From positions 1 through 45,192 of the forward strand of contig DAIUDF010000004.1 of NCBI GenBank assembly GCA_036845785.1: a stretch of 45,192 bases of DNA, in the 5' to 3' direction. The position numbers were made by a program, and so were the translations under genes. Each line of letters starts with the position of its first letter. Positions within the stretch are counted from its first letter, which is position 1. A model generated the notes under the pieces. The model saw nothing but the letters and a program-made list of their open reading frames with translations. It was not told the DNA's origin and did not search any database. This document shows positions 1 to 45,192 of this stretch, one piece after another. The DNA is from Candidatus Moraniibacteriota bacterium (GTDB taxonomy: Bacteria > Patescibacteriota > Minisyncoccia > Moranbacterales > GWC2-37-73).

Positions 1-373
1 CATTATTTTCTTGCTTGTTTGCTGTTTTGTATCTCTCCTCATATACTCTTGTTATATTTTTATAGAATTTGGAGAGAACTTTCCTGTCTACGGATATTTT
101 TATATTTTCCTTGTCATTGCAAAACTCATAAGCTGTGATTATATGGTTGTTTTGAAGATATTTTACAGCTTTTTGTCTTAATCTTCTTAATTCGGCAATT
201 ATATCATACGAATAATCGGGTAGGTGTTTTGCCAAGTTTGCTTCCACTTTCTCCTGTTCAGCTTTTATCAGTATTGTATTTTCAGTTTCTAATTCTAATT
301 CACTGGAAATTTCCCTAACGGTGTCAAAAAGAATTAGGAGATTTTTATTGTCCAAATTTTCTATTTTTTCCAT
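1..373 (-). CDS. Hypothetical protein, 5' part only (runs off the window edge)
   Basis: Open frame from ATG at 373 (in-frame ATGs also at 379 and 388): MEKIENLDNKNLLILFDTVREISSELELETENTILIKAEQEKVEANLAKHLPDYSYDIIAELRRLRQKAVKYLQNNHII..., with no stop before base 1. Not in the ORF track. Confidence 0.7.
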   Translation of the reverse strand, partial: MEKIENLDNKNLLILFDTVREISSELELETENTILIKAEQEKVEANLAKHLPDYSYDIIAELRRLRQKAVKYLQNNHIITAYEFCNDKENIKISVDRKVLSKFYKNITRVYEERYKTANKQENN

Positions 374-435
374 ATTCATTATAATCATAATTTACCTCAT
401 TTTACTCTTTAAAAGGCAAAAATCAAGCGGAATAG

Positions 436-464
436 TTGCTATTTGGCTATTTTGATTGTAGTAT
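436..464 (+). promoter_or_regulatory. Sigma70-type promoter for the structured RNA at 471
   Basis: TTGCTA(436-441)-N17-TAGTAT(459-464). Predicted +1 is about 471, the first base of the long stem. Confidence 0.55.
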
Positions 465-470
465 TTACTT

Positions 471-650
471 GAACCCACATTTACATAAACACCGAGGTTA
501 AGCTCGCTTTTAAGTCCAATTGTGATTTGAAGCGGGCGACCTTGATGCACACAATCGGACACCTCGGTGATCTTGTGAGTGTGGGTTCCGTCGGGTCGTC
601 CACTTGAAGGAACTTCTCGGCGACTTATTAAATTAAGTCGTTTTTAATTT
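471..650 (+). ncRNA. Candidate structured ncRNA or 5' leader: long rod enclosing an H-type pseudoknot, then a terminator
   Basis: 471-498 pairs with 561-588 (28 positions, 3 mismatches, G-U pairs favour + strand). 502-510 pairs with 529-537. Loop 514-524 pairs with 550-560 (10/11). Hairpin 589-595/616-622. Terminator-like hairpin at 619-645. Confidence 0.65.
619..650 (+). terminator. Intrinsic terminator-like hairpin immediately before the ATG at 652
   Basis: CGACTTA-ttaaat-TAAGTCG followed by TTTTTAATTTT. Confidence 0.6.
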
Positions 651-651
651 T

Positions 652-1068
652 ATGGGTATGTATGTATTTAGAAGGTGCCCAAAATGCGGGGCTCTTCTTG
701 AAAACTCAGGTTATCTATATGTTTCGTTAGGCAATCCAGTTGTTAATTGCCCTAAATGTAAAGCACCAATTAAAGCAGGAAACATCAATGAATGGGAATT
801 GATGTCTTCAGGAAGCAAAATTTATCATATAATAGCGGCTATAAAAACAGCCCTTGTTCTTTCTGTTTTTATTGGATTTTTGATATCGCTATGCTTTAAA
901 TTAATTAGCAAAGAGATAGAACTTACAACGCTTTTTGTGATTTCTCCGATGATTGGATTTTCCATTGAGATACTGCTCACGATTAGAAGTGTATATAATT
1001 CTAAAAAGAGAATGGGGGATGCTAAATATAGACGCTTTCTCGCGGGAGTAGGTATTGCTAAAGAGTAA
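652..1068 (+). CDS. Zinc-ribbon membrane protein (hypothetical)
   Basis: CPKC...CPKC pair followed by two hydrophobic helices. Confidence 0.75.
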   Translation: MGMYVFRRCPKCGALLENSGYLYVSLGNPVVNCPKCKAPIKAGNINEWELMSSGSKIYHIIAAIKTALVLSVFIGFLISLCFKLISKEIELTTLFVISPMIGFSIEILLTIRSVYNSKKRMGDAKYRRFLAGVGIAKE

Positions 1069-1212
1069 TAACAAAAGTTGATTTTAAGCATAGATATGTT
1101 AATCTTAAAATAAATTAACATTGATATGAGCATAGAAAATACAAGAAGAACATCGCCCATTTTGTCAGCCGTTTTTTCGGCTGCTTTTTAATTTATATTA
1201 ACGCTATGTTTT

Positions 1213-1530
1213 ATGGATAAATCTTTGAGAAATACACTAATAGTTGGAATAATTTTAATAGGATTAAGTATCGTGTATTATTTTGTAGTTAGACCAATAG
1301 TGAATGAAAAAAAGCTGACGAATTGTTTGCAAGAAGCAAATAAATATCTAAATAAAGCAAGAGAAAATAAAAAACAAGATAATGGAGAACTTCTTAAAAA
1401 AGTTGGCAACATTTACGAGGGAAGCACAGAGAAAGAACGGGTATATTTGAAAGAGTTGGCAGCATTCAATGAAATACAAAAAAGAGCTGAGGAAGCAGAA
1501 AAAGAGTGCTTTATGAAATATCCGCAATAA
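1213..1530 (+). CDS. Hypothetical protein with N-terminal membrane anchor
   Basis: N-terminal TM helix, then a helical charged domain with two Cys. Co-oriented with neighbours. Confidence 0.75.
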   Translation: MDKSLRNTLIVGIILIGLSIVYYFVVRPIVNEKKLTNCLQEANKYLNKARENKKQDNGELLKKVGNIYEGSTEKERVYLKELAAFNEIQKRAEEAEKECFMKYPQ

Positions 1531-1551
1531 CTTTCTTATTTTAGTAGAACT

Positions 1552-3906
1552 ATGAAAAATCAATCAATAAAAGATAAATTAAAGAAGCTTTTCATTTCTT
1601 TTTTTAAGGCATTATTTGTTTCTATGATATTTCTTAATATCTGCGGACTTTTTTTGTTAAGTGCAGATGGGTTTACTTCTGCTGAAAAAGCATTGATTGG
1701 CAATGTAAATTTGTGGAGAATTGTATTCGTCTTTGGCTTCTTGTTTGTTTCAACAGCAGCCTATTTCTTCATTAGAAAAAAAGAGGAATTATCAATCCCC
1801 ATTTTTCTGTTTATATTTTGGATTTTGGGTGGATCATTTGTGTATTTTGTTTCCAAAGGCAATATACAGCTAAACACTAACATTACAAGTATTAACATAC
1901 TCGGTTTTGTGAATACTTTTATAACTCTTTCTATATCATCACTATTTCTTATTTGGATATTCGGTATATATTTTTGCAGAAAGATAGCTGCAAAATTTAA
2001 TATGAAGAAAAGCATTGCTGTTTTTGCGGGCATAATTCTGCCTGTGCTATCAATGATGATTTATTCTATAATTTATTATCAAAAAGTTCCCAAAGAAAAC
2101 AAGATAAAATTAACAAAAGTGGTCGCAGGCATTTTAGCAGCCATTCTGATTATTATTTTTGGAATGACTTTCTACACTTTAAGATCGCCAGAGTATTCTT
2201 TGTATCAATTAAAAAAAGCAATTAAGAGCAATGATAAGGATAGTTTCAATAAATACTTCAATTCCAAAGAAGTCTCTGAAAAAATGGGCGAAACAGAGTC
2301 GGGAATCCAAGAAACTATGATGGGTATGGATGTTTCAATTTTGGAAATCAAAGAAGAAAACCCTGATCAAGGAAAAAATGCGATTAAATACATACCTACA
2401 AAACTAAACGGAAAGAGCTTAAAAATGGCATCACTAACTTATTTCAATGGCGAAAATGGAATAGAGCCAGAGATTTCCTTAAAATTTAATGACGAGGGGA
2501 TAAAATTGCTTTCTGAATTGACTCAAAAAAATGTAGGTAAAACGATAGCTATTTTTCTAAATGGGCAGATGGCGAGTGCACCAAAAGTTGAAACAGAGAT
2601 AACTAATGGAGAGGCGGTAATTACGGGAAGTTTTACATATGAACAGGCAAAAGAAATGGTAGAAAAAATTAACACAAGCAAAGATAGTATGCTTGATAGT
2701 TTAAAAATAATAAAAACAGAAAGAAGCGGAAATTCTGCCAAAATTGCTCTACAAAACATAAATGGAGAAAACTTTTGGATAGATATGAACCAAATGCAGG
2801 GAGGATATTGGCAGATAACGGATACACGCCTATCAGAATTTGAAGAGAACTATATAAAAGAAAAATTACCAGTTCCAGATGAATCAAAGACAATTACATA
2901 CGACTGGAAGTATAAGGGCAAGAGCTATTCTCTAAATGAAGAATTGTATGGTTCATTTTATAAGTTTTATAATTCGCTTCCTGCTACTAATGTATTTAAC
3001 GGGGAGTCTCAAATAGGTTGGTTAGAAAAAGAAAACCAATTGTTCATCAATGGAGTTGAGGAAGATGACACTATAAGCAAATTGGCGAAATCTATAAAAT
3101 CTCTTGGGGAAGAAAAAAAACTTAATGAAGATCAAATAGTTGAGTTGATAGCAACATTTGTTCAGACAATTCCTTATGACTATGAAGAACTTGCAAATAT
3201 AGACTCTGGCAATCATAAGATTGATTATCCATATGAGGTTTTGTATAAAAATAAAGGAATTTGTTCGGATAAAAGCTACTTGGCTTATTCGTTATTGAAG
3301 GATTTGGAATATGGTGTTTCATTTTTTCTTTTCCCAGAGGATAGGCATATAGCAATAGGCGTAAAATGTCCTGTGGAGTATTCAAACTATGACTCTGGCT
3401 ATTGCTTTATTGAAACAACAAGTCTTGGAAATAAAATCGGATCAACCCCAAGCATTATGAAAGATACCCGCATTGCTTCTTCAAAAATAGAACTCGGAGA
3501 TTTTGGAGTTGATGCATCGGAAAATCAATCCCAACCGCTTGGAAAAATAGAAATTTTAAATAAAATTGACGGAAAAGAATATGCTGGAATTATTGAAACA
3601 GTTAAAACCCAAAGGGAGATTGACGGCTTGGCTGCATCTCTGAATAAAATGGATAGCGAATTAAAGGTTTCAAGAGTAGAACTTGATCTTAAAAATGGTG
3701 AGGTTGGTAAATTAGTAGATAAGCTCAATAAATTGGCAAAAAGTGATGACATTAGTTCAATTGGCAAATATGATGATATCTATTCTGAATATAAAGATGA
3801 ATACTCTAAATTTGAAAAAGACAGGAAAGCTTTCAATGCAAAAGTTGCGACATTCAATCAGTTAAAAGATAGATATAATAGTCTTATAAAAACTTTTTAT
3901 CAGTAA
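1552..3906 (+). CDS. Multidomain membrane protein: TM region + DUF2939-like + SecD P1-head-like insert + transglutaminase-like domain + coiled coil
   Basis: SPEYSLYQLKKAIKSNDKDSFNKY (DUF2939-like). LNGKSLK...PEISLKFNDEG...NVGKTIAIFLNG...SAPKV...GEAVITGSFTYEQAKEM (SecD-head-like). FVQTIPYD...YPYEVLYKNKGICSDKS...HIAIG...FIETT (Cys-His-Glu transglutaminase-like). Confidence 0.8.
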   Translation: MKNQSIKDKLKKLFISFFKALFVSMIFLNICGLFLLSADGFTSAEKALIGNVNLWRIVFVFGFLFVSTAAYFFIRKKEELSIPIFLFIFWILGGSFVYFVSKGNIQLNTNITSINILGFVNTFITLSISSLFLIWIFGIYFCRKIAAKFNMKKSIAVFAGIILPVLSMMIYSIIYYQKVPKENKIKLTKVVAGILAAILIIIFGMTFYTLRSPEYSLYQLKKAIKSNDKDSFNKYFNSKEVSEKMGETESGIQETMMGMDVSILEIKEENPDQGKNAIKYIPTKLNGKSLKMASLTYFNGENGIEPEISLKFNDEGIKLLSELTQKNVGKTIAIFLNGQMASAPKVETEITNGEAVITGSFTYEQAKEMVEKINTSKDSMLDSLKIIKTERSGNSAKIALQNINGENFWIDMNQMQGGYWQITDTRLSEFEENYIKEKLPVPDESKTITYDWKYKGKSYSLNEELYGSFYKFYNSLPATNVFNGESQIGWLEKENQLFINGVEEDDTISKLAKSIKSLGEEKKLNEDQIVELIATFVQTIPYDYEELANIDSGNHKIDYPYEVLYKNKGICSDKSYLAYSLLKDLEYGVSFFLFPEDRHIAIGVKCPVEYSNYDSGYCFIETTSLGNKIGSTPSIMKDTRIASSKIELGDFGVDASENQSQPLGKIEILNKIDGKEYAGIIETVKTQREIDGLAASLNKMDSELKVSRVELDLKNGEVGKLVDKLNKLAKSDDISSIGKYDDIYSEYKDEYSKFEKDRKAFNAKVATFNQLKDRYNSLIKTFYQ

Positions 3907-3910
3907 AAAT

Positions 3911-4123
3911 ATGGAAACAACCGAAACAGGAGCAGTGGGCTATCTTTTCTGGATTATATACATTGCTCTAACCATTTATGCAATCTATTATTCAAAGAGA
4001 GAAGCAAAAGAGTTAAAAATGAGCGAGACAATAGCTGTTGTAGCAGGCTTACTATTCCCAATTTTGGCGTTATTAATCTACGCACATTTGAATTACAGGG
4101 CAAAGCGAAAAGAAAGTATATAA
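3911..4123 (+). CDS. Small two-helix membrane protein
   Basis: 70 aa, two hydrophobic segments, starts 4 nt after the upstream stop. Confidence 0.7.
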   Translation: METTETGAVGYLFWIIYIALTIYAIYYSKREAKELKMSETIAVVAGLLFPILALLIYAHLNYRAKRKESI

Positions 4124-4176
4124 ACTAAATCTGACGCTATGGCAAAGCTTCAAATTTGTACTATAATGAGACTATT

Positions 4177-4332
4177 ATGGAGAAAAAAACTATTAAATTT
4201 ACTGCCACAAAAACTGTTCAAAAACCAACCACAGTTAAATTCCACACGAAAGATGGGAAGGCTGTGTCATTTAAAGCTATTGAAACAGTAAAAGTGAAAG
4301 AGCGAGTTAAATTTCAAGCGAAGAAAAAATGA
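4177..4332 (+). CDS. 51-aa basic protein, putative antitoxin of the downstream PIN protein
   Basis: MEKKTIKFTATKTVQKPTTVKFHTKDGKAVSFKAIETVKVKERVKFQAKKK*. Its TGA overlaps the PIN ATG (ATGA at 4329-4332). TATAAT at 4162-4167. Below the ORF-track size cutoff. Confidence 0.7.
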   Translation: MEKKTIKFTATKTVQKPTTVKFHTKDGKAVSFKAIETVKVKERVKFQAKKK

Positions 4333-4814
4333 ATAAGATATATCTTGATACAAACATTTTCGTCTCCTATTATAGTGATGAAGATTCCAATAGGAAACAA
4401 AAAGAAGCCGTAATAGCGGCTTTCAAAGTATTTGAACAATTAGGTGATGTGGAATTATGGACTTCAATGTGGACAATTACAGAAATGGTAAAAGTGTTAA
4501 TTCGTAATATAAAAATGGATCCAGAAATTGTTTCAGAAATTGAAAAGGAGCTTCTCAATGAATCCAGACTTTTAAATTTAAAGATACGCTTTGCAGATGT
4601 AAGTCCAATAAAAGACTATGATTTCAAAGAATTTTTCTATCATATTAGAAATGGAATACTAAACTATAATTCAGGAGTGGGAGATGTTATGCATAGCATT
4701 ATTATGAAGAATAACGATATAAAGCACATACTTACATTTGATGGTAAAGATGATTTTAAAAAGATCCCCGAATTGACTGTTATAAATCCCAAAGATGTTA
4801 AATTAGACAAGTGA
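4329..4814 (+). CDS. PIN-domain (VapC-like) ribonuclease
   Basis: IYLDTNIF...TITEM...GDVMH...ILTFD acidic-residue pattern typical of PIN domains. Confidence 0.9.
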   Translation: MNKIYLDTNIFVSYYSDEDSNRKQKEAVIAAFKVFEQLGDVELWTSMWTITEMVKVLIRNIKMDPEIVSEIEKELLNESRLLNLKIRFADVSPIKDYDFKEFFYHIRNGILNYNSGVGDVMHSIIMKNNDIKHILTFDGKDDFKKIPELTVINPKDVKLDK

Positions 4815-4907
4815 TAGGAGTTGTCCTATTTGATTTAAAATAATTGCTGGATCAGGCAAATCTTTAAGCCAGTCAAAGGTTCTAAACCTGTCCTGCCAAG
4901 CGAGCCA
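4803..4907 (-). pseudogene. Orphan C-terminal tail, possibly of a tRNA-targeting recombinase, ending at an attR-like degenerate tRNA 3' end
   Basis: Reads WLAWQDRFRTFDWLKDLPDPAIILNQIGQLLSLV*. It begins at TCCTGCCAAGCGAGCCA (4891-4907), a degenerate version of the tRNA end TCCTACCGCCGGAGC(CA) repeated downstream. Confidence 0.4.
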
Positions 4908-4945
4908 AATTAAAAAAGCATCCTTTTTGGGTGCTTTTTTAATTT
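4908..4945. terminator. Bidirectional terminator-like hairpin following the att-like tRNA end
   Basis: AATTAAAAAAGCATCC-ttttt-GGGTGCTTTTTTAATT. Confidence 0.7.
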
Positions 4946-4957
4946 TGTTTTGAGTTG

Positions 4958-5070
4958 GGTAGGATTCGAACAGGAAAGGGGTCGGGAAAACGTGAGTTTT
5001 CCTGGGGTGGATGTATTGAAACCGCAAGGTTTCAAGGAGCAAAGCGACGTGAGATTCCTACCGCCGGAGC
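4958..5070 (+). repeat. tRNA-tail element, copy 1 (tRNA-Asn-type flanks)
   Basis: GGTAGGATTCGAAC (inverted T-loop/T-stem) + core GAAAGGGGTCGGGAAAAC..GTTTTCC..TTGAAACCGCAAGGTTTCAA + TCCTACCGCCGGAGC (T-stem, acceptor CGCCGGA, discriminator G). Core shared with 35341-35462. Confidence 0.8.
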
Positions 5071-6074
5071 GGTGGAGTTTACTTCAAAAATTGGTGCGGG
5101 GTGAAAATCCTACCGCCGGAGCAAAGAAAATAAGGCTTAAAATCGCCTTGTTTTTTGTTTATATTTTATGATATAATTAACATCTAAAAATAATTTTGCA
5201 TGAAATATGAAAATAACTTTATTTAAAAAATGGAATCTGGCAATAAAAATAGTTCCCATTCTAATTGGGATATTTATTTTAAAATTGATATTTCATAAAT
5301 TTGGCTTTGAATACATTTCTCTCAATGCTTTGTTTACCAGTCTAATCGCGGCAACAACTTTTTTGATCGGGTTTCTTATAACCGGCGTTATTTCTGATTA
5401 TAAGGAAAGTGAAAAAATTCCCGGCGATATGGCAGCCGGACTGGAATCTATTCATGATGAAATTTATATATTAGATAAAAACAAAGGTAACGAATCTACG
5501 AAAAAATATTTGAATTTCTACAAAGCTTTTTTAAATTCAATAATTGATTGGTTTTACCGAAAAGAAAAAACTAAAAACATCCTGGTGAAACTTCATCAAA
5601 TGGATGATTATTTTTCCGAATTGGAAAGCATAATTCAGCCGAATTTTCTAGCTAGAATGAAAAATGAGCAGGGAAATATAAGAAAAATGATTATTAGGGT
5701 AGATAATATTAGGGATTTGTCTTTTATACAATCAGCTTATGCTATTGTTGAATCACTGGCCTTTTTCGTAATAACCGGGCTTCTGATTTTAAAAGTCGAA
5801 CCTTTTTATGAGGCTCTTTTCTTTACGATGTTGGTTTCTTTTCTTATGGTTTATATGATTTTTTTAATTAAGGATTTGGATAATCCTTTTGATTATTCAA
5901 AAAATGGCGAGAACGGAACAGAGGTTTCCATAAAGCCCATTTATGATTTAATTGAAAGAGTGAAAGACAATAAATGATGCGCCTTGCATTATAATGGCTC
6001 TAACATTATCTATTGAGCGGAGCATCAAAGTTTACTTCAAAAAATAGTGTTGGGTGATATCCTACCGCTGGAGC
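5065..6074 (+). repeat. Imperfect ~58 bp direct repeats (5065-5122 and 6017-6074), each ending in the tRNA 3'-end copy and bracketing one gene
   Basis: CGGAGC..AGTTTACTTCAAAAA..GGGTGA..ATCCTACCGC(C/T)GGAGC in both copies. Confidence 0.75.
5207..5977 (+). CDS. Bestrophin-like (DUF4239-type) membrane protein
   Basis: Two N-terminal TMs, a soluble helical region, two C-terminal TMs ending IKDLDNPF. Confidence 0.7.
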   Translation: MKITLFKKWNLAIKIVPILIGIFILKLIFHKFGFEYISLNALFTSLIAATTFLIGFLITGVISDYKESEKIPGDMAAGLESIHDEIYILDKNKGNESTKKYLNFYKAFLNSIIDWFYRKEKTKNILVKLHQMDDYFSELESIIQPNFLARMKNEQGNIRKMIIRVDNIRDLSFIQSAYAIVESLAFFVITGLLILKVEPFYEALFFTMLVSFLMVYMIFLIKDLDNPFDYSKNGENGTEVSIKPIYDLIERVKDNK

Positions 6075-6080
6075 TAGATA

Positions 6081-6112
6081 TTGACAAAAGCGTATCATTA
6101 CGATATGCTTTT
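6081..6112 (+). promoter_or_regulatory. Sigma70 promoter overlapped by an inverted repeat
   Basis: TTGACA(6081-6086)-N17-TATGCT(6104-6109). AAAAGCGTATC/GATATGCTTTT inverted repeat spans the spacer and -10. Confidence 0.65.
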
Positions 6113-6162
6113 TTGTTGGTTAAAAAACATTAGTTCATATCACTTATAGAAAGGGAAAAATC

Positions 6163-6432
6163 ATGCTGCAGATACTTATTTTTGGAGGACTCGTTTTGGT
6201 GGGTTTTTTATGCGGATATTTTTTTCAAACAACAGTGCTAATTGTTCTTTCAGCCATTTTTATCGGAATCGGCATTATTTGGATGAAAAAGGCGCAAGAA
6301 ATTGAAGGCGCATTTGCATTGTTCTACTTTGTGTGTGTAATTATTGTCGATGTGGCAAAATGGGTCACATGGTATTTCATCAACGACAAAAAATTTATCC
6401 AGGAATTTTTCAAGCAGTATGTTCTGAGATAG
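6163..6432 (+). CDS. Small membrane protein
   Basis: 89 aa, three hydrophobic segments, purine-rich RBS (AAAGGG), terminator-like hairpin at 6435-6484. Confidence 0.75.
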   Translation: MLQILIFGGLVLVGFLCGYFFQTTVLIVLSAIFIGIGIIWMKKAQEIEGAFALFYFVCVIIVDVAKWVTWYFINDKKFIQEFFKQYVLR

Positions 6433-6616
6433 AGAAAAAGCTTGCCACGGAAAGCTTTCCGTCTCGGCGAGCTTTCTGTTTTTTAGGTAAATTTCAATTC
6501 AAATTCAACTAAGCTTTTCGTAATTTCTTCCCACTCAAAAGTTCAAAGTTTGTTCACCAGGGGTAGCTAGTGTCCGAAACCACTCTTTTTGAGTGGTTTT
6601 TTGATGGAAAATTAGT

Positions 6617-6660
6617 AAAAAACAAAAGGGATGGAAAGTGCTGATGCACTCTGCCATCCC
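6617..6660 (-). terminator. Intrinsic terminator for 6667..7176
   Basis: GGGATGG...CCATCCC hairpin (6628-6660) with a U-tract on the minus strand. Confidence 0.65.
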
Positions 6661-6666
6661 TTGATT

Positions 6667-7176
6667 CTACATTTGGGGAATTCTTAATAAAACTCCCCGT
6701 TCTTCCTTCATGCTGGCGACAATCGATTCAGGTCGAATCAATTGTTCACCGCTAAACTTTACTTCTTTTCCTCTTTGTGGACAGGTTACGCTCCAGCAAG
6801 CAGCCGAAATAGTCTCTATTTTGACCGGGTAGCCTATTCCGTGGGCGTGTACTGTCATTTTTTGACCACAATCACAGCAACAACACTCAAATCTTTCACA
6901 TGCATCCTCCAAGGATTTATAAATCATTGAAGAACGCTTCTGTTTTTTGGGTGTCGCTACGGGTTGAATCGTGATCACTGTTTGTCCCAGGAACTTCTTT
7001 TTTCGGTTGGTTTTTTTAACAAGAGCAGTTTTTTGAAGATTTTCTTCAGAAGTTCTAAATTCTATAATAGCCTTGTTTCTTCTGAATATTTTGGTTTCCC
7101 TGAGTCTCCGGAGCCTTTTCATGAGATCAGCTTCAAGTTTCAGGGCCCTTGCAATTTTCTCTTGCTCTTTTTTCAA
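6667..7176 (-). CDS. Basic hypothetical protein with Cys-rich C-terminus
   Basis: CCCCDCG...C...CP possible Zn site. Upstream minus-strand promoter TTGCCG-N17-TATATT near 7277-7305. Downstream terminator. Confidence 0.65.
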   Translation of the reverse strand: MKKEQEKIARALKLEADLMKRLRRLRETKIFRRNKAIIEFRTSEENLQKTALVKKTNRKKKFLGQTVITIQPVATPKKQKRSSMIYKSLEDACERFECCCCDCGQKMTVHAHGIGYPVKIETISAACWSVTCPQRGKEVKFSGEQLIRPESIVASMKEERGVLLRIPQM

Positions 7177-7506
7177 TTTCCTTTTCGGTATTCCTGGTTT
7201 ATTTTTTTTGGCGACTACCTTCTTTCTTATTGGCTAGCATAATTAATATGAAGAACTATTGTGCCTAACTACATTTAATATAGCATAGCAAAGTGGTATC
7301 GGCAATTCTACTCAATAATTTTGCCACACATATTTTTTGTTGTATAATATTAATACATATTGAAATAAGTATTAAAAAACACAAACAATTATTTCTTTAG
7401 CTTAGGCTATCTGCTCTGGACAAAGATATAATTTTATGATAGGCTATAAAATCTTGAAGTTTAAGTAATGGTTCTTAATATTTATCAAAAAAGAAAGGGG
7501 ATTGGC

Positions 7507-7866
7507 ATGGACAAAATCGATTGTCAAAAAACAGGAAGCTTAGAGGGTAGCCAAAAGGCTGTTTATCTTACGAAGGAAATAGATAAAAGTGAGCTTTTAT
7601 GGAAAAATCCAGCCGCTAATGATTTTGAGACAGGTTGGGAAATTTTTTCTATCGGCGACCGGGTTAAAGTTAAAACCAAAGATTCAATTTGGCGGGAAGG
7701 AACGATTGAAGAAACGCCCAAAGAAAATCTGAGAGCTATCATCGTCAAATGCGATGAAAAATGGCACGATGATATGGATTTCCATCGCGGAAGAGGAGCT
7801 TCGGTACTTGTTTTTGGGAGAACCAAAAACGAAATACTTTCGCAAATCAGAAAAATTAACCAATAG
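7507..7866 (+). CDS. Hypothetical protein, possible SH3/Tudor-like barrel
   Basis: Start chosen after AAAGAAAGGGG RBS. Motif SIGDRVKVKTKDSIWREGTIEE. Promoter TTGCCA-N16-TATAAT at 7321-7348. Confidence 0.65.
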   Translation: MDKIDCQKTGSLEGSQKAVYLTKEIDKSELLWKNPAANDFETGWEIFSIGDRVKVKTKDSIWREGTIEETPKENLRAIIVKCDEKWHDDMDFHRGRGASVLVFGRTKNEILSQIRKINQ

Positions 7867-8115
7867 CTAAAAAAGCTTTCTTATAAAAAGGACAAAACAA
7901 CAGCCATGGATTATAAGCAGAAATGCAATAATTCATGGCTGTTTTATTTTTTTGCCATGATTCGGCTTATATAAAAATTATGGTATAATTAAAATGTAGA
8001 AATTGAAATAATGCCTGTAAAAACGGATAATTGCAATAAAAAGATAAAAAATAAGTATTAAAATTATAATTTGTTGCCAAGGCGTATTAATAAGCATAAG
8101 TTTTAGAAAAAAATT

Positions 8116-9306
8116 TTGCAGCAACACACCAAAAATATCTTAATATCAGTTGTTTTTCTGATCCTGGCGGTGACTTTCGCGGGATTATTTTATCGTGTTT
8201 ATAAAGAAAAAAAAGCCTTAGAACTGGCCAAAATAGAAATGCAAAAAAGAGAACAAGAAGCGATTGCTGAACAGAAAAGATTGGCGGAAAAGAACAAAAT
8301 ACCGGAAATTCCCAAAATTATTCCGCGGCCGAAACCGAAACCGGTTTCCATGAAAAAAATGAAAACTCATGGTTGTGTGGCAGACGGGTTGCTTTCGGAG
8401 TATAATCCGGAAAATGATAATTTTATTGATCTTATCAATCGATCCAACTGCTACTATCTGCACCGCGCTTCTGAAACGTGGCTGATGCCGCCGGACTTTG
8501 CCACCATGAATTATGTCATGGAACAGATAACCAAGAAAGATATTGTTTATGGCATGTTTATTGCTGAAGCTATTGATACCCGGGCTGATTATTATAATGT
8601 GGATACGCACGAAAAATTTGATTTTGAAAAAATGTGCCGGGAAAGCAGTGAAAATGTTTGGGGGGAACATTCCTGCAAGCCGAATTTTGCCAGCGAAGAA
8701 TACCGCGAATATATAAAATACATTACCCGCAAAGCAATTGACTTGGGCGTGCAAAGTTTCACTTTCGGTCAAATTTATATGCAAGAAAGCGCCAAAAAAG
8801 ATTATGCGCCGAGAATCATTAAAGATATACGTGAATATGCTAAAAAACAGGGAGTGGACATTGTTATAGGCGCGCAAACCGGCAGCATCACGGATCCGGA
8901 ATATTTGGCGCTTTTTGATTATATCGAAGGCGGGGTGGGAATTGACAGTGAAGGCAATGTGGAAAATGGGCCTTGTCTTTCGCGCCGCGGCAGTTGCTGG
9001 GCGCTTTTGTGGCACAATGATTTTGCCAGCAAAGCTAAAAATGTTTTTTTACATCTGGACTGGTCTGGAATTCCGGATGACGACCTGGATATTTTTGCCC
9101 GCATGAACAAAGAAAAAAGATCTGAGACCATTAAAAATTTATATCAAAAATTTACTGCCAAAAATATGGGGTTTCTCATGCCTTTTATGGGAGTTTTATA
9201 TAAAGAAAACAATGGTTGTTATGGGCCAAAAAAGAGATTCTATTCTCCAGGCAATGAATATTCCTGCCAGGACGAGGATGTGATCAATAAAATAATGGGG
9301 AAGTAA
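8116..9306 (+). CDS. Membrane-anchored extracytoplasmic protein, possibly a TIM-barrel glycoside-hydrolase-like fold
   Basis: N-terminal TM, coiled coil, Pro/Lys linker, alpha/beta globular domain with paired Cys. Terminator hairpin at 9305-9337. Fold assignment is tentative. Confidence 0.7.
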   Translation: MQQHTKNILISVVFLILAVTFAGLFYRVYKEKKALELAKIEMQKREQEAIAEQKRLAEKNKIPEIPKIIPRPKPKPVSMKKMKTHGCVADGLLSEYNPENDNFIDLINRSNCYYLHRASETWLMPPDFATMNYVMEQITKKDIVYGMFIAEAIDTRADYYNVDTHEKFDFEKMCRESSENVWGEHSCKPNFASEEYREYIKYITRKAIDLGVQSFTFGQIYMQESAKKDYAPRIIKDIREYAKKQGVDIVIGAQTGSITDPEYLALFDYIEGGVGIDSEGNVENGPCLSRRGSCWALLWHNDFASKAKNVFLHLDWSGIPDDDLDIFARMNKEKRSETIKNLYQKFTAKNMGFLMPFMGVLYKENNGCYGPKKRFYSPGNEYSCQDEDVINKIMGK

Positions 9307-9443
9307 AATAGGACTTATAAATCGCAAGTCCTATTTTGAAAGTAATCCATAAATCCATGCGTATTAGTGCAATAGTGGGATTAAGCATATAATGAAAACG
9401 TTATAAGCTATAACTTATATATAAAATGTAATCATAAAACAAG

Positions 9444-10631
9444 ATGCTGCAATCAATCAAAGAGAAGAAATATATCTTCGGGGCTATTATTATTGTGCTC
9501 ATAATCGGAGGATATTATTGGTACAATAGATCAAAATCAAAAGATGTGGCTGTTCAATACAGGACAGCTAAGGTGGAACAAGGATCAATCACGTCTTCTG
9601 TTTCAGCGAGTGGGAATGTGGAAGTAGACCAGCTTTCCAATATTGATCCATCAATCAGCGGAACGGTCTATAACTTGTCAGTCAGCGTTGGCGATAAAGT
9701 TAAAAAGGGGCAACTGCTTTTTGAAATTGATAATGATGGTTTGGGAATCGAAGCTAATCGGGCCTATTCATCTTATCTTCAATCCAAGGCTTCTCTAGAA
9801 ACAGCTAAAGCCGGCAAAAAAGAAGCTAAAAACAATTATGACGATGCAAGTTCCAGCGAAGAATCTATCATGAAGAAAAAATATGAAGCAGCCAAGATAT
9901 CACTGGAAGTGGCAGAAAGAAATGTGCAGACCAGCTGGTCTTCCTATCAAGAGGCTCTTTCGGATGCTTCAGAAAGAAAAGTTGTTTCGCCGATTGACGG
10001 CACAGTCAATGAAATTAATATTGAAAACGGCGATAGTCTCAATAAATCTTCATCCAGCAATAGCAATGAAACACCGATTATTATTGGCGATCTTGGCACA
10101 ATGAAAGCTAAAGTGGAAATTAACGAAGTTGATATTGTGAGCGTGCAAATAGGACAAAACGCCAGCATGACTTTTGATGCTGTTGATGAACTTAAGGTTA
10201 CAGGCAAAGTTGAAAAAATTGATGCGCTGGGAACTCTTAACAGTGGTGTAGTTTCCTATAACGTGGTTATTTCTTTTGATTCACTGGACCCCAGAATCAA
10301 ACCGCAAATGAGTGTTTCTGCTGAAATAATCACCGGTTCCAAAGAGGATATTTTGATTGTTTCCAACAGCGCTATTAAAGCCCAAAACGGCGAAAATTAT
10401 GTGCAAATTATGCACAATGACGTGCCGGAAAAGCGCAAAATTAAGGTCGGTATTGCTAATGATACGAATACGGAAGTTGTCAGTGGCTTAAGCGCTGGTG
10501 ACGTAGTAGTTACCCAAACCATAAACGCTAATTCAGCCAGCAATTCATCATCTTCAAGTTCTTCCAGCTCCAACAGCAACAAATCAAACAATAATGATCG
10601 GGGCGGCCCTCCAGGTATGATGGGATTCTAG
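9444..10631 (+). CDS. Efflux periplasmic adaptor subunit (MacA/HlyD family)
   Basis: TM anchor, lipoyl-like half motifs (SGTVYNLSVSVGDKVKKGQLL; SPIDGTV), helical hairpin, GLSAGDVVV C-terminus. Confidence 0.92.
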   Translation: MLQSIKEKKYIFGAIIIVLIIGGYYWYNRSKSKDVAVQYRTAKVEQGSITSSVSASGNVEVDQLSNIDPSISGTVYNLSVSVGDKVKKGQLLFEIDNDGLGIEANRAYSSYLQSKASLETAKAGKKEAKNNYDDASSSEESIMKKKYEAAKISLEVAERNVQTSWSSYQEALSDASERKVVSPIDGTVNEINIENGDSLNKSSSSNSNETPIIIGDLGTMKAKVEINEVDIVSVQIGQNASMTFDAVDELKVTGKVEKIDALGTLNSGVVSYNVVISFDSLDPRIKPQMSVSAEIITGSKEDILIVSNSAIKAQNGENYVQIMHNDVPEKRKIKVGIANDTNTEVVSGLSAGDVVVTQTINANSASNSSSSSSSSSNSNKSNNNDRGGPPGMMGF

Positions 10632-10659
10632 AAAAATTCTAAGCACTAAAGTAATATTA

Positions 10660-11340
10660 ATGATCGAGTGTAAAAATCTAACTAAAATATATAGAAATGG
10701 TGACGTAGAAACGGTGGCCCTAAACAATGTGTCTTTTGATATTGAAAAAGGCGATTTTGTTTCCATTATCGGACCATCTGGCTCAGGCAAGTCAACTCTC
10801 ATGCACATTTTGGGCGCTTTGGATACGCCGACGAGCGGAACATATTTTTTGGATGGCAAAGAGGTTTCCAAACTGAGCGATGATGATCTTTCCGAACTCA
10901 GGCGAGATAAAATCGGTTTTGTTTTTCAAGCTTTCAATTTGCTACCGCGCACGACAGTTCTCCGCAATGTTATGTTGCCGCTTTTATATTCCAATAAAAC
11001 CGAAGAAGAAAGAGTGAAAAAAGCCAAGGAATGTTTGGCTTATGCCGGCATGGAGGAAAGTAAATTTTTGAATCTTTCCAATCAGCTTTCGGGCGGGCAA
11101 ATGCAAAGAGTGGCGATTGCCCGGTCGCTTATCAACGATCCGGCAATTATTTTAGCCGATGAACCGACTGGAAACCTGGATACTAAAACTAGCCAGGTTG
11201 TTATGCAAGCTTTTCAGGAGCTCAATAGTAAGGGGCACACTATTATTTTAATTACGCATGAAATGGATATCGCTAATTATGCCAAGCGCGTGATTCATAT
11301 TCGAGACGGAATGATTGAAAAAGACGAAATCAAAAAATAA
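10660..11340 (+). CDS. ABC transporter ATP-binding protein (MacB/LolD type)
   Basis: GPSGSGKST Walker [25 protein letters not shown]. Confidence 0.96.
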
Positions 11341-11347
11341 ATTAAAT

Positions 11348-11433
11348 CCCCACTAATTTACTAATCAATTACGAATATACTAATGTACGAAAAAATGATT
11401 AGTATATTAGTAAAAAATTAGTAATTAGTTGGA
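11348..11433. repeat. ACTAAT/ACGAAT-type inverted oligomer repeat
   Basis: CCCCACTAATTTACTAATC shared with 16058-16076. Right half is runs of ATTAGT. Confidence 0.8.
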
Positions 11434-11456
11434 AGTTGAGTGGAATTTATAATTTT

Positions 11457-12668
11457 ATGCTACGTGACCTACTTAAAGAAACAATTTGGTCGCTTTCTGC
11501 CAACAAAGTGAGATCAGGACTCACAATTTTAGGTATTATAATTGGGGTTGGATCGGTTATTGCCATGGTGGCGATTGGCCAAGGATCGCAAGCTTCTATT
11601 TCGGAAAAAATCGAATCCATCGGTTCTAATTTAATTATGATTCAACCGGGATCTCAAAGAAGCGGTGGAGTTCGAACTTTTTCCAGCATGAAAACACTGA
11701 CAGAAGAGGATATGGATGCAATCAAAAGAGATGTTTCTAACATTGCTGCGATTGCTCCGGTGGATAGCGGACGCTATCAGATAACAGCCAAAGGCACCAA
11801 TACAAACACGCAGACAGTTGGAACAACGCCTGAATATGCCAGCATTAAAAATATAGAAATGAATTTGGGAACTTTTATTTCCGAATATCATTCTAAAATT
11901 GCGGCCAAAGTCGCAGTTCTGGGTCCAGATACGCGGGACGATCTCTTTGGCGAAGACGCAGATCCTCTGGGTCAAACTATTCGTGTGAACGGGGTTGAAT
12001 TCAAAATTATTGGTGTGACCAAAGCCAAAGGCAGCAGCGGAATGGGCATTTCCGATGACGTGGTTTATATTCCTTTCTACGCCTCGCAACATTATTTGAC
12101 TGGCAATGATTATGTTAGTTCTATAAACATTACAGTTAGCAATCAAGATGAAATGACATCAGTTCAGGAACAAATTACTGAACTGCTACTCAAACGACAC
12201 GGGATAACCGATTCCAGTTCGGCTGATTTTCGCGTCATGAATCAGGCTGACATTTTGGAAACAGCTTCTAGCATCACCGGCACACTCACACTTCTCTTGG
12301 CCTGCATCGCTGGCATCTCGCTTTTGGTAGGTGGCATCGGGATTATGAATATGATGCTAACAACTGTCACGGAAAGAACCAGAGAAATCGGTCTAAGGAA
12401 AGCCGTTGGTATTAAAAAATTATACATCAATCTGCAGTTTTTGGCGGAAGCCATCATGTTGACTTTCTTGGGCGGTTTTATTGGGATTGTTTTCGGCTGG
12501 ATTGTTTCACTTTTGGTTTCGCAGTTTTCAACTCTCACAACCAAAATTTCAATCTCTTCAATCTTTTTAGCCTTCGGTGTTTCAGCTATTATTGGAATTG
12601 TGTTTGGTTTCTACCCTGCCCGAAGAGCTGCCAACCTTAGTCCAATGGAAGCACTAAGGTATGAATAA
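11457..12668 (+). CDS. ABC transporter permease (MacB/FtsX family)
   Basis: RSGLTILGIIIGVGSVIAM...GGIGIMNMMLTTVTERTREIGLRKAVG...PARRAANLSPMEALRYE. ATG at 11457 preferred over TTG at 11436. Confidence 0.95.
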   Translation: MLRDLLKETIWSLSANKVRSGLTILGIIIGVGSVIAMVAIGQGSQASISEKIESIGSNLIMIQPGSQRSGGVRTFSSMKTLTEEDMDAIKRDVSNIAAIAPVDSGRYQITAKGTNTNTQTVGTTPEYASIKNIEMNLGTFISEYHSKIAAKVAVLGPDTRDDLFGEDADPLGQTIRVNGVEFKIIGVTKAKGSSGMGISDDVVYIPFYASQHYLTGNDYVSSINITVSNQDEMTSVQEQITELLLKRHGITDSSSADFRVMNQADILETASSITGTLTLLLACIAGISLLVGGIGIMNMMLTTVTERTREIGLRKAVGIKKLYINLQFLAEAIMLTFLGGFIGIVFGWIVSLLVSQFSTLTTKISISSIFLAFGVSAIIGIVFGFYPARRAANLSPMEALRYE

Positions 12669-12715
12669 GAAACTTTGACTTTTACGGGGAGTATTATAAT
12701 GTATAAATACTTCCT

Positions 12716-13927
12716 ATGAATATGAAAACTTCAACAATTAAAGAAGCTCCTTTGGCGGACCGAATGCGACCCGAGAAACTCGCGGATTTTTTCGGTCAGG
12801 AAGAGCTCATTGGAGAAAAATCTTTTTTGCGCCAGGCGATTCAAAATGACAACGTGCCGTCGCTCATTTTTTGGGGACCGCCGGGGAGCGGCAAAACCAC
12901 CCTAGCTTCCATTATTGCGCACGAAACCGAGGCGAACTTTGTGGAACTCAGCGGTGTTGCCAGTGGCAAGAAAGATCTTCTGGCAATTATTAAAGAGGCT
13001 AAAGAAAATAAAGAAAAGAAAATCAAAACCATTTTATTCATCGACGAAATTCATCGCTGGAACAAAGCGCAGCAAGACGCGCTTTTGCCACACGTGGAAC
13101 ATGGGGTTGTGACGCTCATTGGCGCGACCACCGAAAATCCAAGCTTTGAAGTGATTTCCGCTTTGGTTTCGCGTTCACGGGTTTTAGTTTTGAACAAACT
13201 GGAACCTGAGGACATTGAAAAAATTCTGGAGCATGCGCTCAAGGACAAAGAAAAGGGACTCGGAAATAAAAAAATAAAAATTGCCAAAGAAGTCATTTCT
13301 CACATTGCGAGGCTCGCCAATGGTGATGCGCGCATGGCGCTCAACACTTTGGAAACCGCCAGCTTTCAATCAGACAACATTACTTCCGAACTCATCAAAA
13401 AAGTTCTGCAAAAATCACATCTCTATTACGACAAAACCGGTGAAGAACATTACAATATTATTTCTGCTCTCCATAAATCAATGCGCGGCGGCGATGCCAA
13501 TGCGGCGCTCTATTGGCTTGCTCGTATGCTCGAGGGCGGGGAAGAACCAAGATATGTGGCCAGGAGACTTCTCCGATTTGCTTCGGAAGACGTGGGACTG
13601 GCTGACAATTTTGCTTTGGTTTTAGCCAATAATGTTTTTGATGCTTGCCACAAATTGGGTATGCCGGAGTGCAGTGTGCACCTCGCGCAATTAGTAATTT
13701 ATCTTTCCAAAGCGCCGAAAAGTGTCGAAGCCTATTTTGCCTACGGCAAAGCCAGGAAAGATGTGGAAGAATTTGGCAACCTGCCGGTGCCGATGCACAT
13801 CCGAAACGCGCCGACGAAACTCATGGAAAAATTGGGTTATGGCAAAGGCTATAAATATACGCCGCTTGAAGATAGCACTGGTCAAGAATATTTACCCAAA
13901 GAACTTAAGGGTAGAAAATATTTATAG
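12716..13927 (+). CDS. rarA: Replication-associated recombination protein A (RarA/MgsA)
   Basis: [53 protein letters not shown]. Confidence 0.96.
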
Positions 13928-14004
13928 GTTAATGAAAAAATAAAAAATAATTTTTGCTTATAATTTATTTAAAAATTGCACGCGGACTTCTAGAGCTTAA
14001 ATAA

Positions 14005-14033
14005 TTGACTTTTTGTTCGTTTGGGTGTATAAT
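14005..14033 (+). promoter_or_regulatory. Consensus sigma70 promoter
   Basis: TTGACT-N17-TATAAT, followed by an AAACGGGTG/CACCCGTTT hairpin in the leader. Confidence 0.8.
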
Positions 14034-14115
14034 GGATATATTGAAATAGATAGAGTTGAAACGGGTGACCACCCGTTTTTGCTTTATTTAGGGGAAATGC
14101 TGATAAAGTTAAATA

Positions 14116-14985
14116 TTGTCCCGCACCAAATTCCGAAATTTATCCAAGCATAAGTTTGCTTCAGAAAAAATGAAAAAAAACAAAAAGAAAAACAAAAAAA
14201 TAAGTCGCGCCAAAAAGTCCGCCCGAAATGAAAAAAAAACTTTGAAAAGGAAGGCGAAAAATAAAAAACACAAACGTGTTGTTTTAAAAAGCAAGAAAAA
14301 AAACAAGAAAATTTCAATTAAGCGGAAAAAGAAAGTTGGGGAAAAACTTAAACGGCGCAAAAAACAAAAATCTAAAAAACAAAACATAGTGCCTTTGAGT
14401 CTAGGAAAGATTCAGCCATCCAAAGCCAGAATTTTAGCCCTATTTATTTCAGTGATTTTTATGGCGACAGGCGTGGTTTTTATGGGTGTTTTCGAGCCTA
14501 AAGAAAGCCAAAATGGCCAGGTAGCGGGGGTGTCAACAGAAGCTGTTAAAAAGAATATTAAACTGGAAAGAGGCATAAAAAAGATGGTTGAAGGTTATCC
14601 GATTGAAAAAATGGCTCCTTATATTGCTAAAAAAAATCCTAAAACCGCTGCTTTTTTGGTAGCGATTGCCAAAAAAGAAAGCAATTGGGGAAAAAGAAAG
14701 CCAGTCTTGAATGGGGAGGATTGCTATAACTATTGGGGATTCCGTTTGAAAACAGAAAGAATGGGCAGCGACGGACATACCTGTTTTGATTCACCCAAAC
14801 AGGCAGTGGATATGGTAGCCAAAAGGCTGGACGAACTTATTGAGGAAGAAAAAATAGATTCGCCTAATGATATGATTGTCTGGAAATGCGGCTATGGTTG
14901 CCAGAATGATAATAAAGACAAGAGCGAGCTTAAATGGATCAAGGACGTGGGCTATTATTATAATGAATTGGAGAGATATTTATAG
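14116..14985 (+). CDS. Membrane protein with Lys/Arg-rich N-terminal tail and lysozyme-like extracellular domain
   Basis: Long K/R tract, one TM, then FLVAIAKKESNWG...NYWG motif typical of lysozyme-fold glucosaminidase/muramidase domains. Start uncertain (TTG 14116 or ATG 14170). Confidence 0.75.
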   Translation: MSRTKFRNLSKHKFASEKMKKNKKKNKKISRAKKSARNEKKTLKRKAKNKKHKRVVLKSKKKNKKISIKRKKKVGEKLKRRKKQKSKKQNIVPLSLGKIQPSKARILALFISVIFMATGVVFMGVFEPKESQNGQVAGVSTEAVKKNIKLERGIKKMVEGYPIEKMAPYIAKKNPKTAAFLVAIAKKESNWGKRKPVLNGEDCYNYWGFRLKTERMGSDGHTCFDSPKQAVDMVAKRLDELIEEEKIDSPNDMIVWKCGYGCQNDNKDKSELKWIKDVGYYYNELERYL

Positions 14986-15257
14986 ATAAAACAAAAAAAT
15001 ATATTTGTTTACGAGAAAATATTTTTCAGTAAACGTTGTTGCAGAAGCAACAAAAAATATTTTTAATAAAGTTAATAAAACAAAAACAAACAAAAAAACA
15101 AAAAAGGACATGGCGTCCTTTTTTAGTTTGGCTTGTATTTTTTTGGCAGTTTGCTATAGTTTCTGGACGAAATATTAAACCAAAATGAATTTTGGTTGCA
15201 GTTATTTGAAATAAGAACAAAAACGTTTTTAGATATAACGCAAGAAAGGAGTAAGTT

Positions 15258-15560
15258 ATGGATACAAAAAACTGTTGTGGGCATGTGCTTGAGTGGGAAA
15301 TTGTTAGTTTGCAATGCCATACTTTTAAGGTTATGGAGGCACGGTGTACAGAATGTAGAAAAAGGTATACAAAAAGATCTGACAGTGAAGTTGTATACAG
15401 GAGCGAAGAGGGGAAAATAACATGTACAAATTGTAACTCGGAAGCCAAATTGGCAGAGATTTTGCATGATGTATCTGTTGGCCGGAAGAAAAGGACGGTC
15501 ACTGAGTTTGTTCCCCATTGCCCTTGTTGTGAAAAACTGCCGTTGAAGCTGGCGCAATAA
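15258..15560 (+). CDS. Multi-CxxC zinc-finger protein
   Basis: CTEC, CTNC, CPCC. Strong SD (AAGGAG). Terminator at 15569-15608. Confidence 0.75.
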   Translation: MDTKNCCGHVLEWEIVSLQCHTFKVMEARCTECRKRYTKRSDSEVVYRSEEGKITCTNCNSEAKLAEILHDVSVGRKKRTVTEFVPHCPCCEKLPLKLAQ

Positions 15561-15679
15561 GGAATGTCAAAATGCCGCAATCTTTTAAATAAGAGATTGC
15601 GGCATTTTCTTTATCTAAAAATTTTTTTATGGTATCATGGAAAGCGTTGTTTTATAAAAATTAATTTAAATAAGCGAAT

Positions 15680-16051
15680 ATGCAAAATGTACAAGATGTT
15701 TTCAACAAAATTCGGGAAATGAAGAAGGAGCAAAAGGACATCCGGGATATGTATAAGGATGCCTTGGTGCAAGCGGATAAATATGAAGAAATTGTGGAAG
15801 AAATCAAAGTTCTCCGCGAAAAGAAAAAAGAAATTGAAGCCAGGATTCAGGCTGATTTGGGTCGCAGTTGGGAAAAATTTGAAGATTTGAAGTTACAAGT
15901 TGATGCTGAAAAAGAAATGTTGAATGACATTGCCATTTCAACTCTTATGAAAGGGGAAACTGTTGTTGCTAAAGATGAATTTGATAATGTCTATGAGCCG
16001 GTTTGGAAAGTTAATTTCAAGAAAACGAATTTAGGGCAAACGACAGAATAA
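15680..16051 (+). CDS. Coiled-coil hypothetical protein
   Basis: 123-aa charged helical ORF with host-like codon use. Confidence 0.8.
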   Translation: MQNVQDVFNKIREMKKEQKDIRDMYKDALVQADKYEEIVEEIKVLREKKKEIEARIQADLGRSWEKFEDLKLQVDAEKEMLNDIAISTLMKGETVVAKDEFDNVYEPVWKVNFKKTNLGQTTE

Positions 16052-16057
16052 TTTTGT

Positions 16058-16142
16058 CCCCACTAATTTACTAATCCTGTACCAATATACTAATTTTCAG
16101 AGTTTATTTGTATATTAGTAAGAGATTTGTATTTTAGTCGGA
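16058..16142. repeat. ACTAAT-type inverted oligomer repeat
   Basis: Left end matches 11348. Right end TATTAGTAAGAGATT..TTTAGTCGG matches 26462-26490. Confidence 0.8.
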
Positions 16143-16153
16143 ACATGTTAGAT

Positions 16154-17203
16154 ATGAATAATAATTTTTGGCAAGAATTATCGAAAAAGAAAAAGCCGTT
16201 TTTTGCGTTGGCACCAATGCATGACGTCACTGACATCGCCACTCGGCAGATGCTGGTTAAATATGGAAAGCCGGACGTTTTGTTCACAGAATTTGTGGCC
16301 TCAGATGGCCTCATGGACAAGAAAGGCAGGCAAGTTCTCCTGAAAACTTTGCGTTTTTTTGAAAATGAACATCCGATTGTGGCGCAATTTTTCGGAGCCA
16401 AACCGGAGAACTTTCGTGAGTGTGCTAAAATTGCCAGAGAGCTGGGTTTTGACGGAATTGACATCAATATGGGTTGTCCAGACAAAAGCGTTGTTGAGCA
16501 GGGAGCGGGTGCAGCGCTGATCAAAAACCCGAAACGAGCCAGAGAAATCATCCAGGCGACCAAAGAGGGTGCTGGCGATTTGCCTGTTTCAATCAAAACG
16601 CGCATTGGTTTTAGCCAAAATGAAATCGAAACATGGCTCCCGGAAATTTTAGCCGAAAAACCGGCAGCGATTACGATTCACGGCCGGACTAAAAAACAAG
16701 CCTTTGTTGGGGGTGCTGATTGGGATGTCATCAAAAGGGCCGCAGAAATTGCCAAGGGCTCAGGCGTTGTTATTATTGGCAATGGTGATGTTAAAAGCAT
16801 AAAAGACGGAATTTTGAAGGCCAGAAAAGCTAAAGTGCAGGGCGTTATGGCCGGGCGTGCCATTTTGGGCAATCCCTGGTTTTTCAATCGCAAGAAAAAA
16901 ATCGAAAAAATTCCGCTTAAAGAAAGGCTGGAAGCGATGATTGAACACGCTCGAATTTTCGAAAAAGAATTGAAGGGTGTTCACCCTGTTAAATCCCCGC
17001 GAAGCGGGGTCGCCAAAGGCGAATTTAACAGGGTAAAGGGTTATGACGTGATCAAGAAGCATTATGCCACTTATGCCAGAGGATTTGATGGCGCCAAAGA
17101 ACTGCGCGGGGAGCTTATGCAAACCAAAAACGCCAAGCAGGCGGAAAGAGTTGTCGAGAAATTTTTAAAAGAATATAATGAAAAAGTAATTTCTAAAAAA
17201 TAA
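16154..17203 (+). CDS. tRNA-dihydrouridine synthase (Dus family), carrying an in-frame palindromic insert
   Basis: LAPMHDVTD, DINMGCP, ITIHGRT, IGNGDV, VMAGRAILGNPW. Start may be 16145 or 16154. Confidence 0.93.
   Translation: MNNNFWQELSKKKKPFFALAPMHDVTDIATRQMLVKYGKPDVLFTEFVASDGLMDKKGRQVLLKTLRFFENEHPIVAQFFGAKPENFRECAKIARELGFDGIDINMGCPDKSVVEQGAGAALIKNPKRAREIIQATKEGAGDLPVSIKTRIGFSQNEIETWLPEILAEKPAAITIHGRTKKQAFVGGADWDVIKRAAEIAKGSGVVIIGNGDVKSIKDGILKARKAKVQGVMAGRAILGNPWFFNRKKKIEKIPLKERLEAMIEHARIFEKELKGVHPVKSPRSGVAKGEFNRVKGYDVIKKHYATYARGFDGAKELRGELMQTKNAKQAERVVEKFLKEYNEKVISKK
16981..17037. repeat. In-frame palindromic element in dus
   Basis: ACCCTGTTAAAT/ATTTAACAGGGT stem (16983-17034) with two inner hairpins. 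Encodes HPVKSPRSGVAKGEFNRVK. Confidence 0.85.
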
Positions 17204-17207
17204 AACA

Positions 17208-17537
17208 GTGAATAAAAAAATTAAAAAAATATTCATTATCGCATTGATTATATTCGCAGTTGCATATTTAGCAGTTTTTATTTTCAGGGAAATACGAATA
17301 TTTAATTTTCCGCAGCCATATAAAGAATATGCTCGTAAAAATTGTGGTATTATTAATACTTTATTTCCATTAAGTTGTTGTCTGGAAGTTGTTTATGAAA
17401 ATGCAAAAGATAATGTTCCAGTGCCTGACAAGAATGGTTCGTGTCCTGATGATATGATAAAGGTTGCTGTGGGTTGTTTGGGAGCTCCTGAAGTATGTGT
17501 TTTAACACCGCATTTTATGAAAAAAGACTTTAATTAA
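17208..17537 (+). CDS. Membrane-anchored Cys-rich hypothetical protein
   Basis: N-terminal TM and six Cys. GTG start 4 nt after the dus stop. Confidence 0.7.
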   Translation: MNKKIKKIFIIALIIFAVAYLAVFIFREIRIFNFPQPYKEYARKNCGIINTLFPLSCCLEVVYENAKDNVPVPDKNGSCPDDMIKVAVGCLGAPEVCVLTPHFMKKDFN

Positions 17538-17539
17538 TA

Positions 17540-17920
17540 ATGATTAAAAAATTTATGAAAATAATCATCCATTGGTTTTTGTCTGCTTTAGCAGTCGTCA
17601 TCACAGCCTATCTGTTGCCACCTGACGCAGTTTATGTTAAAAGTTTTTTTGTAGCGCTGGTGGTAGCGGTGGTTCTGGGTTTTCTTAATAGTATTATTCG
17701 GCCGATTTTGATTGTCTTGACTTTGCCAATTGAAATTTTGACATTGGGACTTTTCACTTTCGTCATCAATGCCGGATTGGTTTTGCTGGCGAGCAATATT
17801 GTTCCAGGTTTTCATGTTAACGGTTTTATTTGGGCTTTGGTTTTCAGTCTGGTTCTTTGGCTAATTAATACGGTTCTGCATCTTTTTGAACCAAGCAAAC
17901 ATCATCACAGTAAGAAATAG
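17540..17920 (+). CDS. Phage-holin-like membrane protein (YvlD/DUF360 family)
   Basis: ALVVAVVLGFLNSIIRPILIVLTLPIEILTLGLFTFVINA...VPGF. Confidence 0.9.
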   Translation: MIKKFMKIIIHWFLSALAVVITAYLLPPDAVYVKSFFVALVVAVVLGFLNSIIRPILIVLTLPIEILTLGLFTFVINAGLVLLASNIVPGFHVNGFIWALVFSLVLWLINTVLHLFEPSKHHHSKK

Positions 17921-17944
17921 AATTGTCATAATATTCAATAATTT

Positions 17945-18751
17945 ATGCAGCAAAAAAACAAGCCGAAAATCGGATTAGCGTTGGGGAGTGGCGGAGCCAA
18001 AGGCTTGGCGCATATTGGCATTATTAAAGTTTTGAAAGAAAACAACATTCCCATTGATTTTATTGCCGGGTCCAGCATCGGAGCCATGGTTGGCGGTTGT
18101 TATGCGGCTTTGGGAGAAATTGATGAAATTGAAAAAGTGGCCATTAAGACGGATTCGCGGCGGATGTTGTCTCTTATTGATCCTGTTTTCAGCCGGGGCG
18201 GATTGGTGCGGGGAGAAAAAATTAAAAAATTTTTCGAACAGTTTGTGAATGGAATTGATATTAGCGATTGCAAAATTCCTTTTGTTTCAGTGACAACCGA
18301 TCTCAAAAATGGTGAAACCGTTATTCTTAAAAAGGGAAAACTGTCTGAAGCGATTCAAGCCAGCATTGCTTGTCCACCCTTTTTCAAACCGGTGGAAATC
18401 GAATCGCGGGCGCTTTGTGATGGCGGACTTTCCATGCCAGTGCCGGTTGAGGTGGTCAAAAAAATGGGAGCGGACATTGTAATTGCAGTTAATTTGGATG
18501 GCTATCAGCCTAGCGATATCCACAAAGCGGGCGTGGTTTTTTTCAAAGCCGCGCAACGGACCATTTGGCTTCTCAGGCATCATCTTTCAGTTTCGAACAT
18601 TAAAAATGCAGATGTTGTAATTGCTCCGCCAACCGGTCGGATGTATTGGAACAAATTTATTCGCGGAGAAAAAGTAATTTTAGCCGGAGAAGAAGCGGCC
18701 AGAGCGATTCTGCCGGAGATCGAAAGACTTATTAGGGAGAAGACAAGATAA
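17945..18751 (+). CDS. Patatin-like phospholipase
   Basis: LGSGGAKGLAHIG, GSSIG nucleophile motif, DGG. Confidence 0.94.
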   Translation: MQQKNKPKIGLALGSGGAKGLAHIGIIKVLKENNIPIDFIAGSSIGAMVGGCYAALGEIDEIEKVAIKTDSRRMLSLIDPVFSRGGLVRGEKIKKFFEQFVNGIDISDCKIPFVSVTTDLKNGETVILKKGKLSEAIQASIACPPFFKPVEIESRALCDGGLSMPVPVEVVKKMGADIVIAVNLDGYQPSDIHKAGVVFFKAAQRTIWLLRHHLSVSNIKNADVVIAPPTGRMYWNKFIRGEKVILAGEEAARAILPEIERLIREKTR

Positions 18752-18902
18752 AATATCAAAACACATTTTGTTTTAATGTGGACAGTTTCTGAAAAATATG
18801 CTATAATTGACATATGGAAGACTGAAAAAGCTTTATTTTAAGAGATTTTTAGAAGACGGGTGGAGCCTTCTTTTTATTTATCAACAAAAAACACAAAAAT
18901 AT

Positions 18903-19589
18903 ATGAAAAATTTTGAAGAACAGCCGAAGCAAGAACAAAAAAATAAAAGTGAAGCAGATATGAAAAAAATGATTGCCGAATCTGTTGCGGCAGGAGATTA
19001 TGAAAAAGTTGCTGCTTTAGCTAAAGAAACTCAAGAAAAACTCCGAAGAGGAGAATTGTCAGGTGAAAATCCGAAAAAAACAATGTATGAGGAAGCTCAA
19101 GATGAAGAAGATGTGCGTCAAGCAGCAGAAACTGAACGTCAAGCGGCAGAAAAAGCTGCTGAAGAAAAGGCTAGAATTGATAAAGAAGAGGCGGAAAAAC
19201 TTGCTGCAATTCGTGAAAAAATACAAGGTAGCGGTACAGAAAATTCGCAAACTGAAACATCAACAGCAGAAAAAAACACAGAAAAAATTCAGGAAATAAA
19301 AGCGTCTCTAATGAGTTTGTTTAACTCTGCTGGTTATAATTCTTGGGAAGAAAAAAGCAAAGGAATTGGAGCAATAGAAGATGAGATTGATAAACTGGAC
19401 CAAAAGTCACAAGAACAGCTGGGCGAAGAGTTCTTCAATGAAACTATCGGTAAAAATTATATTAACAATAAGGAAGCTTATCAAGTGTATCAATCACTTA
19501 AGGAAAGTGGCGTTACAAAAAAATTTCGCGAACTTGAAAATGCTCGCTTGAAAGAATGGAATCCTAATGGGCCTGGTTTTACACTCTAA
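18903..19589 (+). CDS. Charged, low-complexity hypothetical protein
   Basis: ATG at 18903 preferred. Promoter TGGACA-N17-TATAAT at 18779-18807. Confidence 0.7.
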   Translation: MKNFEEQPKQEQKNKSEADMKKMIAESVAAGDYEKVAALAKETQEKLRRGELSGENPKKTMYEEAQDEEDVRQAAETERQAAEKAAEEKARIDKEEAEKLAAIREKIQGSGTENSQTETSTAEKNTEKIQEIKASLMSLFNSAGYNSWEEKSKGIGAIEDEIDKLDQKSQEQLGEEFFNETIGKNYINNKEAYQVYQSLKESGVTKKFRELENARLKEWNPNGPGFTL

Positions 19590-19639
19590 AAGTATGTTTA
19601 TTAATAAAACACTGCCTAAAATAAGTTAGCGGTGTTTTA

Positions 19640-20602
19640 TTACTTTTCTTTCTCAATCTTATTCAGTAATTCTTTGACTTTCTGCACGCTGTCCCAGTCG
19701 TGTATTGAAATAGGCAAAACTTTGGAAGAAATTTTTTCCAATTTTTTTATTTTCTCATTAAGTTCTTCCGGCGAAACCATATCGGTTTTGCTGATAAAAA
19801 TATATTCCGGTTTTTCTAATAAGATTGGATTATATTTTTCTAGTTCTTTCCTGATAGTTTTATAATCTCTAACCAAATCTTCTGACTCGGCTGAAAGAAA
19901 GTGAAAAAGAGTTTTCGTGCGCTCGACATGTTTCAAAAATTTGATGCCGAGTCCTTTGCCAGCGGATGCGCCTTCAATAAGTCCGGGAATGTCAGCCAAA
20001 ATCAGACCGTAGTGAACGCCCAGGTTGGGTTCCAGCGTAGTAAATTGGTAGTTGGCCACTTTGGCGCTGGCGTTGGTTATTTCATTAAGAAGACTGGATT
20101 TGCCAACATTGGGAAGACCTACAAAGCCGACATCAGCAATAAGTTTTAGTTCCAAACGTAAATTAAATTGTTCACCCACTTGACCTTCCTCGAATTCTTT
20201 CGGGGTCATGTTAACAGAAGATCGGAATTTGAAATTTCCGCGTCCGCCTTTGCCGCCTTTGGCCACAACAATTTCCTGACCGACCTTGGTGATTTCTGAG
20301 TCTTCCTGAGTATCTAAATTGTGAATGACAGTGCCAACTGGGATTTTCACGACCAAATCTTGGCCATCCGGACCATCGCAAAACTGACCTTTGCCGTCGC
20401 GGCCATTTTCAGCTGCAACTTGTTTTTTGTAGCGAAATTGATTGAGGGCATTGAGATCGGAAACGCCCTGAAAAACGACATTGCCGCCATGTCCGCCGTT
20501 GCCGCCGGCTGGACCCAGGCTCATAAGGTTTTTGTTAAAAGCCACAGAGCCTTTGCCTCCGCAACCGGCTGTTATTTCAATTTTGACATCATCAATAAGC
20601 AT
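19640..20602 (-). CDS. obgE: GTPase Obg/CgtA (no C-terminal extension)
   Basis: Gly-rich Obg fold, LKLIADVGFVGLPNVGKSS, YQFTTLEPNLG, DIPGLIEGA. Confidence 0.96.
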   Translation of the reverse strand: MLIDDVKIEITAGCGGKGSVAFNKNLMSLGPAGGNGGHGGNVVFQGVSDLNALNQFRYKKQVAAENGRDGKGQFCDGPDGQDLVVKIPVGTVIHNLDTQEDSEITKVGQEIVVAKGGKGGRGNFKFRSSVNMTPKEFEEGQVGEQFNLRLELKLIADVGFVGLPNVGKSSLLNEITNASAKVANYQFTTLEPNLGVHYGLILADIPGLIEGASAGKGLGIKFLKHVERTKTLFHFLSAESEDLVRDYKTIRKELEKYNPILLEKPEYIFISKTDMVSPEELNEKIKKLEKISSKVLPISIHDWDSVQKVKELLNKIEKEK

Positions 20603-20723
20603 ATTGCTGGTAATAAAGATAACTGAATGATTATAATATAAATTCGGGGAAATGTAAAGAGTTAGCGTATAATATAAAAATTTTCCAGTTGTTTTTATTA
20701 TTATTCATGATAAAATAGGGTTA

Positions 20724-22055
20724 ATGGATGCGAAAAAGAAAAAATTCGTATGGTTTGTTGTATGGGCCCTGGTTGTGCCTGTTTTTGCGTGGTCACAACT
20801 AAGTTTTTACAAATCAGCCATGGCTGCAGATGAAGAAACTGGGGAAGTTAAGGAAAGTATTTCCGAAATTGAAGATAAAAAAGATGAAATTGAAGATGAA
20901 AAAGATGAAGTTGAAGACAAGCTTAAAAAAGAACAGAAAGCTTTGGAAAAAAAGCAGCAGGAACTTTCTCAGGTACAAGGTTCTCTCTATTACACTCAAT
21001 CTTTAATCAGCAAGACTCAGTCAGCATTAGAAGACGTAAAACAAACCATAACGCGCAAAGAATTGGAATTGGTTAATTTGGACAACCAGATAAAATTAAA
21101 AGAAGAATTGCTTAAAAGTTTTTTGCAGGAAATATATTATATAAAAAGCAAGCCGATTTTGGATGTTGTTCTGGAAGAGAAGAATTTTTCAGATATTTTT
21201 TCCAACGTTAACCATCTAATGACATTGGAGGAAAAAATTGCGGCCATTTCTGCAGATTTAGCGAAAACAAAAACTCAAATTGAACAGGACAAGGTCAAAT
21301 TGGCTGATATGAAAGAAGAACACGAAGACGTTTTGGAGCAAAAAATAGATGAAAAACAGGGTCTTTTGGCAGACAAAGCGGAAGCTGCCAGCGCTGTGGC
21401 CGAAAAAGAAGCTACAGTTGAAGAACTGCAAGCCAAACTAGCAGAATTGGAAAGCGACTTGAACGTGCTGACTGGAAAATCATTTAATGCCAAGGATATC
21501 AGGGAAGCAGTAGAATATGCCAGTGAAAAAACCGGTGTTCCTAAAGGTGTGCTCTATGGATTTTTGAAAATGGAAACAAACTTGGGTGCTAACACGGGAC
21601 AGTGTACATACAAAGAGGTGGAGAAAGTGGCGGTGGCGAGATATAAAAAATATGGATCGAAATATAAAGCTTCAATAGCGCTTCTTTATAAAAGACAAGA
21701 CCTTTTTTATGATTTAGTGGATGATTTAGGATATAGCAAAAATAAAAAAGTTTCTTGTTCGCCAAGCGGATATGTAGGCCAAGGAGGAGCTATGGGTGTG
21801 CCGCAGTTTATGTCAGATGTTTGGAATGGATATGAATCAAGCATATCTGCCAATACCGGGCATAAGACGCCGGATCCATGGGATTTGACGGATGGCGTTA
21901 TGGCAATGGCGCTCAAATTGAAAAAAGCCGGTGCCACTTCCGACAGCGCTTCGGCCATCAAAAAAGCTTCCATAAATTATTTGGGAACCTTCTATGCCAA
22001 CTATTACAATGGTATAGTATATTGGGCAAAGAATTATAAGAAATTATTTGATTAA
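20724..22055 (+). CDS. Secreted coiled-coil protein with C-terminal lytic transglycosylase (MltB/SLT-like) domain
   Basis: Signal/TM, long coiled coil, LKMETNLG catalytic Glu context, GAMGVPQFM motif. Confidence 0.85.
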   Translation: MDAKKKKFVWFVVWALVVPVFAWSQLSFYKSAMAADEETGEVKESISEIEDKKDEIEDEKDEVEDKLKKEQKALEKKQQELSQVQGSLYYTQSLISKTQSALEDVKQTITRKELELVNLDNQIKLKEELLKSFLQEIYYIKSKPILDVVLEEKNFSDIFSNVNHLMTLEEKIAAISADLAKTKTQIEQDKVKLADMKEEHEDVLEQKIDEKQGLLADKAEAASAVAEKEATVEELQAKLAELESDLNVLTGKSFNAKDIREAVEYASEKTGVPKGVLYGFLKMETNLGANTGQCTYKEVEKVAVARYKKYGSKYKASIALLYKRQDLFYDLVDDLGYSKNKKVSCSPSGYVGQGGAMGVPQFMSDVWNGYESSISANTGHKTPDPWDLTDGVMAMALKLKKAGATSDSASAIKKASINYLGTFYANYYNGIVYWAKNYKKLFD

Positions 22056-22058
22056 ATT

Positions 22059-23474
22059 ATGAAAAATAAATTTTACATTACAACTCCAATCTATTATACA
22101 AATGCCAAACCGCATATTGGTCATGCCTACACGACCATTGCTTGCGATGTGTTGGCACGCTGGAATCGTTTGCAGAATAAAAAAGTTTTCTTTTTGACCG
22201 GAACTGATGAGCATGGAATGAAAATCCAGAAAAAAGCCGAAGAAGTTGGCAAGAAGCCGCAAGAATTTGTAGATGAAATTGTTGGCGAATTTAAAAATCT
22301 CTGGAGCGCAGAAAAACTCAATATAAAATATGACAATTTTATCCGTACGACTGACGAAGCGCACATGAAAGCAGTGCAAAAGGTTTTACAAACACTTTTT
22401 GATAAAGGCGCAATATATAAAGGGGAATATGAAGGTTTATATTGTACCGGCTGCGAGCAATTTTTAAATGAAAGCGATCTGGTTGATGGAAAATGCCCTG
22501 ATCATAATGCTGTTCCTGAAAAAATGAAAGAAGAATGTTATCTGATGAAAATGACTACTATTCAGGAAGATTTAATTGGAAAAATAGAATCGAATGAATT
22601 TGAAATTGCTCCGAAAAAATATAAAAATGAGATTCTATCTTTTTTGAAGAGCCAAACCTTGAGAGATGTTTCCATATCCAGAAAGAATGTTTCTTGGGGC
22701 ATACAACTTCCTTTTGATTCTGAACACACGACTTATGTTTGGGTAGACGCTTTCTTGAATTATTTAACTGGTTTGGGCTGGGAGGGTAATGAAAAAGAAC
22801 TTCCGGAATTTTGGCCAGCCGATATAAACATGATCGGCAAGGATATTCTGCGTGTCCATGCGACAATTTGGCCGGCAATCTTGCTACATCTCGGAATTAA
22901 ACTGCCTAAAATGCTTTTTACCCATGGGCACATTCTTTCCGGGGGCAAGAAAATGAGCAAGACACTGGGCAATGTAATTACAATCGACGAAATGCTTTCA
23001 AAATTCGGAACAGACGGCACCAGATATCTTCTAATGAGCGGAGGAACATTCGGGGAAGACCTTGATTTAACTATGGAACGGATGACGGAGAAATATAATG
23101 CCGACCTCGCTAATGGACTGGGAAATTTGGTTTCACGGGTTATTAAACTTAGTGATAAGCTTAATATTAATTTAGAAGCTTCTATAGAGGCCTCTACGGA
23201 GCTGAAGAAATTTTTAGATAAATTTCAAATAGACAAAGCATTGGAATTTATTTGGGAAAAAATCAGCGAAGATAATAAATTTATTGAAGATAATAAGCCG
23301 TGGGAATTGGCAAAATCAGACGAAAAGAAATTTAGAGAAGTGATGCAAAAATTGCTGGATGACTTGGGCTTGATTTCTCAGCTACTACTGCCATTTTTAC
23401 CCGAAACAGCTGAAAAAATTCAAAAAGCGCTGGAAACAAAGCAAGTTGAGCCGCTTTTTCAAAGAATAAAATAG
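22059..23474 (+). CDS. metG: Methionine--tRNA ligase
   Basis: YITTPIYY, HIGH, GTDEHG, YVWVDA, GKDILRVH, KMSKT. Confidence 0.97.
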   Translation: MKNKFYITTPIYYTNAKPHIGHAYTTIACDVLARWNRLQNKKVFFLTGTDEHGMKIQKKAEEVGKKPQEFVDEIVGEFKNLWSAEKLNIKYDNFIRTTDEAHMKAVQKVLQTLFDKGAIYKGEYEGLYCTGCEQFLNESDLVDGKCPDHNAVPEKMKEECYLMKMTTIQEDLIGKIESNEFEIAPKKYKNEILSFLKSQTLRDVSISRKNVSWGIQLPFDSEHTTYVWVDAFLNYLTGLGWEGNEKELPEFWPADINMIGKDILRVHATIWPAILLHLGIKLPKMLFTHGHILSGGKKMSKTLGNVITIDEMLSKFGTDGTRYLLMSGGTFGEDLDLTMERMTEKYNADLANGLGNLVSRVIKLSDKLNINLEASIEASTELKKFLDKFQIDKALEFIWEKISEDNKFIEDNKPWELAKSDEKKFREVMQKLLDDLGLISQLLLPFLPETAEKIQKALETKQVEPLFQRIK

Positions 23475-23588
23475 GTATACAAACGAATTTACAAATCTAT
23501 TACTAATAAGAGGATATGCAAAATTTGAACGCAGGGAATATTTTTTTGGTTTATTTGTATATTTGTATATAATTTGTAATTTTGTAGG
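23475..23588. repeat. ACAAAT/ACTAAT-type inverted oligomer repeat
   Basis: TACAAACGAATTTACAAAT..TACTAAT mirrored by ATTTGTATATTTGTAT..ATTTGTAATTTTGTAGG. Confidence 0.7.
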
Positions 23589-23591
23589 AGT

Positions 23592-23978
23592 ATGAAAATA
23601 GCAATCAGTGGCAATATTTATATGTTGCCGGACATCATGGAAGTTCAGGAATTGTTGGAAAAACGCAAACATAAGGTCATTCCAATTTTTAAATATCTTG
23701 ATCAGCTGGAAGAAACGAACGAAAAAAGAAAAGAAAAAAACAGGATATCTTTTTTTGATAAACTGAAAAAATGCGATGCGCTTTTGGTGGTTAATAATAC
23801 CCTGAAAAAGGGCCGGAAAAATTATATCAGCGGCAGTTCTTTTCTGGAAATGGGATTTGCGCACGCGCTGGGTAAAAAAATATTTCTGTTGCAAGGAATT
23901 CCGGAGCTGTCTTATAGGGATGAAATTATGGCGATGAAGCCTGTAATATTAAACGGTAGGTTAAGTGGAATAAAATAA
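23592..23978 (+). CDS. Nucleoside 2-deoxyribosyltransferase-like Rossmann protein
   Basis: KIAISG...CDALLVVN...YISGSSFLEMGFAHALGKKIFLL pattern. Confidence 0.7.
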   Translation: MKIAISGNIYMLPDIMEVQELLEKRKHKVIPIFKYLDQLEETNEKRKEKNRISFFDKLKKCDALLVVNNTLKKGRKNYISGSSFLEMGFAHALGKKIFLLQGIPELSYRDEIMAMKPVILNGRLSGIK

Positions 23979-24007
23979 AGAAGAGGCTCGCGTACAGACG
24001 AACCTCT
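23970..24007 (-). terminator. Intrinsic terminator of the candidate ncRNA
   Basis: Minus strand AGAGGTTCG-tctgtacg-CGAGCCTCT then TCTTTATTTTATT. Confidence 0.7.
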
Positions 24008-24272
24008 CTAATTGAATTTAATGCTTAGCCAGACCCGCGGGCTGGGAATTCGACCTGAATATTTCTACGGACACAAGCGTAGTTGAGAAGGCCTTTTTGT
24101 TGAGACGTCCTTATCCAATATCCATTCGAAACACCTCTGTACAGGTGCAGGATCTTCTAGTCTGTCGACGGCCGCGACATTGTCGCCTTTGCTAAGAGGG
24201 GAAGATTAGATTTGCCCTTTCATTCCTGCCTTAATTACAAGGCTCTCCATTGGAGACTTCATTAAATCCAAT
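23970..24272 (-). ncRNA. Candidate ~260-300 nt multi-branched orphan ncRNA
   Basis: 13-bp closing helix 24272-24260 with 24023-24011 (G-U on minus strand), at least seven internal hairpins, terminator 24007-23970, promoter TTGACA(24307-24302)-N17-AATTAT with predicted +1 at 24272. Confidence 0.7.
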
Positions 24273-24308
24273 ATATCAATAATTATTTATAAACAAAAAT
24301 CTGTCAAT

Positions 24309-25145
24309 ATGCAATTTTTCGATTCTCATGCTCACGTGAATTTCTCCGCTTTCAAAGAAGATGGGGAGGAAGTCCTCAAAAAATGCCTCGCAGAAGGCGT
24401 TTTTGTTGCGAACGTGGGTTCGCAATATTCGACCAGCCAGCGGGCGGTTGAATATGCGCGCAAATTTGAAAATGGAATCTGGGCCATTGTCGGCATTCAT
24501 CCGATTCATCTCAAAGAAGGTAGTTTTAAATACAGCGATCCTGATGAAGTTGAAGAAGTTAACATTAAAACCAAAGGCGAGGAATTTGAATATGAAAAAT
24601 ATTTAGAATTAGCCAGAGATGAAAAAGTGGTGGCGATTGGTGAAATTGGTCTGGATTATCATCATTTTGAAGAAAATGATGATGTTGAGGTTTTAAAAAA
24701 TAAACAAAAAGAAGTTCTCCGGAAATTTATTGAACTGGCGAATGAAGTCGGAAAACCGGTGATGCTCCATTGCTGGGACGCCTATGACGATCTTCTGGAA
24801 ATTCTGCAAAATAATCCAGTTGAAAAGAAAGGAATTTTGCACAGTTTTGTCGGCAGTTATAAAACAGCCAACAAATTCATTGAACTGGGCTACAAAATCG
24901 GACTTAATGGCATCATCACCTATGGTGAAAGTTATGATCGTTTGATCAAAGAAATTGATCTTCGAAACATTGTTATTGAAACCGACTGCCCATATTTGAC
25001 TCCGAGGCCGATGGAAAAAGAGAAGCGCAACGAGCCAATTTACGTAAAACTGGTGGCCGAAAAGATCGCAGCTCAAAAAAATATTTCGGTGGAAGAAGTA
25101 GCGGAAGTAACAACTCAAAATGCCAAAAAAACCTTTGGCATCTAA
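24309..25145 (+). CDS. tatD: TatD family nuclease
   Basis: DSHAH, GIHP, AIGEIGLDY, LHCWDA, LHSF, ETDCPYL. Confidence 0.95.
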   Translation: MQFFDSHAHVNFSAFKEDGEEVLKKCLAEGVFVANVGSQYSTSQRAVEYARKFENGIWAIVGIHPIHLKEGSFKYSDPDEVEEVNIKTKGEEFEYEKYLELARDEKVVAIGEIGLDYHHFEENDDVEVLKNKQKEVLRKFIELANEVGKPVMLHCWDAYDDLLEILQNNPVEKKGILHSFVGSYKTANKFIELGYKIGLNGIITYGESYDRLIKEIDLRNIVIETDCPYLTPRPMEKEKRNEPIYVKLVAEKIAAQKNISVEEVAEVTTQNAKKTFGI

Positions 25146-25159
25146 AAAATTTTAGGGTG

Positions 25160-25307
25160 TTGACTTTTTTGGAATTTTACGAGAAAATGTATATTAAAGT
25201 TTGTATAGGGGAACGCATCTTTTGGGGCTATTTGTCACACATTTGAGTTTTTCTACAAATGTTTGTCAAATAACTCGAATAATTAGGCGTCTCGGGTTAT
25301 TTTTTTT
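25160..25307 (+). promoter_or_regulatory. atp operon promoter and leader with alternative hairpins
   Basis: TTGACT-N17-GAAAAT (25160-25188). Hairpin 25268-25278/25292-25302 plus U-tract abutting the ATG. Competing stem 25229-25234/25267-25272. Confidence 0.5.
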
Positions 25308-25592
25308 ATGAAAAAAGATCAAAAACAAAACCCGTCACTAGCGAGTGACAGGTCATGGTCAGCATTAAGTTTTGCATGGGAACTTGGTTATTCAATTGCT
25401 ATTCCGATTGTGCTGTTCACGCTGGGTGGGCGATTGCTGGATAAAAAACTGCAAACGTCACCGTGGTTGCTTTTGGTCGGACTATTTATCTCAATAGTTG
25501 TCACATTCTGCATAGTTTATAAGAAGTTAATGGAAATAATCAGAAGCGAAGAATTAAAAAATAAACGCGAAGAAAGCAACAAAAGTTTGTAG
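25308..25592 (+). CDS. ATP synthase AtpZ/AtpI-type protein
   Basis: LGYSIAIPIVLFTLGGRLLDKKLQTSPWLLLVGL. First gene of the atp cluster. Confidence 0.88.
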   Translation: MKKDQKQNPSLASDRSWSALSFAWELGYSIAIPIVLFTLGGRLLDKKLQTSPWLLLVGLFISIVVTFCIVYKKLMEIIRSEELKNKREESNKSL

Positions 25593-25631
25593 AAAATGAA
25601 TTTATCTATGAACTAATAACCAATAACTAAA

Positions 25632-26384
25632 ATGGAAATTTCTTTATCACCAGAATCACTTTTTCATATTGGCAGTTTTCCGATTACCAATACGTTGGCA
25701 ATGACTTTTTTGCTTAGTTTGCTGATTATTGTAGTTGCTTTGGTTTTGCGCAAACGTCTGAAACTTATTCCCAAGGGGTTTCAAAATGTTTTTGAGTATG
25801 TGATCGAAGCCTTGCTGGACCTTATAGACAGTGTGACTCAAAACAAGGAACAATCGAAAAAATTCTTTCCGATTGTGGTTACGATTTTTCTTTTTGTCAT
25901 CCTGTCTAATTGGATTGAATTGATTCCGGGCTTGGGAACAATCGGAATTAATGAAAATTTGCACGGCAAAACAGTGCTGGTTCCCTTTATCCGTAGCGCT
26001 TCAGCCGATTTGAATGTTACTTTGGCCATTGCTCTCATTTCCGTTTTCACAATTCAGTTTATGGGCATTGCTGCAATCGGAATTTCCAAATATGCCGGAA
26101 AATTTTTTGTTAGTCCATTTCATAAGCCGTATTTTATCGGAACTTTCGTGGGAGCTCTGGAACTCATCAGCGAATGCGCCAAGATTGTTTCTTTCTCCTT
26201 CCGTCTTTTTGGAAATATTTTTGCCGGGGAAGTGCTTTTGATTGTAATGCTGAATCTGGTTCCATTTTTGGTGCCACTCCCATTTTTATTTTTGGAATTG
26301 TTTGTCGGATTTATTCAAGCGTTGGTTTTTGCTATGTTGACATTGGTGTTTTTGAAAATGGCCGTGACTGAATCTAGCCACTAG
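25632..26384 (+). CDS. atpB: ATP synthase Fo subunit a
   Basis: SADLNVTLAIAL, SFSFRLFGNIFAGE, FIQALVFAML. Confidence 0.96.
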   Translation: MEISLSPESLFHIGSFPITNTLAMTFLLSLLIIVVALVLRKRLKLIPKGFQNVFEYVIEALLDLIDSVTQNKEQSKKFFPIVVTIFLFVILSNWIELIPGLGTIGINENLHGKTVLVPFIRSASADLNVTLAIALISVFTIQFMGIAAIGISKYAGKFFVSPFHKPYFIGTFVGALELISECAKIVSFSFRLFGNIFAGEVLLIVMLNLVPFLVPLPFLFLELFVGFIQALVFAMLTLVFLKMAVTESSH

Positions 26385-26402
26385 TGCTTAATATAAATAA
26401 TA

Positions 26403-26492
26403 ACCTACTAAAATACGAATTTTATACTAATATACTAATTAAATTTAAAAGCACATTAGTATATTAGTAAGAGATTAGTAATTTAGTCGGGT
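26403..26492. repeat. ACTAAT-type inverted oligomer repeat
   Basis: TACTAAAATACGAAT..TACTAATATACTAAT / ATTAGTATATTAGTA..ATTAGTAATTTAGT. Confidence 0.8.
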
Positions 26493-26550
26493 GTTGATTA
26501 ATTTTTTAACCCATACTCTATTTATTTTCCCCACAGGAGAGAAAAAATAA

Positions 26551-26796
<246 letters not shown>

Positions 26797-26855
26797 GCAG
26801 TTTGTAGTTCATGGTTCGTAGTTTGTAGACTGCGGACCAAAAACTGCGAATTGGA

Positions 26856-27050
26856 ATTTTCTCCACTTTTCTTTTACACAAAAGAAAAGTGGAAGAAAAG
26901 AAAACTTCGCACCCAGATGAAGTGCTGTGGAAAATTCTAAGCTCACTCGCTAAAATTTACACTTCGCTTCGCTACGTTTCAAAATTTTTTAACGCTCACT
27001 CGCTTGAATTTTCTTACGCACTTCATGGGGTGCGGAAAATACGAAAATTC
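26856..27050. repeat. Dispersed MITE-like repeat, copy 1 (3'-truncated)
   Basis: TCCACTTTTCTTTT-acac-AAAAGAAAAGTGGA hairpin and following ~70 nt nearly identical to 31441-31530. Confidence 0.8.
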
Positions 27051-27080
27051 TCTCTAATAATTGATAATTACAAAACCATT

Positions 27081-27566
27081 ATGGAATTACTTACAAATCT
27101 AGGTATTAATGGAAAATTGCTCTTGGCACAAATCGTGAATTTTTTGGTGCTACTTTTTGTACTCAAAAAATTTGCCTATGGTCCAGTGCTGAAACTTTTG
27201 GAAAAACGTACTAAAAAAATCGAAAAAGGACTCAAAGATGCTGAAGAAGCACAAAAGAAATTGGTTGAAATTACGGAAAAGGAAAAAGAAGTTTTGGCCA
27301 AGGCCAGAAAACAAGCGCAAGAAATCGTCGCAAATGCGGAAAAAGTAGCACTCAAGAATAAGGAAGAAATTGTTGTTGCCGCCAAGCAGCAGTCAGAAAA
27401 AATCCTTGTTGATGCGGAAAAGAAAATTGAACTCGAAAAAAACAAGATGCTTTTGGAAGTTAAGACAGAAATTGGAGGACTCGTGGCTGTGGCAACAGAA
27501 AAAATTATTGGTGAAAAAATGGATAGTCAAAAAGATAAAGAATTAATTGAAAGAGCAATAAAATAA
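27081..27566 (+). CDS. atpF: ATP synthase Fo subunit b
   Basis: MELLTNLGINGKLLLAQIVNFLVLLFVLKKFAYGPVLKLLEKR. The longer ORF-track start (26889) lies inside the repeat. Confidence 0.95.
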   Translation: MELLTNLGINGKLLLAQIVNFLVLLFVLKKFAYGPVLKLLEKRTKKIEKGLKDAEEAQKKLVEITEKEKEVLAKARKQAQEIVANAEKVALKNKEEIVVAAKQQSEKILVDAEKKIELEKNKMLLEVKTEIGGLVAVATEKIIGEKMDSQKDKELIERAIK

Positions 27567-27573
27567 TTGGCAT

Positions 27574-27975
27574 ATGAAAGTATCTCCAGCGCAATATGCG
27601 CGAACATTATTAGAGCTGACAGAGAATAAGACTGAGAAAGAAATCAGCGCGGTGGTTTTGCGTTTTGCCGAGGTTATCAAAAGAGACGGGCAACTTAAAA
27701 ATGCCAAGATTATTACGGAAAAATTTTCTGATTTATATAATGAAAAACATGGAATTGTCGAGGCAGAAGTGATTACAAAAAGTAAAATAGATGACAAAGA
27801 ATTGAAGGAAGTCGAAAATTATATCAGAAAAAAATATGCAGCGAAAGAAGTGGTGGTGAAAAATGTTTTGGATGAAAGCATCCAAGGCGGAATGATTGTG
27901 AGAGTCGGGGATGAAGTGCTGGACGGATCGATAAGCGGGCAGCTGAGGAAGTTGAGGAAAGAATTGGTGAGATAA
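27574..27975 (+). CDS. atpH: ATP synthase F1 subunit delta (short form)
   Basis: QYARTL...VLDESIQGGMIVRVGDEVLDGSISGQL. Confidence 0.92.
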   Translation: MKVSPAQYARTLLELTENKTEKEISAVVLRFAEVIKRDGQLKNAKIITEKFSDLYNEKHGIVEAEVITKSKIDDKELKEVENYIRKKYAAKEVVVKNVLDESIQGGMIVRVGDEVLDGSISGQLRKLRKELVR

Positions 27976-27983
27976 AAGAATTT

Positions 27984-28009
27984 GTCATTCCCGCGAAAGC
28001 GGGAATCCA
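27984..28009. repeat. REP/dRS3-like palindrome
   Basis: GTCATTCCCGCGAAAGCGGGAATCCA fits ATTCCC-N8-GGGAAT. Confidence 0.75.
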
Positions 28010-28010
28010 G

Positions 28011-28306
28011 AAAGTTTTTTGAAATTCGTATACTAACTTTTCTTTCTAGAAAGAAAAGTTACAAAAGAAAGTCGCGCCAGGATGAAGATACTGTGGCAAG
28101 CGCTTCGTTCTTCGCTAAATTTTCTATTTCGGGCTCAGAGAAAATTTTTAACGCTCATCACTCGCGCTTTGTCCGCCTCGGCGAGCCTCGAGCGAGACGG
28201 GCCTACGTACTTCATATGGCGCCCTTGAAATGCGGAATGCAAATTCAAAAATGCAATTCAGGGTTTAATTGATTAAAAATTAAGCACTGATAGTACTTTT
28301 GAAAAA
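28011..28306. repeat. Dispersed MITE-like repeat, copy 2
   Basis: Starts AAAGTTTTTTGAAATT and ends CTGATAGTACTTTTGAAAAA. A 35-nt block at 28236-28270 is identical to 31642-31676. Confidence 0.8.
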
Positions 28307-28361
28307 ACTGCCGGCTTATTTAGATAGTTAAGCACGGCAGTCAATTAAAAAATTGGATGAT

Positions 28362-28664
28362 TTAGGATTTATAAAACTGTACAGCTATCCATACGTCAGT
28401 ATAAAATCCTGATGGAAATTTTGTTTTGTTGGTTAAGTTATATTCACCAAATAGTACGGCAGTAGCTTTTTCAAGAGAGAATTTGCTTAATTGTCTTTTT
28501 TGTATTATTTCAATTGCTTTTTTCTGGACAATTTCTTGATTAGGCTTTATATCTACCCACTCTCCTTTAATGTTAGAATTATCCCATTCACAGTCTTCAA
28601 TGGAAAAATTTAACAGTTTTGGTTTTCCAACAGGTTTTCCTTGAGGATTAATAAGTATTTTCAT
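28362..28664 (-). CDS. Hypothetical protein, antisense cargo inside the atp operon
   Basis: 100 aa, SD AAAGGAG, own promoter TTGACA(28753-28748)-N17-TATACT(28730-28725). Confidence 0.8.
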   Translation of the reverse strand: MKILINPQGKPVGKPKLLNFSIEDCEWDNSNIKGEWVDIKPNQEIVQKKAIEIIQKRQLSKFSLEKATAVLFGEYNLTNKTKFPSGFYTDVWIAVQFYKS

Positions 28665-28855
28665 AATATCTCCTTTTGTTAAAGAAATTTTTGTTTAATA
28701 ATTGTGATAAATTATCAACTTAATAGTATATTTTAGAATAAACAAAATGTCAAATATATATGCGGTTAAATTATTAATAAGTTCACGAGTTCACGAGTTT
28801 TTAAAATAACGCGTTAACCCGTTAACACTTTAATAAAGAATAATATAATAATATT

Positions 28856-30406
28856 ATGAACAAAGATTTTATCGTAGAACAACTTAAAAAACAAATCGAA
28901 AACTTCAAGACTGAAGTTGCGACGGAAAAAGTCGGCAAAGTGGTGGAGGTGGGCGATGGCGTGGCTCGCATTTCGGGACTCTCCGACATTATGGCTTCAG
29001 AAATGGTAGAATTTCCAAATGGTGAAATTGGAGTGGCGCTTAACTTGGAAGAAGATCGCGTGGGCGCAATGGTTTTGGGAAATTTTACGGAAATCAAGGA
29101 AGGCGACGAAGTGAAGGCGACTGGTAAAATTCTGTCTATTCCAGTGTCAGATTCCATGATTGGGAGAGTTATTAATCCTTTGGGTAGTCCAGTGGATAGC
29201 AAAGGCGAATTCAAAACGGATAAATATTATCCAGTGGAAAAAATTGCGCCAGGTGTTATTACCAGAAAAGGCGTGCATGAGCCGGTGCAAACCGGCATTA
29301 AAGCGATCGATGCTTTGATTCCAATTGGACGCGGACAACGCGAACTTATTATTGGTGACCGCCAGACTGGCAAGACTGCGATTGCTATCGACACTATCAT
29401 CAATCAGAAACCCGCCTCGACTCGCGGAGATGACCGCTCGTCGACGCGAGGCGGGGGGCAGAAACCCATGAAATGCATTTATGTAGCAGTCGGACAAAAG
29501 GAATCCAAGATTGCTCGCATCGTGGGCGAACTCGAAAAAAATGGCGCGATGGAATATACCACTGTGATTGTGGCGGGTGCTTCGGACAGTGCCGCGCTTT
29601 CCTACATTGCTCCGTATTCCGGTTGCGCGTTGGGCGAATATTTTATGGACAAAGGTGAAGACGTGCTCATAATTTTCGATGATCTTTCTCGTCATGCTTG
29701 GGCCTATCGTCAGATTTCTTTGATTTTGAAACGCCCACCAGGACGCGAAGCTTATCCGGGCGATGTTTTCTATCTGCACTCAAGACTTCTGGAAAGAAGC
29801 GCCAAGCTTAATGAAGATTTTGGCGGCGGTTCGATGACGGCTCTGCCAATCATTGAAACGCAAGCCGGCGACGTGTCCGCCTACATTCCAACCAACGTGA
29901 TTTCCATTACGGACGGACAAATTTTCTTGGAATCAGATTTATTTTATAAAGGTGTGCGACCAGCGCTCAACGTTGGTATTTCCGTTTCGCGTGTCGGTTC
30001 TAGCGCGCAGATTAAGGCGATGAAAAAAGTAGCCGGCAAACTTAAATTGGACTTGGCGCAGTTCCGCGAACTCGAAGCTTTTGCGCAGTTCGGATCAGAT
30101 TTGGATGAAAAAACCAAGGCACAAATCGAACGTGGCAGAAGGACAGTAGAAATTTTGAAACAAGGACAGTATGAACCAATGACAGTGGAACACCAAGTAG
30201 CTATTCTCTATGCCTTGGCCAATGGATTCCTGGATGATGTAGAAGTTGAAAAAGTCAGGGAATGGGAAAATGATTTCCATAAATTCATGGACGCGCAAGC
30301 CAAGGATGTTATCAAAGCAATTGGCGAGAAAAAAGAATTGAACGATGAAGTTGTGGCAGGATTGGAAAAAGCAATTAAAGAATTTAAAGAAGTTTATATG
30401 GAATAA
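28856..30406 (+). CDS. atpA: ATP synthase F1 subunit alpha, with 15-aa palindrome-encoded insert
   Basis: [42 protein letters not shown]. Confidence 0.98.
29411..29455. repeat. In-frame palindromic element in atpA
   Basis: CCCGCCTCG...CGAGGCGGG, 45 nt, encodes [15 protein letters not shown] between NQK and [11 protein letters not shown]. Confidence 0.8.
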
Positions 30407-30412
30407 AATGTT

Positions 30413-31423
30413 ATGGCAAGTTCAAAAGACATTCGACGTCGAATAAAATCTATAAATAGCACCAAAAAAATAACTCGCGCTATGGAGATGGTTAGCGCTG
30501 CTAAAATGAGAAAAGCTGTTGCCAGCGTTATTGCGATTCGTCCTTATGCTCACAGCGCTTGGAGCGTACTGACTAATTTGGCCAGAGCTTATGAATCGCA
30601 TGGGCGCGGACTTTTGGAAATCAGGGAAGTCAAAAGCGTTTTGATTGTGGTGGTGACATCAAATCGCGGACTTTGCGGATCATTCAACACTCAAATTGCC
30701 AAAAAAATAAAAGATGAAATTTTGCATCCGGAAAAATTGAAAATCAACCGCATTAACGGTAAAAAATTGGATTCGAAAATTAAAGATGAAGACCTCCGGA
30801 TTGATTTTATTGTAATTGGGAAAAAAGGCGAGGGGATTGTGCGCAAACTTCACCCTGTTAAATCCGCCGAAGGCGGTCCTGCTTCGCAGGAATTTAACAG
30901 GGTAAAGCAGGAGATTATTGCTTCTTTTGCGGATGGCGGTCAATTTGTTTCAGCCAATGATATCAAACCGCTTTCCAAAATTGTGATTGATGATTATTTG
31001 AATAAAAAATATGACAAAGTAGTGGCGATTTATACCGACTATCTCTCAACGATTGTGCAGAAAACCCGTATTCGCCAGATTTTGCCGATTTCTAAAATTG
31101 ATATCGAAAAACAGATTGCTGAAATGGATGTGATTGCCAAAGAATATGGGCTTTCTGAGTCAGTAGTGGAATATAAAGTGGAACCGAGTCCGCGGGAAGT
31201 TTTGGAATTTATTATTCCGCGCCTGATTGAAATGCAGCTTTTCCATGCGATTTTGGAATCGAAAGCTTCGGAAGAAAGTGCGCGCATGATGGCGATGAGA
31301 AATGCGACGGATGCGGCGGGAGAAATGTCGGAAGATTTGACGTTGGCTTACAATCAGATCAGGCAGGGAAAAATTACGCAGGAAATCGCGGAGATCAGTG
31401 CTGGCCGCGCTGCTCTGGAATAA
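30413..31423 (+). CDS. atpG: ATP synthase F1 subunit gamma, with palindrome-encoded insert
   Basis: KKITRAMEMVSAAKMRKA, SNRGLCGSFN, RMMAMRNATD, RQGKITQEIAEI. Confidence 0.97.
   Translation: MASSKDIRRRIKSINSTKKITRAMEMVSAAKMRKAVASVIAIRPYAHSAWSVLTNLARAYESHGRGLLEIREVKSVLIVVVTSNRGLCGSFNTQIAKKIKDEILHPEKLKINRINGKKLDSKIKDEDLRIDFIVIGKKGEGIVRKLHPVKSAEGGPASQEFNRVKQEIIASFADGGQFVSANDIKPLSKIVIDDYLNKKYDKVVAIYTDYLSTIVQKTRIRQILPISKIDIEKQIAEMDVIAKEYGLSESVVEYKVEPSPREVLEFIIPRLIEMQLFHAILESKASEESARMMAMRNATDAAGEMSEDLTLAYNQIRQGKITQEIAEISAGRAALE
30850..30907. repeat. In-frame palindromic element in atpG (same family as the dus insert)
   Basis: ACCCTGTTAAAT/ATTTAACAGGGT (30852-30903). Encodes HPVKSAEGGPASQEFNRVK. 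Confidence 0.85.
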
Positions 31424-31707
31424 AAAGTTTTTTGAAATTAATTCTCCACTTTTCTTTTACGCAAAAGAAAAGTGGAAGAAAAGAAAACTTCGCACGCGGA
31501 TGAATTTCTGTGGCAAATTCTAAGCTCGTTCGCTAAAAAATCTAACTCGTCCCGCCAAGGCGGGACTCAGACAGAGATTTTTCTTAACGCTCATTCGCTT
31601 GAATTTGCTGACGAAATTCATAGTGTGCGGGAAATGCAAGAAATGCAAATTCAAAAATGCAATTCAGGGTTTAATTAAAATTAAATTCTGATAGTACTTT
31701 TGAAAAA
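31424..31707. repeat. Dispersed MITE-like repeat, copy 3
   Basis: Same left and right ends as 28011-28306. 5' half matches 26856-27050. Confidence 0.8.
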
Positions 31708-31760
31708 TAAAAAAAGTAGCCCATCCGGAAGATTCGGACAGGCCCTAGTTTAATATTTGA

Positions 31761-32024
31761 TTATTCTTCGTATTTTTTAAAATATTGAAATACTAAAATA
31801 ATCGAAAAAAATACGCCAAGTGTGTCAGGTGCAAGTATCCACCATGACTTTATTGTCACGGCATAGCATGCTCTGACCACATAAACACTTAGTGGAAGAG
31901 CGGTCATTAGAAAACTTAAACCACTCTTTCTTTCGCGATGGTTTTTTATGATTTGGCTGGGTAGCGCAACCAAGACCATCGAAACTGCTAAAATTAATGT
32001 AAAGAAACCAAATACATTTTCCAT
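31761..32024 (-). CDS. PQ-loop/SemiSWEET-like small transporter, antisense cargo inside the atp operon
   Basis: Three TMs, LPSQIIKNHRERKSGLS resembles the PQ-loop motif. SD GGAGG. Promoter TTGACT(32099-32094)-N17-TATAAT(32076-32071). Confidence 0.75.
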   Translation of the reverse strand: MENVFGFFTLILAVSMVLVALPSQIIKNHRERKSGLSFLMTALPLSVYVVRACYAVTIKSWWILAPDTLGVFFSIILVFQYFKKYEE

Positions 32025-32288
32025 TTTTATTCCTCCCGAAGAATATTTTGTATTTTTTTGCTAACTTTTAATTATACTCCAAAATAACGAAAAAGTCAAG
32101 CCCGCAAAGTTGCTTTGCAACCACGTGCCAAGGCCTTGGATTCTGATTAGTGGATTTTACCTAAAATAAGCCTAAAAAGTTATAAAGTTCATAAAGTTTA
32201 TAAAGTAAAATTCGTAAACTTTTAAATTTTGTAATTAATTGATAATTAGCTAACAAGCTAAAGAAGCTAGTGAAGCTAATGAAGCTAA

Positions 32289-33662
<1,374 letters not shown>

Positions 33663-33674
33663 TTTTTTAATTTT

Positions 33675-34115
33675 ATGGGTTTACAAATAAATTTCAAAAT
33701 AATAACTCCGGAAAAGGTTGTTTATGAAAATGAAGTTGATCAAGCAACATTGCCGGTAGCCAATGGAGAAGTGACAATTCTGCCGAACCACAGAAGCTAT
33801 ATTGCTTCTCTTAAGCCTGGAGAGATCAGGCTGAAAATGGGAGAAAAGGAAAAACTGTTGGCGACTTCCGGAGGCTTTATTGAATTTAATAAGAATACGC
33901 TTATAGTGTTGGCTGACACAGCAGAACGTGCTTCTGAAATTGATCTTAAGCGAGCCGAAGAAACCGCTAGGCAAAGAGCGGAAGAACTCAAAAAAGAAAA
34001 AATCACCATGAGTGAAATGGAATATGCCAAAGTGGCAGCGGCGATTGAAAAAGAATGGGCGCGGGTCAGAGTGGCCAAAAAGCATCACAGTAAACATGGG
34101 ATAAAAATAGATTAA
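33675..34115 (+). CDS. atpC: ATP synthase F1 subunit epsilon
   Basis: FKIITPEK, GEVTILPNH, SGGFIE, VLADTAERASEID. Confidence 0.95.
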   Translation: MGLQINFKIITPEKVVYENEVDQATLPVANGEVTILPNHRSYIASLKPGEIRLKMGEKEKLLATSGGFIEFNKNTLIVLADTAERASEIDLKRAEETARQRAEELKKEKITMSEMEYAKVAAAIEKEWARVRVAKKHHSKHGIKID

Positions 34116-34122
34116 TATAATT

Positions 34123-34250
34123 AATGACAAATGACTAATTTCCAATGTCAATTCAATGTCAAAAACCAAATTTCAAATAAATAATTAAAGTATTTTTTGT
34201 CATTTGGATTTAGGATTTTATTTGTCATTAGTCATTAGAAATTTGACATT
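34123..34250. repeat. AATGAC/AATGTC-type inverted oligomer repeat
   Basis: AATGACAAATGACTAAT..AATGTCAA mirrored by TTGTCATTAGTCATT..TTGACATT. Confidence 0.75.
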
Positions 34251-34262
34251 AAAATTATTCTT

Positions 34263-34703
34263 ATGAAACTATTATTTGGCTATAAGGATGTTCACTCTTG
34301 CGAAGCTGTGGTTTTGTGCTGCATTGATTTCCGTTTTTGGAAAGAAACCGTGGAATTTGTGGAAAAAGAATTAGGGATAAAAAGTTTTGATTTTCCATCG
34401 CTGCCAGGTTCTGCTAAGGCCATCAATGAAAGTCAGGATGAAACATTTGTTTTCGGATGCATAGACGTTCCCGTCAACCTGCATCATGCCAAAAAAATTG
34501 TTATTGTAAATCATCAGGACTGCGGTGCTTATGGCGGATCAGCAAATTTCAATGGCGATGACGAAGCTGAACAAAAATTTCATACGGAAGAACTTCAAAA
34601 AGCCAAAGAAAAATTGTCAGCCAAATATTCAGACAAAGAAATTATTTTGGTTTATGCTGTCCTGGACGAAGAAAAGAAAAATATTGAATTTAAATTGGTT
34701 TAA
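34263..34703 (+). CDS. Beta-carbonic-anhydrase-like protein
   Basis: CIDFRF and HQDCGAY Zn-ligand motifs. Confidence 0.82.
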   Translation: MKLLFGYKDVHSCEAVVLCCIDFRFWKETVEFVEKELGIKSFDFPSLPGSAKAINESQDETFVFGCIDVPVNLHHAKKIVIVNHQDCGAYGGSANFNGDDEAEQKFHTEELQKAKEKLSAKYSDKEIILVYAVLDEEKKNIEFKLV

Positions 34704-34798
34704 TTTTTACCGGAATTTTTTAACAGAATGCTTGCCGGATTTTTATTTTTTGCAAAATCATGTTATAATTTTAGAAACACAATTTAAATTAAAAAAAT

Positions 34799-35302
34799 AT
34801 GACAAAAATAAAAATAAATTTGTTTGAAAAAATATCAAAAAATAAAATAGCGATTGCACTGGGCGCAGCTTTTATTTTAATTGCGATATTGTCAGTCGGA
34901 ATTTTTGCAGAGCACAGGAAAATAGAAAAGATGCAGAAGATAGTTTACTCTAACACAAATCTATATAGCAAAATTTCAAATTTTCAACAAGCTGGTTTAG
35001 AAAAATCCTCAGTGGCGGAAAGTTCGGGAAATGCCCGGCCTGAAAAAAAACATAAAATATTTTCCGGATTCGCAAGCAACTTGGTAAACAGCAATTATGC
35101 CGGACAGAATATGCGTGATAATATCTGGTTAATTTTAGCGATCAAATCGATTTTTCTTGTAACCATGATGGCTATTTTGTTTGTTCTTATCAAAAGATCA
35201 ATTAAAAATTTTCGAAATAGAAACAAAAAGCCGTCTTCTCAGACAGTCAAACAGGCCGTGAAAAATAGACCTAGGGCAATAAAAAAGGCAAAAAGAAAAT
35301 AA
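34799..35302 (+). CDS. Hypothetical membrane protein
   Basis: Two TM segments, basic C-terminus. Hairpin at 35311-35340 downstream. Confidence 0.7.
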   Translation: MTKIKINLFEKISKNKIAIALGAAFILIAILSVGIFAEHRKIEKMQKIVYSNTNLYSKISNFQQAGLEKSSVAESSGNARPEKKHKIFSGFASNLVNSNYAGQNMRDNIWLILAIKSIFLVTMMAILFVLIKRSIKNFRNRNKKPSSQTVKQAVKNRPRAIKKAKRK

Positions 35303-35340
35303 AAATAAACAAATCCCGCTAGAAATAGCGGGATTTTTTT

Positions 35341-35462
35341 GTGCCCGAAGAGAGACATCTCACTCGTTCCGACAAGTCGGAACTCTTTGAAACCTTGCGG
35401 TTTCAATGCTTCCACCGCGGGAAAACTCTTGTTTTCCCGACCCCTTTCTTTGTTCGAGTCTC
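35341..35462 (-). repeat. tRNA-tail element, copy 2 (tRNA-Leu flanks)
   Basis: Minus strand GAGACTCGAAC (inverted T-loop of the adjacent tRNA-Leu) + shared core + GTCTCTCTTCGGGCAC (direct copy of the tRNA 3' end). Confidence 0.85.
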
Positions 35463-35509
35463 AATCAACAAAAAACAAAAAACTTCCCAAAGGAAGTTTC
35501 TTGTTTTTG

Positions 35510-35591
35510 TGCCCGAAGAGAGACTCGAACTCTCATGGCTTGCGCCACACGATTTTGAGTCGTGCGTGTATACCAATTTCACCACTCGGGC
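35510..35591 (-). tRNA. tRNA-Leu(CAA)
   Basis: Acceptor GCCCGAG/TTCGGGC, anticodon arm CACGA-CTCAAAA-TCGTG, long variable arm, GAGAG-TTCGAGT-CTCTC T-arm. CCA not encoded. Confidence 0.96.
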
Positions 35592-35679
35592 TTATCAATT
35601 TTAGGCTTATTTAAAATATAATAACTCTTTAATAATAGGCATTTGAAAGTCATTTGTCAATGTGATATTATTATGGCGT

Positions 35680-36468
35680 ATGGCTAAAATAATTTCTCTT
35701 ATAAATCAAAAAGGGGGAGTCGGCAAAACCACGACCGCAATCAATATCGCAACCTATCTGGCAAGTGCCGGAAAGTTGGTGCTTTTGGTTGATTTGGATC
35801 CGCAGGGCAATGCTTCTTCCGGACTTGGAATTGATGTCCGCAATTTGGAAAAAGGCATCTATCATGCTCTAGTTGGCGGAGAAAATCCGCGCAATATTAT
35901 TATGCGCATCAATGATTCAGGGCATGATCTTCTACCTTCATCACAAGACTTGGCTGGTGCCGGTATAGAAATGGTGCATTTTGACAATCGGGAATTTAAA
36001 CTATATGACGTGCTCAGGCAAATCAGAACAGATTACGATTACATTATTATAGACAGTCCGCCGAGCCTGGGACTTTTGACTATCAACGGACTGGTGGCCA
36101 GCGACGAAGTTTTAATTCCGGTGCAAACTGAATATTACGCTTTGGAAGGGCTTAGTCAATTGCTTCAAACAATCGAATTGGTGCAAAAACATTTGCAGCC
36201 AAATCTGAAAATTATGGGAGCCGTGCTTACTATGTATGACAAGAGAAATCGTTTAGCACGCCAAGTTGTCAGAGAAATGCGTAATCATTTTCCGGGGCAT
36301 GTTTTCGAAAGCGTAATTCCTAGAAGCGTGCGATTGGCGGAAGCGCCGAGTTTTGGCAAATCAATTTTAAATTTTGACAGTCTTTCCAAGGGTGCCAGGG
36401 CATATAAAAATCTGGTCAGAGAAATTTTGGAAAAACATGAAAGCGAAAAGAAAAAATTCAGCGTATAA
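35680..36468 (+). CDS. parA: ParA/Soj ATPase
   Basis: NQKGGVGKTTT, DLDPQGNAS, DSPPSLGLL, IPRSVRLAEAPSFG. Confidence 0.96.
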   Translation: MAKIISLINQKGGVGKTTTAINIATYLASAGKLVLLVDLDPQGNASSGLGIDVRNLEKGIYHALVGGENPRNIIMRINDSGHDLLPSSQDLAGAGIEMVHFDNREFKLYDVLRQIRTDYDYIIIDSPPSLGLLTINGLVASDEVLIPVQTEYYALEGLSQLLQTIELVQKHLQPNLKIMGAVLTMYDKRNRLARQVVREMRNHFPGHVFESVIPRSVRLAEAPSFGKSILNFDSLSKGARAYKNLVREILEKHESEKKKFSV

Positions 36469-36495
36469 GTTTGCTAATTATATTTAAATAAATTT

Positions 36496-37398
36496 ATGAG
36501 TCAGCAATTTGGTCTCGGCAGAGGTCTTTCATCATTAATTCCCAACAAACAGCCTGCGCAAAAAAGCGCTGACGAATTTTCTAAACGCGTAATAGGTGGT
36601 GCCGATGAGGCGATTCGTGGCGATAAATATGTCATTGAAATTGATGTTAATCAGATTATTGCTAATCCGCATCAGCCACGCAAGCAATTCGATGATGAAA
36701 GGCTGGAAAATCTAGCACAATCCATCAAGATGCATGGCATAATCCAGCCCCTGATTGTCAGCAAGAACGGCGGCCAGTATGAACTTATTGCGGGAGAACG
36801 CAGGCTTCAGGCAGCTAAACGGCTAGGGCTTAAAAAAGTTCCGGTCATTGTGCGGGAAGCCGATGAAATGCAAAAATTGGAGCTCGCTATAGTTGAAAAT
36901 ATTCAGCGGCACGACCTTAATCCAATTGAAGAAGGCAGAGCATATCAGAAACTTATTGACGAATTTCAAATGGGACAGGAAGAAATTGCCCAAAAAATGG
37001 GAAAAAGCCGAAGCCTGGTGGCCAATAAAATCCGCCTTCTGAATTTGCCAATGGAAATCCAAAAAGGTTTGATTGATGGAAAAATTACCGAAGGTCATGC
37101 CAAAGCCATTCTTTCAGTGGATAACCCGGAAAAGCAAAGAGCGCTCTATGAACTGATCCTAAAAAGCAATTTGACAGTGAGGCAAATTGAAGGCAAAACG
37201 CAGGAAATTTCCGTGAAATCTCACAAACGTAAGGTCAATATTGACCCGCAGATGAAACAATTGGAAAATGCTTTAATAGAAATACTGGGCACTAAAGTTA
37301 AAATTTCCAAAGCCGGAGACGGTGGAAAAATTATAATTGAATATTATTCTAAAGAAGACCTGGAATCGCTTTTGAAGAAATTTTCGCAAGAAAAATAA
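36496..37398 (+). CDS. parB: ParB/Spo0J partition protein
   Basis: GLGRGLSSL, NPHQPRK, IAGERRLQA, ENIQRHDLNPIEE. Confidence 0.96.
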   Translation: MSQQFGLGRGLSSLIPNKQPAQKSADEFSKRVIGGADEAIRGDKYVIEIDVNQIIANPHQPRKQFDDERLENLAQSIKMHGIIQPLIVSKNGGQYELIAGERRLQAAKRLGLKKVPVIVREADEMQKLELAIVENIQRHDLNPIEEGRAYQKLIDEFQMGQEEIAQKMGKSRSLVANKIRLLNLPMEIQKGLIDGKITEGHAKAILSVDNPEKQRALYELILKSNLTVRQIEGKTQEISVKSHKRKVNIDPQMKQLENALIEILGTKVKISKAGDGGKIIIEYYSKEDLESLLKKFSQEK

Positions 37399-37417
37399 AT
37401 TTTTGAAAACTGTCCCA

Positions 37418-37446
37418 CAAAAAATCCCGACTTACTCGGGATTTTG
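37418..37446. terminator. Bidirectional terminator between convergent parB and rel
   Basis: AAAATCCCGA-cttac-TCGGGATTTT. Confidence 0.75.
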
Positions 37447-37461
37447 TATTTGAAAAATATT

Positions 37462-38964
37462 TTAGTTGATATTTTGGATGGAAATATTTTTTTTAGTTTC
37501 CCGCCGGATATGGGATTTGGCTATGGAGGTTTTCACGAATTTGAGCCAATCCGGATTCGGGCCTTTGCGGTCTTTAGAAGTCAGAATTTCTAAAACATCT
37601 CCGTTTTTAATGCGATAATCTAGAGGCACCATATTGCCGCCGACTTTGGCGCCGGTAGCATGATTGCCGATTTCTCCGTGAATGGCGTAGGCGAAATCAA
37701 TCGGGGTGGCATCTTCCGGAAGATCGATAATATCGCCCATGGGCGTAAAAGCAAAGATATGATTTTTGAAGAAATCAATCTTCAGCCCTTGCATGAACTC
37801 TTCATCATCCAAGCCTATTTCATTTTGCCATTGGCGCAGTTGTTTGACCCACACTATGTCGTTTTCCGGAATGGGCTGTTTTTTTCTGAAAATATAATCT
37901 TTCCAATTTTTCTTAGTTTTACTTTCACTATAAATCCAATGAGCAGCAATGCCGAACTCCGCTTCATTATGCATTTTTTGAGTGCGGATCTGAATTTCGA
38001 TTATTTTTCCATCCGGACCGAAAACCGTGGTATGGATTGACTGATATCCGTTAGGCTTTGGCAGGGAAATATAGTCCTTGATTCTGCCGATCATGGGTCG
38101 GTATTTTTTATGCACAATGCCCAGAACTTCATAACAGTCAGCCACCTCGGGAACAATAATGCGGACTGCCGCTAAATCATGAATTTTATTGATATTCATG
38201 TCATATTCCTTGAGTTTCAGGAAAAGGCTGTAGAGACTTTTGGCCCGGCCGTCAATATTGATTATAGAGATGCCTTCTTTTTTTATTTCTTCGCCCAGTT
38301 CTTTTATCGCCTGCTTCACGTAGACTTCCTTATTTTTATAATTTATTTCTTCCAGTTCCTTCACTTTGTCAAAATTTACCCTGTCCAAATATTTGAAAGC
38401 AATGTCTTGGAGCTGGCTTTTTATTTCTCCCATGCCCAGCCGGTTGGCGATTGGCGCAAAAATTTCCATAGCTTCGCGCGCTATGCGGATCTGTTTTTCC
38501 GGCGGTTTATATTCAAGTGTCTGCATATTATGCAAACGGTCGGCCAATTTAATTATGATGACGCGGATGTCAGCTGCCATGGCCATGAACATTTTGCGTA
38601 AATTTTCCAAAAAATATTCTTCATGCGATCCGCGCAGCTTTATTCTTCCCAATTTTGTCACTCCATCAACTATGCAGGCTATTTCTTTGCCGAATTTTTT
38701 TTCAATTTCTTCCAGGGAAGTTGGCGTGTCTTCCGCCACGTCATGAAGAAGCCCGGCCGAAATAGTTTTCGAACGCATGCCCATTTGGGCGAGTATCCTG
38801 GCCACGGCTATCGGATGCTGGATATAATCTTCGCCACTGTCGCGTTTTTGTCCGGCATGCGCTTTTGTAGCAAAATCATACGCCTCAGTGATAAGCTTAA
38901 TGCGCTCAGTTGTAGGGATTTTGAGTTCGCTTAGAATATCTTTTAATTCTAATTTTTTAGCCAT
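37462..38964 (-). CDS. RelA/SpoT (p)ppGpp hydrolase/synthetase (HD-SYNTH-TGS, no ACT domain)
   Basis: HAGQKRDSG, LHDVAED, KLADRLHNM, PKPNGYQSIHT, TPIDFAYAIH. Confidence 0.95.
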   Translation of the reverse strand: MAKKLELKDILSELKIPTTERIKLITEAYDFATKAHAGQKRDSGEDYIQHPIAVARILAQMGMRSKTISAGLLHDVAEDTPTSLEEIEKKFGKEIACIVDGVTKLGRIKLRGSHEEYFLENLRKMFMAMAADIRVIIIKLADRLHNMQTLEYKPPEKQIRIAREAMEIFAPIANRLGMGEIKSQLQDIAFKYLDRVNFDKVKELEEINYKNKEVYVKQAIKELGEEIKKEGISIINIDGRAKSLYSLFLKLKEYDMNINKIHDLAAVRIIVPEVADCYEVLGIVHKKYRPMIGRIKDYISLPKPNGYQSIHTTVFGPDGKIIEIQIRTQKMHNEAEFGIAAHWIYSESKTKKNWKDYIFRKKQPIPENDIVWVKQLRQWQNEIGLDDEEFMQGLKIDFFKNHIFAFTPMGDIIDLPEDATPIDFAYAIHGEIGNHATGAKVGGNMVPLDYRIKNGDVLEILTSKDRKGPNPDWLKFVKTSIAKSHIRRETKKNISIQNIN

Positions 38965-39036
38965 ATATTTATTAAAAACAAAAACGCAATCATATTTTTA
39001 AGTATAAGCAAGAAATTGTTTGAAAGCAATCAGCTT

Positions 39037-42000
39037 TTAACATAACTCCACTTTGCCATCCGGATTTATTGTTTTTATGTTTTTCAAAATTGACTGGTCG
39101 CTTCCAATGGAAAAAGGAGTTTCGAGCTTGTTGGTTTGGTGATGGAGAAAAACTTTACATTTTCCACGTGGGCAAGATCTGAAAAGTTCGGAAAGTTTGT
39201 GGATTATTTCCGGTTTAGCATCATCAGGCAGAGTAATTATCAGTTTTTGATTTGTAGTTTTTGGTTTGTAACTATCGCTGTGGTTTTCTTCGTGTGCGGA
39301 TTCGTTTTTTTGATGTTTGGACTTCGTTGCTTCGATGCGGAGATGATTTTCCATTTCACTTTGATTAATTTCTTTAGCTTCATCGACAATCAGTTTATAT
39401 TCTCCGTCTTTGTCTGAAAGGCGGCCGGTGGCCAGGATGACTTTTTCTTCTTCCCAAAGGCTGGCAATCCTTTCCAGGACTTTTGGAAAGACGAGCAATT
39501 CAATGGATCCTTTAACATCGGCCAGAACTATAAAATACATAGTCTGCTGATTTTTTGTCAGTATTTTGTGAATTTTTAAAATTACTCCGCCAACGGAAAT
39601 TTTTTGTCCGACCAATTCTTTTGATAGCTTATCCAGCGGCAAAGCGACTTTTTCAATGTAGCTTTGATATTCAAGGGCGGGATGGCCGCTGACGTAAAGG
39701 CCCAGGAGCTCTTTTTCCCAATTTAATTTTTGTTTTCTGCTAGCCGGGGCGGAATCCAGTAGCTGGACATCAGGAGTTTCCAAAATATTTTCACCGAAAA
39801 GGCTTTCCTGATTGGAGTTTTTCATTTTTTGAACGTTTTTAGTGAAAGTCAGAATATTTTCCATGCTTTCGATTATCTGATTTCTCTCTCCCAATTCATC
39901 CAGAGCCCCGACTTTTGCCAACGCCTCGATGGATTTTTTATTCAGATCTTTCGTTTGGACTCTTTCCAAAAAATCACCAAGAGATTTGAATTTGCCATTT
40001 CTTTTCCGTTCCTCCACGATTTCATGGGCAACGACATGCCCGACATTTTTGATAGCATTGAATCCAAAGCGAATTCTCTCAACACCATGTTCATCAACAA
40101 TCACAGCAAAATCTTCAAAACTTTCATTGACGTTGGGGGCCAAAACTTCAATGCCCATCTCGCGGCATTCGGCGGCTTCGATAGCGATGCGGTCGATATT
40201 ATCCTGATCGGAAGTCAAAAGCGCAGCCATGAATTCAGCGGGAAAGTGAGCCTTGAGATAAGCGGTTTGGTAACCGATGAGAGCATAACAAGCTGCATGC
40301 GAACGATTGAATCCATATCCGGCAAAAGGTTCGATAAAGGAAAAAACTCTTTCTCCGATTTCGCTACTGATATTGTTTTTCACACAACCTTCAATAAACT
40401 TTATCTTCTGCTCCTTAATGAGTTCGAATATTTTTTTGCCCATGGCTTTCCTAAGCACATCGGCTTCACCCATTGAAAACCCGGCCAAGTCTCTGGCAAT
40501 TTGCATCACTTGTTCCTGATAGACTGCTACGCCATAAGTATTTTTTAGGATAGGTTCCAGTTTTGGATGGATGTAGCTGACTTTGCGGCCATGTTTTCCG
40601 GAAATAAAATCAGGAATCCAATCCATCGGTCCGGGACGATAGAGGGCAACCATGGCAATGATATCTTCAAAAACAGTCGGTTTTAATAATTTCAAATATC
40701 TTTTCATACCGCTGCTTTCCAATTGGAATACTCCGGTTGTGCGGGCTTGTTGCAGAAGTTCGAAAGTTTCTTTGTTATCCAGAGGAATAGTATCAATGTC
40801 AATGTCAATTTTTCTGGTTTTGCGGACAATGCGCAAAGTGTTTTGGATGATGGTGAGGTTTTTTAGTCCCAAAAAGTCCATTTTAAGCAGGCCGATTTTT
40901 TCCACGTAGCTGGATTTGGTTGAAGATGAATATTGGGTTACCGTACCTTCTCGCGTACCTACGATATTTTGAATCGGAGAATATTCAGTAACCGGTTTTT
41001 TGGTAATCACAACGCCGCAAGCATGCATGCCGGCGTGCCTGACCACGCCTTCCAAACGCATGGCGTTATCAATTAATTTCTTGGCATCAGCGCCGGAATT
41101 ATAATGGGCTTTAAATTCCGGCACTTCCTCAAGTGCTTTTTTGATGGAAGTGAACATCGGAATCATCTTGGATGTTTTGTCGCAAAATTCATAGGGAAAA
41201 CCCAGAGCTCTTCCGGTATCGCGGATGGCGGCGCGGGCAGCCATGGTTCCAAAAGTGATGATTTGTGAGACATGATCATCGCCATATTTTTGGCGGACAT
41301 ATTCCAAAACCTTGTCGCGCTTGTCATCGGCAAAATCCATGTCGACATCGGGCATGGAAACACGATCTGGATTCAGAAATCTTTCAAACAGAAGATTATA
41401 TTCAATCGGATCAATATTAGTGATGCCAGTCAAATAGGAAACGAAACTGCCGGCGGCGCTGCCTCTTCCTGGGCCAACCACAATATTATTTTCCTTAGCC
41501 CAATTGACGAAATCTTGGACGATCAAAAAGTAAGAAGCATAACCGGTCTTTTCAATGATAGAAAGCTCATATTCCATCCGGTCGCGATGTTTTTGCTCGA
41601 TGTTGCCATTAAATCTTTTTTTCAAGCCTTCTTCGCAAAGATGGCGGAGATAACTCATGGCCGTGTAGCCTTCCGGAACATCAAAATGAGGGAGTTGCGT
41701 TTCGCCGAGTTTCAATTGAAAATCGCATTGATCAACAACCAGTTGAGTGTTGGTGACAACTTCCGGATGATCGGGAAAAGCCGCCGCCACTTCTTCTGGT
41801 GAGCGGAGCGACAGATCAAAATCCAAAAGATTCATGCGGTCTTTTTCCTGAACTTTGCGGTTGGTTTGCACGCAGAGCAAAATGTCCTGCGCGTCCGCGT
41901 CGGCCTTATTAACATAGTGGACATCGCAAGTGGCAACCACCGGAATATTTAATTCTTGCGACAGTTTGAAAATTCCATCATTGGCGATTTTCTGGTTGGC

Positions 42001-42543
42001 AAAACGCGGATGGCTTTGCACTTCCAGAAAAAAAGAATTCGGTTCAAAAATATCTTTGTATTCCAGGGCCAGTTCTTTGGCTTTGTCATAGTTGCTCATG
42101 ATGATTTGCGCTGGAATTTCGCCTTCAGCGCAAGCGGAAAGGCCGACAAGACCTTTAGAATATTGGCGCAGCAATTCACGATTGATGCGCGGCTTGTAAT
42201 AGAACCCGTCAAGATGAGCGATGGAAACCAATTTCATTAGATTGTGATAACCTTCCTCATTTTTGACCAATAATATCAAATGGTAGCGTTTGCGATTTTC
42301 CGCGGTTGATTCCTTGGATTTGTAATCTCCCGGAGTCACATACATTTCGCAGCCGATGATGGGTTTCATGCCTTTTTCCTTGGCTTTGATGAAAAGCTCC
42401 ACTGCGCCGTACATCACGCCATGATCAGTGAGAGCAATCGAGTCCATGCTCAGTTCCTTGGCGCGATCTAAAAGATCGTCGATCTTGCCGAGACCATCTA
42501 ATAGTGAATAATGACTATGGACATGTAAATGGGTATACTTCAT
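39037..42543 (-). CDS. dnaE: DNA polymerase III alpha subunit
   Basis: HLHVHSHYSLLDG, GRGSAAGS, SMPDVDMDF, KMDFLGL, GYGFNRSH. Confidence 0.98.
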   Translation of the reverse strand: MKYTHLHVHSHYSLLDGLGKIDDLLDRAKELSMDSIALTDHGVMYGAVELFIKAKEKGMKPIIGCEMYVTPGDYKSKESTAENRKRYHLILLVKNEEGYHNLMKLVSIAHLDGFYYKPRINRELLRQYSKGLVGLSACAEGEIPAQIIMSNYDKAKELALEYKDIFEPNSFFLEVQSHPRFANQKIANDGIFKLSQELNIPVVATCDVHYVNKADADAQDILLCVQTNRKVQEKDRMNLLDFDLSLRSPEEVAAAFPDHPEVVTNTQLVVDQCDFQLKLGETQLPHFDVPEGYTAMSYLRHLCEEGLKKRFNGNIEQKHRDRMEYELSIIEKTGYASYFLIVQDFVNWAKENNIVVGPGRGSAAGSFVSYLTGITNIDPIEYNLLFERFLNPDRVSMPDVDMDFADDKRDKVLEYVRQKYGDDHVSQIITFGTMAARAAIRDTGRALGFPYEFCDKTSKMIPMFTSIKKALEEVPEFKAHYNSGADAKKLIDNAMRLEGVVRHAGMHACGVVITKKPVTEYSPIQNIVGTREGTVTQYSSSTKSSYVEKIGLLKMDFLGLKNLTIIQNTLRIVRKTRKIDIDIDTIPLDNKETFELLQQARTTGVFQLESSGMKRYLKLLKPTVFEDIIAMVALYRPGPMDWIPDFISGKHGRKVSYIHPKLEPILKNTYGVAVYQEQVMQIARDLAGFSMGEADVLRKAMGKKIFELIKEQKIKFIEGCVKNNISSEIGERVFSFIEPFAGYGFNRSHAACYALIGYQTAYLKAHFPAEFMAALLTSDQDNIDRIAIEAAECREMGIEVLAPNVNESFEDFAVIVDEHGVERIRFGFNAIKNVGHVVAHEIVEERKRNGKFKSLGDFLERVQTKDLNKKSIEALAKVGALDELGERNQIIESMENILTFTKNVQKMKNSNQESLFGENILETPDVQLLDSAPASRKQKLNWEKELLGLYVSGHPALEYQSYIEKVALPLDKLSKELVGQKISVGGVILKIHKILTKNQQTMYFIVLADVKGSIELLVFPKVLERIASLWEEEKVILATGRLSDKDGEYKLIVDEAKEINQSEMENHLRIEATKSKHQKNESAHEENHSDSYKPKTTNQKLIITLPDDAKPEIIHKLSELFRSCPRGKCKVFLHHQTNKLETPFSIGSDQSILKNIKTINPDGKVELC

Positions 42544-42545
42544 AG

Positions 42546-42648
42546 AAATTTTTAATTTCCAATTTTTAATTTTTAAATAAATCTTAATTTTTTAATGTTT
42601 AAAGCATTTAAGCATTAGAAATTATTTTAAAAATTATAAAATTTAAAA
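42546..42648. repeat. AATTTTT-type inverted oligomer repeat upstream of dnaE
   Basis: Runs of AATTTTT/AATTTCC mirrored by AAAATT runs. Confidence 0.6.
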
Positions 42649-42870
42649 GCCTCTACCAAAACAGCAAGGCTTAAAATTAAAAGCTATTAAAATTTGAGCA
42701 TCTGATCGCAACATATTTTTGTTTATCTTCATCTCCCGGGGACTGGCCGCTGGGTTTTGCAAGATAAGTTTTACTAAAGACAGTATAGCACAGGTTTGAA
42801 ATAAAAAAAGCCCTTTTTAATAATTCTGTTAAAAAGGGCTTAGGTCGAGGATTGTAAATCAAAAGAACAA

Positions 42871-43053
42871 TTAAAAGAGGGAGAGGTTTGTTTGGTTGTT
42901 TTTTCTTTCTTTCTCTTCATTTTTTTCCATGCTCATCTGGTTGATTTTTTGAAATTCTTCAAACGCATTTCTGCTTATCGTATCTCCGCAAATTTTGCAG
43001 ACATACATGCCGTCTTTTTCTTCATAAAAACAGTCTCCGCATGTGGTCGGCAT
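42871..43053 (-). CDS. Small zinc-ribbon protein
   Basis: MPTTCGDC...VCKICG. SD AAAGGAG before ATG at 43053. Terminator hairpin at 42806-42840. Confidence 0.75.
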   Translation of the reverse strand: MPTTCGDCFYEEKDGMYVCKICGDTISRNAFEEFQKINQMSMEKNEEKERKNNQTNLSLF

Positions 43054-43279
43054 ATTTATATCTCCTTTCTTTTTGTATTCGAATTTATTTTTAAGAACAA
43101 CTTTTGCCAAAAGAGTATAATAAAATTATAACAAAGTCAACCTGGCCCTGTTTGTAAAAATTAAAAATATTTTGTCGGAATCGGTCTTTCAATAAATACA
43201 ATGTGATATAATAACTATAATAAACAAAATAATAATTAGCGGCATAATAAAATTCCAGGCGATTTAATTAAAAAATAAA

Positions 43280-44065
43280 ATGCATTCATTCATACCGCAT
43301 AAAAATAATCCTCACACATTTCGCAAAACCTTTTTCGTGGTGCTTGTTGTTTGTGTTTCTGGCGGACTTGCCTATTTTATAGAAAAATATCCGCAAAAAA
43401 AGGAAATTGAAATACCAAGCGGACAAGTTCAAAATCAAATTGTTGAAAATGAAGAAGTTTTAGCAGTAACCGAAACTGAACAAGCTGAAATTGCAGAAAC
43501 AGAAGACAAGAAACAAACTGAAGAAACAGCAGAAGAAAATATAACAGAAGAAAAAAAAGAAGAAAATACGGGAGGAGAAAATGACATTGCTTTAAAACTG
43601 ACAGCTAAGCCACTAACTTCTTCCGAACGCAACAAAAATCCTGCAACGCGCCTTCAAGAAGCTATGGTTTATGCGCAGCCGCAAATTCTGACAGGTAAAT
43701 ATATCGATGTCAGTCTGGCTTATCAAAACATAGTTATTTTTGAAAATGGAAAACCCCTGAAAGCCTTCCTGATTTCTTCCGGCGTAAGAGGTCTGTATAC
43801 CCCGATAGGAACATTTAAGATTGAAAACAAGCATCCGCGGGCCTGGTCAAAAAATTATGGGTTGTGGATGCCATATTGGATGGCATTTTTGCCGTCGGGG
43901 GAGATGGGAATCCATGAACTTCCGGAATGGCCCGGCGGATATAAAGAAGGAGCTAATCATTTAGGCACGCCGGCTTCGCACGGATGTATAAGGCTGGGAA
44001 TGGGTTCAGCCAAAGAGCTTTATGACTGGGCGGAAATCGGCACGCCGGTTGTCATCCATAAGTAA
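43280..44065 (+). CDS. L,D-transpeptidase (YkuD family)
   Basis: ISSG...TPIG...GIHE...SHGCIRL...GTPVVIH. N-terminal TM and acidic linker. Confidence 0.92.
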   Translation: MHSFIPHKNNPHTFRKTFFVVLVVCVSGGLAYFIEKYPQKKEIEIPSGQVQNQIVENEEVLAVTETEQAEIAETEDKKQTEETAEENITEEKKEENTGGENDIALKLTAKPLTSSERNKNPATRLQEAMVYAQPQILTGKYIDVSLAYQNIVIFENGKPLKAFLISSGVRGLYTPIGTFKIENKHPRAWSKNYGLWMPYWMAFLPSGEMGIHELPEWPGGYKEGANHLGTPASHGCIRLGMGSAKELYDWAEIGTPVVIHK

Positions 44066-44177
44066 CTTGTGGCGCAATAATGTTAAATAATTATAATTTC
44101 CAAACAAAAACAATAAAAGATGCTATTAAAAATCACTCCAAATATCAATAGTGATTTTTTTATGATATAATTTATTC

Positions 44178-45192
44178 ATGAATGAACGCACTAAAATATT
44201 TTTATATTATGCATATAAAATCGGCTTGTATGTTTTTGCCATAATCGGATTTGTTTTAGTGGCTGGTTTTTTTGCTGTACGCTGGCATTTGACTGATGTC
44301 CAAGGAACAGTCGATGCCAACAATATCCGTTTTCAGGAAACACAAGCTAAAGTTTTGGGAGTAGAAAATTCAAATAATCTGGAAAATGAAACTTCGCTTG
44401 ATAAATTAAATTCGCAAATTGAAAAACTTTCCCAAAAAAAAGAATTAAAAACAAAAAATTATTGTCTGCTTGATGCAATCGGACAATATTCTCCGCAAAC
44501 GTCAGCCAGAATAATTCAGATATACCAGCAGACTGATTCAGATGCGCTGATTGCCAAAATGATTCTGGCAGCGAGAATCAGGATTGAAGAAAAAAACGGG
44601 AATTCGTCATTTGCTGATTGCGATCAAGCTTCTCTAAAAGTCGATGATGCCGGAATTACCCAAAAATATGCAGGAATTCAAGGCAAAACATTATTTCCTT
44701 GGATGGATAATGAAGAGTGGGAAACAATCAAGCAGGCAATCGTAAAAGATAAAGACCTTATAGAAAAAGCAGCCAGCATTGCGGGAATAGAATCAAGACT
44801 TCTTGTTTCCTGTGCAATTGTTGAACAAGTGCGCCTTTTTAATTCAGACAGGGAACTTTTTAAGAAATTTTTCGAGCCGCTGAAAATTCTCAGCAATGCT
44901 AATAAAATATCACTGGGAATCATTGGGGTTAAAGAAGAAACGGCAATTCAAATCGAAAATCACCTAAAAGATCAAAACTCACCCTACTATTTAGGTTTTG
45001 ATTTGGAAAATGTTTTAGATTATGAAGAGGAAAATGGAAGCGCCGAAAGATATAATCGTCTGACAGAAAATACACATTTTTACTCTTATCTTTACGGTTC
45101 TATATATTTAAAACAGATACTTTCTCAATGGGAAAAAGCCGGATATAGCATTAAATTTCGTCCGGAGATAGCCGGTACGCTTTTTAATGTTG
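44178..45192 (+). CDS. Membrane-anchored hypothetical protein, possible lysozyme-like C-terminal domain (runs off the window)
   Basis: Open from ATG 44178 (MNERTKIFLYYAYKIGLYVFAIIGFVLVAGFF...) to the window end. Contains LLVSCAIVEQVR...SLGIIGVK. Confidence 0.75.
   Translation, partial: MNERTKIFLYYAYKIGLYVFAIIGFVLVAGFFAVRWHLTDVQGTVDANNIRFQETQAKVLGVENSNNLENETSLDKLNSQIEKLSQKKELKTKNYCLLDAIGQYSPQTSARIIQIYQQTDSDALIAKMILAARIRIEEKNGNSSFADCDQASLKVDDAGITQKYAGIQGKTLFPWMDNEEWETIKQAIVKDKDLIEKAASIAGIESRLLVSCAIVEQVRLFNSDRELFKKFFEPLKILSNANKISLGIIGVKEETAIQIENHLKDQNSPYYLGFDLENVLDYEEENGSAERYNRLTENTHFYSYLYGSIYLKQILSQWEKAGYSIKFRPEIAGTLFNV

Follow-up and report, generated by a model that had tools for sequence, protein, structure and literature searches.

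A covariation-supported leader RNA between the replication and cargo genes of a tRNA-inserted Patescibacteria element, and its possible role in cargo transcription

Genomic setting and relatives

The ~175-nt structured RNA described here is carried by an ~11.4-kb element that is inserted at a tRNA gene in a Patescibacteria-like bacterium, and lies near the left end of the window (the whole 45,192-nt stretch of DNA that was analyzed). With tRNA 3'-end repeats at the limits of the island and the integrase gene directly beside the tRNA, the RNA falls inside the element; the island was delimited on longer contigs. The right border lies at 5053-5136 on the plus strand, where positions 3075-3106 of contig L001, a tRNA 3' end, recur twice (5053-5084 and 5105-5136).

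The RNA is found between a leftward operon, encoding in order a 516-aa protein, a primase zinc ribbon and a serine integrase, and a variable set of rightward cargo genes. The gene for the 516-aa protein, a member of a family that we call P0001, heads the leftward operon and is divergent from the RNA; its 5' part (the first ~129 codons) occupies 1-388 on the minus strand. It is preceded by a promoter-like site at 399-426 on the same strand (TTGATT, 16 nt, TAAAAT), and because the -35 elements of this site and of the RNA promoter are ~10 bp apart, the two promoters stand back to back. A block holding the -35 of the 516-aa gene (AAnCAAGCC) is conserved in several homologues, most clearly at L010, L011 and L020. 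On the other side, the first cargo gene (652-1068, plus strand) encodes a zinc-ribbon membrane protein of 138 aa and starts 7 nt past the U-run of the terminator. The first-pass annotation had suggested that the RNA might partner a defence or mobile protein encoded to its left. The genomic side of this link is supported, with the RNA inside the element and back to back with the 516-aa family.

The element recombinase is a large serine integrase and the zinc ribbon is of the DnaG type. Related elements encode an AAA_25 helicase-like protein. The 516-aa protein had no match in Pfam, PHROG, NCBIfam or PADLOC. P0001 proteins share a conserved C-terminal domain of ~180 aa, for which an AlphaFold2 model (pLDDT 75.5) retrieved no significant structural neighbour, the best PDB match having an E-value of 0.35. 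The matches to this model were faint and winged-helix-like only. PADLOC matches of the cargo to known defence systems were insignificant.

A structured RNA occupies the equivalent position beside 7 of the 11 P0001-family genes examined, in four sequence types, and the remaining four family members lack one. All four RNA types carry a GU(C/A)GGG-N3-5-CC motif after the structured core. The genes downstream vary by locus and include a zinc-ribbon membrane protein, a DUF2167 protein, a methyltransferase operon, an HATPase operon and a response regulator. At L010, where the adjacent protein is 66% identical, all of the RNA except the outer rod has been lost, so the RNA is dispensable for the element core. 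One further locus, L017, has a homologue of the 652-1068 gene without any such RNA. After this locus was found we considered whether the terminator palindrome could be an insertion junction, and rejected the idea because the tRNA-end repeats place the right border well downstream, at the coordinates given above.

An exact-protein look-up of the downstream gene recovered only identical copies of the RNA, which are uninformative for covariation. A BLAST search of the region against phage and plasmid collections matched nothing, and the IMG/VR viral contigs yielded neither a relative by protein profile nor a match to a 21-mer of the conserved flank. A 16-mer of the terminator from the type-2 RNAs had 17 IMG/VR matches, all of them by chance and in unrelated G+C-rich phages.

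Structure and conservation of the RNA

Folded as the plus strand, positions 471-650 reach -73.7 kcal/mol (z = -7.34), a value that none of 200 shuffled sequences equalled, while the minus strand is weaker (-59.6 kcal/mol, z = -4.86). A covariance model made from the window copy gave 173 bits on the plus strand versus 39 bits on the minus strand. Two G-U pairs (480/579 and 482/577) likewise favour the plus strand, as had been claimed.

Conservation of the fold was assessed in three type-1 sequences, namely the window copy and its diverged homologues at L020 and L041. Among these, 95% of cells are paired across 35 rod pairs and 10 pairs have compensatory changes, whereas slid controls gave 30-41% pairing and 0-2 compensatory pairs. 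The conserved fold is a single long interrupted rod. Its outer helix (471-485/574-588) has 15 pairs, two of them compensatory, and begins at G471, the inferred +1; the inner helix (490-498/561-569) has nine pairs, three of them compensatory, with 100% of cells paired. The rod first drawn at 471-498/561-588 lies at those coordinates, its two stretches of 15 and 9 bp being separated by a 4x4 internal loop. The distal helix (514-524/550-560) is contiguous with this rod, as had been noted, and its 11 pairs are kept in the homologues with five compensatory changes, the 5' strand reading GUCCAAUUGUG, AUGCUCUAUCA and GUCUCUAUUG in the three sequences. The 3' strands of the three helices occupy 550-560, 561-569 and 574-588. 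The central interruption is a one-sided bulge of 15 nt on the 5' side (499-513), whose length stays at 14-16 nt in all three homologues while its sequence varies. The rod is capped by an apical loop of 25 nt (525-549).

The same region had been read as an H-type pseudoknot within the rod, formed by two crossing helices, of which the homologues keep only 514-524/550-560. In the window copy, GCUCGCUUU at 502-510 of the bulge is able to pair with 529-537. This helix is perfect in the window copy only, with 70% of cells paired over the three homologues, and its pairing is no better than chance (317 of 500 shuffles did as well). The GCGGGC of this helix has another partner at L020 and L041, a CGCC(C) inside the loop, with which it makes a plain hairpin. 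The thermodynamic ensemble of the window copy contains helix 502-510/529-537 (mean pair probability 0.84) in place of 514-524/550-560 (0.0), never the two at once. The comparative data thus give the pseudoknot no support, and we take helix 502-510/529-537 to be a mask of the loop motif that is specific to one lineage.

Invariant positions occur only in the rod base, the 3' flank and an 8-nt loop motif, AGCGGGCG, at 531-538; conservation is highest in the rod base (GAACCCA/UGGGUUC), a 24-nt 3' block and the loop motif. Outside these segments the sequence is hypervariable even among close relatives.

Transcription signals and the first cargo gene

The RNA promoter lies at 436-464 on the plus strand and consists of a -35 (TTGCTA, 436-441), a 17-nt spacer and a -10 (TAGTAT, 459-464), with 6 nt between the -10 and G471. 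Because it scores only 8/12 in a consensus scan, it was absent from the list that the scan produced. Its position and spacing are nonetheless conserved: the equivalents at L020 (TTTACT-17-TACATT), L041 (TTGCGT-17-TATTCT) and L011 (TTGTTT-17-TAAATT) each stand 6 nt before the first paired G. These agree with the earlier observation that the predicted +1 (471) coincides with the first paired base.

The rod is followed on the plus strand by a 3' flank, CGUCGGGUCGUCC (589-601), which is identical in the window, L020 and L041 and has two possible partners, 616-622 and the apical loop. Pairing of 589-595 with 616-622 makes a hairpin, here called Px, that takes up G619-G622, the base of the terminator stem. 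The intrinsic terminator (619-645, plus strand) has a core stem of 621-627/634-640, which can be extended by G620-U641 and G619-U642, and a U-run at 641-645; this hairpin at 619-642 with its TTTTT is kept at L020 and L041. The other RNA types have 3' ends with a hairpin and/or a U-run, the stem before the U-run being just 3 bp at L045 and L014. A short open reading frame within the RNA (AUG 545) was discarded as a candidate, since L041 lacks the AUG that the window copy and L020 share, and no ribosome-binding site precedes it.

It had been proposed that the terminator and an antiterminator are mutually exclusive. Strictly they are not, because Px and the terminator coexist in the minimum free energy structure, yet Px does shorten the terminator stem. 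When the flank is blocked, the stem lengthens from 6 to 9 bp in the window, from 7 to 10 bp at L020 and from 8 to 9 bp at L041. Because both hairpins coexist at equilibrium, any effect on termination would come from kinetics and would be graded rather than all-or-none.

A promoter-to-terminator sRNA of ~175 nt, one of the readings offered by the first-pass annotation, is compatible with these signals, given the conservation of promoter, +1 and terminator and a structure backed by covariation. The same signals weigh against a reading of the feature as a single-stranded DNA signal, such as an entry site for primase or RNA polymerase or a strand origin. Sites of single-strand initiation typically contain long imperfect hairpins, and the feature adjoins replication-type genes (the DnaG-type zinc ribbon here, AAA_25 in related elements). 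However, the RNA has many G-U pairs, which would turn into A-C mismatches in the opposite strand and into weak G-T pairs if the feature acted as DNA, the promoter keeps a constant spacing to the first paired base, and a hairpin and U-run terminator is conserved at the 3' end. We consider a DNA signal very unlikely.

In eight homologous or analogous loci the terminator ends ~0-45 nt upstream of the first downstream open reading frame. The window U-run stops 6 nt short of the ATG at 652, the gap at L041 is 0 nt, and the closest-spaced loci have no space for a second promoter between terminator and gene. It had been suggested that a riboswitch-like attenuator serves the 652-4123 membrane-protein cluster, and this arrangement makes the attenuator half of that suggestion plausible. 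The ligand-sensing half fared worse. A riboswitch for a metabolite or ion would likewise present a structured leader and then a terminator just ahead of an open reading frame, but the fold is a rod with no conserved junction, pocket or ligand core, the sequence is hypervariable, the downstream genes are functionally unrelated among loci, L017 has the cargo gene without the RNA, and Rfam offers no match. A riboswitch is therefore the reading to which we give almost no weight.

The conservation pattern could instead point to a protein-dependent leader, in which an element protein (for example the 516-aa protein) or RNA polymerase binds the rod base, the 3' flank and the GGG...CC motif, resulting in attenuation or in processive antitermination of the HK022 put or EAR type. 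Conservation focused on the rod base, the 24-nt block and AGCGGGCG is typical of a binding platform, the GU(C/A)GGG motif follows the core in every RNA type, and the RNA co-occurs with the P0001 family as described above. Elements of the put type sit right after the promoter, ahead of the first terminator, and the window RNA has this position. Against this, the modelled C-terminal domain of P0001 lacks a recognisable RNA-binding fold, four family members have no RNA beside them, and no Rfam match to EAR or another antitermination RNA was obtained. On balance we regard a protein-dependent leader as rather doubtful.

The apical loop is complementary to the 3' flank

Positions 534-541 and 543-547 of the apical loop are complementary to the flank at 589-601. 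The 13 bp that they can form are paired in 100% of cells in all three type-1 RNAs, and all five loop-side substitutions preserve a standard pair. Duplex energies range from -20 to -24 kcal/mol, which 0-5 of 500 shuffles matched. In each whole locus the flank is the best target of the loop, the antisense strand of the RNA itself aside, and it is the best complementary site in 20 kb. Because the flank is invariant among the three type-1 sequences, the pairing is without two-sided covariation. The window copy is predicted to keep its loop motif mostly masked, at an opening cost of ~10 kcal/mol; after opening costs, net pairing with a nascent transcript amounts to -8 to -11 kcal/mol. A search for antisense targets elsewhere in the element found no consistent complementary site of at least 11 nt. 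The absence of other targets fits self-targeting and equally fits a function unrelated to pairing.

In type-2 relatives (L011, L018 and L019) the analogous complementarity falls on the 3' arm of the terminator itself. Because pairing there would act in the opposite direction, a self-pairing model cannot be transferred unchanged across the family.

The flank starts without a linker at the base of a ~35-bp rod, so by geometry the loop and flank should be unable to meet within one fully folded molecule. The pairing might then join molecules to each other, and the RNA could self-assemble into dimers or head-to-tail oligomers that serve as a scaffold or particle. Other orphan bacterial RNAs have recently been shown to do so, and ROOL, GOLLD and OLE are documented as RNA-only homo-oligomers (PMC12286853). 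Beside these the window RNA is small and simple, the net energy gained when two finished molecules dimerize is small (-3 to -7 kcal/mol), and the position of the RNA as an operon leader points to a regulatory role. Loop and flank complementarity notwithstanding, self-assembly seems to us highly improbable.

Alternatively, the loop could act on other transcripts. A stand-alone sRNA would work in trans, either pairing with transcripts of the host or a helper or holding back a protein to regulate such genes, and the downstream genes would be expressed through incidental read-through. Its own promoter and terminator, very stable structure and large, accessible-type apical loop would all suit such an RNA, and its positional analogue LOOT (see below) is typed 'Gene; sRNA' by Rfam. 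This reading is difficult to reconcile with the several loci whose gaps are too short to hold a promoter of the cargo's own (6 nt in the window, 0 nt at L041) and with the finding that the best complementary site in the surrounding 20 kb is the RNA's own flank. We judge it unlikely.

Discussion

Starting from the structure, conservation, genomic setting and complementarities found directly in these loci, we propose that the RNA probably gates transcription into the cargo genes of the element. The specific form that we favour, with a probability of roughly 0.4, is that it is a self-targeting leader and sRNA attenuator of the cargo unit, comparable to P4 CI or IsrK. We infer that transcription, read-through and pairing in trans occur, and in which direction regulation would run. 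The RNA would open the rightward cargo transcription unit as a leader ended by a terminator, and would also accumulate as a short RNA. With the flank engaged in Px, the terminator would be reduced to a weak, AU-rich stem of 6 bp and polymerase would read through into the cargo. Capture of the flank by the apical loop (534-547) would block Px, the full 9-bp terminator would form and transcription would stop. The capturing loop would most likely come from a finished copy of the RNA, acting in trans on a nascent transcript, so that the element would limit cargo expression through its own RNA product. Availability of the loop would be set by the masking partner of GCGGGC, which is 502-510 in the window and CGCC(C) at L020 and L041.

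Whatever its mechanism, the RNA represents a new covariation-supported structured class that is not in Rfam 15, from the poorly studied Patescibacteria. Its setting is defined as the divergent control region of a compact tRNA-inserted element that encodes an integrase and a primase-type protein besides its cargo. A related element holds an RNA of the orphan LOOT family in the same slot, which is the first genomic context found here for LOOT. If self-pairing is true, this would be a simple case of an element controlling its cargo by its own leader RNA, in organisms with almost no known gene regulation, and a true self-targeting switch would amount to an RNA-only immunity or dosage circuit. Should self-pairing prove wrong, the three to eight natural variants already known would still make the RNA well suited to structure probing. 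A broader idea is that a family of integrative elements in Patescibacteria uses a short terminated leader RNA that shuts the cargo operon when its loop captures the nascent flank, LOOT being the version of one lineage; we put this forward as speculation that may well prove wrong.

Comparison with known RNAs

The annotation made at first sight did not recognise the RNA as a known Rfam family, and this was borne out, with no match for the RNA in a scan of the whole window at the gathering threshold or of 350-750 at E ≤ 10. Several functional classes were compared individually. A 6S RNA is contradicted by the lack of an Rfam match and by the one-sided bulge, as opposed to the large two-sided central bubble of 6S. 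We rejected a bridge or recombinase guide RNA of the IS110 type because no match of at least 8 nt, same or complementary, was found to either tRNA-end repeat and because the recombinase is a serine integrase. A retron msr-msd was rejected because no neighbouring protein has a reverse transcriptase domain.

LOOT (RF03000), an orphan, metagenome-derived RNA from the Weinberg/Breaker collection, has a gathering score of 46.4 bits, and 350-750 of the window did not match it even at E ≤ 10. The RNA at L014, however, matches the full LOOT model at 43 bits (E = 3.7e-7), just under this threshold. Transcribed from a promoter of its own and divergently from a P0001-family gene, it finishes with a U-run immediately ahead of the following open reading frame. 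Because the RNA in the equivalent position at L014 matches LOOT, the window RNA is a positional analogue of LOOT in the same element family. The two share a GUCGGG...CC motif before the U-run and differ in architecture. LOOT has four hairpins in a row (nested 5', long, GAAA-capped and 3') without a closing rod, whereas the window type folds its 35 bp into one interrupted rod, with Px and the terminator behind it. We also tried a closing rod at L014 and rejected it because it conflicts with the covariation-supported third hairpin of LOOT. As LOOT is itself an orphan, the likeness gives no mechanism.

In plasmid rep leaders of the pT181 and pIP501 type, which are attenuated by antisense RNAs, binding of a small RNA blocks a competing helix so that a terminator forms. 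The regulators of these leaders are transcribed from the opposite strand, unlike our model for the window RNA, in which regulator and target would lie in one sense transcript. The IsrK RNA of the Salmonella prophage Gifsy-1 has a terminator that is partly read through to produce the downstream mRNA, and one promoter gives rise to both the short form and the long form on which it acts in trans (PMC4825925). The effect of IsrK is to activate translation of its long form, whereas our model invokes a change in termination, and the two RNAs have no similarity in sequence or structure.

Pairing within a leader transcript causes premature termination in the case of the P4 CI RNA, an RNA immunity factor of a satellite phage (PMC4825925). 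The window RNA differs from P4 CI in several respects: the two have no sequence or covariance-model similarity (no Rfam family at E ≤ 10), and P4 CI has two target sites where the window RNA shows one. P4 CI is also cut from its transcript by processing and belongs to a replication operon, whereas the window RNA is defined by a promoter and terminator and precedes a cargo operon, pointing away from the replication genes. Like P4 CI and the c4 RNA of P1 and P7, however, the window RNA is the leader of an operon in a small tRNA-targeting integrative element with a primase, and contains a segment (534-547) complementary to a site in the same leader (589-601).

A structured RNA with a predicted promoter and terminator

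The G+C content at window 436-650 is 45-53%, compared with about 30% in the surrounding sequence. Folded as plus-strand RNA, 471-650 reached -73.7 kcal/mol, against -43.6 ± 4.1 for shuffled sequences (z = -7.3; 0 of 200 equal), while the minus strand gave z = -4.9. Every helix proposed in the first-pass annotation was found in place on the plus strand: an outer rod (471-485/574-588), an inner rod (490-498/561-569), two crossing helices (514-524/550-560, with a single A-C mismatch at 518/556, and 502-510/529-537), the hairpin Px (589-595/616-622) and a terminator (619-642, then TTTTT). The coordinates, strand, promoter and terminator of that annotation were thus upheld. We consider it very unlikely that the region serves as a single-stranded DNA signal. 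No Rfam family matched it, even at E ≤ 10; the RNA is a real feature that is absent from Rfam 15.

The RNA lies within an integrated element

Because the window starts within a gene, its left side was read from longer contigs with the same sequence (L001 and L002). The RNA occupies the divergent promoter region between a leftward operon and a rightward unit. The leftward genes, all on the minus strand, encode a 516-aa protein of no recognised family, a DUF5659 protein, a 65-aa protein, a DnaG-type zinc ribbon protein and, further on, 439-, 210- and 107-aa proteins and a 518-aa large serine integrase. The rightward unit encodes a zinc-ribbon membrane protein (652-1068), a 105-aa protein, a 784-aa protein with SecDF-P1-head and transglutaminase-like domains, a 70-aa membrane protein and a 51-aa/PIN gene pair. 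At this end of the island cargo (window 4177-4814) the 51-aa ORF overlaps the PIN-domain gene by 4 nt, and the two look like a toxin-antitoxin pair.

A tRNA gene interrupted by a group I intron (L001 2664-3097) adjoins the integrase gene, which ends within the 3' end of the tRNA gene. ARAGORN made no call for the intron-split tRNA at this position; the exons, as we read them, point to tRNA-Thr(UGU) as its probable identity. The intron, about 340 nt in the anticodon loop, matched Rfam Intron_gpI with 44.7 bits (gathering score 50; E = 6e-9). The last ~30 nt of the tRNA (L001 3075-3106) recur with 88% identity at L001 14402-14433 (window 5053-5084), and a second time at L001 14454-14485 (window 5105-5136; 63% over 32 nt, rising to near identity in the first 19 nt). 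These tandem copies show where the island ends on the right, and since such repeats border it, the RNA is internal to an integrated element of ~11.4 kb. The doubling suggests that integration occurred twice or left a scar. Shortly upstream of the repeats, at window 4957-4972, is an inverted T-arm-like fragment, GGTAGGATTCGAAC.

Relatives of the 516-aa protein were named only in Patescibacteria MAGs, and one contig with the same sequence as the window came from an activated-sludge metagenome. Four independent assemblies (L003, L004, L008 and L009) break at or near window 1-4, around codon 119-129 of the 516-aa gene, and its product occurs in variants of 511, 513 and 516 aa; together these suggest strain-level variation in the middle of the gene.

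Structured RNA-like elements adjoin many relatives of the 516-aa protein

RNA copies found via the downstream protein were 100% identical and therefore carried no covariation information. The 516-aa protein family is small (~30 clusters); a C-terminal domain of ~180 aa is conserved among its members, and their N-terminal parts vary. Upstream DNA was read for eleven distinct members, of which seven showed an RNA-like element, structured and rich in G+C, at the equivalent position and in the same orientation. The type 1 group consists of the window RNA and those of L020 (2731-2912, minus strand) and L041 (447-643, minus strand); L011/L015 and L019 have type 2 RNAs, as does L018, and L045 and L014 carry singletons. 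A covariance model built from the window copy alone reached 89 bits in L020 and 73.5 bits in L041, gave weak matches in the right place and strand in L011 (25.5 bits, E = 0.0015) and L019 (20.8 bits, E = 0.018), and detected no second copy in the window.

No such RNA was present in the upstream DNA of the other four members (L010, L013/L042, L016 and L022). L010 has a decayed version of the RNA at 505-606 (minus strand): the promoter, the terminator and what is left of the outer rod (AUUUACAU.../...AUGUAAUG) survive, but the whole interior is deleted, even though the neighbouring protein shares 66% identity with the 516-aa protein. Upstream of the short, RNA-less relative in L016, three copies of ATTACAATATTACAATAA, direct and inverted, at 3500-3660 look like operator sites. 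In L018 the type 2 RNA precedes a homologue of the 652-1068 gene with 58% identity, and a 64%-identical homologue in L017 has no RNA upstream. The latter tells against the riboswitch reading of the first-pass annotation, and a metabolite riboswitch is scarcely plausible.

Further sequence elements accompany the type 2 RNAs. At the L018 contig end (1-110), G+C-rich hairpins UUCCGAGAAUUCGGAA and GGCCGUCC...GGACGGC precede the promoter. L011 (5505-5516) and L019 (4240-4251) each contain a 12-nt inverted copy of the apical part of their own RNA, 1.3-1.6 kb distant and in or after leftward operon genes, which may reflect chance or a protein-binding site.

The L014 RNA (1324-1440, minus strand) matched Rfam LOOT (RF03000) over its full length, scoring 43 bits where the gathering score is 46.4 (E = 3.7e-7), and adjoins a relative of the 516-aa protein divergently. 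LOOT is described in Rfam as a metagenome-based family and nothing more (PMC7779021). L014 may be its first gene context, and these elements place this orphan RNA in a genomic setting.

The rod and the promoter are conserved

In a structure-guided alignment of the three type 1 RNAs, the rod together with helix 514-524/550-560 comprises 35 pairs, with 95.1% of cells paired against 30-41% with slid partners. Ten pairs were compensatory on both sides, against 0-2 with slid partners, and 0 of 500 shuffles reached ten. RNAalifold independently recovered identical helices. The three sequences differ almost wholly in helix 514-524, yet all three remain paired with their respective partner strands. 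Helix 502-510/529-537 was not conserved (70% of cells paired across the three homologues; 317 of 500 shuffles equal) and is found in the window copy only; in L020 and L041 an invariant GCGGGCG pairs with CGCC(C) within the loop. Covariation therefore bore out helix 514-524/550-560 and not the helix that crosses it, and the conserved architecture is a rod rather than a rod enclosing the H-type pseudoknot originally proposed. For the window copy, the predicted ensemble has either one helix or the other; formed together they would be sterically strained, with a 3-nt linker across an 11-bp helix. Type 2 RNAs likewise form a single long interrupted hairpin (43 pairs, 93.7% paired, 7 compensatory).

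The promoters of the window (-35 TTGCTA, -10 TAGTAT), L020 (TTTACT, TACATT), L041 (TTGCGT, TATTCT) and L011 (TTGTTT, TAAATT) all have a 17-nt spacer and 6 nt from the -10 element to the first paired G (G471 in the window), and the TA of the -10 element is invariant in a nine-sequence alignment. Because this spacing is kept, a predicted +1 at the first paired base is a conserved property. A U-run closes every one of the RNAs; before it stands a clear hairpin in types 1 and 2 and a mere 3-bp stem in L045 and L014. We think it quite unlikely that the RNA is a purely trans-acting sRNA. The distance from the U-run to the next ORF is roughly 0-45 nt (6 nt in the window), and in L041 the start codon and the U-run overlap. 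At least in the window and L041 there is no space for a separate cargo promoter, and the downstream genes would therefore have to depend on read-through.

The apical loop is complementary to the flank of the rod

The 24 nt comprising the rod 3' end and flank (GUGGGUUCCGUCGGGUCGUCCACU) are identical in the three type 1 RNAs despite their diverged rod interiors. The flank (589-601) has two potential partners, namely 616-622, forming Px, and the apical loop (534-541 and 543-547). Px is predicted to remove G619-G622 from the terminator, whose predicted stem with Px formed or with the flank blocked is 6 or 9 bp in the window, 7 or 10 in L020 and 8 or 9 in L041. In L041, three tandem GUGAACAU-like units (GGUGAACAUGUGAACAUGGUGAAC) are inserted in the Px loop (~485-512, minus strand), where the window and L020 have a single GGAAC each.

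Loop-flank pairing comprises 13 bp, with 39 of 39 cells paired in the three RNAs, and the five loop positions that vary each change to another standard pair. The duplex energy is -20 to -24 kcal/mol (0-5 of 500 shuffles equal), and the RNA's own antisense strand excepted, the equivalent of this flank is the loop's best site in each whole locus. Pairing with the flank of a nascent transcript would yield a net -8 to -11 kcal/mol after opening costs. Judging from the geometry, the flank of a fully folded molecule should be unable to meet that molecule's own loop because there is no linker at the base of the ~35-bp rod; the pairing would therefore be intermolecular, or the outer rod must open. Oligomerisation of the RNA as its function is highly improbable. 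An internal segment likewise complements the 3' tail in the other RNA types (z = -3 to -6), but there the terminator's own 3' arm is involved in type 2 and repeated small palindromic hairpins in L045 and L014, so the pairing logic varies across the family.

We favour, with a probability of roughly 40%, a terminator-ended leader that doubles as a small RNA and targets itself by loop-flank capture. Px would weaken the terminator and permit read-through into the cargo genes, and the loop of a finished copy, acting in trans, would capture the flank and restore the full terminator. A local partner of GCGGGC would mask the loop; in the window copy this would be 502-510, a strand of the helix that is not conserved. 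The analysis demonstrates the structure, the context and the complementarities; transcription, read-through, action in trans and the sign of regulation are inferred. A leader bound by a protein or polymerase is a possible but unlikely explanation of the same arrangement.

Comparison with known systems

The CI RNA of satellite phage P4 brings about termination by base pairing to sites within its own leader (RNA immunity), and the short form of IsrK acts on its read-through form (PMC4825925). The self-targeting leader proposed here would resemble the former in pairing with its own leader to cause termination, and the latter in the action of a short form on a read-through form, but the window RNA is a member of neither family. 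As a regulatory leader or sRNA of a mobile element it is of a kind already known; its architecture, family and host group are new.

Follow-up and report, generated by a model that had tools for sequence, protein, structure and literature searches.

The window, i.e., the whole stretch of DNA that was analysed (45,192 nt), is the entire contig C4 of G000, a MAG of a Candidatus Moraniibacteriota bacterium with a 937-kb assembly in 48 contigs. Toward its left end lie the right-hand part of a genomic island, a small ORF on the minus strand, a small structured element and, behind the latter, shorter units with similar ends (Table 1). We built a covariance model (R1) from seven element copies of this genome and obtained 12 matches in the assembly, the top one spanning the full model length at window 4968-5055 (+; 108.6 bits, E = 1.7e-28). 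This match belongs to a complete copy at 4957-5069 (+), as the original prediction had claimed for this stretch, and the flanks of that copy are of tRNA-Asn type, also as claimed. The fold of 4955-5070 contains the pairing of arm and tail (-39.6 kcal/mol, z = -3.4), the loop of hairpin B is GCAA, and the core terminates in a fixed GTGA (5049-5052). In the whole 937-kb assembly, the 13-nt tail has just three exact occurrences, at window 5057, at window 5109, and at the end of a tRNA on contig C22.

Table 1. Features at the left end of the window and in the adjoining DNA (window coordinates unless a contig is named).
Feature	Coordinates	Strand	Description
Island, left 6.26 kb	L075:1166-7424		Outside window; includes serine recombinase L075:5879-7435
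Island, right 4.9 kb	1-4906		ORF 2-388 (minus), leader RNA, Zn-ribbon protein, SecD-head/transglutaminase-like protein, PIN gene
Small conserved ORF	4803-4910	-	~35-38 aa; its first codons are the putative "degenerate tRNA end"
A-rich linker, hairpin, T-rich leader	4907-4956	+	Ahead of the arm; layout similar in the Leu and Gly copies
5' arm	4957-4971	+	Reverse complement of tRNA-Asn positions 53-67 (14/15 bases), spanning T-loop, 3' strand of T-stem and acceptor start; pairs with the start of the tail, closing the element
Conserved core	4972-5052	+	R1 match; hairpin A 4983-5004, hairpin B 5016-5035
Tail (DR1)	5053-5069	+	tRNA-Asn T-loop position 57 to discriminator position 73 (16/17 bases)
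Post-tail 15 nt	5070-5084	+	Similar to the 15 nt that follow tRNA-Asn itself (12/15 with G000, 13/15 with G001)
Relic unit	5085-5122	+	Short spacer ending in core-end-like GTGA (5101-5104), then second tail 5105-5121
Alternative island right end	6004-6074	+	14-mer 6004-6017 shares 12/14 bases with the right-end arm of the G014 island

The element can be aligned with sequence 3' of tRNA-Leu(CAA) on the minus strand (35341-35462), and the claim that an upstream hairpin is shared at Leu-like spacing was borne out. The hairpin (4918-4934) has a stem of 4918-4923 with 4929-4934 followed by a T run, and the distance to the arm is 50 nt from a tRNA-end-like stretch ending at 4906, compared with 46-47 nt from tRNA-Leu. 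Judging by this likeness to the Leu copy, 4907-4956 is probably the left part of the Asn element. Neither ARAGORN nor Rfam called a tRNA within the 700 nt upstream of the element, and searches with Rfam release 15 over 4500-5400 and over the other copies returned no family reaching threshold.

The tRNA-end-like stretch itself had been taken for a degenerate 17-nt tRNA end (~4890-4906), and this part of the original prediction was not confirmed. The stretch agrees with the tRNA-Asn end at only 10 of 14 bases and forms the N-terminal coding part of the minus-strand ORF, whose protein sequence is conserved in at least seven further genomes (G014, G027, G028, G033, G037, G047, and G052). On the plus strand, 4878-4906 does look like a T-arm and acceptor end, and we considered it as the decayed end of a tRNA-Arg(GCG); we dropped this candidate since the same sequence is the start of the conserved ORF in genomes without a nearby tRNA. 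Around six copies of the small ORF, loci of ~2-4.5 kb yielded no tRNA call. The ~36-aa ORF and its hairpin recur after unrelated single genes (e.g., at L088:13213-13320, and 3-4 times in L070, a single 4.5-kb contig of G033 [G033:C31]), and together they look like a cassette boundary module. Because this protein-coding module recurs so often in the G033 contig, the stop of conservation at 4907 is also weakened as a marker of the island terminus. In the window, no further island feature can be recognised between the small ORF and the element.

The element family

The element is one copy of a family of ~90-nt structured elements. Of 33 genomes in the taxonomic family, 28 have it, and copy numbers range from 0 to 12. 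Over the 40 copies examined, which come from these 28 genomes, the hairpins are 96.8% paired, with compensatory changes at five pairs. Repeat boundaries were measured by local alignments of tRNA-linked copies. The element core lies 19-65 nt from the tRNA end, on the same strand, in the tRNA-linked copies analysed, and the tail starts inside the T-loop (position 57-60) of the copy's own upstream tRNA in 22 of 27. The tail repeat is 12-51 nt long and reaches as far as 35 nt beyond the tRNA. Since the base after the fixed GTGA tracks tRNA residue 57 (A or G) in 22/22 copies, the start of the repeat lies between positions 56 and 57. The 5' arm of the family is the reverse complement of tRNA positions 53 to ~63-70 and pairs with the tail in the fold, an arrangement that puts GAAC opposite GTGA and so creates a tandem G.A mismatch in the closing helix of nearly all copies. 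A terminator usually follows 3' of the tail.

We also considered whether the element depends on a reverse transcriptase and found this unsupported, since presence and absence do not track each other over the 33 genomes (element with reverse transcriptase, 11; element without, 17; reverse transcriptase without element, three; neither, two) and RVT_1 was not found in G000. No reverse transcriptase or transposase was seen to track the element, and this counts against the reading preferred below. A literature search likewise found no description of it; with neither an Rfam family nor a published account found, the family is uncatalogued.

Several copies are arranged differently. Tail-less copies abut the 5' end of the next tRNA (L005:1060-1145, equivalent to C32:3059-3144; L056; L044), a second arrangement with the same core. 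Others stand 3' of a protein gene with a repeat that includes the stop codon (C37:2017-2155, minus strand, in G000; L041, L045, and L049), and these are common to four genera. At the tRNA-Leu(CAA) site of G002, a different insertion of ~150 nt is present (L095:2100-2260, from G002:C1), in which the anticodon and variable arms of tRNA-Leu are partly copied and which terminates in a tail-like stretch. At C17:6460-6600 (minus), a T-arm and acceptor end with encoded CCA precedes an element copy and received no ARAGORN or Rfam call; it is possibly a tmRNA or another intron-bearing tRNA.

The tRNA-Asn(GTT) gene and its linkage to the window

ARAGORN reported no tRNA-Asn in the G000 assembly. The original prediction had forecast an unseen plus-strand tRNA-Asn(GTT) upstream of the window, starting with TCCGGCG and terminating in a specified 22-mer. 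This 22-mer was found exactly at C22:60-81 (minus), 59 nt from the end of the contig, and the upstream exon on C22 begins with TCCGGCG. ARAGORN reads the two exons (C22:487-454 and 97-60), once joined, as a tRNA-Asn(gtt) of 72 nt, identical to the intron-less gene of G004. The exons are separated by an intron of 356 nt (C22:98-453, minus) that splits the anticodon loop. Rfam model RF00028 matched C22:105-444 over model positions 1-253 of 253 (44.7 bits, E = 9e-9), a score below the gathering score of 50. This putative group I intron in the anticodon loop accounts for the failure of ARAGORN to call the gene. The orthologous tRNA-Asn intron of G001, a member of the same genus, carries an HNH-type endonuclease ORF (L021, from G001:C7, ~1040-1600), and tRNA-Asn is intron-less in G004, G014, G019, and G031. 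Thus, the forecast was right as to the sequence, location, and strand of the gene, and the intron was not foreseen. The apparent absence of tRNA-Asn from this genome is an annotation artefact of the putative group I intron, which is relevant to tRNA censuses in small-genome candidate-phyla bacteria, and the verification of a prediction made from sequence alone shows that the element tail is a reliable record of the tRNA of origin.

Comparison of contig ends by k-mer overlaps joined C28 to C6 (tRNA-His is split between the end of C28 and the start of C6, which overlap by 55 nt) and gave no link between C22 and C4. An exact 24-nt pattern from the C22 end retrieved one public contig, L075 (28,989 nt), from an activated-sludge assembly. 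L075:7365-7642 and L075:1-1165 are 100% identical to C22:1-278 and, in reverse, to window 1165-1, respectively, placing tRNA-Asn upstream of the window on the plus strand, as predicted. In window orientation, the order is tRNA-Asn (+), 59 nt, 6,199 nt absent from the MAG, and window position 1; from the tRNA-Asn 3' end it is 6,258 nt to position 1 and 11,214 nt to the arm of the element. This separation makes the Asn copy exceptional, as it falls far outside the family range and no kb-scale distance between tRNA and element occurs in the other copies among the 40 examined.

L075 is itself a metagenome assembly, and a chimeric join of C22 and C4 in it is formally conceivable. We consider it very improbable that either the join or the Asn-type flanks came from mis-assembled repeats. 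The MAG is in 48 contigs with breaks at repeats, and C22 does end 59 nt after the tRNA, as such an artefact might produce; yet an independent contig covers both junctions without mismatch, the recombinase described below runs into the tRNA in G014 likewise, and the arm and tail were counted as unique in the genome (the exact tail being confined to the three sites given above).

The island, the empty sites and the order of insertion

The DNA between tRNA-Asn and the element measures 11.2 kb and has a GC content of 33.5%, compared with ~38% for the genome. Its main feature outside the window is a large serine recombinase of 518 aa with domains PF00239 (Resolvase), PF07508 (Recombinase), and PF13408 (Zn_ribbon_recom) and a match to the PHROG 95 integrase (E = 1e-74). 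The other products of the left part are a primase zinc-finger protein, a DUF5659 protein, and several ORFs without a family; window ORF 2-388 (minus), the first island gene in the window, is the N-terminus of a 516-aa ORF. That an island was inserted here, as originally claimed, is supported by its low GC, the recombinase adjoining the tRNA, and the lack of any homologue of this first gene in 60 relatives. The recombinase gene is oriented into the tRNA, and its frame ends at a TAG inside the T-stem of tRNA-Asn. A TAG stop in the tRNA-Asn T-stem is found in both G000 (L075:7433-7435) and G014 (L088, ~336-346). Since the frame crosses the junction to reach this stop, the C-terminus of the recombinase may differ between the integrated and excised states.

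A recombinase 64% identical to that of G000 has the same position and orientation at tRNA-Asn in G014, and more distant recombinases are found at tRNA-Asn in G004, G019, G029, and G031. No tail repeat was detected within 20 kb of the tRNA-Asn islands in the three genomes checked (G014, G004, and G031), nor was there an R1 match in the G014 genome; islands of this kind, therefore, do not need the element. In G001, tRNA-Asn is joined directly to the homologue of window 5070-5160, with neither island nor element, so that the difference between G000 and G001 amounts to the island, the element, and one extra tail. Because G001 lacks both, and G014, which belongs to another genus, has a related island without the element, element and island are separable. 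G001 is also empty at the site of the Leu copy, which shows that what was inserted there extends from the A-rich linker through hairpin, T-rich leader, and arm to the core. By analogy, the left edge of the Asn element would lie at ~4907, assigning the upstream hairpin to the element; this edge coincides with the end of the island's last conserved feature. With G001 empty and G000 filled at the Asn and the Leu locus alike, the two genomes provide a natural before and after that define the inserted DNA.

The same comparison bears on the possibility that the element is immobile, a tRNA-linked functional RNA with a role in processing, termination or 3'-end mimicry, and that its tRNA was lost by an unrelated rearrangement. 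Covariation in both hairpins, the near-universal GAAC/GTGA tandem G.A mismatch, the terminator that usually follows the tail, and the sharing of some loci by several genera would all suit such an RNA. However, filled and empty sites within one genus at the Leu and Asn loci, copy numbers of 0-12 among close relatives, repeats that extend beyond the tRNA end, and copies at the 3' end of a protein gene speak against it, and we regard this explanation as decidedly unlikely.

The best reading, to which we give slightly better than even chances, is that the element came first and the island later. A small structured element (4907-5069) would insert just 3' of tRNA genes, each copy consisting of a linker with a terminator-like hairpin, a T-rich leader, a reverse-copied T-arm, a core of ~80 nt that has two hairpins and lies between GAAC and GTGA, and a repeated stretch of the tRNA starting at T-loop position 57. 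The present copy would have been made at tRNA-Asn(GTT). Later, the 11.2-kb serine-recombinase integrative element would have recombined at or within ~15 nt of the tRNA-Asn end and, on entry, pushed the tRNA 11,214 nt leftward, out of the window; the presence of this island between the two would explain why the element now lies 11 kb from its tRNA. The locus would, in effect, be a stack of such events, with 5085-5122 and 6020-6074 as shorter units of earlier rounds. The element, the tRNA, their physical linkage, the genes of the island, and the empty site in G001 are direct findings, whereas the sequence of insertions, the precise points of crossover, and the mode by which the element is copied are what we infer. 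That the element preceded the island, as first proposed, is thus favoured by the 22 of 27 tails, the G001 junction, and the element-less G014 island, though not proven. The G001 state could be the product of a deletion between two repeats rather than ancestral, and the likeness of the 15 nt after the tRNA to the 15 nt after the tail (12/15) fits either a duplication that arose with the element or related island arms.

The right boundary of the island is ambiguous, with two candidate ends (attR), at ~4907 and ~6017. The 6-nt sequence GGTGCT is repeated at two candidate junctions (once 15 nt beyond the tRNA, once at window 4930) and is weak evidence as it occurs three times in 13.5 kb. At the ~6017 end, the 14-mer 6004-6017 lies where chromosomal homology resumes; behind it come a fragment of a tRNA end, another relic unit, and the third tail, with one mismatch (6060-6074). 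In each of the two units, at 5085-5122 and 6020-6074, a short spacer leads to a core-end-like GTGA and then to a tail, and both units look like deletion relics of earlier rounds; the former is also found directly behind the tRNA-Asn of G001. Between them, the region of a bestrophin-like gene (5123-6019) is flanked by a tail on the left and by the island-arm-like 14-mer and tRNA-end fragment on the right, and may be the remnant of an older island.

The match of the 14-mer, together with the resumption of homology there, implies that the island may reach ~6017 and enclose the element in a composite unit, and an island end at this point would count against the main reading by putting the element inside the island. 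It is possible, if doubtful, that the island brought the element along in this way, within itself or at one end, either because the island extends from the tRNA end to ~6017, with element, tail, and relic units arriving as one unit together with earlier-acquired DNA flanking tRNA-Asn, or because arm, core, and tail form an attachment module of the island, in which case the short copies elsewhere would be miniature derivatives. The arm of G014 that the 14-mer resembles is itself an inverted repeat of that island's left-end arm. Moreover, the layouts of G014 and G000 are alike (small ORF and hairpin, one membrane-protein gene, arm), and the left end of the island opens with a terminator hairpin right after the repeat, like the short copies. 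Against this, none of the other copies from the 28 genomes is of kb scale, the serine-recombinase islands at tRNA-Asn in G014, G004, and G031 have neither element nor tail repeat, and the composite arrangement would still require an earlier entry of the island between tRNA and element. In its most far-reaching form, arm, core, and tail would be the attachment device of tRNA-targeting integrative units, the arm being templated from the target, with the 11-kb Asn unit as the sole full-length, recombinase-bearing member so far and the ~160-nt copies as miniature derivatives. This we consider unlikely, but if true, it would mean a target-copying, structure-guided integration system in Patescibacteria. 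We retain entry of the element before the island as the preferred order.

Comparison with known systems

Group I introns are known from the anticodon loops of bacterial tRNAs, including cyanobacterial tRNA-Leu(UAA), tRNA-fMet, and others. The intron on C22 resembles these in its position and in matching RF00028 over the full model length, while its host is tRNA-Asn(GTT) and its score of 44.7 bits stays below the gathering score.

Most described tRNA-targeting islands encode tyrosine integrases and are bounded by a long identity block. The present island resembles serine-recombinase tRNA islands in that the recombinase gene directly borders the 3' end of the tRNA, the tRNA stays intact, the GC content is low, cargo and toxin-antitoxin genes are carried, and older remnants are stacked downstream (tandem accretion). 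It differs from most tRNA islands in its large serine recombinase, whose frame stops at the TAG in the tRNA T-stem in both G000 and G014, and in lying between the tRNA and a separate small element. At one and the same tRNA end, serine-recombinase islands and tail elements accumulate.

The element, for its part, is similar to MITEs, SINEs, and elements mobilized by target-primed reverse transcription in that ~150-170 nt are inserted, many copies and truncated relics occur per genome, filled and empty sites are found among congeners, and a direct repeat of the target is present. In contrast to MITEs and SINEs, its repeat always begins in the T-loop, with a variable length of 12-51 nt, and each copy has an inverted copy of its own target between leader and core; neither a reverse transcriptase nor a transposase tracks it. 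The orphan state of the Asn element is ordinary island biology, and what is unusual is the element family with its target-derived inverted arm.

Follow-up and report, generated by a model that had tools for sequence, protein, structure and literature searches.

How two unrelated genes of a single bacterium come to carry the same branched palindrome, each of them in frame, is the question raised by this locus. The window, by which is meant the whole stretch of 45,192 nucleotides that was analyzed, comes from a Candidatus Moraniibacteriota bacterium, and one 54-nt Y-shaped palindrome is found within its dus gene and another within its atpG gene. The reading favored here, to which a probability of about 75% is assigned, is that both palindromes were recently inserted as copies of a short mobile element, palindromic and non-autonomous.

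The copies share their ends and differ in their interiors. The inserted unit of copy 1 (16982..17035, + strand) has the form 5'-C ACCCTGTTAAAT [hairpin 1][hairpin 2] ATTTAACAGGGT A-3' and encodes HPVKSPRSGVAKGEFNRV in frame in dus. Its left arm, ACCCTGTTAAAT, occupies 16983..16994 and its right arm, ATTTAACAGGGT, 17023..17034; between them lie inner hairpin 1 (16995..17009, CCCCGC GAA GCGGGG) and inner hairpin 2 (17010..17022, TCGCC AAA GGCGA), all on the + strand. The 54-nt unit of copy 2 (30851..30904, + strand), in frame in atpG, encodes HPVKSAEGGPASQEFNRV and is built in the same order on that strand from a left arm ACCCTGTTAAAT (30852..30863), inner hairpin 1 (30864..30876, CCGCC GAA GGCGG), inner hairpin 2 (30877..30891, TCCTGC TTC GCAGGA), and a right arm ATTTAACAGGGT (30892..30903). 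The earlier note on this DNA had described one palindrome in both genes, with the same arms and differing hairpins, and both copies are indeed found where it had placed them; the 52 nt that it gave as their length is correct for the span from arm to arm in each copy but not for the inserted unit, as one extra conserved base on each side, a non-complementary C...A, brings that unit to 54 nt, or 18 codons. The Y fold is predicted for both strands of both copies at -31.6 to -37.6 kcal/mol (z-scores of -5.2 to -9.0), and none of 200 shuffles folded as well. When the 45 kb were scanned for arm pairs with up to three mismatches, just these two copies were returned, the chance expectation being 0.06.

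Both host genes are readily assigned, with top protein matches from Candidatus Moranbacteria. The dus gene (16145..17203, + strand, within an open reading frame at 16127-17203) encodes a tRNA-dihydrouridine synthase of 352 amino acids (Pfam PF01207; PDB 1vhn, E=3.6e-30), and atpG (30413..31423, + strand) encodes the F1 ATP synthase gamma subunit, of 336 amino acids (PF00231; PDB match at E=1e-49). The two copies are read in a common frame, also as first described, so that the Dus and AtpG open reading frames both contain the peptide HPVKS-x8-EFNRVK. In structure models of the two proteins, the helical C-terminal domain of Dus has the insert in a coil that separates helices, and in AtpG the insert is a low-pLDDT loop (residues 148-163) flanked by a helix and a strand within the globular domain. 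As modeled, the inserts appear to occupy tolerated loops, that is, coil or low-confidence segments between elements of secondary structure.

Alignment with close relatives indicates what has been added. The nearest Dus orthologs, 76-85% identical, read KELKG|VKGYD where the window protein reads KG-VHPVKSPRSGVAKGEFNR-VKGYD, and the nearest AtpG ortholog (P0123/L121, 89% identical) reads VRKL|QKNII where the window protein reads VRKL-HPVKSAEGGPASQEFNRV-KQEII. Exactly 18 codons are absent from these orthologs of both genes, in agreement with the indel of about 19 residues that such an alignment had been expected to reveal. In DNA, the empty Dus alleles (L123, L128) have GGT GTA AAR at the place where the window has GGT GT[T CAC CCT ... 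AGG GT]A AAG. Two further filled/empty pairs from AtpG, with additions of 48 and 57 nt, bring the comparisons to four, and in all of them the added length equals the span plus 2 nt (54, 54, 48, and 57 nt). None of the four comparisons shows a target-site duplication, and the flanks are not direct repeats. Since the empty alleles nearest to the filled ones are no more than 81-92% identical in DNA, the boundaries of the insertions can be placed only to within 1-2 nt; two exact-flank scans of a metagenome collection returned no empty alleles of the source strain. All coding copies among the matches listed are preceded by NTT and followed by AAR or AAC, which suggests that the site before insertion resembles TT^AA. 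The copies in the window are best read as insertions and not as ancestral loops, and the proposal that they add peptide in the manner of the Rickettsia palindromic elements (RPEs) is borne out.

The distribution of filled and empty alleles across the two protein families is patchy. The AtpG site is empty in 96 of the 120 nearest homologs and holds a PVK-type copy in 7; in 6-7 others, an unrelated palindrome of another type (xPARNA...AGG) is inserted at that codon. Every filled AtpG allele has empty nearest neighbors, at 89-98% identity, and parsimony on a neighbor-joining tree counts six state changes for each type of insert, with seven alleles of the PVK type. Another AtpG ortholog (P0209) holds a PVK-type copy in a different loop. 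The closest filled/empty AtpG pair, P0125 and P0138, differs in the codons flanking the insert as well, so that part of this patchiness may come from exchange of alleles by homologous recombination instead of fresh insertion. The corresponding site of Dus is empty in 86 of the 120 homologs closest to that protein. The insert of a distant Dus ortholog (P0022, in locus L127) has an arm variant, TGAAAT/ATTTCA, that recurs in an intergenic copy of the same locus, a recurrence that suggests a separate insertion event at this position of Dus.

The palindromes of the window belong to a much wider family. A scan of species-representative genomes for both exact arms, 20-40 nt apart, identified at least 129 exact-arm copies in at least 120 loci, which bears out the expectation of further copies. 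The family had been supposed to be one of the CPR bacteria, a supposition that is too narrow, as copies occur in at least eight phyla and include exact-arm copies of Desulfatiglandales on contigs of 4-6 Mb. By record label, the loci among the matches listed fall to Patescibacteria (about 69), Desulfobacterota in the wide sense (13), Omnitrophota (12), Bacteroidota (7), WOR-3 (3), and Gammaproteobacteria (3), with one each in Cloacimonadota, Spirochaetales, and Verrucomicrobiota, and 10 unclassified. Several of the matches outside CPR lie on contigs of 0.25-6.5 Mb, so that binning errors do not explain them. Since exact arms were required and the 120 loci listed are a lower bound, both the diversity and the copy number of the family are underestimated.

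Across these copies the ends are held nearly constant in sequence. The arms are exact over 12 nt and reach 15 nt with one C/A mismatch, the ends of the element reading TTC|ACCCTG...CAGGGT|AAA, and the conserved non-complementary C/A pair at the ends gives the element a polarity. Flanks of the form TTC|...|AAA, or the reverse complement TTT|...|GAA, accompany 68 of 129 copies among the matches listed. Arm variants that compensate across the stem are also seen, namely ACCCCGTTAAAT / ATTTAACGGGG (ACCCCG..CGGGG) and the TGAAAT / ATTTCA pair of L127, and variants coexist within one genome. Among the matches listed, copies measure 45-65 nt from arm to arm (modes at 58, 56, 55, and 52), and the unit is 47-67 nt long. 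Copies can be combined: in one locus (L081) an element is nested at the hairpin-2 position of another, and in at least six loci copies abut with a fixed 2-nt spacer, ATTTAACAGGGT-GA-ACCYCGTTAAAT, to give 26-bp palindromes. The Dus copy of the window has a near-identical counterpart in the rmlD gene of a second Moranbacteria genome (L107): the two differ at 3 of 52 positions, two of which are a compensatory pair.

The interior follows a different rule. Among the matches listed, it consists of two hairpins in 104 of 131 copies, 93 of these 104 forming a three-way junction without unpaired bases (0/0/0), while the interiors themselves fall into 98 sequence clusters. The loops are mainly triloops (TTT, GAA, AAA, TTC) closed by C-G. 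For two length classes, pairing extends to 97% of cells, and both sides have changed at 8 of 14 and 13 of 14 pairs, respectively, a count that leans toward structure in that these two classes were picked by folding. Selection on structure, which had been suggested from the two window copies, is thus upheld for those classes through compensatory changes, and the inner hairpins appear free to vary in sequence under a constraint on pairing and shape.

The element is, on the mechanical calls of open reading frames, mainly intergenic: about 85% of copies among the matches listed lie between genes, with about 20 of 131 (approximately 15%) in long open reading frames. Intergenic copies are mostly found in short spacers between co-directional genes, often 6-60 nt past a stop codon, and in nine cases among the matches listed the element itself provides the stop codon. 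In several CPR genomes it is a module of a conserved three-hairpin block that spans from TAA to ATG between unrelated genes. Orientation relative to transcription is 20:20 among the matches listed; on this test selection at the level of RNA was set aside, and because of this balance the element is taken to act at the DNA level and not through the orientation of an RNA. The flanks were also considered as target duplications. Resemblance between left and right flanks exceeds that of shuffled pairings (28 cases versus 4.9 +/- 2.1), with inconsistent offsets and with the clearest cases inside larger WOR-3 repeats; duplication was rejected, as the clean 8-nt repeats are those of a larger WOR-3 repeat and the filled and empty alleles show none.

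The coding copies occur in proteins of many kinds. Their hosts include an amidase, KsgA, glycosyltransferases, Pol III delta', a DsbD-like protein, MotA/ExbB, a class-V aminotransferase, GatA, FtsZ, a SAM methyltransferase, PGK, PMT_2, ThiI, TsaE, RmlD, and Rpe. Solved homologs of PGK and Rpe are without the element, and alignment shows the insert as extra residues. Among the matches listed, 17 of 20 coding copies are read in the PVK..FNRV frame with a span of 1 mod 3. A second frame has TAA inside the arm (CCC TGT TAA), and the third (TTC ACC CTG TTA AAT ... GGG TAA / GGG TGA) meets a stop at the right boundary, surviving in three copies only, those with a right flank other than A or G. Because the other two frames contain stop codons, the frame common to the coding copies is best understood as a survival filter, under which a copy within a gene would persist only in the stop-free frame and at a length that is a multiple of three. 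What survives is a surface loop of 16-19 residues, xPVK...FNRVx. Selection on frame, as first proposed, is accordingly half right: the frame is constrained, in the 17 of 20 coding copies just mentioned, and stop codons account for its being shared.

How such an element might move is a separate matter. It would lack an enzyme of its own and be moved in trans: a single strand would fold to the Y, a structure- and sequence-specific nuclease of the HUH, IS200/IS605, or RAYT kind would cleave it where the stem begins, at a replication fork for instance, and the excised strand would then be reinserted. Such a folded-strand substrate with a cut at the stem base is suggested by the anatomy of the element (no duplication, an obligatory fold-back, a perfect junction), by insertion in or beside other hairpin elements, and by the lack of bias with respect to transcription, and the logic of folded single strands is that of the IS200/IS605 and RAYT enzymes (PMC3733652, PMC3116915), although the element shows none of the features by which those families are defined. 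Excision and reinsertion by an HUH-type nuclease is the leading candidate among mechanisms, a tentative choice with somewhat less than an even chance of being correct. The search for the enzyme itself gave negative results. No transposase, recombinase, or HUH domain is present in the approximately 40 open reading frames of the window, and the RAYT or other HUH nuclease that the earlier note had suggested looking for was not found there, nor was any transposase enriched beside the at least 120 loci. Pfam assignment of the 148 open reading frames nearest to copies in the loci listed gave 191 families, none with more than three members; transposases are not among them. When 1,512 open reading frames from these loci were clustered all against all, no family was present in more than seven loci, the recurrent ones being housekeeping genes. 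A longer, arm-bounded element was likewise not seen, as no arm pair lies 0.6-3 kb apart in 950 kb of the loci; the only longer forms there are non-coding variants of 120-150 nt.

Other features of the family bear on the mechanism as well. Two copies in 45 kb and 1-7 loci per MAG among the matches listed look low for a REP-like family, and a transposase confined to one lineage does not readily account for arms that are identical across many phyla. There is no evidence that the element serves its host. Another reading, for which the chances are small, is that the element parasitizes a conserved host enzyme throughout the bacteria, or is a domesticated site of such an enzyme; the invariant 12-bp arm and its perfect three-way junction would then be recognized by a protein common to all carrier phyla, such as an Xer-type recombinase or another structure-specific nuclease. 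If true, that reading would account for arms that are the same in Patescibacteria and Bacteroidota although no transposase is linked to them, and would define a new class of mobile DNA, one that can do without any gene of its own.

Several rival explanations must be weighed against recent insertion of a folded, mobile element. That Dus and AtpG simply retain an ancestral loop here, or that the palindrome is an artefact of assembly, is hardly credible: related-looking inserts do occur at the same codon in more distant orthologs of both proteins, but the closest orthologs are empty, and the distant inserts have arm variants of their own, one of which recurs in the same genome (L127); an artefact would have to arise in more than 90 independent assemblies, multi-megabase contigs among them, and leave the reading frames open. 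Another rival is an ordinary MITE, derived by deletion from an insertion sequence and mobilized by a DDE transposase that binds its terminal repeats; it would account for the terminal inverted repeat of 12-15 bp, for the excess similarity between flanks, and for a small and mostly intergenic element, similar in this to MITEs, about 90% of which are reported to be intergenic (PMC11602168). Under that explanation the inner hairpins would be incidental, yet compensatory changes keep a perfect two-hairpin junction, which is unexpected of a functionless spacer; the four filled/empty comparisons show no duplication, no parent element with these arms is present in the loci, and no transposase lies nearby. 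A MITE of this type is quite unlikely.

Recognition by a tyrosine recombinase of the Xer or IntI kind, with the arm as half-site and cleavage at the boundary of the element, would make the invariant arm a reflection of an exploited, conserved host recombinase. The arms hold GTTAAAT and ATTTAAC, which fit the integron core and inverse-core motifs GTTRRRY and RYYYAAC (PMC3053210), and their outer 8 nt are identical with those of the dif XerD arm, TTATGTTAAAT (PMC2731167). The GA-spaced abutting copies make dif-like 26-bp palindromes in at least six loci, the exact arms extend over many phyla, and the lack of target duplication is compatible with such an enzyme. The motif order, however, is opposite to that of attC, which would require RYYYAAC...GTTRRRY on either strand, most copies are without extrahelical bases, and neither cassette arrays nor an intI gene is found nearby. 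The inner XerD arm, the best conserved part of dif (PMC2731167), is unmatched, targets share just TT^AA and no second arm, and arm variants coexist in one genome. This explanation is unlikely, and its XerD form is kept as a weak lead. A structured element selected by the host, whether a signal for mRNA processing or stability or a protein-binding site, would regard the coding copies as by-products; it is very unlikely. Conservation of the arm across phyla with a covarying interior would suit it, as would the placement of copies in spacers inside strings of genes, often 6-60 nt past a stop, and the three-hairpin block module that fills gaps from TAA to ATG in several CPR genomes. It would not lead one to expect the 20:20 orientation, the patchiness among close relatives, copies within unrelated enzymes, or a window in which two copies per 45 kb both lie in genes, and the element has no Rfam match.

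The mobile element that recent insertion implies resembles several described systems in part. RPEs are palindromic selfish repeats that lie between genes and, in frame, within conserved protein genes, to which they add peptide (PMC1779305); they are 100-150 bp long and confined to Rickettsiales (PMC1779305), with a CGTC tag at one end (PMC3733652). The likeness extends to copies both in frame in conserved genes and between genes, to a lineage-specific spread, and to a given gene being filled in some lineages only. By the published description of RPEs, the present element differs in its length of 47-67 nt, its branched Y, its other arm, and its presence in at least eight phyla; the CGTC and GTAG tags of RPEs and REPs are absent from its arms. 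With REPs and REPINs it shares short, GC-rich palindromes that are mostly extragenic, clustered or abutting hairpin repeats, copies in open reading frames, and stops supplied by the element, some REPs also lying within open reading frames or supplying stop codons (PMC3733652); further likenesses are the lack of target duplication, non-autonomy, and a presumed folded single-strand substrate (PMC3733652, PMC3116915). REPs, on the other hand, are single, imperfect hairpins of 20-40 nt with a GTAG/CGTC tag, hundreds of copies, and a REP-flanked RAYT gene, whereas the element has no tag, a perfect three-way junction, a copy number that looks low, and no RAYT in the window or the nearest open reading frames.

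Comparison with MITEs and integron sites yields a similarly mixed result. Like the Coxiella QMITE1/2 and Correia elements, this one has terminal inverted repeats, is non-coding, forms stable stem-loops, and is occasionally inserted in frame (PMC5896051, PMC10969869). QMITEs have direct target repeats of 2-11 nt (PMC5896051), and MITEs are 100-400 bp long with a recognizable parent insertion sequence, in contrast to an element of about 54 nt with a 0-nt duplication and no parent seen in the 950 kb of loci. The attC sites of integrons, 5'-RYYYAAC ... GTTRRRY-3' around an imperfect palindrome of 57-141 bp (PMC3053210), likewise have a conserved basal stem, a variable and possibly branched terminus, function as a folded strand, and contain both motifs (PMC3053210). 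They differ in that the element reads GTTAAAT ... ATTTAAC on both strands, has no extrahelical bases, arrays, or integrase enriched nearby, and has isolated copies within genes or operon spacers; the attC reading was rejected for its motif order. In palindrome-associated elements of the IS200/IS605 type, the hairpins are subterminal, terminal inverted repeats are lacking, and insertion takes place on the 3' side of a constant sequence of four or five nucleotides, with no target duplicated. The present element agrees with that type in its conserved left flank, (A/G)TTC, and in its insertion without duplication, but not in its true inverted arms or its symmetric TT...AA flanks. Yeast mitochondrial GC clusters (PMC4478555) are also short, mobile, GC-rich palindromes that can sit in coding genes; they belong to another domain of life and have other sequences. 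The strict filter on frame and length argues for translation of the coding copies of the present element and against their being bypassed.

Searches for a prior description were negative within their scope. An Rfam search of the window at gathering thresholds returned only one tRNA, permissive Rfam searches with the element and with the composite block gave only chance-level or sub-threshold matches, full-text literature searches with the arm sequences found only unrelated primers and sequences, and keyword searches found no such family described. As far as these comparisons allow, the element matches no named family and is functionally most like RPEs and intragenic REPs. Its size, branched shape, lack of tags, lack of duplication, and unchanged arm across phyla would make it new among small non-autonomous palindromic mobile elements.

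If this assignment is correct, selfish DNA is still active in uncultured Moranbacteria and other Patescibacteria despite the very small size of their genomes, and it would add loops of 16-19 residues to essential proteins such as ATP synthase gamma, FtsZ, PGK, GatA, and KsgA. The coding copies would then constitute a natural series of insertion-tolerant sites. Identity of the arms across phyla, an interior of free sequence and fixed shape, and the lack of duplication form a combination that is foreign to described REPs, MITEs, and RPEs and may point to a route of mobilization beyond those described. For annotators and protein-family models, the inserts would appear as unexplained indels, for which the arm motif offers a simple marker.

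Possible vehicles of spread leave few traces in the collections searched. No match to the element was found in a plasmid collection, and 2.9 million viral contigs contained one, so that phages are no obvious vector. Adaptation of base composition to the host was considered as well and set aside: among the matches listed, GC content inside the element shows only a weak correlation with that of the surrounding locus (rho = 0.21).

Several CPR genomes carry a conserved block that comprises three hairpins and measures about 200 nt; the mobile palindromic element forms its central module, placed between TAAAGGGCTTG...CAAACCTTT on one side and GCTGAATTTT...AAAATTCGC on the other. Among the loci fetched from other genomes, this composite block is found at positions 4540-4770 of L119 and 3000-3215 of L099, as well as in L003, L020, L050, L072, L073, L076, L083, and L100, and it extends from a TAA as far as the ATG of a gene; these genes are unrelated (rpsM, rpsO, an ABC-F ATPase, and a histidine kinase). 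Adjoining the block in L119, upstream of rpsM, positions 4530-4567 match the Rfam model of the alpha-operon ribosome binding site below threshold, at 29.6 bits versus a gathering score of 38. A different variation is seen in three WOR-3 loci (L027, L053, and L060), where the arms of the element are kept around an AT-rich interior of 39-41 nt that lacks hairpins and the flanks bear a recurring 8-mer, ATCTGCGT. Two of these copies lie 248 nt from one another and therefore appear to be components of a larger repeat.

In other Moranbacteria, a second palindromic in-frame insert, unrelated to the element, occupies the identical codon of AtpG (L126, with AtpG ortholog P0137, and the homologs P0154, P0188, P0194, P0211, and P0214). 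This insert, whose DNA begins with CGACCTGCCCGCAATGC, encodes the peptide xPARNA(S/T)...(D/V)AGG and is also present at the N-terminus of the Dus homolog P0036. The related Moranbacteria atp operon in L124 has small open reading frames between its atp genes (1550-1900 and 2531-2812), with 23S_rRNA_IVP and GIY-YIG domains, and this operon seems to be a gathering place for selfish inserts.

The atp operon spacers of the window itself hold a repeat of ~200-250 nt that starts with the hairpin TTCTCCACTTTTCTTTTACRCAAAAGAAAAGTGGAAGAA; its three copies or fragments, 81-92% identical, lie upstream of atpF (26859-27047), downstream of atpG (31442-31700), and downstream of atpH (28236-28306). An AT-rich palindromic family, of the pattern CCCCACTAATTTACTAAT ... 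ATTAGTATATTAGTAAGAGATTAGTAATTTAGTCGGG, is represented by four intergenic copies (11332-11426, 16050-16141, 23538-23588, and 26394-26507), one of which immediately precedes dus. Finally, a two-hairpin repeat of 66-85 nt has two main copies, inverted and 89% complementary to each other (4974-5039 and 35383-35448), and a partial one at 6018-6057. One main copy is ~60 nt away from tRNA-Leu(CAA) (35509-35591, minus strand), and the other is downstream of a PIN-domain gene.

Follow-up and report, generated by a model that had tools for sequence, protein, structure and literature searches.

An orphan candidate for a structured small RNA in the spacer upstream of tatD in a Moranbacteria genome

The spacer between orf128 and tatD

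The window (the whole stretch of 45,192 nt of DNA analysed here) comes from a Moranbacteria (CPR) MAG. It contains 30 intergenic regions (IGRs), among which the spacer immediately upstream of tatD is both the longest, at 330 nt, and the most GC-rich (0.43 compared with a median of approximately 0.27, the GC content of the window being 38%). The left neighbour of this spacer is a conserved gene of 128 aa (hereafter orf128; 23592-23978, plus strand), whose product shares 83% identity and 94% positives with the protein of a relative. The original prediction had wrongly placed metG at this position. As orf128 is a real plus-strand gene, no minus-strand gene lies downstream of the RNA candidate described below; the conservation of orf128 thereby bears out the earlier claim that there is no same-strand gene downstream. 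The other neighbour, tatD, is also on the plus strand.

The spacer had also been described as lacking an ORF, and none longer than 32 aa was found within it. Moreover, when the 3,919 ORFs of related loci were searched by blastx with the spacer, no similarity emerged, and an origin as a decayed gene was therefore rejected. The enrichment in GC likewise argues against a decayed native gene. Where a CPR genome is AT-biased and streamlined, neutral DNA is expected to be short and AT-rich, and a spacer that is long and GC-enriched is, in AT-rich genomes, a classic mark of a structured-RNA gene.

Promoter-like site, terminator and predicted fold

Features of the spacer are listed in Table 1.

Table 1. 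Features of the minus strand of the orf128-tatD spacer. P is the pair probability in the predicted fold; MFE, minimum free energy.
Feature	Coordinates	Strand	Details
Sigma-70-like promoter	24279..24307	minus	-35 TTGACA 24307-24302, 17-nt spacer, -10 AATTAT 24284-24279
Structured RNA core, 262 nt	24011..24272	minus	predicted +1 to end of closing helix; MFE -76.5 kcal/mol
Closing helix, 5' arm AUUGGAUUUAAUG	24260..24272	minus	predicted fold, P=0.95
Two 5' hairpins together	24228..24256	minus	predicted fold
Hairpin UCUCC-AAU-GGAGA	24256-24244	minus	MFE fold, P 0.97
Hairpin GCCUUG-UAAU-UAAGGC	24243-24228	minus	MFE fold, P 0.98
Long-range helix, CUUAGC with GCUAAG	24191..24196 with 24029-24024	minus	6 bp, P 0.64, prediction only
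Hairpin GCGAC-AAU-GUCGC	24174..24186	minus	MFE fold, P 0.90
R-like 12-mer GUCGACAGACUA	24158..24169	minus	in a largely unpaired junction of ~20 nt
Hairpin GCACCU-GUACAG-AGGUGU	24131..24148	minus	MFE fold, P 0.93
Predicted three-way-junction domain	24049..24130	minus	P 0.75-0.80
Hairpin CUACG...CGUAG	24082-24065	minus	inside the three-way-junction domain; in MFE fold, P <0.5
3' hairpin CCAGCC-CGCG-GGUCUGG	24029..24045	minus	MFE fold, P 0.71
Closing helix, 3' arm CAUUAAAUUCAAU	24011..24023	minus	predicted fold; inverted repeat
Intrinsic terminator	23971..24008	minus	11-bp stem 24008-23981, 5 G-C pairs, 6-nt loop, U-tract CUUUAUUUUA

The minus-strand promoter-like site, TTGACA-N17-AATTAT, is present where the original prediction had placed it. 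It scores 10/12, and its -35 box lies one base away from the tatD start codon (24309, other strand). Four such sites occur in 1.4 kb against 3.4 expected, and since this is the background level the site is suggestive by position only. No plus-strand promoter-like site was found within the spacer, which fits read-through transcription into tatD. The intrinsic terminator proposed to follow directly on the closing helix was likewise found, its U-tract overlapping the stop codon of orf128; terminator-like matches are again at background level (2 against 1.2 expected). Given the A-tract on its other side, this terminator is potentially bidirectional. The closing helix is framed exactly by the +1 position of the promoter on one side and the terminator on the other, and the order and orientation of all three are as expected of a transcription unit. 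At the level of consensus matches the minus strand has the layout of an sRNA gene, with a promoter, a 5' end, a terminator and no ORF.

The closing helix itself is as originally described (24272-24260 on 24023-24011) and comprises 13 bp, 12 of them Watson-Crick and one G.U. As DNA, the inverted repeat is 92% complementary, the single mismatch being the one that becomes G.U in the minus-strand RNA. We estimate that a 13-bp repeat of this kind (12 Watson-Crick and one G.U) would be expected approximately 0.006 times per 330 nt. Between its arms we found the hairpins that had been listed, four of them with P>=0.9, with lower values for CCAG-CC/GG-CUGG (0.71) and CUACG/CGUAG (<0.5). The predicted CUUAGC/GCUAAG long-range helix encloses the 3' domain. 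The stem of the three-way junction is an interrupted 13 bp (UUCGA/UCGAA plus UGGAUAUU/AAUAUUCA) with two hairpins inside, and this domain also holds a direct repeat consisting of two tandem copies of the 14-nt motif AAGGNCNUCUCAAC. Judged by its sequence, the locus does look like the standalone minus-strand unit that had been proposed, with a multibranched RNA of approximately 260 nt (approximately 300 nt with the terminator).

Folding was compared with that of dinucleotide-shuffled sequences. On the minus strand the core gave z=-2.14, with 13/500 shuffles (2.6%) folding as well, compared with z=-0.80 on the plus strand. With the terminator included, the values were -2.98 and -1.18 respectively. 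This asymmetry between the strands is also seen in the seven G.U pairs of the MFE fold, which turn into A.C mismatches if the plus strand is read. Four other spacers of the window fold far more significantly (z -5 to -7), and the base composition of paired and unpaired positions gave no extra signal against shuffles. The signal of the spacer therefore goes beyond chance only moderately. Its strongest non-random components are the outlying length and GC content among the 30 IGRs, the 13 bp of inverted repeat at the two ends, and a helix that fits exactly between the promoter +1 and the terminator.

Comparison with known RNA families

The RNA had been called uncatalogued, and a scan of the window against Rfam 15 at gathering thresholds indeed returned only a tRNA-Leu located elsewhere. 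At E<=10, searches of the 601-nt locus and of the 274-nt RNA alone gave junk matches only, and none to group I introns (RF00028), RNase P, tmRNA, SRP, 6S or raiA. The hallmark motifs of RNase P, tmRNA and SRP, reported as absent, scored at best at the level of chance against shuffles.

Resemblance to a group I intron had been put forward on the basis of the R-like 12-mer GUCGACAGACUA (24169-24158). We confirmed its 10/12 identity with the Tetrahymena R element (11/15 over a longer element); the latter score was equalled or beaten in 31/1000 shuffles, a figure uncorrected for the several motifs compared, and coding DNA with no relation to the locus also contains the string by chance. The canonical S element is missing, as had been noted, the best match (8/12) being attained by 63% of shuffles. 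Pairings resembling P7 (RNA positions 109-114/238-243) and P3 (67-72/116-121), together with a P8-like hairpin, can be drawn by eye. However, only 35 nt (RNA 73-108) with a single 5-bp hairpin occupy the expected place of P4-P6, and the candidate 3' strand of P7 lies 95 nt past the P8-like hairpin instead of approximately 6 nt. In neither of the 5' hairpins does a U of the 5' strand pair with G, as would be expected of a P1 splice site, and the RNA candidate, which is intergenic, has neither host gene nor exons. The suggestion of a group I-like or degenerate ribozyme was therefore not upheld, and a group I intron was rejected on the combined evidence of the covariance model, the S element, the size of the P4-P6 region and the lack of a host gene.

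RNase P RNAs of CPR bacteria can fall below Rfam thresholds, and such forms were recovered with RF00010 after the bit-score threshold was lowered to 5 (PMC8172020). We found no match to RF00010 or RF00011 at E<=10, a result with which a bit score near 5 would still be compatible. The strings GAGGAAAGUCC and ACAGAAnnnGGCUUA, which we take to be the CR-I and CR-V motifs of the RNase P P4 core, matched at best at 7/11, with 92% and 99% of shuffles scoring as well. No rnpB was found in the 10-kb extensions past each end of the window. ARAGORN, run with default and relaxed settings, gave nothing above the level of noise; a tRNA-Gly-like call made with the relaxed setting (24133-24201) compares with 18 false calls at the same setting in the 45-kb window. 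A tmRNA or tRNA-like RNA was rejected on this basis and for want of an Rfam match. By these tests, the RNA candidate is very probably not a group I intron, RNase P RNA, tmRNA, SRP RNA or member of another Rfam family.

Distribution among relatives and in other datasets

The original prediction was to be regarded as refuted if the RNA was not conserved in relatives, and no conservation was found: approximately 50 related Moranbacteria share the gene order but have no such RNA in the spacer, and no similar sequence was detected. The orthologous spacers, measured in 45 Moranbacteria-like loci (L001-L048) with enough upstream flank, are 0-211 nt long and usually approximately 100-115 nt; by comparison, the spacer in the window is three times as long as usual. 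Searches of the RNA with nhmmer and blastn against 64 TatD-anchored loci from GTDB species representatives produced no match, nor was any similar sequence found in approximately 0.75 Mb of related loci. The nearest relative, whose TatD is 83% identical, has an unrelated, AT-rich spacer of 115 nt without the RNA, and in a relative at 78% the RNA is absent with flanks of +/-10 kb included. A contig from a 99%-identical strain (L081) stops at the junction, 6 nt upstream of tatD, and these last 6 nt (TAAATT) are nearer to the AAAATT of the RNA-less relative than to the GTCAAT of the window. In same-species contigs the RNA is 100% identical; overall these contigs are at least 99.94% identical, which makes them in effect clonal and leaves no signal at the population level.

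Outside the relatives, a metagenome scan with the pattern YRYYGACAGACTAGAAGAYYYY gave nine matches, all attributable to chance and mostly located in apparently coding DNA that would translate the motif as D-R-L-E-D; the collection evidently lacks the source contigs. Five scans of viral contigs, using four internal 17-mers and a TIR-gap-TIR pattern, gave seed-length chance matches or none, and distant blastn against phage and plasmid collections gave nothing meaningful. Within the 65 kb of this genome that were read (the window plus 10 kb on each side) there is no second copy. As no homologue was found, there is no alignment and hence no support from conservation or covariation, and it would be premature to speak of a motif or a class. 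The RNA candidate is an unproven orphan, found in one species only and assigned to no known RNA family.

Alternative explanations

One alternative is a fast-evolving spacer that encodes no dedicated RNA, in which a promoter-like pair and an inverted repeat happen to stand beside a real, bidirectional terminator of orf128. The background rate of promoter- and terminator-like sites agrees with this, as do the lack of conservation and the 2.6% of shuffles that attain the core z of -2.14; by calculation, many 6-bp complementarities are expected per 262 nt in any case. Nonetheless, we consider such a coincidence unlikely, though to be taken seriously, as it leaves open why the spacer is three times as long as is normal here, why its GC content stands out from the rest of the window when neutral CPR DNA should be short and AT-rich, and why it holds a 13-bp repeat expected only approximately 0.006 times per 330 nt. 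Another alternative is a relic of mobile or foreign DNA. Here the 262 bp would be a MITE-like or horizontally acquired insert, the closing helix its terminal inverted repeats (TIRs) and the hairpins devoid of RNA function. The element is lineage-specific, the spacers of the nearest relatives, in an unchanged gene order, being short, AT-rich and unrelated to it; it ends in 13-bp inverted repeats; its GC content (0.43-0.48) exceeds that of the genome; the TAAATT junction of L081 hints at a presence/absence polymorphism; a serine-recombinase integrative element lies approximately 5-9 kb before the start of the window; and hexamer palindromes are dense, with eight GC-containing ones per 262 nt, placing it in the top 0.6% of windows. 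Against this, the repeats lack a target-site duplication (flanks ...TGATAT| and |TAGAGA...), the sequence is single-copy in the 65 kb read, and no copies turned up in the phage, plasmid, viral and metagenome searches. Moreover, an insert of this kind would leave unexplained both the mismatch that forms G.U on the minus strand and the exact bracketing by promoter and terminator, and we regard it as plainly unlikely.

It is very unlikely, in our judgement, that the element acts on the plus strand as a structured leader or intercistronic region of an orf128-tatD mRNA, for instance as a riboswitch, processing site or stabiliser. On the plus strand, the fold does not stand out from shuffles (z -0.8 to -1.2) and each G.U pair gives an A.C mismatch; there is neither a promoter-like site on that strand nor an expression platform beside the tatD start; plus-strand Rfam matches are lacking; and none of the relatives examined has the element ahead of tatD. 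The arrangement of the flanking genes, which share the plus strand and are probably transcribed together in relatives, speaks for such an element, as do the largely strand-symmetric hairpins and the position of the terminator hairpin directly after the orf128 stop codon. A highly diverged version of a known RNA, either a degenerate group I-like ribozyme or a reduced RNase P RNA of CPR type, is extremely unlikely. The 10/12 match of the R-like string (11/15; 31/1000 shuffles as good), the P7-, P3- and P8-like elements drawn by eye, and a size, closing helix and standalone gene layout that fit a reduced RNase P RNA, in a group whose RNase P RNAs fall below Rfam thresholds (PMC8172020), are outweighed by the lack of any match to RF00028, RF00010, RF00011 or other ribozyme families at E<=10, by CR-I, CR-V, S-element, SRP and tmRNA motifs at the level of chance and by ARAGORN finding nothing above noise. 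The 35 nt at the place of P4-P6 and the 95 nt at that of J8/7 do not suit a group I intron, nor does a position outside any host gene. An essential RNase P RNA should resemble those of relatives, and none similar was seen in the small parts of their genomes that were searched.

Interpretation

The reading that we prefer, and to which we give about an even chance, is that the locus is a species-specific, independently transcribed gene for a structured sRNA on the minus strand, antisense to read-through into tatD-atp. Transcription would start at approximately 24272 from a sigma-70-type promoter and end at the terminator (24008-23971), and the core of approximately 262 nt would fold into a multibranched structure whose 5' and 3' ends are clamped by the 13-bp helix. 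Since the gene fills the whole spacer antisense between co-oriented genes, the transcript would be perfectly complementary to metG-orf128 read-through entering tatD and the atp operon. The promoter would fire head-on against this read-through, and the hairpin terminator could act in both directions. Given the antisense complementarity, the head-on promoter and the potentially bidirectional terminator together, the most concrete mechanism would be control of tatD-atp expression in cis, by an element that is both antisense and insulator. The GC-rich, clamped, multi-hairpin fold exceeds what antisense action needs, which suggests a stable RNA that may work in trans too, for example by binding a protein.

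We infer the transcription, the fold and the function of the RNA from the features of the locus; the features themselves, the strand asymmetry, the outlying GC content and length, and the restriction to one lineage are directly observed. CPR/Patescibacteria genomes are small and streamlined, and a 330-nt spacer given over to a non-coding RNA would therefore probably be of use to an episymbiont. Among RNAs, large structured ones without a known function are uncommon and have repeatedly been a source of new biochemistry. It is decidedly unlikely that the locus represents an undescribed class of complex-folded, end-clamped RNAs of approximately 260 nt, possibly catalytic or with a protein partner, that was recently gained by one Moranbacteria lineage and has relatives too diverged or too poorly sampled to be found with exact seeds.

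Comparison with known systems

The predicted RNA resembles a group I intron (RF00028) in its multi-helix form of approximately 250 nt and in the 10/12 match to the R (P7/P3') 12-mer, followed by a hairpin at the position of P8. However, it has no covariance-model match, S element, P4-P6-sized domain or P1 U.G splice site. It lies outside any gene for a tRNA, rRNA or protein and carries a promoter-like site and a terminator of its own. The main present value of the locus is as a cautionary case, in which a 10/12 motif and a hand-drawn fold failed covariance-model, shuffle and synteny tests. With bacterial RNase P RNA (RF00010; PMC8172020) it shares a standalone gene, a P1-like pairing of the ends and a size near the smallest known in bacteria, but CR-I and CR-V are absent, as are the P2/P3/P4 pseudoknot topology and any covariance-model match at E<=10.

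MITEs offer a parallel in the 262-bp unit with 13-bp TIRs, which one lineage has and its relatives lack at the orthologous site; the element of the window differs in having no target-site duplication, a single copy in 65 kb and no copies elsewhere in the collections searched. Cis-antisense RNAs and bidirectional terminators are similarly opposed to both neighbours, cover an intercistronic region and have a hairpin flanked by an A-tract and a U-tract. Typical cis-antisense RNAs need no elaborate, GC-rich, end-clamped fold, whereas the RNA of the window is predicted to have one.

Lastly, screens of IGRs by GC content and length flag orphan structured ncRNA candidates in AT-rich bacteria (PMC8632094, PMC11109978). 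The present locus is like these candidates in its long, GC-enriched spacer, promoter-like site, terminator, multi-hairpin fold and lack of an ORF. The published motifs are defined by multiple homologues and covariation, whereas the locus of the window has no detectable homologue; as a single-species candidate, it offers a concrete and cheap target for metatranscriptome mapping.

Genomic setting of the RNA locus

The window derives from a Moranbacteria (Patescibacteria/CPR) chromosome sampled in anaerobic-digester metagenomes, and an identical sequence is deposited as contig JAKQKH010000078.1 of GCA_029560755.1. Genes around the RNA locus run along the plus strand, with Obg on the minus strand heading the order tabulated below. 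The original prediction placed the RNA between metG and tatD, overlooking an intervening 128-aa gene (orf128). The nearest relative has an orthologue with 83% identity (94% positives), by which orf128 is judged a real, conserved gene; its product has a weak nucleoside 2-deoxyribosyltransferase-like Pfam match under the cut-off (E 9e-4). A minus-strand ORF of 165 aa overlapping orf128 had no Pfam match, and the minus-strand translation of this region in that relative contained 8 stop codons. The block upstream of the window start, with rpoD on its far side, probably represents an integrated mobile element or the remnant of a prophage.

Coordinates of genes, predicted RNA features and other elements
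Feature	Coordinates	Strand	Remarks
Obg	19640-20602	-	first in gene order
SLT transglycosylase	20724-22055	+
MetRS	22059-23474	+
128-aa gene (orf128)	23592-23978	+
330-nt spacer	23979-24308		between orf128 and TatD
TatD	24309-25145	+
F-type ATP synthase operon	after TatD	+
Promoter-like site	24307-24279	-	TTGACA-17-AATTAT
13-bp closing helix		-	AUUGGAUUUAAUG / CAUUAAAUUCAAU; 12 Watson-Crick and 1 G.U, pair probability 0.95
Terminator	two bases past 3' arm of closing helix	-	11-bp hairpin, CUUUAUUUUA tail
Palindrome-rich segment	24011-24272		tandem 14-nt repeat AAGGNCNUCUCAAC
Spacer fold	389-651	+	263 nt, GC 0.40; long irregular hairpin with internal junction (predicted)
Leaders sharing ~85-nt element	5040-5160, 5990-6090	+	two 'AUCCUACCGCCGGAGC'-type boxes; 76% identical overall in alignment
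Genes behind leaders	5207-5977, 6163-6432		faint bestrophin-like match; 89 aa
Convergent-gene spacer	6433-6666	both	four strong hairpins
21-bp nearly perfect hairpin	7894-7948	+	AAAACAACAGCCATGGATTAT / ATAATTCATGGCTGTTTTATT; upstream of 396-aa ORF at 8116
107-nt direct repeat, atp operon	26851-26955, 31432-31538		~90% identical; copy one spans atpF start, other directly after atpG, at start of 68-aa ORF
atpH (OSCP) to atpA gap	27976-28855		~880 nt; only short unsupported ORFs (96 aa +, 100 aa -); 698 nt in same place in 78% relative
Block upstream of window	L100 (same-genome sequence) 1719-9728	-	large serine recombinase, DnaG-zinc-ribbon protein, DUF5659 protein, several hypothetical proteins

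Predicted transcription unit and fold

The sequence features originally described were all recovered (promoter-like site, closing helix, terminator and hairpins), and no ORF in the spacer exceeds 32 aa. The predicted +1 (~24272) is the first base of the closing helix, the -35 box lies one base away from the tatD start codon and the terminator U-tract overlaps the orf128 stop codon. Of the hairpins, four reach probabilities of 0.90-0.98 in the MFE fold, and CCAG-CC/GG-CUGG has a probability of 0.71. The CUACG/CGUAG hairpin falls within the same fold at a probability below 0.5. The prediction further contains a three-way-junction domain and a 6-bp helix joining distant strands (CUUAGC/GCUAAG). 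Separately, the 262 nt of the RNA hold ten 6-bp palindromes; 8 of the 10 contain G/C (CCGCGG, GAATTC, AGGCCT, GACGTC, TTCGAA, TGTACA, GTCGAC and CGGCCG), a number in the top 0.6% of windows (mean 2.3).

Compared with shuffles, z was -2.98 for the minus strand including the terminator and -1.18 for the plus strand; the values for the 262-nt core are -2.14 (equalled by 13/500 shuffles) and -0.80. The fold includes seven G.U pairs and is for that reason minus-strand specific. Of 30 intergenic regions in the window, the spacer ranks first both in length and in GC (0.43 versus ~0.27). Sites resembling promoters and terminators turn up at the background rate, and the folds of four further spacers in the window are far more significant (z -4 to -7). 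The locus is only partly more than chance; its strength lies in features taken together: outlying GC and length, a 13-bp terminal repeat, and a promoter-like site and terminator that bracket it exactly.

Several other folded elements lie in the window. The shared leader element (z=-4.94) had no Rfam match at E<=1 and is a candidate cis-regulatory RNA or riboswitch, so far unclassified; in the first leader it is followed by a terminator-like hairpin and U-run. The 389-651 spacer (z=-6.97, 0/200 shuffles as good) had no Rfam match and adjoins the integrative element directly before the window start. The convergent-gene spacer (z ~-6.8) probably holds stacked or bidirectional terminators, and the spacer with the 21-bp hairpin has a plus-strand z of -4.9.

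Comparison with relatives and other databases

Among GTDB species representatives, 64 loci anchored on TatD, 48 of them Moranbacteria-like (TatD 50-78% identical), were searched with nhmmer and blastn, and nothing similar to the RNA was found. The space upstream of tatD was 0-211 nt in the 45 Moranbacteria-like loci with enough upstream flank. The nearest relative in any source (TatD 83% identical) has the same SLT-(NUDIX)-metG-orf128-tatD order, with an orf128-tatD spacer of 115 nt that is AT-rich and unrelated to the RNA locus. A 78% relative keeps the Dus-holin-Obg-SLT-metG-orf-tatD-atp arrangement whole with a 100-nt spacer, and the RNA was not found within +/-10 kb. The RNA is therefore not conserved in the metG-tatD interval of relatives, an outcome that the original prediction had named as refuting it, and its absence from these syntenic spacers makes it a gain at this site in one lineage, or a loss everywhere else.

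Same-species contigs (JGI, ENA, Logan, NCBI) agreed with the window at 100% over the RNA and at 99.94% or more overall; being near-clonal, they carry no population signal. L081, a contig of a 99% strain, ends 6 nt upstream of tatD, reading TAAATT there versus GTCAAT in the window. The former resembles AAAATT of an RNA-less relative, whilst the latter belongs to the -35 box. This hints weakly at polymorphism of the insert among strains, and the RNA locus may border a strain-level breakpoint here. The first tatD codons also differ (MYFDSH versus MQFFDSH; L081 1-11 against window 24303-24316).

No RNA relative was found in phage and plasmid collections, and five viral scans gave nothing or chance matches of seed length. 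A metagenome scan with a transition-tolerant 22-nt pattern across the unpaired junction gave 9 chance matches, mostly in coding-looking DNA with the motif read as D-R-L-E-D. Compared by blastx with 3,919 ORFs of related loci, the spacer showed no trace of a decayed gene, and the 10 kb past each window end held no other Rfam RNA. These searches covered exact seeds and small parts of related genomes, and diverged homologues may exist elsewhere.

Proposed function and alternative explanations

The reading with the best support, to which we give about an even chance, is that the spacer carries an orphan small RNA gene with a structured product and its own transcription. The RNA is so far a candidate limited to a single species. 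It fills the orf128-tatD intercistronic space in antisense orientation, and its transcript would therefore be complementary throughout to any metG-orf128 read-through into tatD-atp, which its transcription would oppose. With an A-tract on one side of the terminator hairpin and a U-tract on the other, termination could occur both ways. As the spacer showed no plus-strand promoter-like site, tatD is plausibly expressed by read-through. The GC-rich, end-clamped, multibranched predicted fold goes beyond antisense needs and suggests a stable molecule, perhaps acting in trans.

That the structure arose by chance, as its background-level signals and lack of conservation would allow, seems to us rather unlikely. 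A relic of mobile or foreign DNA would account for the 13-bp terminal inverted repeats, the elevated GC, the dense hexamer palindromes and the restriction to one lineage; however, there is no TSD, the element is single-copy across the window plus 10 kb on each side, and we regard this origin as unlikely. A plus-strand mRNA element would suit the two plus-strand flanking genes, but the plus strand folds no better than shuffles, making this quite improbable.

Relationship to known RNA families

Rfam 15 gave no match at the RNA locus at gathering thresholds. At E<=10 (601 nt, or the RNA alone) only nonsense matches appeared, with no group I, RNase P, tmRNA, SRP, 6S, raiA, HEARO or small-ribozyme model among them. 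The original proposal of an uncatalogued standalone RNA remains plausible, though unproven. Because CPR bacteria are reported to have RNase P RNAs below Rfam cut-offs (PMC8172020), six core motifs were tested directly, comparing the best match in the RNA with shuffles. RNase P CR-I (best 7/11; 92% of shuffles as good), CR-V (99%), the SRP motif (99%) and the tmRNA T-loop (best 8/11; 26%) were at chance level, and so was the group I S element (best 8/12; 63%). The group I R-like motif (best 11/15; 3.1% of shuffles as good, uncorrected for six motifs) is the sole point in favour of a diverged known ribozyme or housekeeping RNA, which, with neither a covariance-model match nor the core motifs, we consider very improbable. 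A tRNA-Gly-like call inside the RNA (relaxed ARAGORN) was discounted, since at that setting the 45-kb window yielded 18 false calls.

The suggestion of a group I-like degenerate ribozyme was not borne out; the missing covariance-model match, the chance-level S element and the topology all speak against a group I intron. Neither a P1 bearing a U.G nor a host gene is present. In a group I intron, P4-P6 is expected between P3 and P7, whereas the RNA has 35 nt and one hairpin between its putative P3 and P7 strands, and the position of J8/7 is taken by ~95 nt.

Follow-up and report, generated by a model that had tools for sequence, protein, structure and literature searches.

Small genes of changing identity lie antisense between the genes of the ATP synthase operon in a member of the Candidatus Moraniibacteriota, facing folded repeat elements, and the spacers that hold these cassettes look like an undescribed kind of gene-cassette hot spot. 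Here we describe them in a stretch of 45,192 nucleotides (hereafter the window) and in related loci from public data (numbered with the prefix L). Patescibacteria (CPR) have very small genomes, and the gain and loss of accessory genes in them is poorly understood. As read from the sequences, essential operons (ATP synthase, dprA-topA) appear to provide fixed positions at which interchangeable, independently expressed antisense ORFans are placed between shared modules. Our preferred explanation, tentatively held at a probability of roughly 0.45, is that these spacers are modular cassette hot spots whose content is exchanged by homologous recombination through shared modules and conserved flanks. 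If turnover is homology-driven, the minimal-mobile-element idea would extend to a distant phylum, with portable modules that enable a gene to hop from one junction to the next; should a recombinase drive it, the spacers would represent a new cassette-capture system. Either way, they offer a defined place in which to seek strain-specific, possibly newly arisen genes in Patescibacteria. The repeat core itself is a new, widely distributed structured family with strong covariation that can be used as a marker; it also gives rise to annotation errors (phantom 68-aa ORFs, an over-long atpF) and probably to chimeric assemblies. No description of the core, or of the M4 hairpin that can accompany it, was found in Rfam 15 or in full-text literature searches that covered CPR intergenic repeats, Patescibacteria integrons and Parcubacteria RNA motifs.

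Two modules in the repeats of the atp operon

The original prediction was that a repeat of about 290 bp occurs twice in the operon, each time followed by an unrelated antisense gene with its own promoter. The copies are real: 28011-28306 and 31424-31707 align from end to end (blastn, 67.8% identity over 307 nt), both start with AAAGTTTTTTGAAATT and end with CTGATAGTACTTTTGAAAAA, and the 35-nt block AATGCAAATTCAAAAATGCAATTCAGGGTTTAATT is identical at 28236-28270 and 31642-31676 (family D5). The 20-mer CTGATAGTACTTTTGAAAAA and the word ATGCAATTCAGGGTTTAATT each occur exactly twice in 45 kb, for a chance expectation of 0.01-0.02, and the recovery of the locus at 100% identity in JGI, ENA and Logan samples (at least 14 contigs) rules out an assembly artefact. 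Anaerobic digesters are among the sources of the organism (JGI 3300009782, 3300009776 and 3300010429; ENA ERZ795059). The third copy lacks both the right-end block and an antisense gene, as had been proposed. What does not hold is the unity of the repeat, which resolves into two modules, a core of ~190 nt and the M4 hairpin of ~70 nt.

The core measures about 170-210 nt (typically ~190) and consists of a P1 hairpin, an A-rich linker and an irregular P2 hairpin of ~140 nt with conserved internal loops and a variable tip. All three copies in the window lie on the plus strand. Copy A, in the atpE/atpF spacer (26855-27036; 128 bits with covariance model R1, fold z = -7.0, supported by alignment), comprises P1, a long P2 and a short AATRC tail to ~27060, with neither M4 nor cargo. 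Copy B, of subtype B (28025-28225; 138 bits), shows compensatory changes relative to copies A and C and contains a nested GC-rich hairpin at ~28168-28205, while copy C, of subtype A/C (31438-31631; 96 bits, fold z = -9.0), contains the nested GC hairpin GTCCCGCCAAGGCGGGAC. Units B and C, by which we denote these two repeats together with their cargo, open with a plus-strand left-end motif, AGTTTTTTGAAATT at 28013-28026 and AAAGTTTTTTGAAATT at 31424-31439; the latter, identified by sequence, alignment and motif scan, lies immediately 3' of the atpG stop codon, a position that it also occupies in L047 and, in interrupted form, in L017. A scan of 45 kb for this motif class, with a pattern defined post hoc, returned only positions 28013, 28292, 28796, 31426 and 31693, all on the plus strand. 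A GC-rich mini-hairpin, GTCATTCCCGCGAAAGCGGGAATCCAG, occupies 27985-28010 (no strand assigned; fold -14.8 kcal/mol) and belongs to a separate small palindromic repeat family; the same word adjoins cores in L017, L029 and L031.

A pattern scan at the DNA level identified 20 true core sites in 13 MAGs of Moranbacteria, Parcubacteria and Paceibacteria, and R1, which was built from subtype B alone, detected 27 distinct copies, with additional ones in later loci (at least 27 in 13 MAGs). Pairing holds in 95.6% of cells, and both partners have changed in 19 of 31 pairs; values this high were not reached in any of 500 shuffles, and slid controls gave 39-52%. The ratio of G-U to A-C pairs in the plus-strand stems is only 29:15, which is compatible with folding of either strand and with folding as RNA or as DNA. 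At gathering score the only Rfam 15 match in the window is a tRNA, and an E-value scan of 26700-32300 gave matches at chance level only (the best at 28.8 bits, against a gathering score of 66).

Core copies sit just 3' of genes and are usually oriented like the upstream gene, with which, given this position and orientation, they would be co-transcribed. Convergent junctions account for 10 of the 22 that bear a core, compared with a background of 20% (p = 0.007). Most copies lack the right-end module and are not consistently accompanied by cargo, and about a quarter, copy A included, have no facing gene. Two core-only copies have PemK (PemK/MazF toxin) and 23S-IVS proteins as neighbours. Neither a transposase nor a recombinase lies within ~2 kb of any core copy, terminal inverted repeats of the core were not found, and core-only copies are surrounded by no consistent target duplication. 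Viral contigs scanned with core, M4 and M5 patterns gave 0 matches each, and thus no hint of a phage origin. One locus in which recR is joined to a core (L064) is possibly a chimeric assembly formed at the repeat and was not used as evidence of transposition. Taken alone, the core is a dispersed MITE/REP-like, non-coding and strongly folded repeat family of Patescibacteria.

The non-coding nature of the core had to be weighed against the gene calls, since gene callers place a 68-aa ORF at 31472-31678 and the JGI gene calls include the 68-aa product. One frame is indeed free of stop codons over the whole core in 15 of 26 copies, where the other two frames have 1-7 stops. That the core is a family of small-protein genes nevertheless has next to no probability in our assessment: neither the start codon nor a Shine-Dalgarno (SD) sequence is conserved, stop codons interrupt 11 of the 26 copies, apical indels put the 3' halves of the subtypes into different frames (..FQNFLTLIT.. 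versus ..KFFNAHH..), and paired double substitutions keep the helices and alter the peptide. We rejected a coding core on the last two of these observations.

Antisense genes and their shared frames

The M4 hairpin is found in the window only in copies B and C, where it directly adjoins the terminator of the antisense gene. With its tail of AATGC words it covers 28226-28310 in unit B (plus strand; nhmmer M4 profile 28239-28310, E = 5e-14; exact motifs and pairing counts), with left arm TCAAAAATGCAATTCAGGG, a variable apex and right arm CTGATAGTACTTTTGAAAAA, and 31632-31712 in unit C (plus strand; nhmmer 31645-31708, E = 2.5e-15; exact motifs). All 14 M4 sites that we found in public data lie in the atpB/E, atpH/A and atpG/D spacers or between dprA and topA, a restriction that could partly reflect the shared ancestry of these spacers, the loci having been found through an exact 22-nt pattern. 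Behind twelve of the sites lies an antisense ORF of 54-144 aa with a promoter and a terminator of its own, and the other two sites stand in tandem with a second cassette; beyond the 14, two more M4 sites that are degenerate or empty occur at atpB/E in L048 and L040. Across the alignment of 14 sites, 90.7% of arm cells are paired, an internal mismatch (ATGCAAT versus ATAGTAC) is conserved, the apex varies from ~10 to 100 nt, and the changes are mainly from G-U to A-U or G-C. M4 is absent from the 19 other core-bearing loci. The cargo-linked feature is the ~70-nt M4 hairpin and not the ~200-nt core.

The expression signals proposed for the two facing genes were borne out. Both genes lie on the minus strand, with stop codons 55 nt (ORF1, 28362-28664, from the ORF list) and 53 nt (ORF2, 31761-32024) beyond the right end of the repeat. 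Their promoters, TTGACA-17-TATACT at 28753-28725 for ORF1 and TTGACT-17-TATAAT at 32099-32071 for ORF2, each match the consensus at 11 of 12 positions, and SD sequences stand upstream of the ATG codons (AAGGAG and GGGAGG, respectively). Each gene has, in addition, an intrinsic terminator between its stop codon and the repeat. The ORF1 terminator (28309-28345, minus strand), with homologous terminators in L031, L032 and L035, combines CTGCCG...CGGCAG with a T-run that reaches into the right arm of M4; that of ORF2 (31718-31744, minus strand, from a terminator scan) has a 10 bp stem with 6 GC pairs, followed by ACTTTTTTTA.

The same prediction had called both cargos ORFans, which is not strictly the case. 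ORF1, the cargo of unit B, encodes a soluble protein of 100 aa with no Pfam, PHROG or PADLOC family; its own family has five members among 1.8 billion representative proteins, all of them antisense at conserved junctions, and an AlphaFold2 model, with two homologues in the input, has a pLDDT of 47. ORF2, the cargo of unit C, encodes a three-TM, PQ-loop/SemiSWEET-like protein of 87 aa; its Pfam matches (PQ-loop, E = 6e-4; MtN3, E = 0.019) are both below cut-off, and its homologue P0007 is annotated by Pfam as PQ-loop (PF04193). Apart from the weak PQ-loop match of ORF2, searches of the cargos against Pfam, PHROGs and PADLOC returned no families, and a search of 5.8 billion proteins gave no homologue of the 144-aa cargo from L047. 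Seven of 19 cargos are hydrophobic (ORF2, L017_65, L047_67, L052b_64, L040_54, L040_80 and the N-terminus of L021_125; 54-125 aa), and several others are soluble, as is ORF1.

Structured elements that face small genes may also suggest that the core and M4 form a functional RNA for the facing gene, acting as a cis-antisense regulator or antitoxin in the style of type I toxin-antitoxin systems or, alternatively, as an insulator or processing element that shields the atp mRNA from convergent transcription. Consistent with such a role, the structure, covariation and internal-loop sequences are conserved across distant lineages, plus-strand G-U pairs exceed A-C pairs (29 versus 15), M4 varies mainly by changes from G-U to A-U or G-C, the layout is convergent with a common terminator region, 7 of the 19 cargos are small and hydrophobic, and a PemK/MazF toxin is among the neighbours. 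We nonetheless consider this role very unlikely. The RNA sequence is conserved but the cargos are unrelated, with complementarity that would be confined to terminator read-through; many cargos, including ORF1, are soluble; copy A and about a quarter of cores lack a facing gene; and the window copies have no convincing promoter before P1, the one candidate (a conserved TATAAT-like box with a 15-nt spacer in one subtype) having been judged doubtful.

On the promoter side the cassettes are likewise built from recurrent modules. The segment upstream of ORF1 (28665-28753, minus strand, promoter scan) contains its promoter, a 5'UTR with a stem-loop and the SD sequence, and this promoter/5'UTR frame aligns with that of other cassettes. 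The corresponding module of unit C, M5 (32025-32180, minus strand, promoter scan), comprises the SD sequence, the 5'UTR, the ORF2 promoter, a GC hairpin and ATTCTGATTAGTGGATTTTACCTAAAATAAGCC, and shares 84% identity over 118 nt with the sequence that precedes the ORF1 homologue of L031; ATTCTGATTAGTGGATTTTACCTAAAATAAGCC resembles the M4 right arm (p about 0.03) and is a motif common to L031, L032, L035 and L047. Unit B ends in a plus-strand module, M6 (28766-28855; similarity to L031 and promoter scan), that contains AAGTTCACGAGTTCACGAG, the motif AGTTTTTAAAATA, AACGCGTTAACCCGTTAAC and TTAACA-16-TATAAT, an outward-facing promoter whose end is 7 nt away from the atpA ATG, and that is 87.5% identical to the stretch just upstream of topA in L031. 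Unit C ends in a different plus-strand module, M6' (32181-32291), in which ATAAAGTT and stutters of the words GCTAA-AAGCTA extend up to the atpD ATG; M6' also stands before topA in L035 and before atpD in L047 and L040. In general, unrelated cargos have promoter, 5'UTR and terminator frames in common, with one 5'UTR common to the 69-aa, 144-aa, ORF1-homologue and ORF2 cargos.

Cargo turnover and its possible routes

Comparison of spacers among relatives, the check proposed with the original prediction, revealed that the right-end module of a given junction is followed by different antisense cargo from species to species, and even between strains. Between atpG and atpD the cargo is 87 aa in the window, 65+89 aa in L017, 36/54+70 aa in L040, 67+144 aa in L047 and 64 aa in L052. 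Between atpH and atpA the window carries ORF1, L040 an 80-aa ORF and L061 a 71-aa ORF, and the spacer is empty in L006, L049 and L052. Between dprA and topA an ORF1 homologue in L031 and L032 is replaced by an unrelated 69-aa ORF in L035 within flanks that are 95-98% identical; for L032 and L035 the left frame is 97% identical and the start of topA 100% identical, and the ORFs are unrelated. Furthermore, the entire atpH/atpA unit (repeat, ORF1, promoter and right end) is homologous to the dprA/topA unit (~71% over ~725 nt). A more distant ORF1 relative lies at atpG/atpD in L061 and another immediately precedes atpD in L063, a contig of 1.2 kb that stops before the upstream gene. The ORF1 family thus occupies three different junctions (atpH/A, dprA/topA and atpG/D). 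Finally, in a sister strain (L006, L008) a tract that is 95% identical in atpA replaces window positions 27941-30425 between flanks that are 99.9% identical; repeat B and ORF1 are missing from this tract, in which a different palindromic element separates atpA from atpG.

These observations lend partial support to the proposal that the repeat is a capture or landing site, or that repeat and gene move as one unit: cargo is swapped at individual junctions, whole units are homologous, ORF1 occurs at several junctions, and the sister strain is without both repeat B and ORF1. The association is looser than proposed in both directions, since most core copies are found with no right-end module or consistent cargo, and ORF1- or ORF2-like genes are found with no repeat in L061, L063, L056-58 and L060. 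The ORF1-like genes of L061 and L063 stand at atp junctions with neither core nor M4, indicating that the modules are not required. An autonomous version with a transposase or recombinase, the search for which had also been suggested, was not found within ~2 kb of any core copy.

Under the preferred explanation, exchange by homologous recombination, M4 and the adjoining terminator form one side of a frame, and the M5 promoter/5'UTR module with the outward-promoter module M6, or M6', the other. The frame holds a single small ORF, antisense to the host operon and equipped with its own promoter and terminator, and such framed cassettes occupy the spacers of conserved, co-transcribed housekeeping genes (atpB/E, atpH/A, atpG/D and dprA/topA), where the core and M4 would be transcribed with the host operon. 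The outward promoter at the right end, as seen for atpA, would maintain expression of the downstream essential gene. Turnover, whatever the cargos may do for the cell, would begin with DNA uptake, followed by homologous recombination: crossovers in the flanking genes would replace the entire spacer, and crossovers in the shared modules of 70-150 bp would exchange the ORFs of different frames or carry a framed ORF over to another module-bearing junction. The sister-strain tract is the one event of homologous recombination seen, and in it the whole spacer was replaced, not a single cassette. Homologous exchange leaves the source of new cargo ORFs unaccounted for, and the bracketing of cassettes by M4 or M4-like sequences, together with the directly repeated 13-nt motif (28013, 28292 and 28796), looks more like site-specific insertion.

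An integron-like mechanism would account for this bracketing. In such a system M4 would be a folded, attC-like site acted on by a recombinase encoded elsewhere in the genome, and a cassette, made up of terminator, ORF, promoter and one M4, would insert at M4 or TTTTGAAA-type sites, form arrays of one or two, and be able to hop between junctions. M4 resembles such a site in that its imperfect arms and internal mismatch are conserved, its apex tolerates insertions of 10 to 100 nt, and it is placed at the 3' end of each cargo ORF. L017, L047 and L040 contain tandem arrays of the form M4-cassette-M4-cassette, and the M4 at atpB/E is empty in L048 and L040 and filled in L052, where homology restarts just beyond the cassette and a remnant resembling the M4 left arm marks the far junction. 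In about half of cases a full M4 borders the cassette at one end and M4-like remnants at the opposite end, and a motif resembling the right arm marks the far boundary in unit C, L031, L032 and L047 (p = 0.003-0.03); scored by local alignment against shuffles, these remnants have weak to moderate support, and they are weak or missing in the other half. Within the 45 kb the 13-nt direct-repeat motif is confined to the boundaries of units and cassettes, albeit by a definition derived post hoc from the sites themselves, and the cargo is rich in ORFans, as is that of integrons. Weighing against these parallels, no integrase or other recombinase is encoded in any examined flank, M4 is devoid of the AAC...GTT triplets of attC R boxes, the cassettes have promoters and terminators of their own, and mosaic breakpoints are spread over several positions (terminator, 5'UTR, M5/M6 border) instead of coinciding. 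We regard an integron-like origin as unlikely, and as equally unlikely the broader proposition that M4 is the folded recombination site of an unknown Patescibacteria cassette system, in which an unlinked recombinase would insert and excise ORFan-rich, self-expressed cassettes of one gene each at M4 or TTTTGAAA in the spacers of essential operons and the core would be a non-coding cassette.

The distribution of the TTTTGAAA motif also bears on whether the repeat alone is mobile and the genes are bystanders. The core and M4 together would then be a MITE- or PATE-like element, mobilised in trans, with a preference for the T-rich tail (TTTTGAAA) just past intrinsic terminators, and would in this way come to face pre-existing antisense genes that had arrived by other routes. 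The core and M4 are flanked by direct copies of an AGT..TTTTGAAA motif, AGTTTTTTGAAATT and AGTACTTTTGAAAAA, in a manner resembling a target duplication; in L040 an uninterrupted AGTTTTTTGAAAAA immediately precedes the terminator of the 54-aa cargo with neither core nor M4, and L061 and L063 have an antisense gene and a TTTTTTGAAAATAAAAAAGCC-terminator motif, again with neither module. The core is moreover dispersed by itself, is enriched at convergent junctions, and is mostly oriented like the upstream gene, as in strand-specific ssDNA transposons. However, core-only copies have no consistent flanking duplication and solitary M4 sites no left copy of the motif, P1 and M4 are dissimilar, unlike the paired end hairpins of IS200/IS605-type elements, and no transposase was found within ~2 kb of any copy. 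Mobility of the repeat would also leave unexplained the shared promoter and right-end modules and the whole-unit homology between atpH/A and dprA/topA, and we consider it improbable.

Comparison with known systems

The core resembles REP/BIME, ERIC, Correia (CREE), BOX/RUP and other small, structured, MITE-like intergenic repeats in being multi-copy, non-coding and strongly folded with no transposase nearby, and it shares with them its location in spacers after genes and inside operons, its orientation with the upstream gene, and its nested smaller palindromes. Unlike these elements, it has neither terminal inverted repeats nor a consistent target duplication, its sequence blocks are conserved from Moranbacteria to Paceibacteria, and it has a modular 3' extension, M4, that is linked to antisense cassettes; neither Rfam nor any other described family matches it. 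MITEs are recognised by terminal inverted repeats, target-site duplications, many copies and a related autonomous element that encodes a transposase, and the IS200/IS605-derived PATEs by similar subterminal hairpins at both ends and a TnpA/TnpB relative in the genome. Identity with a PATE was rejected: P1, a perfect CCACTTTTCTTTT..AAAAGAAAAGTGG hairpin, is unrelated in sequence to M4, and the flanks contain no TnpA/TnpB. Mobile insertion cassettes (MICs) of the Bacillus cereus group are MITEs with a passenger gene and share with the cassettes described here a non-autonomous unit of ~0.6-1 kb, one passenger ORF, conserved ends and unrelated loci; they differ in that the cassettes here have no inverted terminal repeats from a known IS and no cognate transposase, and have a folded repeat at one end and promoter modules at the opposite end.

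In type I toxin-antitoxin systems with convergent genes that overlap at their 3' ends (txpA/RatA, bsrG/SR4, fst RNAI/RNAII), the toxin is a small hydrophobic peptide, usually of under 60 aa, and an antisense RNA transcribed from its own promoter overlaps the toxin mRNA. The arrangement here is similar in that a structured RNA-like element lies opposite a small, often hydrophobic ORF, with a common terminator between them. It is dissimilar in that the conserved part is the structured element and not the ORFs, that many of the cargos are soluble, that no RNA promoter was seen in the window copies, and that the element also occurs with no facing ORF.

Integrons consist of an intI tyrosine recombinase gene with an adjacent attI site and Pc promoter, and of promoterless, co-oriented cassettes; CALINs are cassette arrays with no integrase. 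The attC sites, imperfect hairpins that follow each cassette ORF and combine paired, conserved arms with unpaired conserved bases and a variable tip, carry R boxes (R'' RYYYAAC, R' GTTRRRY) with conserved AAC and GTT triplets. Shared with integrons and CALINs are single-ORF, ORFan-rich cassettes, an imperfect 3' hairpin in which the arms are conserved and the apex varies, short arrays, and cassette content that differs between relatives at one site. In contrast to integrons, there is no IntI, attI or Pc here, and no recombinase was found in the flanks of M4 or core loci; the M4 consensus (..TTCAAAAATGCAATTCAG...CTGATAGTACTTTTGAA..), read directly, has no AAC...GTT at its arm ends on either strand. 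Canonical attC, dif/Xer and IS200/IS605 end architectures were all rejected on such direct reading. The cassettes here also differ from those of integrons in having their own promoter, 5'UTR and terminator, in lying antisense within essential operons and in their mosaic breakpoints.

Minimal mobile elements are different cassettes found between the same conserved genes and exchanged through transformation and homologous recombination. As with those of Neisseria, the content between fixed housekeeping neighbours is variable here with no mobility genes, and the replacement in the sister strain, with crossovers in the flanking atpH and atpG (one event), is of the same kind. The Neisseria elements are the subject of Saunders & Snyder 2002 (cited in PMC1538595) and Snyder et al. 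2004 (PMC406496). Unlike them, the cassettes described here lie within conserved, portable boundary modules (core/M4, M5 and M6), are always antisense and self-expressed, and include one cargo family that is present at three different junctions.

Antisense genes behind repeats in the atp operon

The window derives from a low-GC Patescibacteria (CPR) genome from anaerobic-digester metagenomes, and at least 14 contigs (JGI, ENA and Logan) contain sequence identical to it. Its genes lie almost throughout on the plus strand, including an atp operon composed of an atpI-like gene (start 25308), atpB (25632-26384), atpE (26569-26796), atpF (27082-27566), atpH (27574-27975), atpA (28856-30406), atpG (30413-31423), atpD (32292-33662) and atpC (33675-34115). 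Copy A of a folded repeat follows atpE, copy B follows atpH and precedes the minus-strand ORF1 (100 aa), and copy C follows atpG and precedes the minus-strand ORF2. All features of the original prediction were recovered where it had placed them. Copies B and C, proposed to be alike, align end to end with 67.8% identity over 307 nt and share a 35-nt block and a 20-nt right end without any mismatch; either sequence occurs exactly twice in 45 kb (expected 0.01-0.02). Beyond the right end of the repeat, the stop codon follows after 55 nt for ORF1 and 53 nt for ORF2; both genes carry an SD and a near-consensus promoter matching 11 of 12 consensus positions, together with an intrinsic terminator between stop codon and repeat that the prediction had not included. 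Copy A (26855-27036) indeed lacks both the right-end block and an antisense gene.

Several other repeats occur in the window. In-frame GC-rich palindromes inserted in essential genes, each folding at about -32 kcal/mol, add 16 aa to AtpA (29411-29458) and 18 aa to AtpG (30851-30904; HPVKSAEGGPASQEFNRV); they are missing from the L017 and L040 orthologues, have a related word at 16980-17007, and resemble Rickettsia palindromic elements. GC-rich mini-hairpins of ~26 nt (GTCATTCCCGCGAAAGCGGGAATCCAG and related words) form a family that inserts in spacers (27985-28010), in the core tip (nested at about 28168-28205 and 31546-31563) and in the apex of the M4 hairpin (in L052), and is also found upstream of cores in L011, L019, L023 and L029. 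Between atpC and a carbonic anhydrase gene lies a ~135-bp AT-rich palindromic element (34116-34259; TGACAAATGACAAAT...ATTTGTCATTAGTCA), with an 84%-identical copy between atpA and atpG of the sister strain only (L006, 7618-7753). Copies of an ACTAAT/ATTAGT inverted-word family (11340-11429, 16050-16141, 23538-23588 and 26395-26490) each lie just upstream of a plus-strand gene, atpE included. Spacers at 26800-26835, 28780-28835 and 32185-32290 are built from short words repeated imperfectly (GTTTGTAGTT..CGTAGTTTGTAG; AAGTTCACGAGTTCACGAG; AACGCGTTAACCCGTTAAC; ATAAAGTT three times; GCTAA-AAGCTA four times), and the same modules also occur upstream of unrelated genes in other species.

The core as an independent dispersed repeat

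In the core (~190 nt), an A-rich linker joins a perfect hairpin (P1) to a ~140-nt irregular hairpin (P2), which has conserved internal loops (CTGTGG, TCGCTAAA and TTAACGCTCA) and a variable tip that often contains a nested GC-rich mini-hairpin. The fold of the core is far more stable than that of shuffled sequence (z = -9.0 and -7.0), and the three window copies differ by compensatory changes in both P1 (CCAC/GTGG vs TAAC/GTTA) and P2 (AAATTC/GAATTT vs AAGCGC/GCGCTT). Scanning species-representative MAGs for its three invariant blocks identified 20 true sites in 13 MAGs labelled Moranbacteria, Parcubacteria, Paceibacteria or Patescibacteria, with four bearing the label Bdellovibrionales; one extra match, within a coding region, was due to chance. 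A covariance model built on 17 subtype-B copies recovered 27 distinct copies among the window and these loci, with additional ones in loci fetched later. In an alignment itself fitted to the structure, 95.6% of cells are paired and 19 of 31 pairs show both-side changes (127 cells), values reached by 0 of 500 shuffles (slid controls 39-52%); covariation is also seen in a plain MAFFT alignment (e.g. AAAAC/GTTTT vs GCGC/GCGC). The stems of the 27 true copies contain 780 Watson-Crick, 29 G-U and 15 A-C pairs, and the excess of G-U over A-C gives a mild hint that the plus strand may be the folding strand. That the core or M4 represents a regulatory or antitoxin RNA is, in our view, highly improbable.

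No Rfam family matched the core, no matches were found in viral contigs, and no transposase or recombinase was found within about 2 kb of any copy. Its neighbours are ordinary housekeeping genes; by crude ORF calls, ~18 of 26 copies share the strand of the gene that precedes them, and ~19 of 26 face a following gene on the other strand. When ORFs of 75 aa or longer are counted, convergent junctions are enriched (10 of 22 core-bearing junctions vs 20% in the background, p = 0.007). The core is an independent dispersed repeat.

A single frame runs stop-free through 15 of 26 copies, and gene callers report a 68-aa ORF. A coding role was rejected: no start codon is conserved, subtypes differ in the frame of their 3' half, and the helices are kept by double substitutions. 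Because one core frame is stop-free, atpF calls are extended to 225 aa through copy A (26889-27566; the real start is probably 27082), and a phantom 68-aa ORF is called in copy C (31472-31678). Two core-only copies face antisense genes, one for a PemK/MazF-type toxin (L012, 1525-1929; E = 1e-10) and one for a 23S-rRNA-intervening-sequence protein (L015, 1263-1820; 31.4 bits, just below the Pfam cut-off of 33.8), both typical accessory genes. A core with an antisense 109-aa ORF separates an HlyD-like gene from an ABC ATPase gene in L029 (2082-2733); at the counterpart junction, the window has a spacer of 28 bp (10631-10660). L064 (1-1720 and 4045-6096) fuses the recR 3' end to the core that follows atpG in L047, L065 and L066, a join that reflects either chimeric assembly at this repeat or a genuine recombination of one core copy with another, and carries a further antisense island behind a core (cysS, core, antisense 90-aa ORF, dnaB).

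The M4 hairpin, its frame and the exchanged cargo

In copies B and C only, a tail of AATGC-type words is followed by M4, an imperfect hairpin (left arm TCAAAAATGCAATTCAGRRTTT, variable apex, right arm AAATTYTGATAGTACTTTTGAAAA), directly 3' of which lies the terminator of the antisense gene with its A-run and stem. When public metagenomes were scanned with the left arm, 23 loci emerged, 13 true sites and 10 chance matches in coding sequence. Including earlier loci, 14 distinct M4 sites were obtained, each of them located in an atp-operon spacer or in the dprA-topA spacer; in the 19 other core-bearing loci no M4 was detected.

Comparing the spacers of related loci, as originally proposed, revealed different antisense cargo at both atpG-atpD and atpH-atpA. 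Between atpG and atpD, the window carries core, M4 and ORF2 (87 aa), L017 a core, M4, a 65-aa membrane ORF, a second M4 and an 89-aa ORF, L047 a core and two M4 copies that precede one ORF each (67 and then 144 aa), L040 36/54-aa peptides, M4 and a 70-aa ORF, and L052 M4 and a 64-aa ORF. Between atpH and atpA, core and M4 precede ORF1 in the window and an 80-aa membrane ORF in L040; L006, L049 and L052 are empty. The atpB-atpE junction holds M4 alone in L048 and L040, and M4 with an 89-aa ORF in L052. At dprA-topA, cores and M4 accompany an ORF1 homologue in L031 and L032 and an unrelated 69-aa ORF in L035 and L046. Cargo therefore differs between close strains, since the left frame is 97% and the topA start 100% identical between L032 and L035, and dprA and topA are 95-98% identical between L031 and L035. 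In L052 (138-10210, reverse strand), the series atpB, M4, cargo, atpE and atpF precedes an atpI-like gene and a second atp operon that is complete; the F0 genes are partially duplicated.

The frame around the cargo is shared between junctions. M5, which holds the promoter and 5'UTR of ORF2, shares 84% identity over 118 nt with its counterpart upstream of the L031 ORF1 homologue; M6, the right-end module before atpA, is 87.5% identical to that before topA in L031; and M6', the right-end module of the atpD junction, also precedes topA in L035 and atpD in L047 and L040. A promoter (TTGACTTTTYGCTTATTTTGGAGTATAAT), 5' stem-loop and SD are common to the 69-aa, 144-aa, ORF1-homologue and ORF2 cargos; the variable part of these cassettes is essentially the ORF. 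M6 carries an outward promoter (TTAACA-16-TATAAT) whose end lies 7 nt upstream of the atpA ATG, so that the essential gene downstream would not be silenced by an insertion. No SD intervenes between this -10 box and the ATG (28822-28858), which suggests that the atpA mRNA may be leaderless.

Of the ORF1 family, only two homologues were present among 5.8 billion clustered proteins, and a profile search of 1.8 billion representatives added two. Every member is antisense to its neighbours, at atpH-atpA (window), dprA-topA (L031 and L032), atpG-atpD (L061, 49% identity) or directly upstream of atpD (L063, 43% identity, on a 1.2-kb contig that ends short of the upstream gene). The window unit is 71% identical to that of L032 over about 725 nt spanning core, M4, terminator, ORF and promoter, and its homology with L031 continues up to the base that immediately precedes the start codon downstream. 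The L061 and L063 relatives carry the same TTTTTTGAAAATAAAAAAGCC-terminator tail without core or M4; ORF2 relatives occur without any repeat in other contexts (L056-58 and L060), and in a single case (L059) with a core downstream on the same strand. A search of 5.8 billion proteins found no homologue of the 144-aa cargo of L047, and no Pfam, PHROG or PADLOC family was detected in the cargos, bar a weak PQ-loop signal in ORF2.

The original interpretation is partly supported. Repeat and gene can occur as one unit at unrelated junctions, and a conserved module marks sites exchanging single antisense genes predicted to be self-expressed. Cargo genes can exist without the core, which is dispersed independently; the module that matters is M4 with its frame, and not the ~200-nt core.

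Cassette turnover and known systems

One turnover event is directly visible. In the sister strain (L006 and L008), a tract only 95% identical in atpA has taken the place of window 27941-30425, a segment that starts in the atpH 3' end, includes atpA and reaches the first bases of atpG; the flanks are 99.9% identical. In this tract the atpH-atpA spacer measures 106 bp, without repeat B or ORF1, and a different palindromic element, of ~135 bp, separates atpA from atpG. The event is a homologous replacement with crossovers in conserved genes. We tentatively favour homologous exchange via shared modules and conserved flanks as the general route (a probability of roughly 45%). A crossover in conserved genes would swap the whole atpH-atpA spacer content, as in the sister strain, and recombination through shared modules would produce a mosaic of common and unshared parts; breakpoints at several places (terminator, 5'UTR and M5/M6 border) mean that the latter also fits.

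In a decidedly unlikely scenario, core plus M4 is the mobile part and targets the TTTTGAAA tail of terminators. It is supported by a AGTTTTTTGAAAAA-terminator that is uninterrupted in L040 and by the ORF1 loci that lack the repeat (L061 and L063), and it leaves the shared promoter and right-end modules unexplained. Site-specific recombination at M4, which we regard as unlikely, has support from the arrays ordered M4-cassette-M4-cassette and from the atpB-atpE M4, empty in L048 and L040 and filled in L052; in L052, homology restarts immediately after the cassette, whose far junction holds a remnant resembling the M4 left arm. Furthermore, the final cassette of the window, L031, L032 and L047 closes with a right-arm-like motif (TTCTGATTAGTGGATTTT; p = 0.003-0.03 vs shuffles), and a 13-nt direct repeat, defined after its sites had been seen, occurs in the 45 kb only at 28013, 28292, 28796, 31426 and 31693. 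M4 also has the general architecture of an integron attC site, but lacks the AAC/GTT triplets; no integrase was found in the flanks of the examined loci, and the cassettes are self-promoted, all of which argues against integron membership.

For homologous exchange, a parallel exists in minimal mobile elements, in which homologous replacement proceeds by crossovers in conserved genes. We liken the sister-strain replacement, with its crossovers in conserved genes, to the minimal mobile elements of Neisseria, a concept cited in PMC1538595.

Follow-up and report, generated by a model that had tools for sequence, protein, structure and literature searches.

A small element with a structured RNA core and target-matched flanks beside tRNA genes of Patescibacteria, and a possible reverse-transcription route for its spread

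Small structured RNAs that multiply in genomes without a linked enzyme gene are best known from SINEs and from L1 chimeric retrocopies such as U6-L1. These copies are non-autonomous, are flanked by target duplications of variable length, include truncated forms, have their junctions at RNA termini and, in the chimeras, join two cellular RNAs through template switching by a reverse transcriptase (RT). To our knowledge, no such retroposon class has been described in bacteria. A second point of reference is the primer-binding-site logic of retroviruses and LTR elements, in which the 3'-terminal 18 nt of a tRNA (positions 59-76) are used and plus-strand synthesis copies the stretch that begins just past A58 and finishes with the CCA. 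Bacterial group II intron and G2L4 RTs carry out snap-back synthesis from microhomologies of 1-4 nt, non-templated addition, end-to-end template switching and MMEJ (bioRxiv 10.1101/2022.03.14.484287). They have been described in break repair and not in the spreading of a dedicated RNA.

In the IS110 and IS1111 families, a structured bridge (seek) RNA provides one segment complementary to each target strand, with a central overlap, and works with a DEDD (RuvC-like plus Tnp) recombinase. The attachment sites CTX-phi attP(+) and attC fold to mimic their target; the inverted target-like arms of CTX-phi, attP1 and attP2, reportedly lie at a spacing of some 90 nt. MITEs and REPINs are short, non-coding, intergenic and multi-copy, and have foldable terminal inverted repeats. 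Finally, tRNA genes are entered by islands that encode an integrase.

Here we compare these systems with an element found twice in a 45,192-nt stretch of a Candidatus Moraniibacteriota contig (DAIUDF010000004.1), hereafter the window. We propose that both sites are a small non-autonomous mobile element with a structured RNA payload that spreads by copy-and-paste through an RT route, and we assign to this statement as a whole a probability of about 0.5. That the element is mobile and non-autonomous, with flanks templated at insertion, is highly probable; that an RT is the agent is a tentative proposal, a little short of even odds.

Since the target gene of site 1, tRNA-Leu(CAA), lies on the minus strand, the element has to be read on that strand, where it runs 5' to 3' as tRNA, filler, inverted copy (A'), core and direct copy (X) (Table 1). 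A preliminary description of this DNA had reported this order and these sequences at both sites, and they are present. In the tRNA numbering, G53 is position 35530, A58 is 35525 and G59 is 35524; the promoter-like site of the gene, TTGACA-17-TATTAT, is at 35660-35632 (promoter scan 11/12). The 5' part of the core consists of AAAGAAAGGGGUC, hairpin P2 (GGGAAAAC-AAGA-GUUUUCCC) and the junction GCGGUGGAAGCA; the 3' part consists of P3 (UUGAAACC-GCAA-GGUUUCAA), AGAG, P4 (UUCCGAC-UUG-UCGGAA) and CGA-GUGAGAU. GAGAC of A' pairs with GTCTC of the right-hand X, a further pairing of TCGAAC with GTGAGA is possible via tandem G.A, and the fold of this core copy has a z-score of -2.9. No promoter of the element's own was found at site 1 by the promoter scan, and the element is located behind a terminator-like hairpin. 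A native bidirectional terminator follows at 35311-35336 (terminator scan).

Table 1. Coordinates of the element features and of the associated tRNA gene in the window.
Feature	Position	Strand	Evidence or remark
Site 2, terminator-like hairpin of 17 pairs, 5' of the element	4907..4945	+	
Site 2, A', GGTAGGATTCGAAC, reverse complement of tRNA-Asn 53-66	4958..4971	+	
Site 2, core copy 2, 84 nt, 3' end GCGAC-GUGAGAU	4972..5055	+	CM R1 match 4972-5038, 83.3 bits, E 8e-22; alignment with copy 1
Site 2, X, TCCTACCGCCGGAGC, tRNA-Asn(GUU) 60-73 plus C	5056..5070	+	
Putative 5'-truncated derivative unit: GGTGGA junction motif, then GTTTACTTC...GGGGTGAAAA, then second X at 5108-5122	5071..5122	+	repeat families D1-D3, pattern matches
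Putative second truncated derivative unit, then X with one mismatch (6060-6074)	6018..6074	+	78% identical to 5065-5104
Site 1, right copy of X, GTCTCTCTTCGGGCACAAAAA (tRNA 59 to +5)	35336..35356	-	runs straight into native terminator
Site 1, core copy 1, 95 nt	35357..35451	-	CM R1 match 35384-35450, 84.1 bits, E 5e-22
Site 1, A', inverted copy GAGACTCGAAC, reverse complement of tRNA-Leu 53-63	35452..35462	-	
Site 1, filler: terminator-like hairpin AAAAACAAGAAACTTCC-TTTG-GGAAGTTTTTTGTTTTT plus T-rich spacer	35463..35503	-	terminator scan
Site 1, left copy of X, GTCTCTCTTCGGGCACAAAAA, tRNA 59-73 plus 6 nt of trailer	35504..35524	-	21-nt exact direct repeat of 35336-35356
Site 1, target gene tRNA-Leu(CAA)	35509..35591	-	ARAGORN; Rfam tRNA 54.6 bits

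At two syntenic loci, L155 and L157, an identical tRNA-Leu(CAA) is followed directly by the native terminator. Relative to them the window has one additional block of about 170 nt without an ORF, ending in a 21-nt duplicate of tRNA position 59 to +5, and the sequence downstream of the right-hand X matches these empty alleles. CM R1, the covariance model of the core built in this analysis, detected no core in the L155 and L157 relatives. The empty alleles that relatives have at the tRNA-Leu site show the element to be an insertion, which bears out the mobility suspected in the preliminary description. The alignment also places the filler within the inserted block, as it is missing from both empty alleles; its hairpin, foreign to the empty allele, may come from the 3' end of another transcript or from a donor locus. 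The tRNA-Leu(CAA) of relatives bears other inserts as well, for example a GIY-YIG ORF with a replacement tRNA.

Site 2 has the hairpin, A', core and X in the order of site 1, as had been claimed, but the adjoining tRNA is lacking in the window: ARAGORN and Rfam found no tRNA at the site, and the 5' half of a tRNA-Asn was not found in the window either. The tRNA-Asn that had been predicted from the flanks does exist. A tRNA-Asn(GUU) on the source contig, 11.3 kb upstream of site 2 and outside the window, has a T-arm reading GTAGGTTCGAATCCTACCGCCGGAGC and a 3' end that is exactly TCCTACCGCCGGAGC; ARAGORN misses the gene because a group I intron interrupts it. A tmRNA, a permuted tRNA and a split tRNA were considered and rejected, none being detected by ARAGORN or Rfam. 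The hairpin before site 2 has a counterpart at an orphan copy, L025, which is also preceded by a similar hairpin.

A block of 11.2 kb separates the tRNA-Asn, with its own X, from the hairpin, A', core and second X of site 2, and its genes encode a large serine recombinase, a DnaG-type zinc-ribbon protein and a DUF5659 protein. Such a block would be expected if the elements were remnant attR ends of conventional tRNA-integrating islands, with the direct copy as att repeat, the core as a conserved arm, and an island body that site 1 would have lost and site 2 retained; the other inserts at the relatives' tRNA-Leu(CAA) fit this picture too. We nevertheless regard it as very improbable. The filler between left X and A' has a median of only 31 nt (43 copies), and most copies have neither an island nor an integrase; the site-1 insert, for its part, contains no integrase gene. 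Large serine recombinases exchange strands at a 2-bp crossover and are not known to create repeats of 15-60 nt. The junctions point either way: the 3' end of the tRNA recurs as a direct repeat, whereas the core-side junction varies in its start (59-61) and contains 0-2 extra nucleotides. The covariation of the core is of the RNA type and not the conservation of a protein site, and identical cores occur at different tRNAs of one genome. The serine-recombinase island is separable from the element, and the simplest reading of site 2 is that it entered later, between tRNA-Asn and an older element copy.

Besides sites 1 and 2, which score 84.1 and 83.3 bits with CM R1 (E about 1e-22), the window has no full copy. 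Their cores, counted earlier by eye as 59/66 nt identical, share 87% identity over the alignable 69 nt, and core motifs occur two to three times in the window against 0.03-0.2 expected. Scans of public contigs gave 144 copies in Patescibacteria; 18 true copies are in GTDB species genomes and more than 120 are metagenome loci, all of Patescibacteria type. The initial search pattern, which demanded GTGAGAT, covered the window's subfamily only, and about half of its 34 genome matches were chance matches in coding DNA. More than half of the copies (88 of 144) lie less than 150 nt downstream of a tRNA on the same strand, and the tRNAs represent 19 amino-acid specificities. Viral contigs scanned with the core patterns contained no matches, and BLAST against phages and plasmids was likewise empty. 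In Rfam 15, the whole window at the gathering threshold matched tRNA only, site 1 at E<=10 matched just terminator look-alikes and tRNA, and the divergent copies L092, L075, L061 and L105 at E<=0.05 matched only tRNAs. No earlier description of the element was found in the literature searched. The element is an uncatalogued structured RNA of about 80-95 nt, present in many Patescibacteria.

The core is a sense-strand RNA fold, in agreement with its earlier description as RNA-like. In the core alignment 92.3% of the cells are paired, and the covariation score of 0.204 compares with 0.086 in shuffled alignments, none of 500 reaching 0.204, and with at most 0.104 in slid controls. Hairpins P2, P3 and P4, with GNRA loops and compensatory stems, are closed by the A':X helix. 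P3 is retained across at least 8 different stem sequences, P2 includes 10 G.U pairs that form on the tRNA-sense strand only, and a tertiary pair between junction and loop is Watson-Crick in 54 of 61 copies (C.G in 31, U.A in 23). An alternative pairing from RNAalifold (GGGGUC with GAU plus 3 nt) was set aside because it would exclude the A':X helix and involves columns that hardly vary.

The fold and its tertiary contact are under strong purifying selection, which could also mark a host small RNA, or a cis module of tRNA operons that is matured together with the tRNAs and scattered by ordinary duplication and recombination. RNase P would free the 3' end of this RNA where a tRNA follows, and A':X would be a processing or regulatory stem in competition with the 3' half of the tRNA. 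The element is always in the tRNA sense, in the same orientation as the upstream tRNA; in six copies the core adjoins +1 of a complete tRNA, and in one of these a promoter-like site stops 4 nt short of the core; and A' could alternatively pair with positions 53-66 of the tRNA itself (53-73 in L003). We consider this account unlikely all the same, given the presence/absence polymorphism at an otherwise identical locus and the sporadic distribution: one of eight tRNAs is occupied in L009, the tRNA differs in every genome, and non-tRNA sites are used as well. Moreover, a terminator lies between tRNA and element in most cases, copies truncated at the 5' or the 3' end are present, and local duplication explains neither the anchored inverted copy nor the CCA ends described below. 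A function of the RNA in the host is, on the other hand, compatible with a mobile element.

The relation of both flanks to the target was tested in 80 copies downstream of a tRNA, by comparing cognate with non-cognate tRNAs. The direct copy matched the cognate tRNA over a median of 15 nt and non-cognate tRNAs over 6 nt (p = 4e-40), and the inverted copy over 9 nt versus 6 nt (p = 8e-26); both flanks follow the neighbouring tRNA, as the preliminary description had claimed from two sites. On the tRNA the direct copy starts at 57-61 and the inverted copy at 53, the latter beginning at G53 in 38 of 52 copies. At the junction GTGAGA/X there are 0-2 extra nucleotides (T, TC, TT, CC), and X starts at 59, 60 or 61; together with the truncated copies, this gives the junctions a polymerase-like character. 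In a sister subfamily X begins at G53, not 59. Copies of the window's subfamily end in a fixed GTGARAT, which at position 57 covaries with the T-loop of the target.

At tRNA and non-tRNA sites alike the footprint is X, filler, inverted start of X, core, X. The direct repeat is at least 12 nt long in 69 of 113 copies (chance median 8), with a mode of 15-21 nt and a range of 12 to 61 nt or more, and the right-hand copy carries on for 9-90 nt into the native sequence that follows. At non-tRNA sites the right repeat begins exactly at the partner of A', with repeat lengths of 61 nt in L061, 53 in L077, 20 in L105, 15 in L102 and 24-26 in L082; the 53-61-nt repeats of L059 and L061 have the same exact start. 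A simple fold-back at the end of X was rejected as the source of A', which is always anchored at the core-adjacent first nucleotide of X, whatever the length of X (L082, L105). Variable-length target duplications together with truncated copies are as in SINEs. Unlike the terminal repeats of MITEs and REPINs, the inverted repeats here are reverse complementary to whichever target a copy has and so vary between copies, the duplication is long and of variable length, the interior is conserved rather than the ends, and no parent IS or RAYT was found.

Retargeting is visible within single genomes. The cores of L010 and L020, at tRNA-Tyr and tRNA-Glu of one MAG, are 100% identical, and two cores of L039, at a Met and an Asp tRNA, are 90% identical, to be compared with 87% for the window pair. 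Core likeness is 0.636 in same-isoacceptor pairs and 0.637 in pairs at different tRNAs, and core lineage tracks the genome and not the identity of the tRNA. Since copies within a genome have cores in common although their tRNAs differ, the flanks must be made afresh whenever the element inserts. The preliminary description was right that the element is retargetable and that its flanks pair and close the core, and the core did not turn out to be a catalogued Rfam family; its likening of the flanks to bridge-RNA-type programmable guides is not supported. Since the flanks pair with each other, the right copy runs on into native DNA, the junction is imprecise, non-tRNA targets show the same footprint and core lineage follows the genome, the flanks look like insertion products templated on the target or its transcript, not like inherited specificity determinants.

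A more general form of the guide proposal would make the core a scaffold for a recombinase or nuclease encoded in trans, of the IS110 bridge/seek RNA or TnpB/IscB omega-RNA kind, with A' and X reading opposite DNA strands of the T-arm. Formally, A' complements the sense strand at 53-66 and X the antisense strand at 59-73+, overlapping as left and right guides of a bridge RNA do; a scaffold whose 3' tail matches the target over 15-21 nt recalls an omega-RNA guide; and the universal T-loop GTTCGA might act as a TAM-like motif. We regard the proposal as very improbable, because no gene for a DEDD recombinase, TnpB or IscB is present in or near any copy, the two window copies included, and because the supposed guides form a helix with one another that closes the core, and are not placed in internal loops. 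A donor-binding loop is lacking, as is a second loop that matches the element ends. Repeats of 12-61 nt and longer (21 nt at site 1) are unlike the 2-nt core duplication of IS110 and the lack of any in IS200/605. X is contiguous with native downstream DNA, the intact targetable tRNA gene beside every copy would amount to self-targeting, and the known omega and HEARO families of Rfam gave no match to the element. A role of A' as a group I-like internal guide (P1/P10) was rejected too: the core is too small, there is no Intron_gpI match, and copies at non-tRNA sites have the same footprint.

The footprint could also be produced by a folded single-strand attachment site of the CTX-phi or integron attC type. 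The element would then be a single-stranded DNA circle whose A'+X stem mimics the duplex target, a host Xer-like or integron-like tyrosine recombinase would exchange one strand pair with chromosomal X, and replication would fix the product. A circle X-filler-A'-core recombining within X yields exactly X-filler-A'-core-X, the order observed; the two inverted target-like arms are about 90 nt apart, as in CTX-phi attP1/attP2; the termini ...GAAC / GTTC... of subfamily b recall the attC triplets AAC/GTT; and tandem arrays occur whose units have the length of such a circle. This explanation seems unlikely to us, for the junctions are imprecise in both extra nucleotides and start of X, and targets of unrelated sequence, tRNA and non-tRNA, do not provide a common site for a sequence-specific recombinase. 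Both arms would have to be replaced jointly for 19 tRNA specificities, yet identical cores are found at different tRNAs in one genome. Covariation of the RNA type with sense-strand G.U pairs is foreign to attP(+) and attC, no recombinase or integrase is associated with the copies, and CCA that the tRNA gene does not encode would be unexpected from DNA recombination.

It is such CCA that argues for an RNA intermediate. Of 11 copies whose sequence departs from the gene immediately after C74, six read a CCA that is not gene-encoded (p = 2e-6 relative to background, and p = 0.0025 relative to the 15% of genes with an encoded CCA), and in 4 further copies identity ends exactly at an encoded CCA. 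The long repeats of L008 and L031 end where the terminator T-tract ends, and the six cores that adjoin tRNA +1 likewise meet an RNA end. The CCA signature is seen in only about 20% of the tRNA-linked copies, and many right-hand copies run on into the gene's own trailer (CA...), so that part of X is derived from DNA or from a precursor. Flank boundaries at RNA ends, which are statistical support and not direct proof, are those of a non-LTR retroposon or SINE-like element, and they point to reverse transcription with template switching and snap-back.

As in retroviruses, the element carries a tRNA segment that begins directly behind A58 and reaches the CCA end, with CCA not gene-encoded in some copies; unlike the retroviral segment, it is in the tRNA sense and 3' of the core, and LTRs and gag/pol are lacking. 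Since A' covers tRNA positions 53-66 and not the 3' end, the tRNA is unlikely to be a primer. The scars of the element (anchored inverted copy, 0-2 extra nucleotides, a T-loop-like end with microhomology, and the joining of filler) match the activities of the G2L4 and group II intron RTs, although no such RT is linked to the element here.

No enzyme was found in the window or in 20 kb of additional flank, and none recurred as a candidate among 1539 ORFs near the 144 copies, which supports the earlier view of the element as non-autonomous; the co-occurring recombinase, transposase or RT gene that might have accompanied it did not appear. The ORF clusters near the copies were housekeeping families and an HTH/LAGLIDADG-like ORF in six loci, not adjoining the copies. 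No RT was seen in the sampled DNA, stretches of 8-22 kb amounting to about 0.8 Mb around copies, which is weak evidence because one RT gene per genome of about 1 Mb would rarely fall into such a sample. The closing helix recalls a retron, but no RT gene follows any copy examined.

We infer the participation of an RT, the order of its steps and the manner of joining as follows. The payload would be the structured non-coding RNA of 80-95 nt, in the sense of the neighbouring tRNA, landing mostly just 3' of tRNA genes and spreading within Patescibacteria genomes. An RT encoded in trans, of the group II-intron-like or non-LTR type, would begin a cDNA where the tRNA transcript ends, be it at the mature CCA or at the terminator end of a precursor. 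It would stall in the T-loop, perhaps at an RT-blocking modification such as m1A58, and take up the core RNA as its new template from that RNA's 3' end, in some cases after an addition of 1-2 non-templated nucleotides, so that X would be a copy of the tRNA from the T-loop (59-61, or 53 in the sister subfamily) to the end of the transcript. After copying the core through to its 5' end, the cDNA 3' end would snap back on its own 5' part and copy the first 5-21 nt of X, giving A'; paired with X, A' would turn the core into a closed multi-helix junction. The product might then be joined at the cognate tRNA locus by its tRNA-homologous end, and at its other end by microhomology or filler. Several findings are awkward for this RT model. 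In the sister subfamily X starts at G53 rather than at 59. The covariation of the GTGARAT end at position 57 is explained only via a preference for microhomology, and the second copies of L005 and L015 are 3'-truncated, which is not as simple target-primed reverse transcription predicts.

The element would differ from SINEs and L1 chimeras in its bacterial host, in having no A-tail and no partner LINE or RT that was found, in the tie of its insertion to the gene of the chimera-forming RNA, the tRNA, and in its regular snap-back inverted copy of the target. It may, though we would sooner doubt than assert it, be the first bacterial SINE-like retroposon family, a structured RNA reverse-transcribed in trans, fused to the 3' end of a tRNA transcript and integrated via the acquired homology. 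As the homology would come from the RNA captured in each cycle, the target would be 'programmed' by a cellular RNA and not by a protein or an inherited guide. If the retro-type reading is true, CPR bacteria host non-autonomous small-RNA retroposons, a class thought to be eukaryotic, and these elements choose targets in a new way, by capturing tRNA 3' ends through template switching. Free-standing or intron-type bacterial RTs would then reshape genomes in vivo, part of the tRNA-fragment clutter around Patescibacteria tRNA genes would be explained, and there would be a natural system in which one RNA is written into DNA and another RNA determines where. Whatever the mechanism, a widespread and strongly conserved RNA fold with a tertiary contact has been in no catalogue, and the element can be annotated by the rule X - filler - inverted start of X - core - X.

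The 15-mer TCCTACCGCCGGAGC occurs three times in the window, at 5056, 5108 and 6060, the last with 1 mismatch. The copies at 5108 and 6060 each come after what seems to be a 5'-truncated element derivative, the first of which, compared by eye, probably derives from the 3' part of the core. The two truncated units bracket an ORF at 5207-5977.

Within the window, ARAGORN and Rfam call a single tRNA, a minus-strand tRNA-Leu(CAA) at 35509-35591. Along that strand it is followed by filler DNA, an inverted copy of part of the tRNA (A'), the core, a 21-nt duplicate of the tRNA end (X, the direct copy of the target) and a terminator. Site 2 has the same order of hairpin, A', core and X. The preliminary description gave the order and sequences of both sites correctly, but not the strand of site 1, and the tRNA of site 2 lies outside the window. 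Through homologues of a neighbouring lineage-specific gene we reached syntenic loci for site 1, with ATP synthase epsilon, a carbonic-anhydrase-like gene, a 167-aa gene, tRNA-Leu, ParA, ParB and RelA. In two relatives (L155 and L157) an identical tRNA-Leu is followed directly by the native terminator, and the window differs from them by a single additional block comprising filler, A', core and 21-nt duplicate. A covariance model search detected no core in any of the syntenic site 1 relatives. The element at site 1 is an insertion, and the comparison of empty with filled alleles suggested earlier has thus yielded both states.

Features of the element and its surroundings (numbers without a prefix are window positions; L-numbers denote loci from public contigs, L163 being the source contig)
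Feature	Position or locus	Strand	Description
Filler, site 1	35463-35503	minus	41 nt, carries terminator-like hairpin
A', site 1	35452-35462	minus	GAGACTCGAAC, reverse complement of tRNA-Leu positions 53-63
Core, site 1	35357-35451	minus	95 nt
Right X, site 1	35336-35356	minus	GTCTCTCTTCGGGCACAAAAA, 21-nt duplicate of tRNA 59 to +5
Bidirectional terminator	35311-35336	both (one hairpin)	3' of right X at site 1; common to convergent gene
Hairpin, site 2	4907-4945	plus	
A', site 2	4958-4971	plus	GGTAGGATTCGAAC
Core, site 2	4972-5055	plus	
X, site 2	5056-5070	plus	TCCTACCGCCGGAGC
Truncated unit	5071-5122	plus	~52 nt, AGTTTACTTCAAAAA..GTG..GGGTGA.A + X
Truncated unit	6018-6074	plus	~52 nt, AGTTTACTTCAAAAA..GTG..GGGTGA.A + X
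Intron-split tRNA-Asn(GUU)	L163 1766-2192		6.3 kb before window position 1; intron ~340 nt, in anticodon loop
Island after tRNA-Asn	L163 2180-13400		11.2 kb, including window 1-4950
Copy without tRNA	L082		X 24-26 nt; left X directly abutted by A'
Copy without tRNA	L105		X 20 nt; spacer 9 nt
Copy without tRNA	L081		X 11 nt; perfect hairpin X-GTAA-A'
Copy without tRNA	L061		X 61 nt
Copy without tRNA	L077		X 53 nt
Copy without tRNA	L102		X 15 nt
Core joined to tRNA +1	L053, L080, L092, L097, L101, L151		

The terminator hairpin serves the 167-aa gene on the plus strand and the tRNA/element unit on the minus strand, and is kept in the empty alleles. The end of tRNA-Leu is an insertion hotspot, since more distant relatives have other inserts at the same tRNA. 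In the relative L156 (2031-2868) the anticodon loop of tRNA-Leu(CAA) is broken by an ~80-nt hairpin-rich insert, present twice; behind it come an ORF of GIY-YIG-like type, a tRNA-Leu(CAA) that replaces the broken one, and more tRNA fragments. A 38-nt hairpin insert lies within the old tRNA-Leu T-loop. A different ~190-nt insert behind tRNA-Leu(CAA) in L158 (3498-3900), L159, L161 and L162 comprises a partial tRNA-Leu, from the anticodon loop on, and a second, diverged tRNA-like 3' end, and was not matched by the core model.

The preliminary description would have been refuted by flanks that do not covary with the adjacent tRNA. For 80 copies behind a tRNA, we determined the longest exact match between the last 26 nt of the tRNA and the region after the core. 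The direct flank matched the cognate tRNA over a median of 15 nt and other tRNAs over 6 nt (p = 4e-40), and for the reverse complement in the 5' flank the medians were 9 and 6 nt (p = 8e-26), so that the flanks do follow their tRNA and the refutation does not apply. Direct copies begin at tRNA positions 57-61, mostly 59 or 60; of 52 inverted copies, 38 have their start at G53. Both flanks reflect the variable T-loop bases 59-60, and also the aberrant T-loop GTGCAAA of L047.

The same core is found with different targets within single genomes, as the preliminary description had noted for the window, where the cores at Asn and Leu are 87% identical across the alignable 69 nt. In one other genome two cores (L010 and L020) are 100% identical at tRNA-Tyr and tRNA-Glu, and in another (L039) they are 90% identical at Met and Asp. 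Across loci, core similarity is 0.636 for the same isoacceptor and 0.637 for different ones. The flanks are remade at each insertion. Between GTGAGA and X there are 0-2 added bases (T, TC, TT, CC), the start of X varies among copies (59, 60 or 61), and truncations occur at the 3' end (second copies in L005 and L015) and at the 5' end (the two truncated units in the window). Retargeting within genomes, variable junctions and truncations are marks of a polymerase-driven, imprecise process and not of a site-specific recombinase or inherited guides. The tandem arrangements in L005 (2359-2427) and L015 (~1305-1394) consist of a complete element, X and terminator, and then a second copy with only A' and the first 25-40 nt of the core before unrelated DNA.

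The core folds like an RNA, in the tRNA sense. In an alignment of 79 distinct copies, 92.3% of cells in the P2 and P3 hairpins are paired, and the covariation score of 0.204 was reached by none of 500 shuffles, which score 0.086, and lies above the maximum of 0.104 obtained with slid partners. P3 has at least 8 different stem sequences with pairing kept; P2 is near-invariant, and its ten exceptions are G.U pairs, possible on the sense strand only. Read in the tRNA sense, the core loops are mostly GNRA. The consensus is GGG-AAAGGGGUC-[P2]-G-NRGGAAR-NA-[P3]-RGAG-[P4, variable]-GAC, and a tertiary contact is indicated by covariation between the central base of the junction motif GG[U/C]GG and the final base of the P3 loop (C.G 31, U.A 23, other 7).

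The covariance model finds exactly two full copies in the window, at 84.1 (site 1) and 83.3 bits (site 2). A three-motif pattern identified 18 true copies among GTDB species genomes, every one in Patescibacteria (Moranbacteria, Saccharibacteria, Nomurabacteria, Colwellbacteria, Harrisonbacteria and unclassified), and a 19-nt core pattern occurs in more than 120 metagenome contigs among the matches listed, for a total of at least 144 copies in GTDB genomes and metagenome contigs. A tRNA ends less than 150 nt upstream on the same strand in 88 of the 144 among the matches listed, with at least 19 amino-acid specificities. Rfam 15 gave no match, even at permissive thresholds and with divergent members; viral contigs, phage genomes and plasmids contained no copies, and a literature search found no description of the element. 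This is a large family that is in no catalogue.

For site 2, we read the source contig JAKQKH010000078.1 (136 kb) past the window start. A tRNA-Asn(GUU) with a group I intron, 11.3 kb upstream of site 2, ends in TCCTACCGCCGGAGC. The intron scores 44.7 bits against Intron_gpI (E = 6e-10), just below the gathering score of 50. An intron-bearing tRNA-Asn(GUU) likewise lies directly upstream of the copies in L052 and L102; ARAGORN does not call these intron-split genes. The island between tRNA-Asn and site 2 has genes for a large serine recombinase (518 aa; the end of this ORF overlaps the 3' end of tRNA-Asn), for a DnaG-type zinc-ribbon protein and DUF5659, and for several unknown proteins. It reaches the first genes of the window, those of a SecDF-head/transglutaminase-like protein of 784 aa and of a PIN toxin, and is probably a phage-like element that has integrated. 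On the right-hand side of site 2, the two units share 78% identity, are each followed by X, and look like 5'-truncated core derivatives; they bracket ORF 5207-5977, the gene of a 256-aa bestrophin-like membrane protein, in a cassette-like layout. Because island, element copy and truncated units all gather there, the tRNA-Asn end is a serial insertion site, and on the simplest reading the island inserted between tRNA-Asn and an element copy that is older.

Copies without a tRNA have the same layout: X, a short filler or loop, A', core, X again and native DNA. Here A' is complementary, in reverse, to the initial 5-21 nt of X, and the right-hand repeat and the partner of A' have exactly the same start. 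Of 113 copies with sufficient flank, 69 show a direct repeat of 12 nt or more (chance median 8, 95th percentile 10), with a mode of 15-21 nt and a tail beyond 60 nt; the median filler is 31 nt. In a further class the core end ...GAC is joined directly to +1 of a complete tRNA, without A' or repeat. In a sister subfamily GAC is followed by a true T-loop (GTTCGA...), in the place of the fixed GTGARAT of the window's subfamily. In L151 (~3290-3415), the stretch from tRNA-Tyr to the core contains a shorter, unrelated 'core' (GGGTGCGCCCGGGAAAAGCGAACAGCTTTACTTTTTCAGCACCC...). On its two sides are AGGGATTCGAA and AATCCCTCACTACCCC, which copy the T-arm and 3' end of tRNA-Tyr in inverted and direct orientation; with such flanks, the same footprint may carry other payloads.

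Several boundaries coincide with RNA ends. Eleven copies part from the gene directly behind C74. Six of them have C-C-A at a place where the gene has CAA or CTT; set against the background frequency of the CA dinucleotide this gives p = 2e-6, and p = 0.0025 if the reference is the 15% of these genes with an encoded CCA. Identity stops exactly at an encoded CCA in four further copies, the opposite case occurring only once. In L008 and L031 long repeats stop at the last T of the terminator tract, hence at the 3' end of a primary transcript, and in the +1-joined class the core abuts the RNase P-generated 5' end. X starts just after A58, the boundary of retroviral copying of the tRNA primer. Combined, these boundaries point to tRNA transcripts as the template of the tRNA-derived parts.

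The element fails the defining tests for bridge RNAs, to which it had been loosely likened, for MITEs, retrons and attC/CTX-type sites and, as it carries no integrase gene, for integrase islands. Its closest counterparts in mode of operation are eukaryotic SINEs and the chimeric retrocopies made by L1; it shares the tRNA segment 59-76 with retroviruses, but belongs to none of these families. We therefore rate it a new kind of prokaryotic element, with a mechanism that is proposed only. That it is mobile and non-autonomous, with flanks templated at insertion, we consider likely (probability about 0.85).

A route based on reverse transcriptase (RT) is more tentative, at slightly under even odds. 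cDNA synthesis would begin at the 3' end of a tRNA transcript and stall in the T-loop; the RT would switch onto the 3' end of the core RNA and copy it; the cDNA 3' end would then snap back and copy the start of X to give A', eased by the proximity of the core ends in the fold; and the tRNA homology of the product would let it join the cognate tRNA locus, the other junction receiving filler. The activities needed are those of bacterial group II intron and G2L4 RTs, which prime by snap-back on microhomology of 1-4 nt, add non-templated nucleotides, switch templates end to end and perform MMEJ (10.1101/2022.03.14.484287). Such a route would explain anchored direct and inverted copies, variable lengths, extra junction bases, RNA-end boundaries, free retargeting and the absence of a linked enzyme; in the short stretches of DNA read around copies in each genome no RT was found. 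The route does not yet account for where the site 1 filler hairpin, a foreign sequence, comes from, for the fixed GTGARAT end and its covariation with T-loop position 57, or for the 3'-truncated tandem copies. Six loci, among them L042 (4854-5634), have an ORF of 259 aa a few kb from their element copies; it combines an HTH domain with a LAGLIDADG-like motif (LYLGEG) and may encode a homing endonuclease.
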